Assembly: GCA_017654855.1 (NCBI GenBank)
Contig: CM030336.1
Coordinates: 4,340,001 to 4,404,000, forward strand
DNA length: 64,000 nucleotides
Reading direction: 5' to 3'
From: Podospora anserina
Taxonomy: Eukaryota
A program made the translations under genes and the position numbers. The notes below the pieces were generated by a model. It worked only from the letters and a program-made list of their open reading frames with translations, was not told the DNA's origin and did not search any database. Below, one piece after another: positions 1 to 64,000 of this stretch. Each line of letters opens with the position of its first letter. Within the stretch, counting starts at the first letter, position 1.

Positions 1-213
1 AAGAAGCAAGGGCTGAAAATTCATTGGCACGTGCCAGTGTTGCCACCAAACCTGCCGGTGCTGCTGTTGTTGTAACTCAAAGGGGCCTAGGTTGATACCT
101 GGGCCAGCAATTCTAGGTAAGATGCTTCAATAAATCCCGGGGCTGACAACATTTGTTTCATTCGACCAGTAATCTCGGACATTGATGTCCATATCCAGCC
201 ATATATCCATCCA

Positions 214-1690
214 TCATATCCTACACCACCCCAGCCGCTCCACAACCTCCATCTGCTCCGTCAACAGCCCCTCATCCTCGGGCTGTTTTCTCTCCATGCA
301 AAAACAAGTCATCACCACGCCCAGCACCTCCCCAGCTACAAACCGAAATTTCTTCACCGCCTCTTCTTGCCCAAGAAGGTCTTGCAGATCAGGCAGGTCA
401 ATCACCTCGTTTGACTCCTCGGCCGCTTGTATCAGTTCTTTTAGACTTCCCTTTCCAGGTAGGAACTCAGCAAAGATATACACCAATGGCTGCCACATCA
501 CCAGCTCGACAATGATACAGGCCAAGCTGTACATGTCAAATATTTTTTGGTACGTCTCCCTCGCTTGCCCTCTAGCATCTGGATGACGGTAAACATCCGC
601 TTCCAACTCCGTATCAGGAAGGTGGGTGCATTTCTGTGACTCGAGCGTGTCCGACGGCTGTATTTATAATCGGCAATATAGGGGTCTGAGCCGAGGAAGA
701 ATTTGTTCGATGAGCCGTGAGGGGCGAGGAAGAGGATGTTTTCGGGGCGGAGGCCTTTGTGCAGCCAGCCGGAAGTGTGGAGTTGGAGGATTGTTTCTGC
801 CAAGCAGAGGGCGATTTCGAGGCGGCGTTTGAGGGAGACGAGGGGTTGGCTGGAGATGAGGCTACGGAGGGATTTGTAGTCCCAGTCGAGGATCTCTTCA
901 GAGTTGTTGTCATTGTGGTGATCCGAGTTCTTCAGGCATGCTGTAGACGATTCCGTGACGCGAGCGGAAGGATTTGTCCGAGGTAGAGAGGGAGGTGAAG
1001 AAGACGGCCAGACATTTCATTTGGTTGATGTAACGTTCCCATTGGGTGCTATCGACGGTTTTCCACTGGATGAGAACTTGCTTCTGCCGGTAGGTCGTGA
1101 ATCCGAGGTTTGATTCGAATAGAGGAGTGGACCGCTCTTTGATATCAGTCCAGGGCTTCAGGGAACGGCCCAAGACGGCGAGTTTGGGCATCCGCAGGCC
1201 GATCTTCTCGCTCGTCATTTTTAATGTTATCTCATCATCTCTTTTGTCAACGCCCAGAACGAGGCGAACTTGTTTGAGGTATTGCGGCGGCGTTGATGGC
1301 ATGTTGGTAACGCCCGCCATCGCTGACCAGATCCTTGATCTGACCGGCTCCTGACGTTGTGGTCGTCAGGGAGATGAGTTCGCGTAATAGTTGGCCATAC
1401 TTTGTCCTTTCTTCTTGCCGCTCACTGGCCTCAAGAAGAATCTCGAGACGGTCGACAAGTTCGGCAATCTGTTTCAGATATGGTTGCAACTTTCCCTGTC
1501 CCTGGCTGCCCAACGAAGTCGTTTGATAGGGGAGTTGTGTTCCTGGATGATTTTGCCGGCTGTTGTTCGAAGATTCGACTCAACTTGGCAAGGAGTTTAG
1601 CCACCCCTTTCTTTTCGCCTTCGATCGCCTGTTCTTTCTCAGCCGGTTCGAGCTCTTCTTCCTTCACGTCGAGAAATTTACGACACACCT
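214..1690 (-). pseudogene. HeLo(-like) domain + protein kinase-like gene, frameshifted and 5'-truncated
   Basis: Consecutive minus-strand ORF pieces in different frames: KRLRWAARDRE / LKQIAELVDRLEILL (HeLo C-terminal motif), VLIQWK, AETILQLHTSGWLHKGLRPENILF, YRHPD..QARETYQKIFDMYSLACIIVEL (HeLo-kinase family motifs). No N-terminus is found upstream of ~1690. Confidence 0.7.
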
Positions 1691-1705
1691 CTACCTGATG
1701 ACGTC

Positions 1706-3301
1706 GTGGAAGAACCCGATGTCTCGGACCGAGAGAGAACGGACTCTCGTGCCTCCTCATATGAGACAGCAACTGAGCTTGTAGCCGGCACCGCCCAGGA
1801 TCAAGCCAAAATTGATGCAAAGGATAGCGAACAGCCTGAAGGCCAGGGAAAGAGTGATGGACAGAAAGTGCTACGCGACTCCTGGTTGGGATTTCCAGTA
1901 TACGAGAGTAATTCATCTAATGGGGACGAGATTCTCCAGCTTCCCGGCCCCTTTTTTCCAGTCTGACAGCAAAGACATCTTGCGCTAACCCCCCAACGGA
2001 ACTGCTCGAATGCCATCCCGCTTGATGTCCAAAGGTTGATGGATAATACCTGGGACATGGCCTCCAGTGCGCCAACATCAGTCATGTCCGAACGGACCAA
2101 ATCCCCAATCAAGAGTTTTCTGTTTCTCATTCCGTCTACAAAACAAATTGAGGACGTCTTAAGTTTCCACTGCCAGAGAGGATCAGCTTCGGCTGTGAAA
2201 GCCATCTTATCCCATGTAACAACTCCTCACAAACCCCTCAAGCACCGCCAACTCTTCCATCCTTTGATTCACGCCATAAAGGGTGGCACCTCGAGGCACA
2301 ACAAATGCGTCCGGGAGCTTCTGGCAGCAGGAGTCAACCCGAACCACCGGTCAAAGAAAAGCGGTTTGACACCACTTCAAATCGCACTCGACCGCCCAAA
2401 CTTCAAGGGCTACGCCAACCTCATCTGGTTGCTTTTCACCAGCGAGCCCCGCAAACTTGATCCCAACGGGACAGACCTTCAGGGTGAGGTCCCTCTGTTC
2501 AAATTTTTCCTGGGCGCAGATGAGGAACCACTGGAGGCTCATAAGCGGGGTGGTTTGATCATGCTTCTGAAAGCTGGCGCTGACCCCAACCGCCAACAAC
2601 CGGGTACTGGTAATTCACTCCTTCATCTTGCCGTCAGAAGAAAGGATGCTGTCGTCACGGCGATCCTCCTTCATGTTGGCGTTGATGTCAACGCCTTGAA
2701 CCTTTCTGGCATCTCACCGCTTCAAATCACGGCCGCCCAGTTCCACCAGCGACAAGGTGGTGAAGAGGTCCTCGATCATCTGCTCAAGAACGGGGCAAAG
2801 GTTGATCAACCGGCCGGAGCGCTGCGGCGAACAACGCTGCACTGGGCGGTAAGAGCTGGGAATACGACGGCCATCCGCAGGTTGCTGGATGGAGGGGCGA
2901 ATGTGACTACTAAGGATAAGGAGCAGAGGGATGCGATTGCTTTGGCGGTTAAACACACCAACAAAGTCTTTGTTTCAAAAACTGTGCCCGGAGTCGGTGA
3001 TCACAGACTCGGAGAGGCAGTCAGAGAGGTCGAGGCGGGTGATCACATTGAGAGTATGCAAGGTTTGATGGGCAAAGCACCAGATGATTACCACATCAAA
3101 GGATTTTTGCATCAAGGGACATGCGCTATTGAGAGTGCTGCAAAAGATATGACTGGTGGGCTGTTGAAAAGGCTGTTGAAGATGGGACTTGACTTGGAGA
3201 CGCCGTATAAGAACGGTAGCACAGTAAGGGAATTCATCGAGGCTGAGGGTCGTGGACCTGTGAAGCAGGTCGCGAGGAAATGGGTGCCTGCAGCCAGATA
3301 G
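1706..3301 (+). pseudogene. Ankyrin-repeat protein, probably 5'-truncated, with an in-frame TGA at 1964-1966 (the 421-aa C-terminal ORF 2036-3301 is open)
   Basis: Ankyrin motifs GLTPLQIAL, GNSLLHLAV, GISPLQIT, RTTLHWAVRAGN. ORFs 1706-1966 and 2036-3301 are in the same frame, separated by one stop. Confidence 0.7.
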
Positions 3302-3653
3302 TATGGGTCTGAGCCCGCAGTTGTGCGGCTGTTGAAAAGGAACAAACCCGAGTCAATACTAATTCTTCTTGAAAAACTGTAGGTATGTAGAGTTTACAGG
3401 TACCTTATCCAATGAATTGTCCATACTTTCAAGTCAGTGAACACTACCTCCGCTATCCCTTGTTCCTGATGCTCGCTTGGGTTCCAATGTTATTGAAGGC
3501 TTCCATTGCTGGGCCACAAAACCATTGCGTACAACAAATACAAAATAGACGGGGTATGGATGTCATGCTAGTAGCTCAAAGGTAACTGCCACTACACTTC
3601 GCGATCTCTGCAGGCCCTCAGGTCCTAGTCTAGCATGGTACTGTATACTGTAG

Positions 3654-4640
3654 TTAACACCCCAGCAGTCCACACAAAAGCCCATCATCGTCCTCTTCAA
3701 GAATCTCCTCCTCCAGCTCAATTATCTCTTCCCCATTCCTTGTTCTCGTCCTTGTCCTCGTCCGGGTTATTCTCCTGCGCGTGGTTCTTGCGGTACTAGT
3801 GATAATTCTCGTCACAGTCGCCGTGGTCTGCCTGATATCGGTCGCTGTTCTGGTAACAGTAGCAGTTGTCGTTCCAATCCTGGTGACCGGGCTCTCCACC
3901 GTCCTCGTTGTCATCGCAGTCGTAGTTACAGTCCTTGTCACCGGCACGGTAACGGGGCTTCCAGTTGCAATAGTCGTTACCGTCCGTATCGCTGTGGCTG
4001 TGGCTGTTGTAGGAAGTAGTACGGAAACCGTCACTGTTCTAATCACAGTCACAGTTGCCATGGTGCTCGCGGCAATGGTGTTGGTCTGCAAGATGGTGCT
4101 GGTCTGGAGAACGGTGCTAGTGGAGAAGAGCAAGACGGTCCTCTCGACAATCTCGGTTTTATTGACCGTCTGGGTCACGTTGGTGATGCTAGTGCGGAAG
4201 ACGGTCTCCGTTTTTTGGCATGATGTTGCTGGTTGCTGGGTAACGGTGCGGAAGGTTGACGACGCCGGGATGTCGCAGAGACCGAAGGCGGGGTTGCAAC
4301 CAGGACCGCAGTGCTCTTCCGTATTACCACACCTATATATCCGAGTATGTCAGTAGTCAGTCTATACTTGAAGGATGATTCATCATGGTTGCAAGTCAGG
4401 CATTGTTTGTGCCAAGCCAGCCCCTGAATTGACCCCTGAGATTGGAAAGGGGGCAAAAGTGGATACCCACCATCCATGTGCTGAACAGCATTGTCCAAAC
4501 GTTGAAGTAATACACGTGAACTCTCCACCACACTGGCCGTCGGCGCTGGCTTTGGATGGTGCCGGTGACTGTGGAAGGGATAAGACGGCGCTTGAGGCTA
4601 TGAGTGTCACGAGAAGGATGTAACGGAGTAGGTAGCCCAT
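3654..4640 (-). CDS. Secreted hevein/CBM18 chitin-binding domain protein with long Thr-rich tail
   Basis: Signal peptide MGYLLRYILLVTLIASSAVLS. DGQCGGEFTC...GQCCSAHGW|CGNTEEHCGPGCNPAFGLC is joined across a GT-AG intron at 4333-4470 with a CTGAC branch site. Thr/Val repeats follow. Confidence 0.85.
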
Positions 4641-5224
4641 TTTGGGCAAACAAGGGTCCAATCACAGAAGGTGAAGATGAATAAGCACTGATATTGTGCA
4701 GATGAGTTCTATTCGGTTGTTCAGGAGTATCTGACGCGGCCCATCACGAATATATACCTTTCTACTCAAGTTAACCATCATCTTTCTCCAGTCGCAGTGT
4801 CTGTTGTGGAACTCGAGCGGGTAATTCCGACATGAGCTGAAGCGACGGTTCCCGAAAAGCTGGATATGGAGTTCTAGCCCGGCTCAAAGGTTCAACGGAG
4901 CGGCTGATAATCTATGACCTATGAATAGACGCCCGGGGTCGATATTGTCCGGGCTCTATCCACAGCTGTCCATATTGACCCCGAAGCCCAGAAACTCGGT
5001 ACTTGGCATTTGCAGATCATTTCTTAGATAATTAGATTCTGTTACTTGAAGAGAGTTAGCATAGATAGCTATGAATACTACGTGTTGAGGCCTCTAAGCT
5101 ATCATCACAGCGAAAGGCAGCTACTAATAGGCTAATTAGAATCATGGCTGCGCGCTAGTTGCAATGTTGGTGATTAGGTTGGTAAGAACCTATAACAACG
5201 TTCTCGCTCTCCAAGTTCCTTGGA

Positions 5225-8200
5225 CATGACTGGAAACATTTCGGTAGCGACATGATGTTGGGCTTCAACTGCAAGAGGCTTCACGGCGCAGTTTCCTGGC
5301 GGCGGCGATGAGGATTTAGAGCCAACAATGAAGTTGGCCCACTTCTCAGGGCACAGCATCCCAAACGCAAATAATAACCAACCTTCATATTTCATTTCCG
5401 GCTTCCCTGAGTTATTCCCCAACTGTCCAGACAAGGGTGATGTTATTCATTAACGTGCATGATAAGCGAGCGCCGCAGACAAGCGAGCGCCGCACTTTCT
5501 ACCACCCTACCACAGCTATCCTCAATTACATAACCACAACACTAGGAAACAACGATAACTGAACTAGAAATAGATGAATCAGATGATTCTGCAGCCTCCT
5601 GGCATGTACGTGCATTATGGCTAGGCTTACCGCACACGCCATAGCACCGAATCTTCGTACGAGACCCCCCTGTACCACCACCACTTTATTATATTTCCTA
5701 GGCTACCTACTTACCCATAGCCTTTTGATTTAGTAGATTCTGTACCTCTTATATAGTAAGTGACCCTCCAAGCCGCACATATGTTTTTTTAGCTCTCTGT
5801 CTCTTACTAAACTCCTTATTAGTCTTACGTAGCAAAGAGACCTCTATACGGAGAAGAGTTACTTTATATATTATATTTATTATTCCTTTAGTAATTTAAT
5901 TTATAGCGGTTAGTATTAAAGTTAAAAAGCTATTTTAATCGTTAGAAATTCGAATTTTAATAAACATTAATTATAAAATAATTTTTCGAAAGTTATATAG
6001 TATTTAAGAAACTTAAGGTAGTACTATAATTAAACTTAAAGTTAAGGGTATTAAAGTTCGAATATATATATTAAATTTAAATATTATTCTTTTTTAATTA
6101 TATAGTATAAAATTAATTTTAGTAAAACCTTTTTAAATATTTTTTTTTATAATCGAAATAAAAAATATTTTTTTAAATATATAAAAAAACTTTAATTTAT
6201 TAATATATATAATATTTATTTATATTAATTACTTAATTTAACGGTAATATACTTTCTTTAATAACGTAAAATAATTAATATTTAATAATTAAAATATATA
6301 AGAGGAGTACGGAAGTATATATAGTATAATAATATTATATTCCTAATAATAAATCTCGAATTTTTCGGAGTAATAATTTTCGTAATTATTAAAGATTAAT
6401 AACCGATATTTATTTTTCGTATAAAATATTATATAAAAATTAAAGTATTAAATTTAATTTATATTTTTTTTATTAATAATTTAATTATTATTAATTATTA
6501 TAATACGTTAAATAATTAAAAAATTATATTTTTAATATTAATTAATAAAATAATAAATAATAAAATAATTTAATTTAAAATATTTACCTTTTAAATAATT
6601 ATAATTTATTTATAATTATTAAACTAAATCTATTTAATATTATTATAATTATTAAAAATTATAATAATTATAATAATAATAATAATATTTATTATAAATT
6701 TAATTTCGTTAAAATTATAAATATTATTATTTATAATATTATATTTAACTTTAATATTCCGTATAAAAAGAAATTATTTATTAATAACCTTTAAATCTTT
6801 ATATTTAACTCTTTAATAATTATATTTATACGTATAACGTATTTAAAACTTTAATTAACGTTTAACGAAATTATAAATTTATTATATATTAATAAGAAGC
6901 GCGTTACGTTTATATAATAATCGATTAATTATATTTTTTGTATATAAAAACCGGAAATAAAATATATATATAGATAGCTTAATTATATATTAAATAATTG
7001 TTTTTTCTTTTAGATCTGTAAATTTATATAAATTAATTAAAGTATCGCGTCGTGCAAGTATACCGGTAAATCGACGGTAAATAGTTTTATCGTTAACTTT
7101 ATAGATCTTCGTTACGGCTCGTTTACTTAAGTTTTTATTGTTTTTTATAGCTTTAGCGGCCAGAATTACTCTAGCTTCGTTAGAGGTAGAAGATATGGTT
7201 TTTGGTTCAGAAATGGAATGTTAAAGGTAGAGGGTTAGGTCGCGTCGAAAAGTACGGCGCTCGCTTATCTGCGGCGCTCGCTTATCATGCACGTTATGTT
7301 GAAATCAAGGGAAACATCATCCACCTCAACACCTAGCGACGTCGACGTGAACAAAGCATTCGATTCCTTTCTAAGACACCACTCATGGCCGTCGACGAAT
7401 TACACCGAGCGACACCCGAAGTTATGCAAACAGGTACTACTTCTCTTAGTAGACGGGAGTCCAACTTGGCTATCACAACGAACACAACCATGAGGTTTGG
7501 GCTATTTCCGGTCTCGGAAGAGATGGGGGCTTCGATGAATCTCACGATTCATGGTCACCAGAGGACATCATAGCTGGCGAGATCCCAGGTTGTGTTGAAT
7601 ACCTCGAAACGCTCCTTCAGGAAACGACACGTGTGGACACTCACCATTGATTGGCAGCGAAGTACCTCCACAACACACTTCGGGTATTCCTGCTCGACTG
7701 TGCTGGCCACGATGCTACAATGCCAAGACAAGAAAATTGGCCTTTGACGAGCAGTCATATCCCAAGATGCCAGGAGTCACCATCACACATGAGTGTTGGC
7801 GGTGGCTGGTCGGCAACTGGGCGCCCTTTTACATTGATCAGCTGTGTGTGTATCCGCCACACACCGTTCACACTGATCCAATCAAGAAGCAAGAAGAGAA
7901 CCAACGAGTTTCGAAGCTTAACGCAATTGCGTACGTCGGAGCCACTCATGGAATCCTAGGCAATCCGCCAGGCGGTAGGGGAGAATGGACTATGATCGAG
8001 CTGCGTATTTTTGGAAGCCGCGCTCTTCACCTACCGGATAACTTTGGAGATCCTACCGCATTGCTCAAACTTCGCCCAGGATATGTGAGTTGTCTGCAAC
8101 CACCTTACAGTCCAGTGAGCCGCTAGACTGCTGACATGAACCTTGGATAGATCGTGCATGGAGACACATATTGGATCCCAGCGCAATTAGAATACAGTTC

Positions 8201-8840
8201 TCGGCTGAAGAAATACCCAGGCTTTGGTGCGATTGCCATGCGGCAAGTAATGGAGCCAAAATCAGCCCCGTCTGAGAGGCTGCCAGAAGAGAAAAAAGTT
8301 CTAGATGATCCGAATACCAATAGGGCCGACGGCTGAAGAGATTGAACGAATTCAGCAGTTTCCAAACCGCAATTACTCAGAAACTGTACGAAGGTATGAA
8401 GAGCTTCTTGCCGAGCTTGAAGTGCGAATGAGGTATGTCCATCCATAACCTCTTTCAAGGATATATTTTGACTCTGATAATCAGGGAGACAACTGTATCA
8501 GCTGAACAAACGCCTCACTCAACACCGACTAAGCATTCTAAAAGCCATCGAACACCCAGAACAATCAAGCATTTCCCTGCTTCAGGTACCCCAAAGGTGT
8601 CTTTAACAAGGACACCACACGAGAGGCCCACATTCTATAGACCTTATGTTGGGAATCGAAGACTACTCCCCAAACACAAAGAAAATACTGTTCCAGGAAA
8701 GGAAAGGCTACATGGGCTCCACTGTCACGAGGCGAGCCCGTATGTATACCGTGAGCCATTTCGGATTGTGGAGAATGACAGAGATGTTCGAAGTCCTAGA
8801 ATATCAGGACATCAGGACAGGTGCTGGGAGGTCTGAGATT
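5225..8840 (+). pseudogene. Degenerate gene with divergent HET-domain-like segment, interrupted by the DNA transposon
   Basis: The frame reads through the TA insertion site (DKGDVIH|YVEIKGNII). Downstream FYIDQLCVY...EENQRVSKLNAIAYVGA...RGEWTMIEL resembles the HET (PF06985) motifs WIDxLCI...QV..M..IY..A...RxWTxQE. Multiple stops and frameshifts; boundaries approximate. Confidence 0.4.
5453..7294 (-). mobile_element. Full-length Tc1/mariner (Fot1/Pot2/Pat-like) DNA transposon, RIP-inactivated
   Basis: TIRs ACGTGCATGATAAGCGAGCGCCGCAGA... at both ends; TA target duplication (5451-52, 7295-96); 1842 bp. C-terminal zinc knuckle GVCGKPSHNARTC on the minus strand at ~5600-5645. The interior is extremely AT-rich (TpA excess). 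Confidence 0.93.
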
Positions 8841-8943
8841 TGTGATGGCCGAGGTATCAAAAGCAGGGCTGCTCAAAGTCACAGGTATCGCAATAAATAA
8901 ATAGCTAGATAGCTACGTAACTTTCTGAGATGCGTCAGTACAA

Positions 8944-11090
8944 CTACCACGAATACGCGTCCACGTCAAGCTCAAAACTCGTGGACCCTTTCTTTCCAAC
9001 CGCTACCACAGCTGCCCTGACATCATCACAGAGCCCGCCCGGTCCAGAGACCACGACGCCGATGTTGCAGTACCCAACGTCGGCTTCTTGCTCTAACAGC
9101 CGAGAAATGTCCAGTCTCCTTCCGACTCGAACATCTTTCTCGATCTCGCTCAACACACCTTGAACTTCCTCGACCAGACACCTCGCCGATTCTTTGACAC
9201 TCCAAAATAATTTGATGTTCGGATGGCTGGCAATCCACGGAAGCAGACTGGTGATGCCAATCCCACCTCCAATGAGAAGCAGCCTATCGCAATGGCGAAT
9301 CTCCCTGGTAGAAGTATTGTGATATGGGCCATCCATGAGAGTCAAAAGCCCATCGGTGGCCTTCAGGTGCTTGGTAATCCCCATGGACTTCTTGATGAGC
9401 AGGGTGATCCCCGTTTCCAGTGGCGCAGACGCGGTATCCCTAAAGCCGTGGTGTTTCTCAACATCGTGAACGTTGATGTGAACACCTGACTCTTTCGCTG
9501 TCGGACTGCTGCTGCCGCTTGACTGCTCTGGTCGTTGCCTTTCAACCCGGGACATCAGGCTTGTTGGAACGATTGAAAACGGGTGGTTCTCCCACGGCCG
9601 CCAGAGACTCAAAGTGGGAAAGTAAGCGTAAACATGCAGCCCAGGCCCATCATTGGCAAACGACGCTCGGGGTATGTCAACCCGGATGTACCCATTCCCC
9701 AAGTCAGTCACCTTGCTTCTGCGAACCCCGTTTTTCAACACCTTCCCTACCCTCGCTGCTCTGTCAAAGAACCAAACTGCACAGGCGGCATAAATCCAGG
9801 TCTCATAGCCGTAGGAGTCCAGCCCAATCCAAAGAACAACGTGATACCAAAGCCCAACAACGAGAATAACCGACAAGACAACGTGCGTCACTAAGAATAT
9901 CTCATATGACCATCTCCTCAGAGGCAGAACACTCGCAAAGAGAATGGCAACACAAAGAACAGCAGCCGCAACGCCCCAAGCCCAATAGTCAGAGTCAACC
10001 ACTGCTTGCTGTGGCAGGAAGATTGGCAGTGCCAGGAAACTGTGCACCAAAGCATGGAGGACAAACAGTCTTGCCACCCAGCGATGAAGAAGCAGATACG
10101 TAGCGTGAGACCAGTTCGTCAACCAAAGCAACAAAACGTTGTTCCTTGACGCGAACAGGATGAGAAGGGGGAGGAGAGCATAAGCTGCTATTCCTGTGCG
10201 GTAAAAGATGTACGCTTTGATCTCCATACTCTCGCCGGGGTAGTAGAGGTGTGGTTGCATGGACCGGTAGTTGACTGACATGAGGACTATGTGGATGATG
10301 AAGAAGATGGCGATGTATGCTGCTTGGCCAATGGTTGGGGCATTGCCGAGGAGGAATGGCAAGGGGCGAACGGAATAAGTGCCGAGGCTGCTGGGTTGGG
10401 TCAAGTATGGGGTGATCTTGGACAAGAGGCCAGAGGTAAAGGGGAGGTGGTAGAGCCAGGTCAGGATGATGGGTATGCCGAAGCCAGTGACGAGGATGAT
10501 GACGCTTTGGCGTGTCAGCAAGTAGACCTGGTGTATAGTAGGTAGGGAAAGAAGACACACCCATATTCCGCGCCTGTCTCCTGCTCCTTCGTCACACCCA
10601 AAGCGGTATTCAACTGGGCTTGATACTCGATCTCCGGAACCAAGGCGGTAAAGTTGAGCACCGTCGTTGTATCCACTGGCATTTTCCTCGGTGGCTCAGT
10701 GATTTGCTGCAAGGATTCCTCGTATGACCACTTAGGCGGTACCGGCGTACCCGTGTTGCCAAAATTCGTCATATCGCGTGTAGCATCAGTCTCCCAGAAC
10801 GCTTGCAATTCCGACATGCGATGGGCTTTACAGTTGACATGCAGACACCAGGCCAGCGTGGTGAGCCAGGCTGTGTCATTGGCTTTGCACTCTGAGCTCG
10901 TGGTTGCCCACCCGAGGAAGCCCTTTGGGATCTTTTCAGAGCATTCTAGGGGATAAGCTTGGAGTGCCCACTGGCATGCGGAGGCGCAGTAGATTTTGAA
11001 AGGGTGAAGGCCGAAGCCGACTAGGTTGGAGAAGACAAGGTTGGCTTGGAGCAGGCATGCTGCTAGCCAGATGGCAGGGGAAGTTCGCAT
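8944..11090 (-). CDS. Ferric-chelate reductase (FRE family)
   Basis: Signal peptide and Cys-rich N-terminus; GT-AG intron 10505-10560; heme-ligand His motifs HRWVARLFVLHALVHS and THVVLS...WYH; FAD motif HPFS; DGPY; NADPH motifs GGGIGIT and SGPGGLCDDVR. Confidence 0.93.
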
Positions 11091-12994
11091 GATGTTTGCT
11101 GCTGGCTTGAGTCGAGGAGTCCGCTGGTGCTTGACTTCCAACCAACAGTCAGGCAAGGGGCCTGCCTGTTCTTATCTCACAGTGGGCACACCATCACTTA
11201 TTCGAATTGTCAAGAAATGTTCCGCGGAACTGATGTGTCCAAGCGTATCATTGCAGGTTTGAGGCCATCCGAAGTATGTAATAATGTTGTGCAACAACAC
11301 CTATATTGATGTACGGTTTTCGGTAGTTGGCATCCTGCAATCCTCTTGGCATCTTCCGTGATCAATCAGCGCTTTGGTGCTGATTCATGCTGACCACCCA
11401 AGCATTCTGCCAATAGGTCTGATAGATGCCACAAGGTTGTGTTACCACTTTCACAGTTGGGACGGCATGGTTCGTTGGTGGTTCGGGATACAGAAACAAG
11501 GCCCGTACATGCATGCGTCACAAGCCGGTATATGGTGTGCCCAAACTTGTGCCGTGGGGTCGCGCTTCTGTGAAATAATTCCAGCAAGACACATTCATCC
11601 CACGTGGTTTATGACGGCTCACCTACTGTGAGGTTTTCCAACATTCTGCACTCAAAAGAGACAGTAGAAGCTAAGGTTATTGGGCCAAATGAAAGACAGA
11701 AGCTCAGACTGGCGGAAATTACCCATATGCTGATACCGAGTCACTCCTTATATTTCATTGAAGTTATCCATTTTCCACTCACTTAACAATGGCTTGATGG
11801 CCAGGGCGAACTGTGACATTGAGGATGAGTATATGCCTCCACATCCTGCCTGATTAACACCTGGAACTTGGGATTTGTAAATATCAAAGATGGGTGAGAT
11901 TGAATAGGTATCCTACTACTCGGGTAGCCGGTCTTTGAAAACTTTTTTGTCTCGTCCAAGAACGGTTAGCCCAAAACCAGGCTCGCTTCACCCTCGGCTC
12001 ACTCTCGGCTCACCTTAACCAGCGCACTTAGCGGGCGTTCGGGCTCGGGATCGGAGAGAGTTTTGGAGAGCGATTGACAGACCGAAGGCCAATAAGACCC
12101 CCGCCTCAAACCCTGTTCACTGTGATATTTCCTAGTCTATAAGTTCAATCAATATACTTGTTCACCACATCTATTCTGTGCCTCACAAGCCCATATAACA
12201 GTTATTACCTTCTATATATTGTAGGGCGCCGTCCCTGCAATCCATCTTCCTTCAATACCTCGGTTACCATCGAATACTGCAATCAAAGTCTCCTTCGCTC
12301 TCAATGTACTGCGCCGATAGCTATTCGAGCCTATATTCTACAGGCATTCATAACTCCTTTCTCAACAATATCTATACTATATAAGCCGCAAAAGTTGATA
12401 CATAATTACTACACCTAACCGAAAATATAGTAAACCCAAACACCATTCGCCCGTTATATATCCGTTCCTAAATTATATTTCCCAACCTAATATCGATAAT
12501 AGTAAGTACAATTACTATATTTAATATAGCATAAAATACCGTAGAAGTACTACCTAAAACCGGGGGGGCTCTTTTCCTCTGGGTTAAATAAGTAGGGAGG
12601 CCTCTTGAATCATAAGGTCATAGACGAGGACTAGATCCCGCCTAATTACGCGGCAGCGGTAACTATACAGGAACAGAACTACGAGAGGCACAGACAGGGC
12701 CGTATATAGTTAAGGTAGGAGAGCAGCGTCAAGGGACGGATAGTAGAGTGGTAGATACTGAGCGAGAATGGATGTAAATACACACGCCCCCCCCCAATAC
12801 AACGACTGGCATCACGACCCAATTTCCGGTTTTCGATGCGAATTTGTTGGCTGGGTCTTTTTCGGTTTCCGGGACTACAGGCTGAGCATTGTCACCCTTG
12901 CTGTCAGCCCTGTATGCAGCACACTTGGTGCATCACCGGCATTGTTCGACACCCATCACACAGGGAGGAGCTTGGGAAGATCAAGACTGTGAGA

Positions 12995-13516
12995 TCAAGT
13001 CCTCCTTACCTTGCCGGAGTCTTTTATTCGGGCGTAGAGCTTTTCGTCTTCCCGCTCCCACGGTTTGTCTTTGGGAAAAATAACTTTTCGCAACCTGTTT
13101 AGTAGTGGGATAAGCGGTGCGTAATATGGCGTGAAGTTATCGGCGATTGTCTTTATAAATATGGCCTCCTTTGCCACAGTTCCCAGTTTCAGTTTGCCAA
13201 TTCTTCCGTGTCAGCATAATTCCACTTGTCGAACTGGGCAACAACCTTGTCCTCACCAGGGCCGTCGCAGTGGATGCATATCCAGAACAGCCTAGAATAA
13301 TGACTCGAGGTCGTGCATGAACGAGCGCTGCTCGCCGAGAAGCGCCCCGATGGCCATGAACGCTCTCGTACCGGTCTTCAGTTTGGCTCCCGACGCACCT
13401 TCTGGGTCCTCTTTGATGGCGAGATCCAGGCCGATCAGAGACGGAGGCCTAGAGGGGTTGTTCGTGTCCCCGTTGATCAAGAGGTTGTTGATGGAGATGT
13501 CTCTGTAGGGACTCAT
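12995..13516 (-). pseudogene. FunK1 (fungal Pkinase_fungal) kinase, C-terminal remnant
   Basis: YRDISINNLLIN...LIGLDLAIKE...KTGTRAFMAIGALLGEQRSFMHDLESLF, then in another frame LFWICIH.DGPG...QFDKWNYADTEELA and FTPYYAPLIPLLNRLRKVIFP. The catalytic H and D are mutated and the N-terminal half is absent. Confidence 0.85.
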
Positions 13517-14313
13517 GCCTAATCAACGCGAAGGAGGTGGCCATGTGCCCTAAGCATATTCTATTTCTTGAGGGAAATAGCTACCCCTAAGTGCCTGCAG
13601 CGCCCGAACTACTCGCTACGTAAGTCCCCACCTTGGCTGCCAATCTGGCTCCAGGCTCGAGCCAAAACTCGAAAAGGACACTTGATCGGCAAACATTGCG
13701 AAAAACGGCGTCCTCTGGTGCTCTTCAAGCTCAGTCTATGCATAGTCTCCGTGACGACTCGGTACTTACACAGCAAACACCTTCTGTTACGCCGGCGGGC
13801 GAGAGGCCGTCAATGCGGCGGCAAAATTCATGATTGAAGTCGGGGGAGGTAGCTTCCCACCGGTGCAGCCCACCTTGTCTACAAGTCTCTACTTGCATCT
13901 TTCCGCTGTTGCAAGGTGTCAGAATAGTCAATGAGGACCACTGTTAAGGAATTGATATCTTGGCAATGGGACCTGAGCCACTGGGTTCGGCCTTTTCCAG
14001 CCACCCGGGCAACTCACCCTCACACAACACAACGATTGACACCGTTTTTGGACCCCATATACGACAAGGAAGCAAACGCGAGGTGGAGTTTAGACGCGAA
14101 ATTACGCGAGGGAGCGCAACACCGCTTTGTCGTCATGCCTCCGTATTGGTTGTCCCCTTTGACAACCACATTCGTCAATGCCATTTTTGTGCCGCGTGTC
14201 TCAACTGCAGCTACTTTTGGCCGGACAGCGCCGTGAAAAACTGGCCATATTCCTCCTCCTTCCATCGTAGTGACTCGGAAACTTTTTGCACTACGTTAAC
14301 GAATGATGATAGA

Positions 14314-15181
14314 ATGGCCAGCCCCGCCACTTTTCCTTATCATCGCCAGCAATCTTCCCTCGAGGGAATTATCTATCCCTTATCCGAGGCGTCGTTAGAA
14401 CCGGATCTGCGTGATCAAGCGAGGCGCGAATTTTTACCGCATTATCAGCTACTTCGAAGCTATAGAATTGAGAAGCGACCGGACCAGAAGTTATTACAAC
14501 CGCCCCTTACTCGTCCGCCTCACTTATGACTATTCATGCTCAGAGAAATCATAAGATATTTTTCTCCGAGCTTTTTTTTAGTCCGTGGTGCTCCCAATAA
14601 ACGGCGAAGACGACATTGATTTCAGCAATACGGAGCTGGAAACCGCCGTGGTTCGATTTGCAGAACATCTCTTCGACAACTTTTTCATCCCTCGTAAGAC
14701 CCGGCCTCCCCTCGCCGTCTCAACTTCTGCTAATGTCTCCTAGTAAAATCCTCTACAAAAAAGACACCGCAGCCTTCCCCAGTATACCATTCCGTCATTC
14801 GGCGAGCGCAAGGAAGAGAATTCCAAGACTTCGTCGGCACGCCAGAGCGAGTGTCAGGGCTTCGCGGTCAGTGCCTCATCCGCGACCGGCATCGTTGTGT
14901 CATAAGTCGTCGATTTGACCAAAGCGAAGTAATAAATCGTATGAGAAAAAGCGGTAATAATACGAAGGATGACGATGGGAATTTGCTTTTAGACGAAAAT
15001 TAGTTTGAGAGTTTAGAAGTAGCATATATCCTTCCACATTCCCTTACATCACGGGATGTAGATTCCCAATTGGTTTGTTTCCCGTCCCGCTATATATCTA
15101 GTATTTAAACTAACCAATCGCTAGTCTCGCTCGAAAGAAGCCGCGTTAGCGATCCTTAATATGTTTGGCTATAGTATAGTA
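14314..15181 (+). pseudogene. Fungal HNH endonuclease (HNH_2 type), frameshifted and cut off by transposon insertion
   Basis: MASPATFPYHRQQSSLEGII...; LRGQCLIRDRHRCVISRRFD; FESLEVAYILPHSLT; after an intron (~15073-15124) KEAALAILNMF, ending at the TA at 15180-81. Confidence 0.8.
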
Positions 15182-16228
15182 ACGTACTTTATAAGCGAGT
15201 CGGTCATATAAGTGGGTCGGTCACTTTCAACCACCCTTCGAATACTATCCTCTATTATAATATAACGAAACTATTAAGCAACTATAATAACATTAGAAAC
15301 AGCTGAGTCTGAGGCATCTACAGCCTCCTGTTAAGTGCGTGCATTATGGCTAGGCTTGCCGCATACACCACAGCACTGAGTCTTCGTACGAGACTCCCCT
15401 GTACCACTACCACTTTATCGATGTTCCTGGATTACCTGCTCGCCCACGGCCTTCTGATTTAGTAGATCCTGTGCCTCTTATACAGTAAGTGACCCTCCAA
15501 GCCTCATACGTGTTTTTTTAGCTCTCCGGCGCTTGCTTAGTACCTCATTGGCCTTACGGAGCGAAGAGACCTCTATACGGAGAAGAGTTACCTCGTATAT
15601 TATACTTATTATTCCTTTAGTAAATTAGTTTATAGCGGTTAGTATTAAGGTTAGAAAGCTATTTTAATCGTTAGAAATTCGAGTTTTAATAAACGTTAAC
15701 TATAAGTTAGTTTCTTAAGGGTTATATAGTATTTAGGAGACTTAAGGTTATATAGTGCCGGGCTATAAGTTTAGAGGTATTAACGTATGTAGCTTTATAT
15801 TTAATTTAAAAAATACCCTCTTTAAATCGTACGGTATAAGGCTAATATCCATAAAGCTACCCAATATATTCTTTTTTATTATAAAAGCGAAGAAGGTTTC
15901 GCGGAAAGTATAAAGGAATTTAAATTTATTTATATAATTAATATATATATATATTAAGTCTTTAATTTAATAATTATATATTTACTTTAATAGCCTAAAG
16001 TAATTAATATTAAGTAATTAAAGAAAGTAGGAGGAGTATAGAGGTATATAAAGCGTAATAATATTATTTTATTAATAGTAGCGTTCGAATTTAATTAAGT
16101 AATAGTTTTTATAACCGTTAAAGATTAATAACCGGTATTTACCTTTTATACGGAACGTTATATGATAATCTAAATACTTAATTTAATATAAATCTATTAA
16201 ATTAATAGTATAATTATTATTAATAATT
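15182..16228 (-). mobile_element. Fot1/Pot-like DNA transposon, 3' half only (related subfamily), RIP-mutated
   Basis: TA followed by TIR ACGTACTTTATAAGCGAGTCGG. Colinear with 5453-~6500 of the first copy, including the zinc-knuckle region. Confidence 0.88.
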
Positions 16229-16635
16229 TATAACGAACTCCTATATAGAACCTCTAAAAAGGATACGGGTTAAAAGTAACTTTTAATAATTAGTTCGGTG
16301 CAGCTAGACAATGCATAATAAGATGTTTTAATATAAATATAAAATACCGTAAATATAATTGTAAATTACATACTGCGGAACTATCTATCTACACTAGCTA
16401 GTTTCTCCGTATATATAGACCTCGTGCCAAGCCATGATAAGTCTCCTAAGACCACTGATTACCTTTGCTTAGTCTGCTTAGTGCCCTGAGTATATTGATT
16501 ATCTTTGCTTAGTCTGCTTAGTGCCCTGAGCACACTAATCACTCGTTCTCCGCTGTAATTGGCTCTCTTATACATTCTCCCAATTAGCTCCTGCTCTCGT
16601 GGCCCCACAACCCGTCCTGTATTAAGGTTGTGACA
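16229..16635 (-). mobile_element. Solo LTR, crapaud/repa-like
   Basis: TG...CA type ends (TGTCACA on the minus strand). Its 3' half is the reverse complement of the conserved half of the LTRs at 18243, 32257, 34664 and 39689. Internal ~40-bp tandem repeat at ~16450-16540. Flanks TAATT / CTAGA do not match. Confidence 0.88.
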
Positions 16636-18036
16636 CTAGAGGGTTAAATATAAAGATTTAAAGGTTATTAGCGAATAATTTACTTTTATACGGAATATTA
16701 AAGTTAAATATAGTATTATAAATAATAATATTTATAATTTTAACGAAATTAAGTTTATAATAAATATTATTTTCGTAAGTATAATAATTATAATTTTTAA
16801 TAATTATAATAAAACGAAACTAATTTAATTTAATAACCGCGAATAAATGACGGTAATCTAAAAAGTTAATACTTTCGGTTAAACTATTTTTCCTTTTATT
16901 ATTTTAACCGTATAATATTATTTTATTAATTAATATATCGAATATAATTTATTATTTACTTAACGTATTATAATTATTAATAATAATTAAATTATTAATA
17001 TAATAAATTTAAATTAAATTAAATATTTTAATTATTATATAGCGTTTCGTATAAAAAATAAATACCGGTTATTAATCTTCGACGGTTATAAAAATTATTA
17101 TTTAACTAAATTTAAATATTATTATTAATAAAATAATATTATTATACTTTATATACTTTTATATTCCTTTTACTTTCTTTAATTATTTAATATTAATTAT
17201 TTTAGGCTATTAAAATAAATATACGGTCGTTAGATCGAGGATTTAATATATATATATATATTAATTATATAAATAAATTCGAGTTCCTTTATATTTTTCG
17301 CGAAACCTTTTTCGCTTTTATAATAAAAAAAATTATATAAAATAACATTACGGGTATTAACTTTATACTATACGATTTAAAGAAAATATTTTTTAAATTA
17401 AATATAAAGCTTCGTATACTAATACCTTTAAACTTACGGCCTAATATTATATAACCTTAAATTTTTAAATATTATATAACCCTCGAAAAATTAATTTATA
17501 ATTAACGTTTATTAAAACTCGTATTATTAATTATTAAAATAATTTCCCGTCTTTAATATTAATTACTATAAACTAATTTATTAAAAGTATAATAATTATA
17601 ATATACTAAATAGCTTTCCTTTATATAAAGAATATTATACTCCGTAAAGCTAACGAGGCACTAAGTAAACGCCGGAGAACTAAAAAAATACGTGTATAGC
17701 TTAAAGGGTTACTTACTATATAAGAAGTATAGGATTTACTAAATTAGAAGGCTATAGGTAAGCAGGTAATCCAGGAAGATCGATAAAATAATAATAGTAC
17801 AAGGGGGTCTCGTCCGAAGATTTAGTACTGTAGCGTGTGCGGTAAGCCAGGCCATAATATACGCACCTGCAAAGAGGCTGCAGAATCATCTAATTCATCT
17901 ATTTCTGGTTTAATTATTGTAGTTTCCTAGTATTATAGTTGTGTAATTGAAGATAGTTATAGTAAGGTAGTAGAAAGTATTCGGCTCGCTTGTCTATTCG
18001 GCTCGCTTGTCTGTTCGGCTCGCTTATCATACACGT
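16636..18036 (+). mobile_element. Fot1/Pot-like DNA transposon, 5'-truncated, opposite orientation
   Basis: Reverse complement of ~5453-6812. Ends ...GCTCGCTTATCATACACGT + TA, with three copies of the 17-bp subterminal repeat. Zinc knuckle CGKPGHNIRTC on the plus strand at ~17835-17870. Confidence 0.9.
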
Positions 18037-18717
18037 TATCCATTTCGCTTATTTACTAATATGCCCGCCTGGGACTTATATATTACCGTAAGAGGTACTT
18101 AGCCAATTCGCATAAAGCCAATCTTTTGTTAAGTCTTCCACTTTATTAAGAGTAATAAGCTGTAGCTAAAAGGATACCTTACCGAAGGTTTTCTCCTAAG
18201 GCAAGTTATAGTTCTCTCTCAGAAAGTATATAAAGGGGCTTGTGTTACGGTTCTGGAAGGCAGTGGGGCCACGACGGACTAATCAGGACTGGACCGCGTA
18301 ATCGAGCGGGGCTTACGGTCCAGGTGGGCAAACGGACCAATCAGATAGGGACCGGGGACCGCGGCGGAGCTCACGGTCCACGGTCCAGTATCGGCCAATC
18401 AGGAGAGGACCGAGGACTGTCTGTAAGTCAACGGTCCACGGTCCTAAGGTCTATATATACGGAGGAACTAGCCGGTATAAATAGATAGTTCCGTAATATG
18501 TAATTCAAGCTTATATTTACGGAATTTAGTGTTTATATTAAAATATTTTATTATACACTATTTAACTATACTAAACTAATTATTAAAAATTACCTTTAAT
18601 CTATATTCCTTTTAAAGGTTTTATATAAAGGTTCGTTATATATTATATATTTACTTTAACTTTATTACGGATAAGTTAAAAGTATTAAAATAATATTATA
18701 GCCGGAAACGTTAGTAC

Positions 18718-21700
18718 TGGTTTAGGGTGCGGCTATAGGCCTAAGAGTATAAGTAAAGAAGCGGGGCTCTTAGAGGATTTAGGGGTTTAGGGGTTATATA
18801 TATAAGCGGTCTACTTCGGACATTCTATTTTAAACAGGACATCAACTTTTATTCTTTTTTTCGTATTTTATACTTTACACGCGTGCAGGCAATTCTGGCC
18901 CTCTAATCAGGCTAATCCGGTGCTTATTATATAGCTTACGAGCCTATAGTATCTTTTCTTTATCCTACGTAAAGTGCGGCCTACGAGCGAATTACTATTA
19001 CGTAAGTATATTTATTCTAAGACTTATTAAAAGTATATTTATAGTATTATAATTATTTTATATATTTTTTTATTATTTTAAATGGAGGTCGTACCCGGGT
19101 TAAGTAAAGTTTAAGGTCTAAACTAAATTTATAAACTTTAAATATTAAAGAAAGTACGAAACTATAAATAATAATAAGTACTAATAACTTTATTAAACCC
19201 CGCGAAGTTTAACGGAAACGATTTTTCTCCGTTTAATCGGATAAAACTCTTTTATTATCGACTAAACTTTAAACTTTTTACCCGCGAATAAAGAATTAAG
19301 TATATAGTCCGGATAGGACCGGGAAATAAATTAAAAGTATTAATTAAAACTAACTTATTAATAAACTTTATTTCTATATTAATTATTAAAGTCCTTTTTT
19401 ATCTTTAATTAAAAAAAATCTTTTTAATATATTATTTAATAATAATAAATAATCGTAAAGATTTCCGGGTTAGTTTAACTTAGGATATCGGGAACTTAAA
19501 AGTAAGGAAATAAAAATATTTTTCTTTTAATTTAAATAAATATAATTTATATTTATATATTAAAGTTATAAAAAATAATTATTTTTATATTTTTAATAAT
19601 ATATATAAAGAAAAAATTATATTATTAACGTAAATATAATAATAATTATTAAGTATTAATATATTTAATAATATTCTACCTATCGCTTCGGCTAACTTTT
19701 CTGGCAATAACTAAGGGTATTAAGCTCTTACGGCTCGTTCCGTAATAAAAGTAATTATTTTGGTAGTTAAATCCCCGGAATTATTATTATTTATCTTTTC
19801 CTTAGCTACGAATCGCGCTTACCTTAAAAATATTAAGACCCTTCGCCCCCTTTTTAATTAAGGTAGCCCGATTATAAAGCTTAACGCTCCTAACGTACTA
19901 AATAAACCTCGTACTTACTTAAATCTTACTATTTAGAATTATACTACGTTTCTTATTTAGTATACCGGATATCCCGCTTCTCTTTTTAGATTTGCGTATT
20001 AATTTTAGTAACCCGGATATTTATATTCTATAAAAGCTTACTTTAATTATCGTTACTTTTAAGGGTCCTTTATATTTAATTATTTAACCCCCTATCTTAT
20101 AATATTTATATATTTTTTTTAATATAAATTCCTTAATCCGAAAAAAGTTAATTTTAAAAGTAATTTTAAAGGAAAGTACTTTATAGAATATTTAAAGTAT
20201 TTCGAGAATATTTATAAAGAATATTATATTATAAAATTTATTTTTTACGTTTATAAATTTAAATTTTAATATAATTTCGATATAGGAAAATAAATTAATA
20301 AATATATAAACCTATTTATACTTACTAATATTTAATTTATTTTAATTATCCGCTTTAAACACTTTTTTAAAATCTATAATCCCCGATAAAATAAAAATAT
20401 TTATAGGGAATTAAATAACTTTTATATTAAAGTTATTTTTAAAGGTATAAGCGAATTAAGGAAAGTTATTTTTAATTACTTTAAATTACTTTCTTAAGTA
20501 CCGACCGGGGAAAAAGAAATAATAAAAGTTAGGGTTATTAACCGCTTTTAAATAAAATTCTTCGAATTAATAAAAATAATTTTTATTAACCGAGGAAGAT
20601 CCGAACGTCGTTTAAAATTTATAAATTTTATTATTTAAAGTAATTAGATTAATAATATAATTAAAAATAAGTATAATATAGGAGGAAAAATCTATAAAAA
20701 AAATAAATTAATTATTATACCTTTCTCTATTACCTTTAATTAGGTAATTAAAGTACTTAATTAATATATAGCGGTTAACGCTATAGTAAATAGAAAAATA
20801 GTACTATAGTATTTAAAAATAAATATCTATAGTAATTTCTTTATACCGGGAAACGGTAAATTTAAAATAATAAGGACCCGCGTTTAATACCTAAAAAACT
20901 AAATACTTTATTTCTTAAATTTTAATATTAATTTTAATAAAAAAATAAATTTATTTTTTAATACTTTTTTTATTATTAATATTAAAACCTAGTTTAAAAG
21001 ATTAAGGGAGTAGTACCGTAATAGCTTTCTTTTATTAAAAAAATATTTTTAATATAGTAAGATTAATTATTATACTAAATCGATAGAGTATCCGAAAAAA
21101 AAGTATAATAAAGTATAGGGATTATACTATATTAAAGGAAATAAAGTATATATCGGTAAGAAAGAATAATCGGAAAGTAAAAAAATATAGTTTAATTAAA
21201 AGGATATAGGAAAAGTATAATATAAAGAAAAAGTTAGTAATTTAATTTATATTATAATTTCGTTAAAATTAAAATTAAATAAAATTTATAAAGTTTATAC
21301 GAAATAAATTAAATATTAAAAAATTCGTAAGGGTAAAGGATATAGGCCCGAAGTTTCTTTAATTAAAGGGAAAAAGTAAATAGTTATTTAAATAATTAAA
21401 GCTATAAATATTAAATTAAATAGGTTTTATAAATATTTTAAACTTTATATATTATTTAATAAAAATTTAATTAATAATTATATTATTAAAAATATTTTAT
21501 AACGTTATTTAGTAAAAAAGTAATTACTTAAAAGTATTTTAAAGTACTTTAATAATATTTTAATAATTATTTATAATTAAAAGGTAAAAGTGGGGGTAAA
21601 TATATAAGGAGCGAAAAGAATAAAGATCGAGGATTTATTAAAAAAGAATATAAATAATTTAGCTTTAATCGAAAATCCGAAAATAATATTTACTTTTACG

Positions 21701-24700
21701 TAAAAGAAACTAAAGGTAGTTAAAGAAAAAGTTTTATCCGATTAAGAAAATAAAGTCCGGAGTAATTTAAAATTATTTAATAGTAAAGTAAAGGATTTTA
21801 AAAATTATATTACCGAGAAAATTAAAAAGTATATTTATAATTAAATTAAATTTATATTAAAAGAATATTATAAAGTTTTATTTATATTTATTTACCGGTT
21901 AATAAATTACGTAAAAAGTATAGCCGAAGATATTAAGGTAATCGAGTAACGTAAATTTTTTAAAAGTATTCCGGATAGAAAAAAAGAAGTTTTATAAAAG
22001 GGAGAGGTTTTACTATTAACGGTTCGGATAAATTTTTAAACGGTTAAATATAGTAAAATTCTTTCGTTTAATTAAAGAAAGACTATCCTTACTTTATACG
22101 GGATTACGGTAAATAATAAATATAATATAGTCGAAGGAAGTATTTAGGAAAAAATTATTAAAAATAAAGTTTAACCGGATAATAGTTTAGAAAAGCGATT
22201 ACGGACTTTACTATTTACGTTTATTAGTTAGCTTTTTAATAATAAACGAACTTTCTTAAGAGCCGTTATTCGAACCTATAACGTTCTATTATTATATTAT
22301 AACTTCGTTTTATTAATTTTAAAAAAAGTATTAATAATATTAAATATAGGCTCGGAGTATAACCTAATTAATAGGGCTATAGTTAAAAGGTTTTATTTAC
22401 CGATAATATTAATAAACCTATAGTTTAAAGGCTTTTATAGAAATCTAGTTACATTTATAAATAAAATTTAAACTTTAATAATATTAATTAAAGTTTTAAT
22501 TTTATATTATTTTTTCGTTATTAATAATACTAAAGCTTTAGGTTTTTATAATTTACTATTAAATATCCCGTTCTTTATAAATATAAATTTTACTTTTAAT
22601 TTTATAAAGGGCTATATAATTAGCGCGAATATATTATATAAAGGAAAGTTAATTAAGGTTTATATAATAAAAAAAAAATAATTAATAAAATAAAGGCGGA
22701 ATATAATAGTAAGGATCGAGGTAATACTTTTTTTACTAATTAACTTTTATAGGTATTTAAGGAATTAGTTAATAAAGGAATATTTATCCCTAAGTAGGTA
22801 ACGGAGGAATTAAAGGAAGGGGATAAAGTAATTAGGAGATTAAATAAAGGAGTTAGGCGTTCTTTATTTAATTTTATTTTAGGGAAATTAAGTTTATTAT
22901 TATTAAATTATTATTTAGCGTCTAATATTATTTTTTATAAAAATAAAAAAAAAGGGGATATTAGGAGTAAGGGAGGAAAGATATTAAGGGAGGTAATTAA
23001 TTAGGGTAAAAATTATTATATTAAATTTTTAATTTTTTCTTTTTTTTTTCCTATTATTTTTTTTTCCGATTTACTCCTCTCTTTATGCCCCTTCCTTTAA
23101 TCTAAGGAAGTAGAAAATTAATTTTTTTTTTCTTCTTCTCCTTCTTTTTATTTATTTACTATTTCCTAAACTTTTTATATTTAGCCCGCTATTCTTCCTA
23201 CTTTTAGTCCCAATCGACTTCTTTACTATTAAAAATTAAATTTACGGTATTACGATTTAACTTCGATAACCTATTACTATTAAAATCCTTAAAATAAAGA
23301 CTATTTTTATTAATATTAAATTATAAATAATAAATATTTTTATATTAGTAATTCCTATATTTTTAATCGAAATCCTTTTTTCCTATATAATTAAAGTATA
23401 ATTATATTACTTTAATTTTAATCCTATTAAAAAACGTTACGAAAGACCGGTAATAATTTTAATTATATTTATTATATAAATTAATATAATTAAATTTAAT
23501 ATATTAATATTAAATTAAATTTAATTAAGGGAACGGTATTTATAATAATCCGGTAACTTAAATAAATAAACTTTTAAAGCGATAAACCCGTTTAACGATT
23601 TCGAAAAGTTAATGCCCGAAGAATTACTTATTAAACCGTTTAACGAAAATCCGTTTAACGGAACCGGTCGATAATACTTTAAAAATATAATTAATAATAA
23701 TTTTCTCCGTACTAATATCTTTAAAAAATAATTATTATTCTTTTTTACTTCTTTTCTTTATTAAATTAAAAAGGAATTATTTAAGGTAAAGGAAAGTAAT
23801 TATATATTTAAAATTTAAAAAGAAAATTTTAAAGTACTAAAAAATAATTTAATAAAGGAAAAAAATATTATAATAAATATTAATACTTTTAAATATAATA
23901 AAATTATAAATATAAATAAAATATTAAACTTAAATATATTTTTTATAAATAATATTTTAATTATTAAAAATATAAATAAAGTCGGTAAAACAATAAATAA
24001 AGGTAATAAATAAAGGTTTTTAAATAAAGTTTATAATAACCTCGGACTAATCGTATATAATAAAATTAAAAACTTTTTCGATTTAACTAAAAAGTTTTTT
24101 AACGAAAAAAGTTATAAATATTTAGGTAGTAAGGTTATTAATTATTTAATCGAACGAAGTAATAAATTTCTTTAAAAAAAAAGTTATTAAAAGGAAGCGG
24201 TTAATAAATATTAAAAAAAATAAAAAATAAATAAAAATAAAAAAAATTAATATAAATATTTATAATTAAAGGATAGAATAGTATAATTAATTTTATAAAC
24301 TTTTATAAAAAAGAAATTTATTAAAATATTTTTTCCTTTTTAAACGGTTTATATAATTATTTAATAATTTTACTTTATAAACTAAATAAATAATAAAGAA
24401 TAAAGATTTATTAAAAACTTTCTTTCCTTTTTAATTTTTTATTTTAAAATTTTTTTTTATTTCCCTCTTAATAACTTTTTAATTATAAATTATACTATAT
24501 ATTACTCTCTTTTAATTTTTATAAAATAATATTATTAATATTTTTTATAAAATTTATTTATAATATATTATAAGAAAAATTTATTATTATTAAGAAATTC
24601 GGTCTTTTTAATAATTTTATTAAAAAGATTATTCGGAAAACGCGTTTTTAAAGTATCGATAAGGTTTATAACTTTAATCCTCCGCGCAGTATTTTCTTTT

Positions 24701-26583
24701 TTTAAAATAATAATACTCTTTAACTTATTTATTTTAATTTTAATTTAATTATTAACCTAGGAAATTATATTATAAAAAAATAATTTAATTAAATTAATAT
24801 TATTTTTATAAAGTAATTTTCGATTAATATTATTAAATATTCTTTTTTTAATTTAAAAATAACGACCCCCTTTAATCGGATTTATATTTATAGTATTTAT
24901 ATAGCTTCCTTTATTTACATTATATATAACCTTTAAAATTAATTAAAAGTTAAATAATAATTTACTAGCTCGATCCTTATTTACGTTTTTTAATATTTTT
25001 TTTAAAAAATCTTCGAGTATTATATATAAATCCTTAAAAAATTTTTAAACCTTATTATAATAAAATTATTAATATATTTTTTTTTATTTAACGATAATTA
25101 TAATACTTTTAATTAATAATACTAAATCCTCTTTATTTATATTAATAACGAAAGCTATTAAATAATAAATATTTATAATATTATTATTAATATTTTAATT
25201 TATATAGATTTATTAAAGGATTAAAAAAAATATTAAATTAATATTATTTTTTATTTAATATTTTATATTCGTTATACTTTTTACTATAGTTTTAATATAA
25301 AAGTAAGGAAATTAGTTTATAGTAAATAAAGTGGGGCGTAAGAATATAGTTTTTAAGTTTTAAAGTATTATTATATTTATTTTTAGGGAGGTATTTCGTA
25401 CAGTAAAAAAAAAGATTTAACGGTAATAAAGGTTTAAAAAAAAAATTATTATTATAAAAATTATAAAACCGTAAACGTTATAAGGAAAAAAATAATAAAA
25501 TTATAAATAGTTTATATAAAAAAGTTTTTAAATTATAAATTTAATTAAAAGGTACGTAATAAAAAATAAAGGAGGAAGGGCCTAAAAAACTTAATAAACG
25601 TAAAAGGATTTAACTTACTAAATACCTTCTCGTTTCTTTTTAAATTTTTATTAATTCCCTAATTTACTTCCTTCTTTAATTCTTTATTAATTTTAATTAT
25701 TATTATTAAAGGAAATAAATATATTATAAATTTTCCCTTTAATTATAAAGGGTTTAAATTAAATAATATATTAAATAACTTTTAACGATTAAGTAAAGTA
25801 ATAACCCCCTTTAAATTCCGTACTTCTATAATAATAAACTCGCCGCTCCTCTTTAAGCCTATAATTACCCGTCCCCCTACTTATAATTATTTAGGATCGT
25901 TAATAATATACTTTTCGTTTAATTAAATATTTAATTTTATAAAATAAAAATAAGTTTCTAAAGTTTTTTAAAAATAAAAGGAAGAAATTATTAAATTATT
26001 AATTATAATAGTTCGATAGGGATAAAGGTATATTTTAAAATCCGAGAAATAAAAGTACTTTTCTCTTTAATTAAGGGAAAATAAATAAAGGGATAGTAAA
26101 ATTATATTATTTTCCTTTCTTTCTATTAAATAATATTTTTTTTTTTTAATTTATAAAAGATTTTTTTTTTATATATATATTTATTTATTAATTTATAATA
26201 ATTAAATACGAAAGGAAGTTTAGTTTAGGGTACGGTTATAGGCTTAAGAGTATAAGTAAGGAAGCGGGGCTCTTAAAGGACTTAGGGGTTTAGGGGTTAT
26301 ATATATAAGCGGTCTGCTTCGGATATTCTATTTTAAATAGAATATCGACTTTTATTCTTTTCTTCGTATTTTGTGCTTTACACGCATATAAGCAATTCTG
26401 GCCCTCTAATTAGGCCAATCCGGTGCTTATTATGTGGCCTGCGAGCCCATAGTGTCTTTTCTTTGTCCTACGTGAAGTGCGGCCTGCGAGCGAGTCACTG
26501 TCACGCAGGTATGTTTATTCTAAGACCTGTTAAGGGTATATTTATAGTGTTGTGGTTGTTTTATATGTTTTCTCACCATTTCA
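18718..26583 (+). mobile_element. Second LTR retrotransposon nested in the 5' UTR of the gypsy element
   Basis: 363-bp LTRs at 18718-19080 and 26221-26583 (TG...CA); 4-bp TSD GTAC; PBS-like TGGAGGTCGTACCCGGG at 19083; aspartic protease relic LN(D)IGSEYNLI at ~22340. Confidence 0.88.
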
Positions 26584-29500
26584 GTACTTAAGGGATTTCG
26601 ACCTAACCTACTATTAATTAGCTTTTCGTTTATATTTAAAAACTTAAAAATAAATTATACTTTTTTTATAATACTTTTATGTAAAAAAATATTATACTTT
26701 ATTAGGAGATTAATATTTTATATAAGGAGGGAGAATGTATTAAGCTCGAGGTACTTAATCGCTATAAAGGTGTAAAGGAAGAATTAAGAAAGTTTTTAAT
26801 TTAATTTAAAATTTATTTTCGGTACTACCCTTTTCGTTTCCTAAACGAGGAATTTAAAGTTATATATACTATATCCCGGCTTAAAAATAAAGTACTTATT
26901 TAATTCGAACCGATTTTAGGAAATTATTTCGATAATAAGTATGACGAGAGGGAGGATATTATAAAAAAATATTTTAAATTATATAAAGGTTTTAAAAAAA
27001 AAATTAAAAAGATATTTAAAGAGTACGACGAGGGTAAATATATTTAAAAGCGACTAACTAACTTTAAGTAAACTTAATTTATTACCGAATATATTATAGT
27101 ATTTAAAATAAATATATTCCGTAATATAATTAACGATAAAGGATTAATATAATTATTTTATAATAGGCTTAAAGAAAAAATTAAAAATAAATTATATTAA
27201 ATAAAGCGACCGGAGATTATTAATAAATATATTATAATAATAGTCCGTATCGATAATTAATAATATTAGTACTATAAAGAGCGTAAGGGTATACGCGTAT
27301 AAAGACCCTATTACTTTAATAATAATAAAAAAAGATAGCTGTACGGGATTTACCTTTCGGGGATTATATATATAAAGCTTATAAAAGTTAATATTATTTA
27401 ATAATAAAGGCCGTAAAATTAAAATAAAAATAATTTTAAATATTTTAATTATAATAAAGTAAAATACTTTAAAAGGAATTATAAAGTATTTAAGTAATTC
27501 GGATAGAAAAAAAAGATTATAATAATTATTATATCGAAAGGACCGAAAATTATAAAGGTCGTAACTATTGGGTATTAATAAAGTAAAGCGAAGAACCGTT
27601 ATCGGATATATATATAAAAAAATATTAAATATATAAAAAACGGAAGATAGGAGGAAACTAAACGGGTATAATTAAAAAACTTTATATTATTAAATAACTT
27701 AAAATAAAAAAACGTTTTTAAATAATATAATTATTTAAAAAACGATTTATATCCCTTTACGGGGGCCGGTAATCTCTAACGGACCATAAACGGTATTATC
27801 GAAAATATTAGTATAAAGCGAAAATATAGGATAATAACCTAGTACTCGTTAGCGAGGTTATTACTATATAAGAAAGAAATAAGAAAGATAAATACCTCTA
27901 GATTATAGTATATTAAAAAAATATTTAGGCGATAGTATTAATAAACGGAAATATAAAAACGAATCTAATTTCGCTATAGTTCGTATATTAAGCTAAAATA
28001 CTATAAAAGAAAAAAAAAAAATTTTATTATATAAAAATTATTTTTAATATAAAAGGTCTATAGAGAAATAGTACCTTTAAATATTATAATTAAAAGGAAA
28101 ATAACTTTAATTATATTTAATATTATAAATATAGGACCTTCGAAAAATATAATCCTAAAATAATTATAATATAAAAATTATAATTTAAATATTAATTAAA
28201 AGGATAATAATTACTTACGACTAAAAAAGCCTTAAAAATATCTAGCTAACGATAGGAAATTAAACGTACGTACGGAGTAAAATATAAAATAAGTACCTTC
28301 TACGGCACTACCGTAAGAAACCTAAAAAGTAATAATATATTTTATTAATATACATAATAAAATTAAAGAAATAAGGTTAACGACGTTAATAAAGATATCG
28401 GAAATTAATAAATATATTTAATATAATAACGTAAAAAAGGGCGAAGAAAAAAATAATACCGGTAAAATATTAAAGATACTTAACCTTTACGGCTAAATAT
28501 TTAAAAGGATTTTTAAAGTAAGGACCGTAAAACTATAAAATTAAATTAAAAAAAGGAATTAAATTACGGTTATTTAAAGTTTATTATATTAATAATAAAT
28601 AAAGTAAAGAATTATAAAAATATTTAAATAAAAATTTAAAAAAAAAATATATTAAAGAATCTATATCGTTAATAAAATACCCTATATTTTTCGTATTAAA
28701 AAAAATAATAATTTATAATTATATATAAATTACCGTTAATTAAATAACGAAATAGTAAAAAATAATTACCCGTTACCGTTAATATTTAAGTTACGGAGTT
28801 AATTAATAGGGGCGTAATACTTTATACGCTTAAATATATTTATCGGGTATGCTTATATATAAATTAAAGAAAGGGATAAATAAAAAATAGTATTTTATAT
28901 ACCCTATAATTATTTCGAGTATTTCGTAATACTATTTAAGTTAATTAATATACCCGTAATATTCTAATTTTTCGTTAACTATATAATCCGGAAATACTTT
29001 AATAAAATAATAATATATTATTTTAATAATATTTTTATTTATTTATATATTTTAAAAAAATATAAGCGATATATATAAAAGATATTCGACGCGCTATACG
29101 AAATTAAACTTTTAATTAATAAAAAAAAAACGAGTTTTATATATAAACAATAATATATTTAAAATATTTAATATCGTTAGGAGAGGTTCGTATAGAATTT
29201 AAAAAAATTACGGTAATTAAAGACTAGCTTACGCTATAATTATAAATATACGTTAAGGAATTTTTAAGATTTACGAATTTCTATTAAATATTTATTCGAA
29301 AGTATGTAAGTATCGCGCGACTATTTAACTATTTAATTAAAAAGGACGTAAAGTTCTGGTAAGGGTAAAAAAAGAAATAAGTTTTTTAAAAATTAAAAAA
29401 AGTTATTTTAAAGAATTTAATATTTAAATTATTAAATTTTAATTAACTATTTAGAGTTAAAGCGGATATATTAAACTATATAATTAGTAAATAATTAGGG

Positions 29501-32256
29501 TAGCGAGATAATAACGGTAAACTATACTTAATAATTTTTTTTTTGAAAAAGTTTAAAGGAATATATTAAAATTATTTAATCTATAATAAAAAGTTATTTA
29601 CTATTATTAAAATATTTAAAGAGTAAAGGCTATACTTTAATAATATTAAGTACGAAGTATAGGTCTATACGGATTATAAAAATCTATAGTACTTTATTAT
29701 TACGAAAGTCTTTAACGTACGGTAAATATAATAATTAAAAAAATTTTCGGAATTTAATTTTTAAATTAATTATAAAAAGGGTTCGGAGAACGCTAAGGTA
29801 AATATATTTAGCCGGCGGGTAAATTATTATAAGGATATACCTAAAAGATTACTATTATTATTTAAAAAAGCGTTAAACGGTACATTTAAGTATTTATTAT
29901 AACCGTAAATAAAGTATTATATAATATATTATAAAAAAATTATTTTTAATAAATACTAAAAGAAATTAAATAACGATATTACGGAATAATATTAATAAAA
30001 AAATTAAAATTATAAAATATTTAAAAAAATAATTAAAGAAAATTATAATATAAAAATCGAGTATATATAATATTAAATAATAGAATAATATTAATAATAA
30101 AGATTTATAGATCGAAATTCGGAGGATATATAAGTATTATAAAAACTATAAAAAAGATTAAATAGTATTTTAATTAGCCGAAAATTAAAAACGATGTTAA
30201 AGAAATTATTTAATTATATTATATATATGAAAAAACGAGGGTTACGAAATATAAACTTTACAGATTTCTAAAGTTATTATCAATAATAAAATAATTATAA
30301 AATTTAATTATAATAAACTTTATTATTAAATTATTAAAGTTTAAGTATATGGTAACTAGCGTTAAATATAATAATATATTAATAATAATTAATAAACTTA
30401 TTAAATAAATATATTTTTTATTTTATAAAGAAATTTAATTAGTAAAGTAATTAATAAACGTAATACTATAGTATATTATAGTAATATATATATAATTAAA
30501 AAAGTTTATTACGGACCGTAATATTAAATTTGTATCGAAATTTTAAAGAATATTAATAATAAGGCTCGGGATAATAAATAAAGTATTTTCGGTTTACTAC
30601 CCTTAAACGGATAATTAAATAAAACGGTTTAATTAAATTATAAAATAATATTTATAGAATTATATTAATTTTAAATAAAATAATTAAATTAAATTATTAT
30701 TTATAATATAATTAGTATATAATATATTATTAATAAAAATAATTAAAGTTATACCGTTCTTTATAAACTTTAAATATAAAGTAGACCTACGGTAAAGACC
30801 TACGGTTAAAGTATTTAGGGCTAAAATTAAAATAAATAAAATATATATATTTTATAATAAATTTAAATAAAAATTAAAATTTATAAAAAAGAAATATAAA
30901 AATACTATAATACTAAAAAACTTAAAGGACCTCGTTTTAAAAAAGGAAATATAATATTCTTTTCTATATATAATTTAGGTATTAAAAAACTTAGTAAAAA
31001 GCTAAACTATAGGAAAGTAGGTCCGTTTAAAATTAAAAAAAAGATATCGGAAATAATATTTAAATTAAAATTACTTAATATAATACGTTTACGGTTATAT
31101 ACCTTTTATATTTTACTTTTAAAACCCGTATTATTAATAAATAAGGTTAATATATAAATAATAGCGGAGGACGAAAAGAAAAAGTATAATATAAAAGAAA
31201 TATTAAATTTACGGTTTAATAAAAGTTAATTAAAATATTTAATTAATTAATTAAAATATTTAATTATAAATAATTTATAAAAATTAAAAATAAATTTTAA
31301 TTATTTAAATAAATAAAAAGAATTTTATTAATAATATTTAAACTAATTAAAACTTAAATAAAAAAAATAAGTTCCTAAATTACCGCTAAACAATAATAAT
31401 ATAAAAATTAAAGAACTTTAATAAAAATCGAACCTATATTTTTAACGTAATAATTAATATATTATATACTACACTACGAAATTAAAAAATATAAAAAAAC
31501 TTAAATATAAATAATACTACGCGTTTTAATTATCCTAAAAAATAAAAAGCGTACCTTCGGCGGTACTTTATAAAGTTAAAAAGGAAAGACCGGTTACGCT
31601 CGGGTTTAAAAAAAGGTTAAGCGGCTAGTCGAAGTTTAAAGAAGGATTTAGGAAGGAAAGATCGGAGGGAGTAACGGAAACGTCCGCCGCCAGCGAACTA
31701 TATAGGGTAGTAAGCCGCGCGAAAGACTCTCTCTCTTCCTTTTTAAGGAGCCGAGATTCGTAACGGAAAGTAGTAAGGGCTCGAACTTTAAAGGTACGTA
31801 ATTATATTTCGAAACGAAAAAATTTATTTAAAGTAATTTATTTTTCGATATTTAAACGTTCTTTCTCTTTAATTAAAAAATAAATTATAAAAATAATTAA
31901 AAAGGGGAAAGAAAAATTAAAGAAGAAATTTACGATTTACGTTATAGATATTATAATAAGAACGATTCGAGTTAATATACGGGAAGTACCGGTTGTATCG
32001 AAAGAAAGTTATATATTAAAAATTATTTTTTTTATAATAAATATATTTAAATATAATAAAATTAAACTTTTCGAGAAAATATATTTAATTATAATAACGG
32101 TTAATATTTATATAAATTAATTTCCTTATATAATTAAATATAATAATTAAAATAAAAAAAGAAAGGAATTTATAGTAAAAATATAGAAAAAAAGGGGATC
32201 GGTAATTATTTTAGAAATATAATTGCCGGAGTATCGATTTAAGAAAAGGGGTATTA

Positions 32257-32750
32257 TATTATAATTAATTTAACGGTAAGTCGCGCTATATATAAAACGT
32301 AAATCGCTTCTAACTAATTATTTAAGAAGTTAAGGAATAAACCGATTAGGGTTAAATAAAAGTATTATAGCGTTAAGGTTTATAAATAGTTTATAAAATA
32401 TAAAATATTAGGGATAATTAGAAATATAATACGACGAGTATAATATAAATATAATATATTAAAAGTAATTAAAAGTATAGTACGACGAGTATAATATAGG
32501 ATATAATGTGCTAGGAGTAATCGGGGCTATAGTAGGGCGAGTACTTTACGGCCTTAAGGTTTATATATACGGAGGAACTAGCTAGTATAGATAAATAGTT
32601 CCGTAGTATATAATTTAAATTTATATTTATAGTATTTTATATTTATATCGAGATATTTTATTATATACTATTTAGCTGTACCGAATTAATTATTAGAAGT
32701 TACCTTTAATTTATATCCCTTTTAGAGGTTCTGTATAGAGGTTCGTTATA
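32257..32750 (+). mobile_element. Internal LTR of a different crapaud-like subfamily (494 bp)
   Basis: Preceded by PPT AAGAAAAGGGG. The 3' half matches the other LTRs (TATATATACGGAGGAACT...GTTCGTTATA) while the 5' half is unrelated to the LTR at 18243. Confidence 0.85.
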
Positions 32751-33940
32751 AAGTACGATAGTATATTAACGGTAATTAATAGGCTTATTAAATAAATATA
32801 TTTTTTACTTTATAAAGAAACTTAGTTAATAAAGTAATTAATAGATATAATATTATAATATATTATATTAATATATATATAATTAAAAAGGTTTATTACG
32901 GACCGTAATACTAAATTTATATTAAAGTTTTAAAGAACGTTAATAACGAAGCTAGGGGTAATAAGTAAAGTATTTTCGGCCTATTACCTTTAAACGAACG
33001 GTTAAACGGAACGGTTTAATTAAATCGTAAAATAATATTTATAAAATTATATTAATTTTAAGTAAAATAATTAAATTAAATTATTATTTATAATATAATT
33101 AATATATAATATATTATTAATTAAAATAATTAAAGTTATATTGTTTTTTATAAATTTTAAATATAAAGTAAACCTATAGTAGGGATCTAGCGTTAAAGTA
33201 CTTAGGGCTAGGATTAAAGTAAATAAATTATATATATTTTACGGTAAATTTAAATAAAAATTAAAATTTATAAGGGAAAGGATATAGAAATATTATAATA
33301 TTAAAAAGCTCGAGGGACCTTGCTTTAAGGGAGGGGATATAATATTCTTTTTTATATATAATTTATATACTAAAAGATTTAATAAAAAGCTAAACTATAG
33401 GAAAGTAGGTCCGTTTAAAATTAAAAAAAAGATTTTAAAAACGATATTCGAATTAAAGTTACTTAATATAATATATTTATAATTATATATTTTTTATATT
33501 TTATTTCTAGAACCCGTACTACCGGTAAATAAAATTAATATATAAGTAATAGCGAAGAACGAAAAAGAAAAGTATAATATAAAAAAAATATTAAATTTAT
33601 AATTTAAGAAAGGTTAATGAAAGTATTTAATTAATTAATTAAAATATTTAATTATAAATAATTTATAGAAACTAAAGGTAAATTTTAATTATTTAAATAA
33701 GTAAAAGGAATTTTATTAATAATATTTAAACCGATTAAAATTTAAATAAAAAAAATAAATTTTTAAATTACCGTTAAATAATAATAATATAAAAAGTTAA
33801 AAACCTTAATAGGAATCGAACCTACGCCTTTAACGTAATAATCGATATACTATATATTATACTATAAAATTAAAAAATATAAAGGGGATTAAATATAAAT
33901 AATATTACGCGTCTTAATTACTTTAGGAAATAGAAAGTGC
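32751..33940 (+). repeat. Direct duplicate of the integrase-chromodomain region (copy of ~30364-31550)
   Basis: Colinear matches, e.g. TTTATTACGGACCGTAATA, AAAAGCTAAACTATAGGAAAGTAGGTCCGTTTAAAATT, AAATTACCG.TAAA.AATAATAATATAAAA. Confidence 0.9.
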
Positions 33941-35166
33941 GTTCTCGGTAGTACCTTACGGGTTTAGGAAAGAAGGACCGGCTATATTAAAATTAAAAAA
34001 AAGGTCGGAAGGTTAATTAAAGCCTAAAGAGGGATTTAAAGCGTAAGGAGACTATAGAACGGTATTCTGGGCGGCGGACGGCCGCGTAGGAGCACCCGGT
34101 AAAAAATCGGATAGCGCCGTAACTATAGACTGCGCTACCCGGGCATCCTCCTTCTAGATACCGCGTGCGAAAAGACGCTTCTTACGTATACGAAGAGAGT
34201 AACGTATTTATTTTACCCGAATAAACTTAATAATTAATTATAAAAATTAATTTTTAAACTTTTATTTTTTACGCTCGAACCTATTTTACTCTTTTATTGT
34301 TCGGGTTATTATTAAACGGTTAATAACGGAATAAAAAGAAAAGGAAAATATATTTACGGGCAAAATTAATATTAGACCCGTTATATAGAATTTTACGACG
34401 TACGTATTTAATATATTATAAAAATCCGGAGGTTATAATATAAAAAATTCCGGAGGTAAAATAGGTAAAGTATAGTATTATAATAATACTATAGCGGGAA
34501 ATTCGTAAGGTAAGAGTAAAAAACTTTTTAGTTTTACAATAATATTTCTATATACGGTTAAATATAATAAAAATAAAGAAAAGTAAAGAGAAAAAACTTA
34601 TAATATCGTTAGTAATAAAGGAAGATTAGGCCGTAGGGATTTCGGCCTAAAGGAGGAATATTATATTACGGTTCTGGAAAATAGTAAGGCTACGACGGAT
34701 TAATTAGGACTGGACCGCGTAATTAAGCGGGGCTTACGGTCCAGGTAAGCAAACGGATTAATTAAATAGGGACCGGGGACCGCGGCGGAGCTTACGGTCT
34801 ACGGTCTAGTATCGGCCAATTAGGAGAGGACCGAGGACCGTCTATAAGTTAACGGTCCACGGTCCTAAGGTCTATATATATGGAGGAACTAGCCGGTATA
34901 GATAGATAGTTCTACAGTATATAATTTAAGCTTATATTCACGGAATTTAGTATTTATATTAAGATATTTTATTATATATTATTTAGCTACACCGAACTAA
35001 TTATTAGAAGTTACTTTTAACCCGTATCCCTTTCAGAGGTTCTGTACAGAGGTTCGTTACAGTTTATTTTTATAATATTTCTACCCCTTTTTAAAGCACA
35101 GCTACCTTCATTATTTCGCCTCCGCCCCTTTAACTTAATTTACAATCCACGCCATCCTCACTTAAA

Positions 35167-36270
35167 ATAAGCTCCACTATAGGAAGTTTGATTTATGCCT
35201 TCTACGATACGCCTTCCTTAACTATAAACCCGCGACCTAGTGTAAGCCGTAAAGCTTGGGCCAACTACTATCGCATGCTGCATCCGCGACATATAACCTT
35301 TCACGAGGGAACTATAGGATCTATCAACAACTTTCTAAGCCCTAGCCTCAACTATAGCAACAATCACGATCAGCAACTACCCTCGGAGGCTAATAACATT
35401 GGTCTACAGAACCCCGCTTATTCTTTAAATCTCCTTTATTAAGAAATTTTAAACGAAGGCGACGTAACCCGTGACTTCGACTAGAATTTTAAACCGTTCT
35501 GTTTAGCGTTTTCCTATGGGCCGTTTCTTTGGCCTAGATCGCTCTGTGGACCGACTAGACCGATAAATATATTAGTAATAATTAATTATTAATTTACGTA
35601 GTTAGGACTAAACCCCTTACTTAAGAGAGCCGCTATAATAAAAGAGTATAAACAGCCGTATATTATTATACTAAATAAGTGGGCATTAAGTTAGCGGGGG
35701 TAGGTAAATAACTTAGGCGATATAACGAAGAGACTCTAAAGAGAGATAAAAAGGTAAGTAATATATATTTAATTAACTTTTTAAAACTTATCGGAGAGGT
35801 AAATATACGTATCGTTATAAGTGCCTTTAAATCTTCGTTTTCGACTTACTCCACCTCGTCATTCTGCAATTCAGAGCTGCGAGCAAGGATTAGATACAGG
35901 ATAAGAACTACTACGTTAATATTTGCATTATACCCAGGGGGCAACTCTCCTAAAAATAATATACTATCTAATACGCACTTTACCGATTAGTATGGAAAGG
36001 CTGGATGCGTTTTTCGGCGATATTAGTAACTTAGTAGGGTTCGAAAAGAAAGACGGTAATTATTACTATTAACGGAATACCTCGTATATACGAATAGTGG
36101 TTAGGAAAGCCATTGTGGGAGGTAGCTCCTGGTCGTTACTAGTATAGCTATCTAAATAGATAGAAATGCTAGTTTTTTAGATTAAAGACGGGTAGGTATT
36201 GGATTTAGGCGGATAATAATAATAATTATCCGGATAAAGGGTTAATATATAATACTAAAAATTATTTATA
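35167..36270 (+). pseudogene. RIP-inactivated PD-(D/E)xK-like (restriction endonuclease fold) protein gene
   Basis: One frame plus an intron (35754-35802); the stops are TAA/TAG codons explainable by C>T or G>A changes; start ATG>ATA. Reads NEGDV...IN(D)Y...IIKEYKQP...KRL*RE.KR(G)YTYRYKCL*IFVFDLLHLVILQFRA...YALYRLVWKGW. Confidence 0.6.
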
Positions 36271-36414
36271 GTAATTATATCGGCTATTTGTAAGACTGGC
36301 GGGCGGGGGTCTAAGTTAACTATAAATTTTATTTATTACCCCTTATAGATTTTCCTTTAAATCTAAACGTTAAAGGTTTCTTACTATTCTAATCGCCTAC
36401 TTTTTTTGTTAATT

Positions 36415-37164
36415 ATGTATACGGATAACGAGCTACTGTTGCAAAATGATAAGCTCCCTTTGGTAAGCTAAGCTCCTGTAGGTCTCTATCACTATTGGCG
36501 TTAACACTAGCAGGAATTTCGTCTCGGTAACCGGCTTATCGTTGCTGAAAAGGCCGAGTTGTTGCTAGAGACGGTGTACCGCCTGGAGCTCAAACGACCG
36601 CCCTTGCTCATTGCGCTGATCCAACGGTTCGCTTCTCTTTGCCCCTGGGCAAGAGCACGTTGGCCCGAGTGGTTTTTACTAGCGACAGTTATCCTTAAGA
36701 AGCGAAAGGCCGGCTGGGAAGCAGAGTTCGAAACAGAAACACAAGCCTACGACGTCTTGAAGCCGATTCAGGGAACCATCGTGCCGTATTTCTATGGCGA
36801 AGCTGTGTATGATGGATCCCCAGCATTGGTTCTGTCCCTCATCGAGGGAGAGACCCTAACCCACCTTTGGCGCTATCTCCCCGAACAAGTTTTGCAAAAG
36901 CGGTTTGAGGAGGCTCTTGGTGCTCTGACATCATATGGAGTCCACTACACCGATGCGAAGTTGGACAATTTCATGATGCGGAATGACGGGCGATTGATGG
37001 TCTTTGACTTTGAGCAGGTGAAACTCGGAAGCACAAGGAGTTGGGAGGAAAGTCCCAATCGCGACAATGTTGGTTCTATAATGAGAGGCTTGAAGATGAG
37101 GCGCGTGCATTTAGAGCGCCAGCAAGCCCGGGTTGGCCCTGCCTGGACTCGCCCCCATGGTTAA
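36415..37164 (+). CDS. Small atypical protein kinase-like protein (~232 aa)
   Basis: Exon 1 at 36415-36462, GT-AG intron 36463-36513, open frame to TAA. Motifs: VILKK (beta3 Lys), EFETETQAYDVLKPIQGTIVPYFYG (alphaC Glu), GVHYTDAKLDNF (catalytic loop), MVFDFEQ (DFG-like). Confidence 0.8.
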
Positions 37165-37428
37165 AGTTTGGGGCGAAAAAATAAGCATGAGTTGGAGACC
37201 TTGAAAGACACGATTGGGAGACGGGAAGCTAGGCACAGGAGGCGGAATTTCGGTCCTTGTTTTGTTTATAAATGTTTGCAAGTGCGGAGTCTCGACTGCG
37301 AAACTGCGACAAACTATAACGAAAGAATCTCTTTGAACCTGCCAGAGAGTAAAATTGCCGTCTGAAACCTACCCGCTTCCCCCCCCGCGCCTGCCGTAAT
37401 GCTCCCTCCTAATTCCTAACGCTATCGA

Positions 37429-37548
<120 letters not shown>

Positions 37549-38914
37549 CTTACACCGCAAGGGCAGTTGCCCCGCCCTATAAGAGCATGCGGTCCCTCCA
37601 CGTTATCTTATATGCAAGGCATCCCCTCGCGTACTGCGCCGTAGTAGCTTTAAGATTGCTTAGGCGCTCCCAGTAATCCCACGTATCTAATAGTCCAGAA
37701 CTTACCTTTCCGGCCTGGTGACGGCGAAGCTGTGAGCGGCCATCCGGCCGAGTGCTCCACTAACGTCTTTTTCCTCGCCACCTACTCCCTCAGACCCTTT
37801 ACATCCGCACACAGCGCGCAGAGGTATTGTTTTAGTTTAAATAAAAAAGAAATACGCGGCTATGAGGTACACAATTGCCTAAATTTAGTAGCAACTTATT
37901 AATATAATAACTCCCTCCTATTACTTTAGGATTGCCTCAGACTGCCCCCTCCTAAAGCCGCGCAATCGTAACTTAATTAGCAATCGGGCTTCCCTTCTCT
38001 TTAAAATGCAATGGAACTGTCAGATAACACAATGCACTCCTTAAGGGTAAATATCATGGGGGTTGCAACAGTGTGATTATATTGCTTATCCTGATGTGCG
38101 CTCCTGTTCCTTTAAAGCTAAAGAACCTCAATTATATCTATATATAGTAATAGCATTAGTAATAAATAGTACTATATCCAGCTAAACTAATTACGTTAGT
38201 TTTAGCTTCCATAAGCTCCTATTTAGCTTAATTAACTAGAATCCTTTTTTATTTAACATACCCCCTTAGATTTAGCTAAGCTTAAATTTAGACTATACTA
38301 TATAGAATCTAGGTCTTTAGTTCTGTAACCCCTAATTGTTAAAGGAAACGTTAGTAAAGTAAATTATTTAAAGCTTTAATTAAGCCGTTAATTATTATAT
38401 TATTTAAAAGTATATATTCGAATTTTATTATTTTACGATTAACCTCCTATCGAAACTAATAATTATAAATATTTATATACCGGAGCTTAATTTATAAAAT
38501 AATTATTTTTATAATTACTATTAATATGTAGGTATTATTAAGTGCCTTACTTATTGCCTTATAGATTAATATTATAGTGGGCAGTATTGCTATAAATAAT
38601 AATGGAACTTCCCAGCTTAGATCCCTTTAGAATATTTTTTATAAGGGACCCTTAAAGGCTTACAGGGCTACTGTGGCCTAAAGCTTAATTAATAGATACT
38701 AAAACCTTCTAAAGAAGCTACAGACTTACGTAATAAGTTGCTACAATAGTGTGATTTATAAGGCACCTTTACTACCGAAGGTTCTATAGATTTCCGTAAG
38801 TCTATATATTATAACCTGCACCGGGAATGGATATAAACTACAAGGCAATACGCTAAAGGTAAATATAACAGGATAATCGAAGGTTATAATAAGCGTCTTA
38901 AACAAAAGGTTTAC

Positions 38915-39315
38915 TATTAATAACAGGTCGTTCTATAAAAAACTATTTAAGAGTAGATTATAAACAAATAAATTTAATTACTTACGTAAGGAATTAAATT
39001 CCTCGACACGGAAAGCGCTAGGCGCTCCCTCCTATTTATATATAGTTATTTACATATATTTCTAAAGTATCTTTATACCTTACTTAGTATACTTAATAGT
39101 CTTAGCGACTAAGCAGACTAAGTAATTTTTTATAATCGATGTGCTTAGTATGCTCAATAGTCTTAGCCACTAATTAGATTAAGCACCTCCTAATTAGTTA
39201 CATAAGGACTTTATAGATCTTCCTATTCCTGGCCCAATAATTAGCTAAAGTGTCCCAGCACCTCGGGAACCACCTAGTAGTTCCTTCACGAGGTTATTAT
39301 ACTTGGGGCGTAACA
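38915..39315 (-). mobile_element. Probable solo LTR of another family
   Basis: Minus-strand start TGTTACG at 39315; TATA-like TATATATAAATAGG; internal duplicated segment; candidate 4-bp TSD TTAC/CTAC. Left boundary uncertain. Confidence 0.5.
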
Positions 39316-39688
39316 CTACACTAGACCCACCTAAGCCCACTAAATACCCCAAAGTAGTATAGGGGCTTCCAGGGCTTACAGGACCCACAGTAGGCTTACG
39401 AAGGCCTATATATAAACCTCTCCTCTCTCTTGTAGAATAGTTCCTTTCTTTCTTTCCCTAAGGGCAAAAGTTTAAGGCTAAGGCTAAAGGCTAAGGCCAA
39501 GGGTAATAAAGGCAATTCTTATTCCTTATACCTCACTGTATTACAGTGCTTTACTTTCCTTCGGCACTGCCGTCGTATCTTCCTACTTCCGCTTACGCAC
39601 TGCTGTATTTTACAGCAACCCTGTATAGGTTTTATATTATAGGCCTATTAGGGCTTACTAGCTAACATATATTATAGGCTTATCAGGG

Positions 39689-40056
39689 TGTCACGGACCT
39701 GACATAAGTGGGGAGCGCGGGGCGCGACCGTCTAACCACTGAAACGGAAAAGTGGGGAAGTCGGATTATTATTAGTGCTAAGGGTGATAATCACGATTAT
39801 CACCAGCCTTCGATGAACGACGAGTAATAATCGACATTATTACTAGTGATAATAGTGATAAACCGGTCTATATATACGGAGGAACTGGCTAGTGTAGATA
39901 GACAGTTCCGCAGTATGCAATTCAGCTTATATTCACGGTATTTAGTGTTTACATTAAGACATCTTGTTGTGCACTCTTTAGCTGCACCGAACCAATTGTC
40001 AGAAGTTACCTTCAACCAGTATCCCTTTCAGAGGTTCTGTACAGGGGTTTGTCACA
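39689..40056 (+). mobile_element. Solo LTR, crapaud/repa-like, little RIP damage
   Basis: TGTCAC...TGTCACA, 368 bp; the conserved 3' half retains CpA/TpG; flanks CAGGG / GTCGG do not match. Confidence 0.9.
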
Positions 40057-42203
40057 GTCGGCGCTTATATGCTTCAGGTTCATTAAAAAACTTAGGGGTA
40101 TAAATATAAAAATAAGGAAGAAATCTTCCTTAGATTTTGGCAGTATGTCTTCCAGAAACAGCATTGGATTTCTCTCGAAATGAGAGTCGAGATATTTATA
40201 TATTTACCCGGACGTTTAAACTCCTGTCGCGAGAGGGCCGCTTTAAAACATAGCTAAACGCACCCGCTCTTAGCTACTCTTATCTCGAGAATGAACCACG
40301 GCGGGTAAAGATAATAGTATAAATACTTTATTAATTTAATTAATGGATTTAGGGCTATTTAGGTTATAAATACTTTAAACAGTTTTCGGAGTCGTTTTAC
40401 CGCTTAACGGGATCCTCTATCCGGATCATCCCTATATAGAATTCGGTATAATTTACGATGCTATTTCAAGGTATATAGTAAGGCGGCGAGGGTACGTACA
40501 TTATAGTAGATACGGAAGGCGGCGTTTCTATAGCCTATATTAAGCGTAATATCGCTTTCCAAATTAAAAATCAAATCCTAAATAATAAATTTAATATAGA
40601 AATTTTATATTATAATAGTACGTCGTAGGTTATATATTTTAGGTAAGAGAGCGATATTATTATTGGTTAAAGAAATATATAATAATGATGTTTATTAGAA
40701 AACCTAAAGATAAGCCTGCTTACTAATTATCGCCTTTAATGCCTCCGCCCTACCCGGTTATTAATTAAGGCTGCCTACATAATAGTTCTTTTTAGTCCCG
40801 TCGGTGTTACTAGACCAGTACGGGAAGATGCAACTGACCATCCGCTTCAATTCTTTGATCGAGCACATGTAGCAAGCCCTGTGAGTACAAGCATAGGTAT
40901 CGAGACCAGCAGAAACTTCGGACTGGCATTCGTGGCATTTCCAACCGCACTTTTTGGACGCCTTCGTGCGGTAGGAGCTGTTGTCGCAATGGCCAGCGTC
41001 ATATTTAGTGCTTGTCGTATAGTTTGTACCCGGTGCAGCGCTGCAGTTGACCGTTCCAATCATAAACAGCAGCTCTGACGGCATCTTCACACTCCATCGC
41101 ACTCTCAGGGATCCAGACAACATTGCCCGAGAATGGAAACGCCGACGGCCCCATCCAACCCACGGAAGGATCTTGCCCGTCGAAGAGAAATCCCGACGAC
41201 GGAATGTTGGGTTCCGGCATACCGCTGAAGAGACGGAGAGGGGCCAGCATTGCCAATACCCATCCCGAAGAAGTCTGAAAGGGAGGGGGTTGAGGTTGAA
41301 GTAGTGAATACGGTATCCAATAGCGAAAGGGGCGGTTAAGAATAGAGCGGCAATCTCTGTGTGCAATGCAATCCAAGTGTGCTTTTCAAACATACTACTG
41401 CATGGCCAGCTTCTGAATACCCAGCACAGGCCGGGTCAGCACGTTGTTTCAAGGGAGCCCATATTGTGAGTGCACGACTTTGGCCTGCAAGAAACCGGCT
41501 GTGGGCCCAGTAGAAAACAGCCTCAGAGTATTTACATACAATTCCAACTGATATTTTTATCCATAAGAGGCGGACAATAACAAGGTCGGCCGGCCGTGCG
41601 GCAACATCCCACAGCAACTACGGTGAAGAGTGGCACCCAGTGATCTAACCAATCACTGTTAATCTTGAGAGCCACCCGCTGCACGCCTAAAATAAGGTGG
41701 TTGGCGACAGCGTGTTTCAGCATATGATATTCCTGCTAGATTGACTGTCTACCTACGAGAGCTTGGGATCTTCTCCGTTACACCCAACCTTTTCGAATCG
41801 AAAACAGATGCAAGGAAACTGATTGCCAGCCAATTCACTTCAGCCAGGGCGCATATCCTCCAAATCCTGCTTCTGAATGGTTGCAATCATGACTTCAATT
41901 TGCACACCCTTGGGTGCCTCTGTCCAAGCCACAAGTCACCAGCAGGTATCCAAACCCAAAGCAGCTTGTGGCGGTCTCGCACGGTGACAGCCTGCCCCTC
42001 AAGCACCGTGATTCTCAGCCGGCTGGATATCTGAGTTTGTCGTGTAGTTTGCAGGGAAAACATTCGGAGTTGATCAAACACGCGACATGATGGATAGACC
42101 TGGATGAAATGGATCGGGCACACTCGGACACAGGATGCATCCACCAACGTAAATGAAATTACTTCCAAGACGCAAAGTTCACAAGCGTCGTAACATAATG
42201 CCA

Positions 42204-42626
42204 CTACTCCCCTTCCTTCCCCCCTTCCTTCTTCTTCCCTTTTTTACCCTCCTTTCCCTCCTCCCTTCCCCCCTCCCCCCTCCTCCCCCTCCCCCTTCCT
42301 CCCCTTCCACCCCTCTTAAACCCCTCCAACCACCTCCTGTGCTCCTCCACCCGAGCCTGACTCTCAGCAATAACCTTGTCCATATGTTCCACATTCTGGT
42401 TAAACTCCTCCTGTCCAGCACGATGTTGTCTGGCACGGACAAATCCACTTAATAGAATGGTAAAGGCTTCGGCTGTTCGATCCCCAATCCCTGCTGTGTC
42501 GTCGGGTGGCGTGTTAGTCCCGGCGTCATGATGTGAGGTAGGCTTGGGGGCGGTCTCGGGGGCGAGATGGGCGGTATGGGGCTCAGGATTGCTGACAGGG
42601 GAGGTTGTGGGTTTTTTGTCGGCCAT
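42204..42626 (-). CDS. Small hypothetical protein (140 aa) with basic Gly/Lys/Arg-rich tail
   Basis: ATG at 42626 in good context (AACACGATGG); open frame MADKKPTT...KEGE. Confidence 0.5.
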   Translation of the reverse strand: MADKKPTTSPVSNPEPHTAHLAPETAPKPTSHHDAGTNTPPDDTAGIGDRTAEAFTILLSGFVRARQHRAGQEEFNQNVEHMDKVIAESQARVEEHRRWLEGFKRGGRGGRGRGRRGEGGREEGKEGKKGKKKEGGKEGE

Positions 42627-43655
42627 CGTGTTGATGGGAGATGTTATGAGGGAAATGCTTTGTTGATCTGTTGGCCCGAGGGAGTAAGTGAGTGCGTAAA
42701 GTTGAGGGACGTTGTTGATTAGGTTGGGAAGAATAGAAGAAGGGTCGCTTTTATGGAGATCGAAAGGCGAAACATTGCACATCATACCCAGGAAGAAAGT
42801 CACTGTACACTCACAAGCCCAACAACTCTCCACCACACGGCCATCATACAACATGTCAGAAGTGTTGATTTGATTCATCCTACAGGTACCAAACACCCCT
42901 TCCCTCAACCCCCTCCCCCACATAATCCGGGCACCTCAGTGATCAGCCCGCAAAGGAACATCAAAAGGAACAAACAAAATCCTCTCCCCCTCCCCAGTAT
43001 CATTAACATTCTTCTTGCCATCCCCATCCCTCTTCCTCTCCAACGGCTGCAAAATCGGCCTAATCCCAAGCCTAGTCCTCTTGCTTTTGTCCAGTACCAC
43101 TTTGCAGTTTTCTCGTCGTGAGTAGATGTCCCTGACTGCCGCCTCGATCGCGGCCCGAGGTGGGGGCTACGAGGGGGGATACCTGATTGCGATGGAAGTG
43201 ACTCGCTTTTTCAGCTTTGTGGGTTCTTTGGGGTTGGAAGGCTCGGGGTTAGTGGCCGTGGTTGTTGGCTGTTGAAGTTGCGACATGATGATTCGGGAAT
43301 GTTGAGCGGTTTGTGTTGGTTTGATGGATATTTTCGTAGGCCTAAAATAGGTGATTGGTGTCAGTCTATGTAGGCAGCGTGTTTATGATAAAGCGGCAAT
43401 GAGCTACAATAAGTACCTTATCTATCAACCATTGTAACAGTCAACTGCGCGTCAGTGGGTCTGGTCTGTCAAATGACATCCTGTCTCTTGACCTGACACG
43501 TAATGTGAATCACAGTACAGCGACGACGATAATGACTATGTTTTGTTCTCCAAAATGACATCTGCTCGGTTGACTGCATGTCACAGGTTGTATCTTCAGT
43601 CCTAAACACCCAAAAGAAATCATGCAATATACACAACAGCCCAATAAAACTCCAA

Positions 43656-46600
43656 CTAATACCGATGCGTCTGAATCCCCCTTTTCCCAAAAAAGCCGTT
43701 CCTTAGCACATTGCTACTCGCCCTCTTCATCAACTTCCCAAAAGTCCCCTTTTGATCTTCAGACCCACCACCACTATGACTATCATGTTCTGAATTAATC
43801 TCACCAAGCTTGTTGCTCGATATTTTCTTCGTGATTGACTTGGCATGCCTCTTGATCAGAGTTCCCAAAGGAATCTTGGACGGCTTCCAAAAATGCCGTT
43901 TCCGGTGGTCATCCCCATCATCCTCCATGTGCTGAGCATCGGAATTTGGTGACGACTGTCGTAACTTATGCCGACCTTCATCATTCGACTCTTCCCCGAG
44001 ATAGGTTATTTGAGAAAGGGGACTCGGCTTAGTAATAGACGGCGATACCGGTCCTGAGGCTGGCGCTACAGTCGACTTTGGGGTGGTGTTAAGGCCGGGC
44101 GACGAAGGTGCAGATAGCGGGGGCCGAATGCCCTTTGGTGTCCGGTTGAAGACTTTGGATAGAATGGTAGAAGTAAAGCGTGGGGGTGACTCGGCCGGTT
44201 TCATCACGACCTTCGTCAGATGTTCATCTGCGGGCAGCTTCACTATTGTCAAAACGCCACCCGGGGGGCCAGGTCGTACTTCCTCGTTCCATTGAAAGCC
44301 GTACTTGGTCTTTCCCGGGACCAGCTTCGATTCGGCGAGTTTGACCTCTGGTCGCAGTCTGCACCCGTAAGAGCCAACCCAGCAGCGCGGATCACGCGTG
44401 TGACGAGTGATCTGAAGCCTCCCGGACCGCGTCAGGGCTGACCTCTGACCAGGCGTAAAAGGGAAGGTGGCTGCGGTGCGATACTTGCGGTGTTTCTCAA
44501 TTCGTGTCTTCCAGCCAGGGCCTCTGGGAATCTCGTCTTTTCCCCAAACGGCGTATATCAGCTCGTTCGCATAGCTCCGAGTGGTGCCCACTATGGTAAG
44601 ACTGTCGATGTGGTGGCCTATCGTCTTCAGTGGGTCGAGGATGCAAAGATAGGCATCTGGATGATACGGTACAAATTCTTGAACGTGTTAGCAAGTGTGT
44701 AGAATTGCATTGGGAGCATAAAGGCTTACCCTCATCGTCGTTCTCTGCGGTCTCATCGCTGGCGTGACTGGTGTCTGACCAACCCGATGATTCTTCCTCT
44801 GTCTCTGGCTCATCATGCCTGACTCTTCGTTCTGCCGACCCCTTCTTCCACTTCATTCCTTCCCGAAAGCCGTAATACCTGCGCACCATCAAACACAAAT
44901 TCCCAATGTTGACTCCGTCGGCCCTGGTACACTGCAAGTCGGCAAATCTCAACACCAACTGGCGAACTCTCTGAAGTCCTCTCCATTGATCCACACCGAC
45001 AGCAGTTGGATGAACATTCCCTCCCAACTTGGTGTAGTCAACCTCAAGCGTGATGTATCTCATCAGAGGAACGAAGGAGTCCATCAGAAGTGTCGCTGTC
45101 GGGCAATTCTTCTCCGCCACAAACGGGCTGTACACAACGTGAAATCTCCGAGCAAGGAAGAAGGCGGCGAGAAAGTCGACACGCATGTCGTAGCAGACTG
45201 ACATATAAGGGTAAAGCGGAGAAATTGCAGACGCAAAGGAGTCCAAACATTCTGTAGTCCACAGCTTGCGACCATCCAGAGGATTCAGGGGCCATATTGG
45301 CTCATAGCAATGCGGAGGGTTCATGCGAACAGGCTTTGGATTGAGGTTTCCCGTATTGTGATCGTTGAGAATCATGTTGGTAATCTTGAAGCGGGCTCGA
45401 TCGGGCAATAAGAAGTAAAGACAACGGTTTAATCTTGCTAGGCCTTTGAGCTGAGGATACCTTCCATTTTGGAGTCCTGTATGGTTTAATGTGTGTGTGC
45501 CATCGGGGTCACGGGAAGCTCTTTCCCTTCTCAGACGAAGAACTCCTTGCTGAAAGGACAGCTCTTTGTCAAAGATGAACTTATCCGCCGGGTTGTTGAG
45601 CGTTCTCTCCCACGTTACCTCGACAGTCCGATCCCAAGGAGGGTACTCGAGGGGAACGGGAGCCCGTTCCGGGGAGCGGAGAATTCTTACCGGAGGCGCA
45701 TACCCAACGAATCTGGGCAGTTTCGGAGATTCTTGCTTCTGTATACGTGGCTCATTGCCACAAATGAAGAGTCCACCACTTGCAAGTGGATGGAATGGGA
45801 CAGCCGGTTTATCTGCTGCTTCAGTTCCCAGATCATTAGCAGGGACTCGAACGGTCGGCGTGTCCGGAGGCGCTCGCAAATCTGATGGACTTTGATGCCC
45901 CTCTGAGCACGACGGCGACGTTTTGCCGGCGCTTGACTCTCCTTGCCGCGATTGGGACTCTTTTTCAATAGCCGGTGTGGGTACTGGTGGGGAGATAATG
46001 GGTGTTATCCAAAGTCCTTGAATCTCAGCTGGGTGTTTAAGATTCACATCCACACAATGCGGTGAGGATATGCTCTGAAACAGTGCCTCGGTAAATAAAG
46101 CAGGACTGCCTGGGGGCTTCAGTGGACACTTTGGCGATGCTGGGGTCGGCGGGAGTGTTGGCACAGTTGGAACTGCAGCTGGGGTTGTGGAGGGCCTGCT
46201 GGGGGCTGCCAAGGATGGTGGAGTCGGAGAAAGCTTCACAGAATCTCTCGAACCCCCTTGAGTTACCGAGGCGCAGGACGAACTCCTGCGTGAAGCAGAA
46301 GTAGAGGGTGAAACAAGCTTTGACGAAGCAGTTGAAGTTGCAGATACCGGGGTTGTGGGCAGACTCGCATGTGCCGCGTGATTTCTTGATGGAATTCGCA
46401 TCTGAAGCTGTTTGCCTTGGGTCCTTGTCAAACTTCGAGATTTTGCGCTCAAGAGTGGATAGTGAGACGAGCACCCACGGTCTGGATCCTTGGCTATTCT
46501 TGTGTCTTGACTTTCTTGGGCTGCAGAAAGCCTGCCAGAAGGCGTGGCAGTCGTTTGACTGGCTGCCGACTTGGCCAGGATTCTCGTCGAAACAGAGTGC

Positions 46601-47640
46601 CCAGATACCCTTTCTGGCCTCAATGTTACCTCATGAGTGGATGAACGCCTACTGGGTGTGGTCGGAGTTGGTAGTCTCTCGGATATCCCTCCAGGCGCTC
46701 CCCCAGGAGCAGTCACAGTTGTTTGCTTCGCCAACCTACCGCTTCCTTCTTGATTAACAAGTGTTTCAGTTGACGCAGTCCCCAATTGCCTCGAGGTTGC
46801 TTGGATTGTGGAAGGCTTTGATGATGATGTCCCTTGCTTATCTTGTGTTTTTACGGCATCCTGTACCGGGGATGATCTGGCTGGAATGGCGGATTGAGTC
46901 GCAGAAGCTCTGACGGGTTGACGGGGAGTAGGGGATCTGGTGGGAGGTAGAGTTCCGTTGGTTGGGTTGCCAACCGTGGAGGCAGAGCCAACCTCCCTTG
47001 TCTCGAGTTGGGCGGGGAGTCTTTTGGCCTTTGTGAGTGTCGGCGTGGGTGCAGGAGAAGGCGCCTTTGAGTCAGTTTGCCACGTGCGTGGCCCTGATGA
47101 TGGTACAGCCAAAAGGCTAGCGGGGCGTGGTCGAGGTTCGGTCTTTAATACTCCAGATGAAAGCAAAGCAATAGGGGAACCCAGAGCGACTGGTATGCCA
47201 GAGAGCGATTGTCTCCTCGTCTCAGTACTACTTGTTGCCCTAGGGGGGACAGGTGCTTTGCTTGATGGTGTTGCACCTCGTCCATGTTGTGTCGTGGAAG
47301 GTCTTGGTCCTATTGGCGTAGTTGAGCTCCGTGGCCCTGGCAGGGAATATGATGAAGGACTTGTGAGTCGGCTGTTGCTTTTGGATTGCTTGGGGCCACT
47401 TGACGGCTTTGGACGTATCTTCACTCCCACCATTGACGGCATCGAAGACGGTTTGCGTAACGATGAGGCAGACAAGGACCTGTGCCGCGCTGCTTGAGGA
47501 CTGTGTGACTTCGAACCGCCAGGTAGAGCTGTATTTTCTCCTTTGGGCGTAGGGGGCTGGGTGAACGGTGGAGTTTGTGCGGTTCGGATTGTCTGCCTGG
47601 TGCCAGTGAATGTTGGCGCAGATAGCCTAAATATCGGCAT
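43656..47640 (-). CDS. Large hypothetical protein (~1310 aa) with Ser/Pro/Thr-rich disordered N-terminus and globular C-terminal region
   Basis: The 1047-aa ORF is joined in frame to the 43656-44591 ORF by a GT-AG intron at 44678-44729 (CTAAC branch site). Confidence 0.85.
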
Positions 47641-48797
47641 GTTAAATTTGGAATTTCAGACTTTGCGATATGGTATACATCGGGAAGGCTTGCGTCCATC
47701 AAGTACGTGGGTGGGACAAGCAAGGGCGGGGATGGGCTTGTGGAGGCAACTGGGTATCACAAGGCCAAAAGTGACAGAACAAGTGAAGTACTGACAACTC
47801 GGTTTGTTTCAGAGGTATCCGTGAGCTAGAGCCACCCAGGGCTAGAGGTGAGGATTTTCTGATGTCGCCCGTGGTGGCCGGGGGACCACCACCCTCGTTC
47901 TCGAGGACAGCTCCATCGTCAGGGGCCTCATCGTCATCATCCTCCAACAGGCGCGCAGTGCTCCCTGGTTGTCCGGCTACGGCTGTTGCGGGCTCCGGCG
48001 GTCGTTGTATCTCCATTTGTATATAGATGGCTGTGTATTCGAGGTAGAGAAAGTTGGTGATGCTGCCGTCTTTAATGGCAGTGGATGCTCGGCGCAAGCC
48101 ATTCCGATCCCGCCTTGGGTTTTCGCGACTAAGCTCCCCCTGACTTGTGCCACAAGAGCCGAACCCAATGAGTACGCATCATAGCTCATGGCCCCTTAAA
48201 GTTCCCCCACCATGGGCGACGAAGCCCCAACGGCGATGTGGTTCTTAGGACACGGCTAACGGCGCTACACCAACAAGGCGAGCCTTTCAAGGCGGCGGGG
48301 CAGCCATCATATATCTGGGGAGTTGGAATGGATGAGACAAGCCCAGCTCAGGAATACGAAGAAATAGGGAGGTCGCTGCAAGAATTCTGCGACAGTTGCT
48401 GGCGTGAACGAGATGGAGATGTTGTGGCACACAGCGAGCAGCAAGACAGTCTTGGCAGTCACTTATTGGAATTGGCTTGGCGGATGTCAAAAGCGGGTCC
48501 ATGCCAAGACAGCATGAAGTGTGAAGTGGTCTAGATAAGATAAGATCATGCTGGGGTTGTTATCGATAACAGCCTAACCCTGGCAACCCCGCGAAAAAAC
48601 GTCAGTCACCCCGCCATAAGCTCTGGCGGCTGCTTGAAGCTTCTGGTGCTGTCTCGTGGCGCCCGCCCTTGGTATTTTTGCCTCTTACTTTTTGCGATAA
48701 AACATTTGCTGACGGCGCCTCCCATAATTGTGCTGCTCTCTTGATAGCTGCACACATAAACCAACATTTACCTGAACCGCAAAGACCAACCATCACC

Positions 48798-49404
48798 ATG
48801 TCTGTCGTCGGAGGCCCCGTTCCCAAGAACTTTGACGCTGAAAATGCGGACAACCTCGAGGATGTGCGACTTCCCTGTTCCTAGGTTGCCTGCCCAGCGC
48901 TTCCATTGACACTATGATGCCGTAGATCGAGAAGCAGTTCGCCGTCAAGGCTGTCCAGCACATGGCCACCTACTGGTCCATCCTCGAGAAGGTCAAGGGC
49001 TCTACTCTGCGCCTGACCAAGATCGACGACGAGATCTACGAGCACCTCAAGACCGACTTCCCCGAGTTCGACCCCGCTGCCACCATTGATGAAGACGAGA
49101 TGAAGAGCAAAACCGGCAAGGAGAGGTGGCGCAAGTTCCTGATGGCCTACGACAAGAGGGTCGATGACTACAACTTTGGCACCATGCTGCGCTCCAACCC
49201 CAAGGCCGAGTACACCGAGGAGGATACCATCTTCGGTATGTTTTGGCTGAAGGAACGGACCTTGTCGAGAATTGATCACTAACACCTTAAACAGTACCAA
49301 GAATGCAATTTTACGCCATCGAGATTGCGCGAAACAAGCTTGGCCTGAATGACTGGATCTACGAGAAGGCGCAGCAGGAGAAGGCTGCTGGATCTAGCGC
49401 CTGA
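48798..49404 (+). CDS. PBDC1 / YPL225W-family protein
   Basis: FDAENADNLED|IEKQFAVKAV...LRLTKIDDEIYEH...DYNFGTMLR...F|VPRMQFYAIEIARN; introns 48864-48925 and 49236-49294. Confidence 0.92.
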
Positions 49405-49822
49405 AGATAATACTTTTTCTGAAGTTAGAAATGATACCTACCTCTTCACTGTTCTTCTCAAGTGAGATGATGTCCCCTGTGCCTGTACCCTGCTCTGGAC
49501 CATTGTGCGTGGCCCCCCACCATGCTTTGTACCCCTTAGTATTGTCCTCGACCACAACCCCTGAAGAGCACCACACCACAATACCAACATCGCACAAAGG
49601 CTTACAGCTTCACCACACGTCCCATTATACTCAGGAACCAAGAGGCGGCAATCATGGAAGCCACACAGACTTTTTGTCGGGAATTAGTTCCATGCCGAAA
49701 TCCGACTTCGTTTTCCCATACTTTGTCGACGCACCCATCTCGATCAATTGACAAGCACTTGGTCTCATTCGTCTCGACCAATTCCATGATCCTCTCTCCC
49801 CGAGAGACTTATCACCATCGAC

Positions 49823-52800
49823 ATGGTTTCCTCGTCAATTCCTCAGTCCTCTTCCCTCAATGGGTACCCGACTCCAACGACAGAGCGGGACGACATCGCC
49901 ATCAAAATGGAGGAGACACCAAGCGAACGAGAAAAGGCTGGGCCAGTCCCGACCACAAGATCGACATTCGCGACGCTATTCAGCTTCACCCGACCGAAAC
50001 ACATACCTCTCATTCTTCTCTCGTTTCTCACTGCTTCCCTCGTTGCGGCTGGCCGCACTGCTTATGCCATCATGCTTGGCAAGATCTTCGAAATTGTATC
50101 GAAATGGGGTGCCGGCACCCTGACACCCAACGAGTTTGTTTCCCAGATCTCACAATGGTCCATCTACTTCGTCCTTCTTGGGCTGGGAGTATGGCTGTTT
50201 TCTTCGATTGACATTGCCCTGTGGGTGGTGTCTGGCGAATTGAGGGCCAGGACAACAAGAGAGATCATGTTTGGATCTTTATTGCGCAAGACGGCGGGGT
50301 GGTATGATCTCAGGGGCGAGGGTGTTTGGGCATTGCTTGTGCAGGTTCAGACGTAAGTCGCATGATTTGAGGTGCTGAACAGGAGCCAGACTGACAAAAC
50401 AACAGGCAGACCCGAGAGCTTCAGCTGGCCACCTCCCAGACATTGGGCTTTTTGGTCTGCGATGTGCTGGTCTTTGTGGCCTGCTTCATCGTCGCTTTTT
50501 CCTTCTCTTGGAAACTCACGCTGGTGCTGCTCGCTACTGGCGTGCCATCGGCTGTGATACTCTGGGCTCTCGGCCGCTTCCTCGATCCCGCCATCGAAGG
50601 GCAGAAACGAGAATTAGCAGAGGCTGCCAAGCATGCCACCGCCGCAACCACATCCATCGATATCGTCAAGGTTTACAATGCAGCCGATCAGGAAGCCTTT
50701 CAGTTCATCTCAGCCATCCGCCGGTCTGCCAAGTACTACTCGAGGCAGGTGCTTTGCAACTGCGGCCAGATGAGCTACATCAAGATGTGGATGATCATGC
50801 TGTTCGTAGTAGGCTTTTACTTTGCCGTTGTTCTCGTCGGGAGAGGTGATCTCACTCCGGGAAATGCACTCACGACCTTTTACGCTGCTTTGAGTGCTTT
50901 CAAGAGTATAGAGACTCTGGGGCCCGAGTGGCTGATATTGGCCAAGGGAATGCAGGCTGCGCAGCTGCTCAAGAATGTGGCCGGTGAGGAGGCAAATGAG
51001 GAGCTCGACAAGAATAACGGATGGAAGAAGCCTTCAAGCTGCACGGGCGACATCAAGATGACGAATGTCAGCTTTGCCTATCCCTCCAACCCAACCAAGA
51101 CGGTGCTCGAGCCATCGACGTTTCACTTTCCCGAGGGAGAACTCACTTTTGTTGTGGGCAGGAGTGGTTCCGGGAAGAGTACGCTGGGAAATCTTTTGCT
51201 GAGATTCTATGAACCTACCGATGGCCGCATTACTGTCGACGGCCATGACGTTACGACACTTGATCTGGAATGGCTACGCCGCAATGTCACACTCATTCAG
51301 CAGTCAAGCATCCTGTTCAACGATACCTTCGCCAAGAACGTTGCGTTTGGTGCCACCGAGCCGGACAAGGTCCCCCCTGAGGCGATCCAGCATGCCTGCG
51401 GCATGGCGCTTCTCCAGTCCACCATCACGGGCATGCCTGATGGCATCAACACGCAGCTCGGTTCTGGCGGCCACAACCTCAGCGGTGGACAAAAGCAACG
51501 GCTGGCACTTGCCAGAGCAAAGCTTCGTGATCCCCCTGTGCTCATCCTCGACGAAATCACCAGCGGCTTGGACCCCGTCAGCAGAACCATGATCATGGAA
51601 GCTATCCGCATTTGGCGCAAGGACAGGACCACCATCTTCATCACCCACGAGGTGGGGCATATTGAAGATGACGACTTTGTCTATGTCATGGCCGATGGTC
51701 GAGTTGTCCAACAAGGTCCCAGCAAGGAGATTGCCGCCGAAGAAGATGGACTCTTTGGTTCTTTGCTCGCTTCGGCAGATGATGCCTGCTCTTCAAGAGG
51801 GTCCGCCTCAACCGACAGCGACGTTGATAGTGTCTACGAGCTGTCTGATGACGAGCCAGTCCAGGAGGCCAGCTATGGGAAATTCCTCCGCGGGGCATTG
51901 ATCGACAATCCTAGGATGCATTCGCTCGGTTTTTTCCCTCGCATGTCGTGGAAATCTGATCCTGTTCAGCCTCCTCCTCCTCCTCCTCAGCAGCGTCGAC
52001 GGTCCACTGCCGCTAGGCCCACTTCGCGCGTTTCGTTGAGGCCGCAGAGCATGCACATCGTCACGACAATGGGACGGGAAGTGCAGAGCAGCAGGATTCC
52101 GAATGCGAGACAGGAAGAGAAGCCGTCGGTGGCGGAGAGCTCGGCGTCGTTGGACTCGCTGGACAAGTTCTTTTTGGAACACTTGGCGAGCAAGAAGGAT
52201 AAGAAGAAGGGACGGACGATTAAGGGTCATCGGTTACCTTCTATTGGGGCCATCTTGAAGACTGTTTGGCCTACGCTTGATAAGAGGGGGAGGTTGCAGT
52301 TGATAGCTGGGTTGCTTTTGTGTCTGGTCATTGCGGCTGGCAACCCGGTTTTCTCCTTTATCTTTGCCAATCTCATTGGGGCGTTTTGGCTGCCTGAGGG
52401 GCCGGAGTCGGCGGGGAGCACGTGGGCGGGATACCTGGCGATTGTTGCGGTGGTTGATGCCAGTGCGACGTTTCTCGGGTACTTTTTCCTGGAGAAGGTT
52501 GCTCAGAAGTGGGTGAATGCGCTGAGGGCCGAGGCCATCAGACGGATCCTCAGCCAGCCCAAGTCTTGGTTCGACAAGGCGAACCATTCTCCTAACAGGA
52601 TAACGCAATGCCTGGATCGGAACGCGGAAGAGATGAGGAAGTTGGTGGGCATGTTTCTGCCGATTGTGCTGACGGTTTCGCTGATGATTCTGACGTCGTT
52701 GGTTTGGGCGTTGATCATCAAGTGGGATCTTACTCTGGTGGCTTTGGCTGGTTTGCCTATGGCTATTGCGGCTGCGAGGGGGAATGCGGTGATGAGCGAC

Positions 52801-54327
52801 AAGTGGGAGTCGATTGCTAATGAGGCTGCTACTGCGACGAGCGCCATCTTCAACGAGACGTTTGCCAACATCAAGGTTGTGCGGGCGCTGACTCTGGAGA
52901 GGTACTTTTCTGACAAGCACACCAAGTCTGCCCATTCGACGTATCTTTTGGGGTATAAGCGGGCTGGGTTTGTGGGCATCTTTTATGGCTTTTATCAGTC
53001 GATTGCGTTTTTCCTGACGGCGTTGGTGTTTTATTACGGGGCAAAGATTCTGAGCACCAATTCGACGACTGTTACGGATGTCATCAAGGTCATCAACCTC
53101 ATTCTCTTCTCCCTAGGCACCTCAGTCATGGCGTTGAGCAACGTCCCTCAAATCGCCGCTTCAAAAGCCACCGCCACGCAGATCCTCTATTACGCCAACC
53201 TTCCCCACAACTCAAGCCACGAGGCCAAGGGAGACCGAAGAGTTGACTCCCCTCTTCCCGTGAAGATGACCAACCTCCGCTTCGCCTACCCTGGCTCCCC
53301 GAAGACGGAAGTTTTACGGAGCGTCAACCTCGAAATCCAACCGGGAACATGCACCGCAATCGTCGGCTTATCGGGCTGTGGAAAATCCACCATCGCGGCT
53401 TTACTTCTTGGGCTTTATGAACCACTAAACGACACCATCCCGTCTTACCACCGGCCCCCTCCCGCCGATGTTTCTCCCACCCCATCGTCATCAAAACGGT
53501 TCTCGAATATAGGCCCTGAACTCACGCTTTCCCCTCCCACGCTAATGTGGGAAACCACCACCACACCAAGCGTCTCTCCGCGGAACTCGATCCCGCTTTT
53601 CCCTGCCAGCCCACTGGATCAAAACCCTTCCTCTCCCCCACCCTTGACGTTTGCAGGGTGGGCTGCCTCGACCCTGGACACGGCAGCGCTGAGGGAGTTT
53701 ATTTCCTATGTACCCCAAACTCCCATCTTGTTTCCCTATACGATCAGGGAAAATATCACGTATGGTCTGCCGGACTCGTCGCCTTTGCTTACGGACGGAA
53801 ATAATATCGAGACTGCCGCGCGGGAGGCGGGGATTCACGATTTTATCATCTCTCTTCCCCTGGGGTATGATACCTTGGTTGGGGAGGGTGGGCAGACGGT
53901 GAGCGGGGGACAGGCGCAGAGGTTGTGTATTGCGAGGGCGCTGGCGAGGAGGCCAAAGCTGTTGGTGTTGGATGAGCCGACCAGTGCACTTGATGCAGAG
54001 GGGGCGGAGGGGGTGAGGGGGGTTGTTCAGGATTTGGTGGAGGGGGGGGACAGGGAGATGGCGGTTGTGGTTGTGACGCATAGTAAGGAGATGATGAGGG
54101 TTGCGGGGGAGGTGGTGATGGTTGAGGGGGGGGTTGTGGTTGAACGGGGGGGGTATGAGGAGTTGATCAGGAGGGGGGGGAAGTTTGCGAGCTTGGTTAC
54201 GGGGGGGGTGTGGGAGCCGAGGAGGGGGAAGGGAAGGAGGGAAGAGGAGGGAGGAGGTGATAATGGGGGGTTGAGGACGAGGAGGGAGGAGGCGTTGAGA
54301 CGGTTGGAGGGGTTTAGTTTTCGGTGA
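49823..54327 (+). CDS. Full-size ABCB transporter, Ste6/a-factor pheromone exporter-like
   Basis: TMD-NBD-TMD-NBD layout; GRSGSGKST, LSGGQKQR, LDE; GLSGCGKST, VSGGQAQR, LDEPTSALD; intron 50353-50405. Confidence 0.92.
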
Positions 54328-54570
54328 GGGGGGCGGGGGGCGGGGGAGTTCTTTTTTATGAGGTATATGGGTTATGGCGTTTATGAGGGAGGGTACGATG
54401 GGTTCTTGGATTGAGACGCGGAAATGGTATATACGATAGATTGGTACACAGAATTTTCACACTTGGTTGCAGCTGGCTTTTTTCTTTGTCCGTTTCCCAG
54501 ATTGTTAAGCGCATGTTTGTGTAGTTCAGTGTCCTTGCCGGTTCATTGTTCACAACTCTTCCATGACCGT

Positions 54571-55641
54571 TCAAACCTCCGAGTCCAAGCCAAGGCCCTC
54601 CCAGATCGGACCTCCGGGGATAACATATGTCTGCACAAAACGAATCAGTGTTTTCTGGCCAAGAAATCATCATCCCAACAACCAACTTGGACGCACCGTC
54701 GTATTGACACTCTCCTCGGAGTAAATGTCAACAAAAACACTCTCGTCTGCCCCCTCTGCTCGTCAGCTCAACCCTTTCCCTTTTTCCCTTCCCAATTCAC
54801 AACTAGGTAACTCACCATCTTGATCATACGCCCCAGGAAAAACCTTCAGATACCCCCCCGGGACCTCCCCCTCCACCCCCTTCCCTTCCTTCCCCCCCGT
54901 CACCTCCAAGTGAGCACACTCGGGATAAAACTGAGGCCTGAACCCAACATGCAAACTGAGAATCTCATGTCTAATGATATACCTCCCACTACCCAAACCC
55001 TCTGGCAGTCTCACCGGCCACAACCCCGGCTCCCCATCCCATCGCTGAAAACTCTTCTGATACCACGTTCCTAGCTCTAGTGTCCCATCCAATAAGCCTG
55101 CCTCCCATATCTTGAACCATTTTGCTTCGGTCAGGTTGACAGCGTTGCAGTTGTCCTCCGGGCAGCGGGTGAGCCAGGCGGTCATGGGGCCGACGGGGTG
55201 AAGCCAGTAGTAGTACACCGCCGTGATGACCTCGCCCGCGCTGATCGGGATGGAGGACGGGGGGGGCGTGCCGGGGTCGTTGCATGCTAGGAAGGGGGAG
55301 GTGGGACTGAAGAGGGGGTCGATGGTGGTCCATTGGCGCTGGGTGAGCCAGGGTTTGTTGAGCTGCTCTTCCGGTGGGGTCGAGGGGTCGTATCTGCCTT
55401 CTCAGTCAGTGTCTTGAGTTGCAAGACAGGGAAAAAGTGGATTCGTCGCTTGAAGTTGCAGGTGTCTTGGTGGTGGTAGAGGTCGAGCAGAAGGAAAGAA
55501 AAAGGAATGCCGTCACATCCGTCCCTACCCTCGATACCAAGTCTCGCCAACCGTGTAGTTGGACAGTCCCCCGTGTGCAGACGCCGGCCCCGGGAGGAGG
55601 GCAGCAGCCAAGAATGCCGCCAAGATCACCGGTACCATCAT
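54571..55641 (-). CDS. AA9 lytic polysaccharide monooxygenase
   Basis: Signal peptide ending ASA followed by His1 (HGG); HPVGPM; WFKI; YIIRHEILSLH; QFYPECAH; YVIPGGP; three introns (~55396-55529, ~54747-54816, ~54631-54695). Confidence 0.92.
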
Positions 55642-57594
55642 CACGACTTCCCACCAAAGTCAGGTTTTGGGGTCCGTAGGAGAGGAAAAGGCTGGGCACA
55701 GTGGGCAGGTATGCTTGGGCAACGGAGGGTGTATATCAAGTCCGAGGAGGCTCTTTCGTTGTGGAAAACTAGCTCACTCTCACCTCTTCTGTAAATTTAC
55801 ATGGCTGTATATTTTCCACTTTCGCAAACCAGCTCCAGTTGGAGAATCCCCTTCCCAGCAGATCGGGAATGGCCAAAATCTCATGGAACAACTCACGACC
55901 CGTTCGCCATCAGACGAAAACTCGGTCGTCCCGGACGAGATGAGCTGCGCGCTCAGGGATGGACTGGTCTTCCCTAAAGAGGTTCAGGAGTGATCTCAGG
56001 CACGTTCCCCGCACATAATCTAGATAAATAGACCTTGTGACGAAGACACGGCGTTGTCCATATGGCGGCTATATTTGACCACCACTGCCCACCCGGTCTC
56101 TGGGTAAGTGGCGGCAATATCAACAACCAGCACCTGCAGTTTTGACAAAATGTGCAATAGTCATGAGTGCAATATTGGTATCACGATCTCTGCTGATTGC
56201 CTCGTTGATTCGATAAAATGGGCCGCAAAACAGGCATGACGATCAAAAGTTTCAAGAACCACACGCCAAGCCCAAGGTAGGTAAGGCGTATCGATGGTGG
56301 CGAGTAAGTGATCCCATGTGGCACTCATGTGGCAGTCGTGTGGCCGCCGTGTGGCATTCATGTGGCATTGAAGGACCTTGCCAGCATGCCTGCAACATGT
56401 CGGCAGTCTTAGAGAGCTCAATCAATTGGTCTGGGGTACATGGGGTGCCCCGAATTCTCCGGCGTGGGGCACCATCGACTTTTGCCGCGAACCCCAACGT
56501 CACTGCGAGATCTGTCAAGCTGGCTTGGCGGACATATGGTCCACTGGAGCCTGAGTACCCGTGACGATCGGGGAGCCAAGCTAGTGACAGCCGTTCTGGA
56601 ACGCTCAGGTTGAGTTGGGATGTTGGTAGGTCTTGTCAGGGGCAGACCGGTATTGCTGTATTAGGTACCACCATCGACGCAGCGTCGTCTTCCACTTGGT
56701 AGACGATCAGTGGACCGATGTTCTCCAGATCCAACAACTTTAGAAACCTCAACGATTCGGCCAAGACAAGATGGAAACGAAACAAACACAACAATAAAAG
56801 AGATGATAAATCCTGCCCCAAGCCCCTCTCGTCAATCCCACAATCGGGACTGGGTCAGCCGTGGCTGCATTCGGAAGCATCCCGTCGGCCGGTGCCAATC
56901 GGCGGTCGAAGTAGAGGCCGAGGGTCAACGAGAAGGTGTGTGTTTGATCTGCGATGCGCCGGCAAATATCCATATTACCCCCAATCAGTCCCCAATCTCG
57001 TCGAGAATTCACACGGGCTTGGGAACACGTGCAGCCTCCGCCATCATCCAAAGTGCCAAGACAGGGTAACAACAGACAATCGTCTTTGTTTTGCCTTCTG
57101 CCGCCGCCGCACGCATTTGACCCCTGTTGACGGGAGACAACCACGTTGAATTCACCCTGCCAACCAACCAAATGTCAACCATCGCCATCGATCTGGGTGG
57201 GGTACAGCGTCCGTTCCCGGGGGAGGGAGGACAAGCAAGGCTGCACCGTCTTCTTCGCCACGCTTGAGGAATCTGAGAAGCGGATTGGAGGAATTATTCT
57301 TGTAGGGGTTGACCAAGATTCAATATCAGCTCGACCCATGATTGATTGCAGCCGGCAAGGCCGCAGGGAAGCAAGCGTCCGGAGAATATTGCAGATGACG
57401 CCGCGCCAGGCACAGCTCCCGCATCCCTTTTTGGCCCCTACCACCGGACCGGGATGGGGCTCATGAGGGGAGGCCGAGCGAGTAGCTGAGTCCATATAAG
57501 GATCAGAAGTCGTCAAACGACTTGCCATGGGAAGGGGTAACCAACTCTTTGTGTTCATCTCCTGACAGCACGTCTCCTCCCAAGAATTGTCATC

Positions 57595-58782
57595 ATGGTC
57601 CATCTCGCTTCCGCCCTTCTCGTGGCCAGCGCGGCCTTTGCCGTTGCCGCTCCCGCCAACGAGATCTTTGAGCGTCAGACCTGCTCCGTCCAGGCCAACT
57701 ACCCGACCCAGAACAATTCCAAGCTCCCCGATCCGTTCACCAGCGCCAGCGGGCAAAAGATCACCACCAAGGCCGACTTTGAGTGCCGCCAGGAGGAGAT
57801 CAGCAAGATCATGCAGCAGTATGAGTTCGGTGTCTACCCACCACCCCCCGACAGCGTCACCGGTACCATGAGCGGAAACAACATCCAGGTCCGCGTGACC
57901 GTCGGCAGCAAGAGCATCACCTTCAGCGCCGGCATCCGCAAGCCATCCGGCAGCGGTCCTTTCCCCGCCATCATTGGTGTCGGTGGCGCCTCCATCCCCA
58001 TCCCCAGCAACGTTGCCACCATCACCTTTGGCAACGACGCCTTCGGTGCCCAGTCCGGTATGGGTTCTCGCGGACGCGGTCAGTTCTACGACCTCTTCGG
58101 CAGCAGCCACTCGGCTGGTTCCCTTACCGCTTGGGCTTGGGGTATTGACCGGTTGATCGATGCTCTGGAGAAGACCCCTGCTGCGGGTATCGACACCACA
58201 CGTCTCGGCGTGACCGGCTGCTCCCGCAACGGCAAGGGTGCCTTTGTTGCCGGCGCCTTCGTCAAGCGCATTGCCCTCACCATCCCCCAGGAGTCCGGTG
58301 CCGGTGGTGCGGCCTGCTGGCGCATCTCTGACCAGCAAAAGTCGTCTGGCGCCAACATCCAGACTGCCAGTCAAATCATTGGCGAGCAGCCCTGGTTCTC
58401 CAAAAACTTTGACGCGCACGTCCGCTCCATCACCAACATCCCGCAGGATCACCACTTCCTCGCGGCCATGATCGTGCCCCGTGGTCTCGCCGTGTTTGAG
58501 AACAACATCGACTGGCTCGGCCCCGTCTCCACCACCGGCTGCATGCGTGCTGGTCGCCAAATCTACAAGGCTTACGGCGTGCCCAACAACATGGGCTTCT
58601 CGCTCATCGGTGGCCACAACCACTGCCAGTTCCCCAGCGGACAGAACTCGGAGCTCAACCAGTACATCAACTACTTCCTGCTCAAGAGCGGCACCGCCCC
58701 CGGCTCGGTGGAGCGCAGCACTTCCAACGCCAACACTGATGCTTGGTACCCATGGGCCGCCAGCGCTCCCACCCTTTCCTGA
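57595..58782 (+). CDS. CE15 4-O-methyl-glucuronoyl methylesterase (glucuronoyl esterase, Cip2-like)
   Basis: Signal peptide; catalytic motif GVTGCSRNGKG; PQESGAGG; DHH; GGHNHCQFP. Confidence 0.96.
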   Translation: MVHLASALLVASAAFAVAAPANEIFERQTCSVQANYPTQNNSKLPDPFTSASGQKITTKADFECRQEEISKIMQQYEFGVYPPPPDSVTGTMSGNNIQVRVTVGSKSITFSAGIRKPSGSGPFPAIIGVGGASIPIPSNVATITFGNDAFGAQSGMGSRGRGQFYDLFGSSHSAGSLTAWAWGIDRLIDALEKTPAAGIDTTRLGVTGCSRNGKGAFVAGAFVKRIALTIPQESGAGGAACWRISDQQKSSGANIQTASQIIGEQPWFSKNFDAHVRSITNIPQDHHFLAAMIVPRGLAVFENNIDWLGPVSTTGCMRAGRQIYKAYGVPNNMGFSLIGGHNHCQFPSGQNSELNQYINYFLLKSGTAPGSVERSTSNANTDAWYPWAASAPTLS

Positions 58783-60170
58783 GCGGTTGCAGGAGTGTGA
58801 AGATGTTTGGGTGAGGGGTCGAAAAGGTGTGGATCTTGTCGATAGCAAAGCTCGTTTGAAGGCTGGGAGGAGGACTGGGCATGTAAATATGGGAAAATAT
58901 ATGACGGGTTTTCTGGAGCTTATCTTTGTGCCCCGAAACAGAACGGTGCCTGGTGATGTGTCGAGAGCTGCCCCAAAAGAATCCTGTTGTGGTGAACCAC
59001 AACGGTGATGCTTTGCCGAGAACTCGATGATAAGAGTGGTCCGGATATCAGCTTCGTGCTTCCCGGTGCTGGGTGAGCGATGTCGTAAGTAGGTTGCAGA
59101 CCGAGAAAGATCAGGGGTAAGGCCTCGAGGATCAATGGATAATGAGACCAATTAAGGAGAAGAGATCCCCCGTGATGTGCCGTATCTATTGGTCTTCCTG
59201 ACTGTGAGAAAGTGTGGTTGGAGGACGCGGGAGATGTGGTTTGTCATCTGCAGTGGAACAGAGCTCAGGAGCTTGGACCTTCTTGTGGCCCCTGCTATCA
59301 GCTGGATGCATAAGCATTCCGGGGATAACCGGGTTTACACAAGCTGTGGGTATTACGGTTGACAGTTGCGGGCCGGCAACGCGGGGTGGTGGTGGAGTTG
59401 CTGAAGTTTACACCAACGACAGCTCAAACCAGGTCGTCATTGTCCCAGGATTTTCCATCTTCTGATATCTGCTTCAGTCCAATCGCTTTATCTTCTTCTG
59501 TGGTCTTGTGCCGTTTTGCATTCCTCGATTCATGACGCCCCATAAGCCCCTGCTTTACAACATGTCCTCATGGAAGGAAGTCTTCCCACTCGGTGCCCCC
59601 AGTTGGTTGGTAGGCCCATCTGATAAGCTTTCCAGGTCCAATGTCTACCGAGAGAGGAGGATGCAGTTGGGAACCATCGGATACGCCATTTTCGGACATG
59701 TTTGTCTTGGCCCGCAATATTCCACCATCTGCGCCATCTATTGCCTCGACATATTCCCGTGTCTGGAGAACGGCAGCCGAGTTGGGCGAGGGCATTCGGG
59801 CCTTGGCAACACCCCAACCAGGGCACCCATCCCCCTACATTACCTAGCACCGCCGGTGGATATGGGGGACGGAGGGTGAGAGCCCATCTCAGCCAAGACC
59901 GATCGTCTCCGGGTTTAAACACGGACACAGAATCCCCCCAGGTTGGTCATCATCCTGACAGAGGCAGGATTATTGATGAGACAGTTCCGTCGGCCCGTAC
60001 AGCTGAAAGTTCTGTAACCTTTCTATTTCCATTATGTCAATGAAGCTGGGGTATCTGCCCCGGTTGACCCGTCTTCCAAATAGCTTTGGAAGCTGACCGC
60101 TTGCTCCTTTTTCCCCTTCTCTTCACCTTTCGTCTTCTCTTTCCTCGAGCTTTTAGGCTCAACAGCAGTC

Positions 60171-62015
60171 ATGGCAAGCCCCGGGCCCTCGACGACAACG
60201 GCTGTCGACACACATGCCAAAGAACTCAATATTACCACTCTCTACTTGATCTTCGAGACAGCACTCCCCAGTCCTCTGTTCAACCAGAATACTCACCCTG
60301 CCACCCCAACAAGCAGGGTTCCGCAACCACCCGACCTGACGCCCTATGCTGATCCTCGAACTTGGGCACCACATCGCAAGAATGTGCTCCTTTTCTTGTC
60401 ATGCGTAGCAACCTTCTTAACAGCCTACACCTCAGGCTCCTACTCTCCGCCCGCCGAACTCATACAAGCATCTCTTTCGCCAGTCCCTTGGAGCGTTGAG
60501 CCTGTTCTGGCCGGCATCACCACCTTCTGCGTCGGCTTTGGGTTTGCCCCGATGATGCTCGCCCCTCTTTCAGAGATGAATGGCCGATATCCCGTCTTTG
60601 TGTGTGCCGGCATCGTCTACGTCGTGTTCCAGGGTGTCTGCGGTGTGGTGACTTCGCTCGCAGGCATGCTGGTTGCCAGATTCTTGGTTGGAGTGGGGGC
60701 AAGCGTTTTCAGCACCATGGTTGGCGGTGTTATTGCTGATATGTACGCAAACGAGGAACGAAACACGCCGATGGCCTTGTTTAGTGGATCCGTCCTTGCC
60801 GGTACCGGGCTCGGGCCCATGGTTTGTGCCGTCATGGCCGAGCGATGGGGAGATGTTGAGAGATATCCGAACATGTGGAAATGGACTTGGTGGCATCAGG
60901 TGATCATGTCTGGGGTGTTGATGGTGGCTTTTGTGGTGTTCTTCAAGGAAAGCAGGGGAAGCGTGCTGCTGAGCCGGAAAGCCAAGGCGCTGAACAGGTG
61001 GTACGAAGAGCTGGAAAATGAAGGTTACTATGGGCTCTGCTTTGAAGACGAACAGGGACAGGAGAAGGCGAGCGAGAATATGACGAGCTCGGAAGACAGC
61101 ACAGACGACAGATATGACGAAAAGAGATCGTTCTCGGCCTCAGCCAGCAGACATGAAAGGGGCCCTTCCATTAAGCGCGTCAGATGGGTGGTCAAAGAAG
61201 ACGAGGAGCGCGCCTCTATCGGCAAAATGATCGCCATATCATCCTCCCGCCCTTTCTACCTGCTCTTCACCGAGCCGGTCATTTTCTTCTTCTCCGCCTG
61301 GGTCGCCTTTGCGTGGGGAGTCCTCTATCTGACATTCGGCTCCATCCCTTATGTATTCCAGCATGTCTACGGCTGGTCTCTCGAGCAATCGGGGCACGCT
61401 TTCACAGCCATTATCCTAGGCGCCGTCGTCGGAACCACAATGAGCATCTACCAGCAGCAGCTGCTGTCTCATCCCAAATGGGTCGACCCTCGCGAAGTGC
61501 TGACCTCTACTTCCACGACAACATCTTCCCTGTCGGACGAAACACCAGCGCCAGCAAATGGAACAGACAAGATATGGTCCATCCTCCGAACCTACTTCCC
61601 CTCTTCCTCTCCCGAATCCCGCTTGTACTTTTCCTGTCTTACCTCTACACTTCTTCCCATCGGCCTCTACCTCTTTGGCTTCACCGCCAAGCCAGAAATT
61701 CACTGGATCTTCCCCGCAATAGGGATATTTCTCTGCACCGTGGGCATTTTGAGCATCTACCTCGCAGTGTTCAACTACTTTGCCGACGTCTATCATAAAT
61801 ACGCCTCTTCTGCCCTCGCTGCGCAGTCCCTGTGTCGGAACTTGGTTGGTGGCGCCTTCCCTCTGGTGACGAGGCTGATATACAGGAATCTGGGAGAGGC
61901 CAAAGCAGGGGCGGTCTTGGGGAGTATTGCGGTTGTACTATCGGTTGTGCCTTGGGTGTTGGTTTGGAAGGGGGAGGAGATTAGGGGGAGGAGTGTTTTT
62001 GCTTCTCTCGCTTGA
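60171..62015 (+). CDS. MFS transporter, DHA1 (drug:H+ antiporter) family
   Basis: APLSEMNGRYPV, GGVIADMY..EER, LLFTEP, PESRL, NYFADVYHKYASSALAAQS; about 12 hydrophobic segments. Confidence 0.93.
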   Translation: MASPGPSTTTAVDTHAKELNITTLYLIFETALPSPLFNQNTHPATPTSRVPQPPDLTPYADPRTWAPHRKNVLLFLSCVATFLTAYTSGSYSPPAELIQASLSPVPWSVEPVLAGITTFCVGFGFAPMMLAPLSEMNGRYPVFVCAGIVYVVFQGVCGVVTSLAGMLVARFLVGVGASVFSTMVGGVIADMYANEERNTPMALFSGSVLAGTGLGPMVCAVMAERWGDVERYPNMWKWTWWHQVIMSGVLMVAFVVFFKESRGSVLLSRKAKALNRWYEELENEGYYGLCFEDEQGQEKASENMTSSEDSTDDRYDEKRSFSASASRHERGPSIKRVRWVVKEDEERASIGKMIAISSSRPFYLLFTEPVIFFFSAWVAFAWGVLYLTFGSIPYVFQHVYGWSLEQSGHAFTAIILGAVVGTTMSIYQQQLLSHPKWVDPREVLTSTSTTTSSLSDETPAPANGTDKIWSILRTYFPSSSPESRLYFSCLTSTLLPIGLYLFGFTAKPEIHWIFPAIGIFLCTVGILSIYLAVFNYFADVYHKYASSALAAQSLCRNLVGGAFPLVTRLIYRNLGEAKAGAVLGSIAVVLSVVPWVLVWKGEEIRGRSVFASLA

Positions 62016-62174
62016 CAAGACAACATGACTGAACTCGGCTTCACAAACTTGAAATCAAAAGCCATTTCTTCTATTAAATAAACACCAAGGGAAGGAAAAA
62101 ACGTTTAAAGACATTACAAACATGGTATCATGACTCATAACAAACCAAGCCCCCTCAAACCCAACCAAGACTCC

Positions 62175-63436
62175 TCAATCAACATCCTCATCAGCCTCCA
62201 CCTTTGCCCCCTCCAACTTCTTCCTCGCCTCCTCCACCATCTTATCCTCATTGACTTTCCCATTCTTCGAGTCCTCCCCGTCCTCCCTTATCTCAACATC
62301 ATCCGCCAACGGCGCCCCCTGTTCCCCCTCCAAAGCCCCCGACCTTTTCTTCAACGCCTCAATCGCAGCCGGCTTCAAGCTCCCATCCTCATTGACATCC
62401 CCCTTCAGGTGCAGTGTAAACAACACCACCAGGTAAACCTGCTTCGTCTTCTTGTTGCGGAGGACATACCTAAGCTGGTGTAAGCGTTTGACCTTGTTAC
62501 TATCAATCGTCGTTTCAGCACTTGCTGCTTTCCCACGGTGCAAGGGGCACAACAAAGTTGAAAAGTGTAAAGCCAAGACAGGTGATAGTTGACAAAAAGA
62601 CCCCCCCCCAAAAAAAAACAGACATACCTCAACCCCTGCCCATCCCAATACCTCATAATCCCCAACCCAAACCCAGGCAACCTCAACGCAAACTCCCCAA
62701 AGTCAATGTAAGGGTTATAAAAATCAACCGCATACTCCCTCCCATACTCCCAAACCCACCTCTCCAGATTCTCCCCCTTCAACCCCCACTTCATCCTCTC
62801 CCTGCCCTCCCGTGGAACCCCCCTCTCAATTCTCCATTTTTCATCCCCCCCTTCCTCAACCCAAATCCCGCCCTTCTTTGGGTCATCCTCCACCCCAGGG
62901 CCAACATGCACAGCATTAAAGCTACTCAACCCAACTCCATACAGATACGGCGTGTCAGCGTACGGATCCCCCTCCAACCCGGGATCAACCCACCACTTGA
63001 CAATCCTCATCGCGGCCCCGAACCCAGGCGGGAGTCTGTCACGGATAGGATGGTCAAAGTCATTCCCGAACTGCAAGTCCCCTCCTTTTACACCAATGTC
63101 ATCATCCTCTTCAATCTCCTCCCCTTCATCATCCTCCGCTTCCCCGATCTCGTTCCTGTGTGACTCGTCCCTCTCCGGAGCGTGAAGCTTAAACTTGAAA
63201 GCGATCGAGTACTGGTCATTATTGGATTTGTGCGGCTCCTGCTCAAAATAGGGGGAGGTTCTGGGAGCAGTGGGGGGGACAGAGCGGTGGTGGTTTTGGA
63301 TGCGGACGTTGAGGCTAGCAGAAATCAAATCGGACGAGATGGTGGTTGGGGTGGAAGAGTTGACGTTGACGAGCTGGTGGGTTGACAGGTCGTAGGACGG
63401 CCCGGCTGTGACGCGGAGCACGTATTTGTCTGCCAT
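62175..63436 (-). CDS. DUF1769 (UPF0590) family protein
   Basis: MADKYVLRVTAGPSYD...FGNDFDHPIRDRLPPGF...WVDPGLEGDPYADTPYLYG...DFYNPYIDF...WDGQGLR|YVLRNK; intron 62470-62627. Confidence 0.88.
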
Positions 63437-63457
63437 TTGTAAGAACCTACACTGCCG

Positions 63458-63586
<129 letters not shown>

Positions 63587-64000
63587 TGGTGTGTTCAAAT
63601 GGTGATGGGTTATTGAAGATGGGGGAGTATTGACTGGCCGTTCAGGGATACAGGCAGTTATTTAACAAACAGAATTGACTGAAAAGCAGCTTGAGTGCAC
63701 CCGTCATCATGGCCGCCCAAAATTAATGACGTCGTCAGGCACTATCAATCGCCCCACATGTGATATTCAGGGACCAGCTCGCGCAGCCAATCAGATCAAG
63801 ACAATTCACGCCAGGTCTGCAGCATCGGGAAACTGACCAACAAGAGACAACTGTTGGCACAGGCTTCTCTATGTATTCAGCGCTCACCTATTACTTAGCA
63901 TATAACAAGCCTACCATATCATACAGTCATCACCAACCATCTACTCCTCATCCTCGGCATCGGTAAAGTACTCAAAGTCCGCGGGCTTGGTCGCCTCCTC

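What the first reader, a model, noticed from the sequence alone, without database searches (positions are those of the whole stretch)
35167..37164. Tandem nuclease-like + kinase gene pair: a possible split, Spok-like toxin-antidote module
Seen in sequence: a RIP-killed gene whose reconstructed protein has an E..D..E-x-K..(R/Q)xxGY arrangement typical of PD-(D/E)xK nucleases. It ends only ~145 bp upstream of a co-oriented, still intact small kinase gene (AY..LKPIQG..VP..G; GVH.D...N; DFE). Established knowledge: Podospora Spok meiotic drivers fuse a PD-(D/E)xK nuclease (killing) to a C-terminal kinase-like domain (resistance), and Crinkler-type effectors also pair REase and kinase domains. Inference: this may be a two-gene version of that architecture in which the toxic half was lost while the putative antidote stayed open. 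The nuclease gene is not visible in the ORF track.
Basis: partly seen in the sequence, partly recalled or inferred. Interest (0 to 1): 0.8.

Follow-up and report, generated by a model that had tools for sequence, protein, structure and literature searches.

The report
RIP-killed nuclease gene beside intact kinase
A fungal gene for a restriction-enzyme-like protein has been destroyed by repeat-induced point mutation while its constant neighbour, a small kinase gene, is still open and transcribed. This looks like a two-gene version of the nuclease-plus-kinase design used by Spok spore killers, but toxin and antidote activity have not been tested.

Summary
The window is Podospora anserina chromosome 5 at gene Pa_5_11665.

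- **Dead upstream gene.** 35167-36274 is a RIP-killed two-exon gene with 20 premature stops, all at Q or W codons of the closest intact relative. Its intact relatives form an Ascomycota family of about 350 aa with no Pfam match.
- **Fold.** A confident AlphaFold2 model (pLDDT 94) has a PD-(D/E)xK restriction-endonuclease fold. The best matches are BpuSI (Z 10.1), DrdV and HsdR. The family conserves E93, D136, (D/E)156-x-K158 and an ELRGY helix.
- **Kinase.** It starts 140 bp downstream at 36415-37164. It is a 232-codon RIO/Bud32/Kdo-like minimal kinase with all catalytic residues, and an RNA contig shows its 51-nt intron spliced out.
- **Pairing.** Accession or locus-tag order puts the two genes next to each other in seven other Sordariales pairs. 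Their divergences track each other (r = 0.99), and one fused gene model exists.

Three things remain unshown: toxicity, rescue by the kinase, and true Spok membership. A language-model lead points to the Pfam family SPOK2_N, but the Spok Cys/His cluster is absent. RIP spreading from a neighbouring LTR repeat could also explain why only the nuclease gene died.

Verdict: a real new two-gene variant of a known nuclease-kinase design; function inferred.

The parts
34666..35067 (+). RIP-mutated LTR-like repeat copy that ends 100 bp upstream of the pseudogene. It is a likely source of RIP spreading into the nuclease gene.
   Evidence: Self-BLAST gives 82-86% identical copies at 18245-18646, 32548-32748, 16208-16422 (-) and 39865-40058. 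A Tf2-1-like SH3 (Ty3/gypsy integrase) remnant lies at about 33336-33474.
35167..35753 (+). Exon 1 of the RIP-killed PD-(D/E)xK nuclease-like gene. The start codon ATG is now ATA. This exon carries the E, D(now N) and ExK motif codons.
   Evidence: tblastn to P0031 residues 1-191, 63% identity. Stops fall at Q/W codons. Family motif.
35754..35796 (+). Inferred 43-nt intron (GTAAGT..AG) of the pseudogene. The reading frame shifts by +1 across it.
   Evidence: The frame change between the two tblastn segments. The spliced model gives a 354-codon frame collinear with P0048 and P0050. Not confirmed by RNA.
35797..36274 (+). Exon 2 of the pseudogene: the rest of the nuclease core and a C-terminal beta-rich domain. 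The last Q codon is now TAG (36269-71) and the original stop TAA is at 36272-74.
   Evidence: tblastn to P0031 residues 193-347, 63% identity.
36275..36414 (+). 140-bp intergenic spacer, RIP-mutated. The kinase transcript starts at or before 36384.
   Evidence: RIP indices for 36271-36414 are 1.57 and 0.23. An RNA contig begins at 36384.
36415..36462 (+). Kinase gene exon 1 (16 codons, MYTDNELLLQNDKLPL).
   Evidence: Matches annotated proteins P0002 and P0039.
36463..36513 (+). Kinase intron, 51 nt, GT..AG.
   Evidence: A contig of run X1 joins 36461|36513, skipping 51 nt with GT..AG ends. The annotated orthologues lack these residues.
36514..37164 (+). Kinase exon 2 (216 codons plus TAA). Catalytic D163 is at 36952-54, N168 at 36967-69 and D181 at 37006-08. 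The derived changes are P72L (36679-81) and K92T (36739-41).
   Evidence: GC3 is flat at 0.55-0.64, meaning little RIP.
37429..37546 (.). (ATT)n microsatellite bounding the little-mutated island downstream of the kinase.

Best explanation
This is the Podospora anserina copy of a conserved two-gene cassette found in Sordariales and other Ascomycota.

The upstream gene encodes a protein of about 350 aa. Its core is a PD-(D/E)xK restriction-endonuclease-like domain with a complete catalytic motif. The downstream, co-oriented gene encodes a 232-aa minimal protein kinase of the RIO/Bud32/Kdo-like kind with complete catalytic residues.

The most likely working is that the nuclease-like protein is a DNA-damaging effector and the linked kinase holds it in check. 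This is the same division of labour shown for the nuclease and kinase domains of Spok spore killers and proposed for REase-kinase Crinkler toxins, but here it is split over two genes.

In P. anserina the nuclease gene was inactivated by RIP: 20 stops, a lost start codon and the catalytic D changed to N. The kinase gene kept its frame and is still transcribed and spliced.

Shown: gene structures, RIP, both folds, motif conservation, linkage and co-divergence, and the kinase transcript. Inferred: nuclease activity, toxicity, neutralisation by the kinase, and any selfish or drive behaviour.
For: - **Homology.** The pseudogene matches intact proteins at E = 8e-118. The family has 202 representatives at E <= 1e-3, mostly 300-370 aa when complete.
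- **Nuclease fold.** The AlphaFold2 model of P0031 has pLDDT 94.4 and pTM 0.93, with a helix-strand-strand-strand-helix-strand core at 93-205. In the VIA-align search of 48,161 chains the top rows are BpuSI (Z 10.1, rmsd 3.8, 146 aa), DrdV (Z 8.3), HsdR of V. vulnificus 3h1t (Z 7.7) and HsdR EcoR124I (Z 6.2). By their titles, 17 of the top 20 rows are nucleases or restriction-endonuclease-fold proteins. 3h1t is the entry that Vogan et al. 2019 name as the best HHpred hit of the Spok3 killing domain (PMC6660238, passages read).
- **Motif.** E93, D95, D136 and K158 are at least 90% conserved in 30 sequences, with D or E at 156. They sit at the start of helix 1, on strand 2 and at the end of strand 3.
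- **Kinase.** The model has pLDDT 86.7. At least 500 Foldseek hits at E <= 1e-3 were returned, and all rows shown are kinase-fold proteins. Rio2 gives Z 13.2, with Rio1, Bud32 and Ark1 also among the top rows. K78/K79, E87, D163, N168 and D181 are conserved.
- **Linkage.** Consecutive accessions or locus tags on one contig are seen in P. pseudopauciseta, T. verruculosa, T. setosa, Parachaetomium inaequale, Corynascus sepedonium and Thermocarpiscus australiensis, and in a second, diverged pair in P. bellae-mahoneyi. Both genes share a contig in Canariomyces notabilis.
- **Fusion and co-divergence.** One of 174 family proteins held is a nuclease-kinase fusion model, P0062. Identities of the two proteins co-vary over 28 comparisons of 8 pairs, r = 0.99.
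- **Spok lead.** In the ESM Atlas, 5 of the 30 nearest clusters carry PF27653 SPOK2_N; the best has score 0.92 and 183 shared features.
- **Transcription.** A spliced kinase contig was found in run X1, and contigs of 4 of 4 runs lie on 36384-37199.
- **Precedent.** For Spok, the nuclease kills and the kinase protects (PMC6660238; PMC9972908; PMC12693581; passages read). [quoted passage not shown]
Against: - No activity has been measured for either protein.
- No sequence profile links the family to any nuclease. Pfam gave 0 families for P0031 and no nuclease or Spok family among 130 members. The PDB profile search gave nothing below E = 0.17. Foldseek gave no hit at E <= 1e-3.
- Z = 10.1 is only modestly above the tool's stated background of 7-8 for unmatched models.
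- The Spok link is a language-model lead, not an alignment. The Spok Cys/His cluster is absent in 0 of 217 proteins held. The helix motif is ExxxY, 31 residues after the catalytic K, whereas Spok3 has QxxxY 54 residues after it.
- Pairing is not universal. Two of two long metagenome loci with 45-53% identical kinase paralogues have no nuclease-family ORF within 6 kb. The Parathielavia nuclease gene and that species' only kinase hit are on different contigs.
- Adjacency was read from accession and locus-tag order, not from DNA.
- The P. anserina kinase has changes at two nearly invariant positions (P72L, K92T), so it may itself be decaying.
Confidence: 0.5

Rival explanations
1. The cassette is an ordinary cellular nuclease-kinase pair, for example in DNA repair, regulated cell death, allorecognition or defence against foreign DNA. 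The kinase would regulate or cooperate with the nuclease, with no toxin-antidote or selfish behaviour. P. anserina simply lost a dispensable gene.
For: The folds, motifs and linkage fit any functional partnership. The family is fairly large: 202 representatives at the 50% clustering level. It has several paralogous lineages per order, as ordinary accessory gene families do. Loss in P. anserina has had no evident cost.
Against: The distribution is patchy, with no Pfam or other annotation. Copies lie on small contigs of 7-135 kb or inside repeat-rich RIPed DNA. Copies are unusually similar across two families (84-93% identity). These traits are more typical of selfish or mobile accessory genes. 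The nearest named neighbour in the language-model search is a Spok family.
Confidence: 0.28
2. The asymmetry (nuclease dead, kinase open) says nothing about function. RIP was triggered by the flanking repeats and spread into the nearest unique DNA. The nuclease gene starts 100 bp from an LTR-like repeat and the kinase lies 1.35 kb away, so position alone decided which gene died.
For: The repeat copy at 34666-35067 has four more copies in the window. The whole 15-41 kb block is RIPed. Three of the four amino-acid differences between the window kinase and T. verruculosa P0038 are C>T/G>A-type: D5N, P72L and R230H, read from the sequences. The fourth, K92T, is a transversion. So RIP grazed the kinase gene too.
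Against: The RIP signal does not fade gradually. The spacer 36271-36414 is still heavily mutated (indices 1.57 and 0.23), yet GC3 is flat at 0.55-0.64 across the entire kinase coding sequence. RIP-type composition returns downstream, mildly at 37550-38000 and strongly from 38 kb. The least-mutated island in a 26-kb RIPed block therefore coincides with the kinase transcription unit, which suggests purifying selection. The kinase is also annotated at the same locus tag (511665) in four sister species and is present in P. comata.
Confidence: 0.35
3. The upstream protein has a nuclease-like fold but is not an enzyme; it could be a structural or binding protein. Its adjacency to the kinase would reflect only shared descent of a recently spread DNA segment.
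For: PD-(D/E)xK folds without catalysis exist. Two of the top five structural matches are mitoribosomal proteins. Most adjacent pairs belong to one shallow clade, so they are not independent observations.
Against: The catalytic-type residues E93, D136, (D/E)156 and K158, and also D206, are conserved down to 25-30% identity. Adjacency also holds for the deeper Thermocarpiscus pair (about 72% identity) and the P. bellae-mahoneyi second pair (about 55-60%). It is also implied by the roughly 42% identical fused model.
Confidence: 0.1

Closest known systems
Spok meiotic drivers of Podospora (Spok1-4; InterPro IPR052396; Pfam PF27653 SPOK2_N)
   Same: Both have a PD-(D/E)xK nuclease module of the HsdR/type I-IIG kind followed, N-terminal to C-terminal, by a small eukaryotic-like (Kdo/RIO-type) kinase module. 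PDB entry 3h1t is a top structural relative here (Z 7.7) and is named as the best HHpred hit for Spok3 (PMC6660238). The span from catalytic D to K is similar: 22 residues here and 21 in Spok3. The kinase gives weak matches to Bud32 and Kdo kinase. The ESM Atlas places SPOK2_N-bearing clusters of about 340 aa among the 30 nearest neighbours. Both occur in Sordariales and in P. anserina itself.
   Different: There are two separate genes 140 bp apart instead of one protein of more than 700 aa; only 1 of 174 family proteins held is fused. No coiled coil was examined. There is no C-x3-C-x13-C-x5-H-x7-H cluster (0 of 217 proteins). The helix motif is ExxxY at +31, not QxxxY at +54. There is an extra C-terminal beta-rich domain at residues 268-348. 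No alignment to a Spok sequence could be made, because no Spok sequence or model was available in the tools. Killing and resistance are untested.
Crinkler (CRN) C-terminal toxin modules with REase + protein kinase (Zhang et al. 2016, as summarised in PMC5289972)
   Same: A restriction-endonuclease-superfamily domain is coupled to a protein kinase domain. The REase is thought to be the toxic part and the kinase a regulator (PMC5289972, passages read).
   Different: Crinklers are single secreted proteins with an N-terminal header/Ubl translocation domain. Here there are two cytoplasmic-looking proteins, with no header or signal sequence examined. No sequence similarity was tested.
N-terminal PD-(D/E)xK nuclease domains of type IIG/IIL and type I restriction enzymes (BpuSI 3s1s, DrdV 7lo5, HsdR 3h1t and 2w00)
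   Same: These are the best structural matches (Z 10.1, 8.3, 7.7 and 6.2). They share the same core topology and the D...(D/E)xK placement.
   Different: There is no methyltransferase, helicase or specificity module. Sequence identity is only 8-14%. The protein is fungal and has extra N- and C-terminal parts.
RIO, Bud32 and Kdo (WaaP-like) minimal kinases
   Same: About 230 aa with a truncated C-lobe, an HxDxKxxN-type catalytic loop (HYTDAKLDN) and DFE in place of DFG. Structural matches are Rio2 (Z 13.2), Rio1 (11.9) and Bud32 (11.2).
   Different: All Pfam matches are below the gathering cut-offs: APH 22.8 against 23.2 bits and Pkinase 22.0 against 31.7. There is no RIO flexible loop or wing domain. 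The substrate is unknown.

Membership tests
PD-(D/E)xK nuclease superfamily | Alpha-beta-beta-beta-alpha-beta core fold. | tested here: met
   The AlphaFold2 model (pLDDT 94.4) has H93-111, E118-123, E135-141, E150-157, H181-196 and E201-205. By title, 17 of the top 20 VIA rows are nucleases or REase-fold proteins, the best being BpuSI at Z 10.1. Foldseek was weaker, with no E <= 1e-3.
PD-(D/E)xK nuclease superfamily | Acidic residue on strand 2 and (D/E)xK on strand 3, plus a helix-1 glutamate. | tested here: met
   E93, D136 and K158 are at least 90% conserved, with D or E at 156, in 30 relatives. They sit on the expected elements. In the window copy D136 is N because of RIP (sequence).
PD-(D/E)xK nuclease superfamily | Metal-dependent phosphodiester cleavage. 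| not testable with these tools
   Needs biochemistry.
Spok family (IPR052396 / PF27653) | Significant match to the family's sequence model. | not testable with these tools
   The Pfam copy searched gave no family for P0031 or for 130 relatives. It returned no SPOK family for any of them, and whether it holds PF27653 at all was not checked. The only evidence is an ESM Atlas lead: score 0.92 and 183/256 features for a cluster with SPOK2_N on 76% of its members.
Spok family (IPR052396 / PF27653) | Nuclease and kinase in one polypeptide. | tested here: not met
   There are two genes in the window, and two separately annotated proteins in the seven adjacent pairs and in Canariomyces. One of 174 family proteins held is fused.
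Spok family (IPR052396 / PF27653) | Conserved Cys/His cluster (C-x3-C-x13-C-x5-H-x7-H) before the kinase (PMC6660238). | tested here: not met
   A relaxed regular expression found it in 0 of 217 proteins held.
Spok family (IPR052396 / PF27653) | Spore killing by the nuclease domain and resistance by the kinase domain. | not testable with these tools
   Needs expression assays and crosses.
Crinkler REase-kinase toxins | N-terminal header/Ubl domain fused to the toxin module, with secretion. | not tested
   No header model was available. The proteins are separate and no signal peptide was examined.
Protein-kinase-like fold (RIO/Bud32/Kdo-type minimal kinases) | Bilobal kinase fold with beta-3 Lys, alpha-C Glu, catalytic-loop D..N and a metal-binding D. 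| tested here: met
   for the fold. K78/K79, E87/E91, D163, N168 and D181 are at least 90% conserved and are kept in the window (sequence).
Protein-kinase-like fold (RIO/Bud32/Kdo-type minimal kinases) | Pfam family score above the gathering cut-off. | tested here: not met
   APH 22.8 against 23.2 bits, Pkinase 22.0 against 31.7 and ABC1 16.4 against 22.9.
RIP-mutated sequence | Excess of C>T/G>A changes, TpA/ApT above 0.89 and (CpA+TpG)/(ApC+GpT) below 1.03. These thresholds are recalled. | tested here: met
   The indices are 1.4-1.6 and 0.46-0.52. 95 of 98 substitutions are of RIP type, and 20 of 20 stops fall at Q/W codons.

The most novel reading that the evidence does not exclude
The cassette is an unrecognised family of two-gene toxin-antidote or spore-killer elements. 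It would be evolutionarily related to Spok but with killer and resistance functions on separate genes, and it would move horizontally among Sordariales: copies in Chaetomiaceae and Podosporaceae are 84-93% identical, while another Chaetomiaceae copy is only about 72% identical. P. anserina and some sister species would have disarmed the killer by RIP but kept the expressed kinase as a standing resistance gene.
Probability: 0.22. Interest if true: 0.85.

Novelty: new variant of a known kind. Interest (0 to 1): 0.62.

Why it matters
Spok genes are the best-studied fungal meiotic drivers, and how their kinase domain neutralises their nuclease domain is still unknown.

A naturally split version would make the two activities separable without protein engineering. 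Toxin and antidote could then be expressed, purified and titrated independently, and the kinase substrate could be sought directly.

It would also add to the picture of how nuclease-kinase conflict modules evolve by fusion and fission.

Finally, it would show RIP acting as a genome defence that disarms a killer while the resistance gene stays, in the very species where Spok drive is studied.

If the cassette is not selfish, it still defines an unannotated Ascomycota nuclease family with a dedicated kinase partner.

Tried and rejected
- **Out-of-frame motif.** The family alignment showed that the true motif lies in exon 1, so I dropped that objection.
- **Recurrent 2.43-kb contigs.** Logan contigs of about 2.43 kb that carry the kinase looked like a mobile unit. 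That length matches the unique island between the LTR-like repeat (ends 35067) and the (ATT)n tract (starts 37429), where short-read assemblies would break. I therefore do not count them as evidence of mobility; this is an inference.
- **Terminal repeats.** No terminal inverted or direct repeats bracket the two genes, only chance AT-rich matches.
- **Complex prediction.** Parachaetomium nuclease-like protein plus its kinase gave no verdict (score 0.00, and the alignments were not used). This is evidence neither way.
- **RNA on the pseudogene.** No RNA holder is on record and no contigs were laid on the pseudogene. This is not evidence of silence.
- **Metagenome scans.** The scan with close nuclease relatives found none.
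- **Sequence-family searches.** The PDB sequence-profile search gave only chance hits. NCBIfam and PADLOC gave nothing for three nuclease-family members and only weak kinase hits for the kinase.
- **Flanking RIPed DNA.** Six-frame read-through of 37165-41003 and 31000-35168 against Pfam gave only the Tf2-1 SH3 remnant, so no third gene of the cassette and no Starship captain was recognised.
- **Whole genome.** No whole genome is held for this window, so other copies that could have triggered RIP could not be sought.
- **Earlier scan notes.** None exist.
- **Literature.** A search for 'Pa_5_11665' found 0 papers. Two Spok-centred searches (listings and abstract openings seen) showed no description of a split form. 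This is not an exhaustive search.
Full report
**Identity of the locus.** The window is fungal, with a 26-kb AT-rich block (about 15-41 kb, GC 0.13-0.44) between normal gene-rich flanks. Exon 2 of the downstream gene (P0001) is 97% identical to a Podospora pseudoanserina protein. Both exons together are identical over 218 residues to PODANS_5_11665 of P. anserina S mat+ (P0039). The finding therefore lies at Pa_5_11665 on chromosome 5 of P. anserina. No whole genome was available.

**The upstream gene.** This is the 348-aa Parathielavia hyrcaniae protein P0031, at E = 3.7e-72. tblastn shows that the homology runs in one frame for 35167-35751 and in the next frame for 35804-36268, with joint E = 8e-118. 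The gene therefore has an intron, which I place at 35754-35796 (GTAAGT..AG, 43 nt).

With this model the gene has 354 codons and 20 premature stops. Against the closest relative, Triangularia verruculosa P0048, all 20 stops align to Q (15) or W (5). Of 98 amino-acid mismatches, 95 can be explained by C>T/G>A changes alone. The start codon is ATA. RIP indices are 1.4-1.6 and 0.46-0.52, against 0.39 and 1.67 in the 3' two-thirds of the kinase gene. The 'RIP-killed gene' is confirmed.

**What the upstream protein is.** An exhaustive HMMER search with P0031 found 202 cluster representatives at E <= 1e-3 and 117 at 1e-10. The complete ones are mostly 310-370 aa. Pfam gave nothing for P0031 or for 130 relatives. 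A PDB profile search gave nothing either.

An alignment of 30 members shows E93, D95, D136, G155 and K158 at least 90% conserved, D or E at 156, an ELRGYA..Y helix motif, and an invariant D206. AlphaFold2 with 130 sequences gave pLDDT 94.4 and pTM 0.93. The conserved residues fall where a PD-(D/E)xK enzyme has them: E93 at the start of helix 93-111, D136 on strand 135-141, and E156/K158 at the end of strand 150-157.

Foldseek against the PDB was weak, with no hit at E <= 1e-3, although DrdV, BpuSI and HsdR 3h1t were among its rows. The Foldseek-independent VIA-align search of 48,161 chains was coherent:
- BpuSI nuclease domain, Z 10.1 (rmsd 3.8, 146 aa)
- DrdV, Z 8.3
- HsdR of V. vulnificus 3h1t, Z 7.7
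- two REase-fold proteins, Z 6.9
- TT1808 and HsdR EcoR124I, Z 6.2
- then EcoRI, SgrAI, NucC, Cas4 and others

By title, 17 of the top 20 rows are nucleases or REase-fold proteins. Two are mitoribosomal proteins and one is the FASTKD4 FAST/RAP module. The tool warns that a best Z of 7-8 is common background, so the argument rests on the consistency of the hits together with the motif placement. I conclude that the family is a PD-(D/E)xK nuclease-like family. In the window copy D136 has become N.

**The kinase.** The gene model is exon 1 36415-36462, a 51-nt intron, and exon 2 36514-37164, giving 232 codons. It matches the annotated orthologues.
- Pfam matches are just below the cut-offs for APH, Pkinase and ABC1.
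- NCBIfam gives weak Bud32 and Kdo-kinase matches.
- The AlphaFold2 model has pLDDT 86.7. It matches at least 500 PDB chains at E <= 1e-3, and all rows shown have the kinase fold.
- By VIA the best match is Rio2 at Z 13.2, followed by PKR, RNase L, PknB, Ark1, Rio1 and Bud32.
- The conserved residues include K78/K79, E87, E91, D163, N168 and D181, and the window keeps them all.

The P. anserina allele alone has P72L (a C>T change) and K92T (an A>C change) at positions that are at least 90% conserved. It also has D5N.

Laid contigs of four probable RNA runs cover only 36384-37199. One contig of run X1 joins 36461 to 36513, skipping 51 nt with GT..AG ends, which is the predicted intron. A contig of run X4 retains part of the intron. 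The kinase gene is therefore transcribed and spliced, although the depth is low.

**Linkage.** Cluster look-ups and hit tables give the following neighbours, read from accession or locus-tag order and contig length, not from DNA:
- P. pseudopauciseta: KAK4667569 / KAK4667570
- T. verruculosa: KAK4196880 / 881
- Parachaetomium inaequale: KAK4034609 / 610
- T. setosa: KAK4170896 / 897
- Corynascus sepedonium: VTI28DRAFT_7184 / 7185
- Thermocarpiscus australiensis: VTK56DRAFT_6308 / 6309
- a second, diverged pair in P. bellae-mahoneyi: QC761_0086030 / 0086040
- Canariomyces notabilis: both genes on one 73-kb contig

Across these eight pairs the identities of the two proteins co-vary, with r = 0.99 over 28 non-independent comparisons. 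One of 174 family proteins held, P0062 (498 aa, about 42% identical to both halves), is a fused model that drops the nuclease protein's C-terminal domain. It may be a gene-prediction merge, but even so it implies adjacency and co-orientation in a distant species.

Evidence against universal pairing also exists. Two of two long metagenome loci with 45-53% identical kinase paralogues have no nuclease-family ORF within 6 kb. In Parathielavia the nuclease gene and the only kinase hit are on different contigs.

**Why the nuclease gene died and the kinase gene did not.** An LTR-like repeat with five copies in the window ends at 35067, 100 bp before the pseudogene. Another copy lies at 39865-40058. 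A Ty3/gypsy integrase remnant lies at about 33.3 kb. RIP spreading from repeats is therefore a sufficient cause.

The RIP signal does not decay smoothly, however. The spacer up to 36414 is heavily mutated, while the GC3 of the kinase coding sequence is flat at 0.55-0.64. RIP-type composition resumes mildly after the (ATT)n tract and strongly from 38 kb. The least-mutated island of the block coincides with the kinase transcription unit. That pattern, together with retention of the kinase at the same locus in sister species, suggests selection for the kinase. The two changes at conserved sites in P. anserina argue for some relaxation. I cannot decide between these without orthologous DNA.

**Comparison with known systems.** In Spok proteins a PD-(D/E)xK domain kills (best HHpred hit HsdR of V. 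vulnificus; K240 is essential). A C-terminal Kdo-like kinase domain (D667) protects, in cis and in trans (PMC6660238, passages; PMC9972908, passages; PMC12693581, passages). REase-kinase fusions also make up about one-sixth of Crinkler C-termini (PMC5289972, passages).

The cassette has the same two modules in the same order, and the same PDB entry is among its top structural relatives. In the ESM Atlas, 5 of the 30 nearest clusters carry PF27653 SPOK2_N; the best scores 0.92 with 183/256 features, and its representative is 341 aa. This is a lead, not an alignment.

The differences are these:
- two genes rather than one
- no Spok Cys/His cluster (0 of 217 proteins)
- an ExxxY helix motif at +31 rather than QxxxY at +54
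- an extra C-terminal beta-rich domain

I could not align the proteins to a Spok sequence or model with the tools at hand, so membership in the Spok family is open. The claim is about how the cassette works, not about family membership.

**Possible horizontal spread.** Copies in Chaetomiaceae (Parachaetomium, Corynascus, Canariomyces) and Podosporaceae (Triangularia, Podospora) are 84-93% identical and form one short-branched clade. The Chaetomiaceae species Thermocarpiscus is only about 72% identical and falls outside that clade. For scale, P. anserina and N. crassa orthologues average 60-70% identity (PMC2441463, passage). This pattern fits either horizontal transfer or old paralogy with differential loss, and I had no same-species control gene. 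The recurrent 2.43-kb contigs are better explained by assembly breaks at the flanking repeat and the microsatellite.

**Verdict.** Toxicity, rescue, selfish behaviour and true homology to Spok remain untested. Complex prediction gave no verdict.

Noticed in passing
window 16208-16422 (-), 18245-18646, 32548-32748, 34666-35067, 39865-40058: Five copies, 77-86% identical, of a 200-400 bp LTR-like repeat lie inside the 26-kb RIPed block. A Tf2-1-like SH3 (Ty3/gypsy integrase) remnant reads through at about 33336-33474. The block is probably a graveyard of RIPed gypsy elements.
   Followed up: partly
window 37429-37546: A perfect (ATT)n microsatellite of about 39 units lies 265 bp downstream of the kinase stop. 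Similar AT-rich low-complexity DNA occurs at 6.5-6.8 kb, where GC falls to 0.10.
   Followed up: no
proteins P0205/P0014 (P. bellae-mahoneyi QC761_0086040/0086030); P0004 and P0009 (Canariomyces notabilis): Some genomes carry a second, diverged copy of the cassette or of the kinase (52-60% identity). The family therefore has several paralogous lineages within Sordariales.
   Followed up: partly
proteins P0033, P0003, P0004 against P0038, P0037 and P0006: Cassette proteins of Chaetomiaceae and Podosporaceae are 84-93% identical, yet another Chaetomiaceae copy is about 72% identical. This is incongruent with taxonomy and points to possible horizontal transfer or differential paralogue loss.
   Followed up: partly
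proteins P0046 and P0048: The annotated Podosporaceae nuclease-like proteins start at an internal M (MGSID...), and P0046 lacks the six residues SQRGWV. The window still has homologous, stop-free sequence for the missing N-terminal 52 codons. These gene models may therefore be dodging lesions, and the gene may be damaged in those species too.
   Followed up: no
nuclease-like family, P0031 residues 199, 228, 233, 245 and 268-348: Cysteines recur in the alignment consensus (CPQ and C-x-V-D-C; C228-x4-C233-x11-C245 in P0031; only the neighbouring P200 reaches the 90% list). There is also a well-predicted C-terminal beta-rich domain with an SG-x-P-x-W motif and a G-x3-W motif. Neither has an assigned fold or role, because the structural hits covered only residues 10-268.
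   Followed up: no
window 35019-35057: Short contigs of very high depth (316-619) from run X2 lie on the end of the LTR-like repeat. The repeat family is therefore abundant in that probable RNA run or is highly multicopy.
   Followed up: no
window 44497-47655 (-), 57175-59151 (-), 43656-44687 (-): Long open frames of 1052, 658 and 343 aa in the normal-GC flank have no Pfam family at E <= 1e-3. The other flank genes are ordinary: ankyrin repeats, ferric reductase, an ABC transporter, an MFS transporter and Duc1.
   Followed up: no
L001 6001-6717 and L002 5934-6644: The kinase paralogues on two long metagenome contigs are split by an in-frame stop or spread over several frames. This could reflect introns or pseudogenes.
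   Followed up: no
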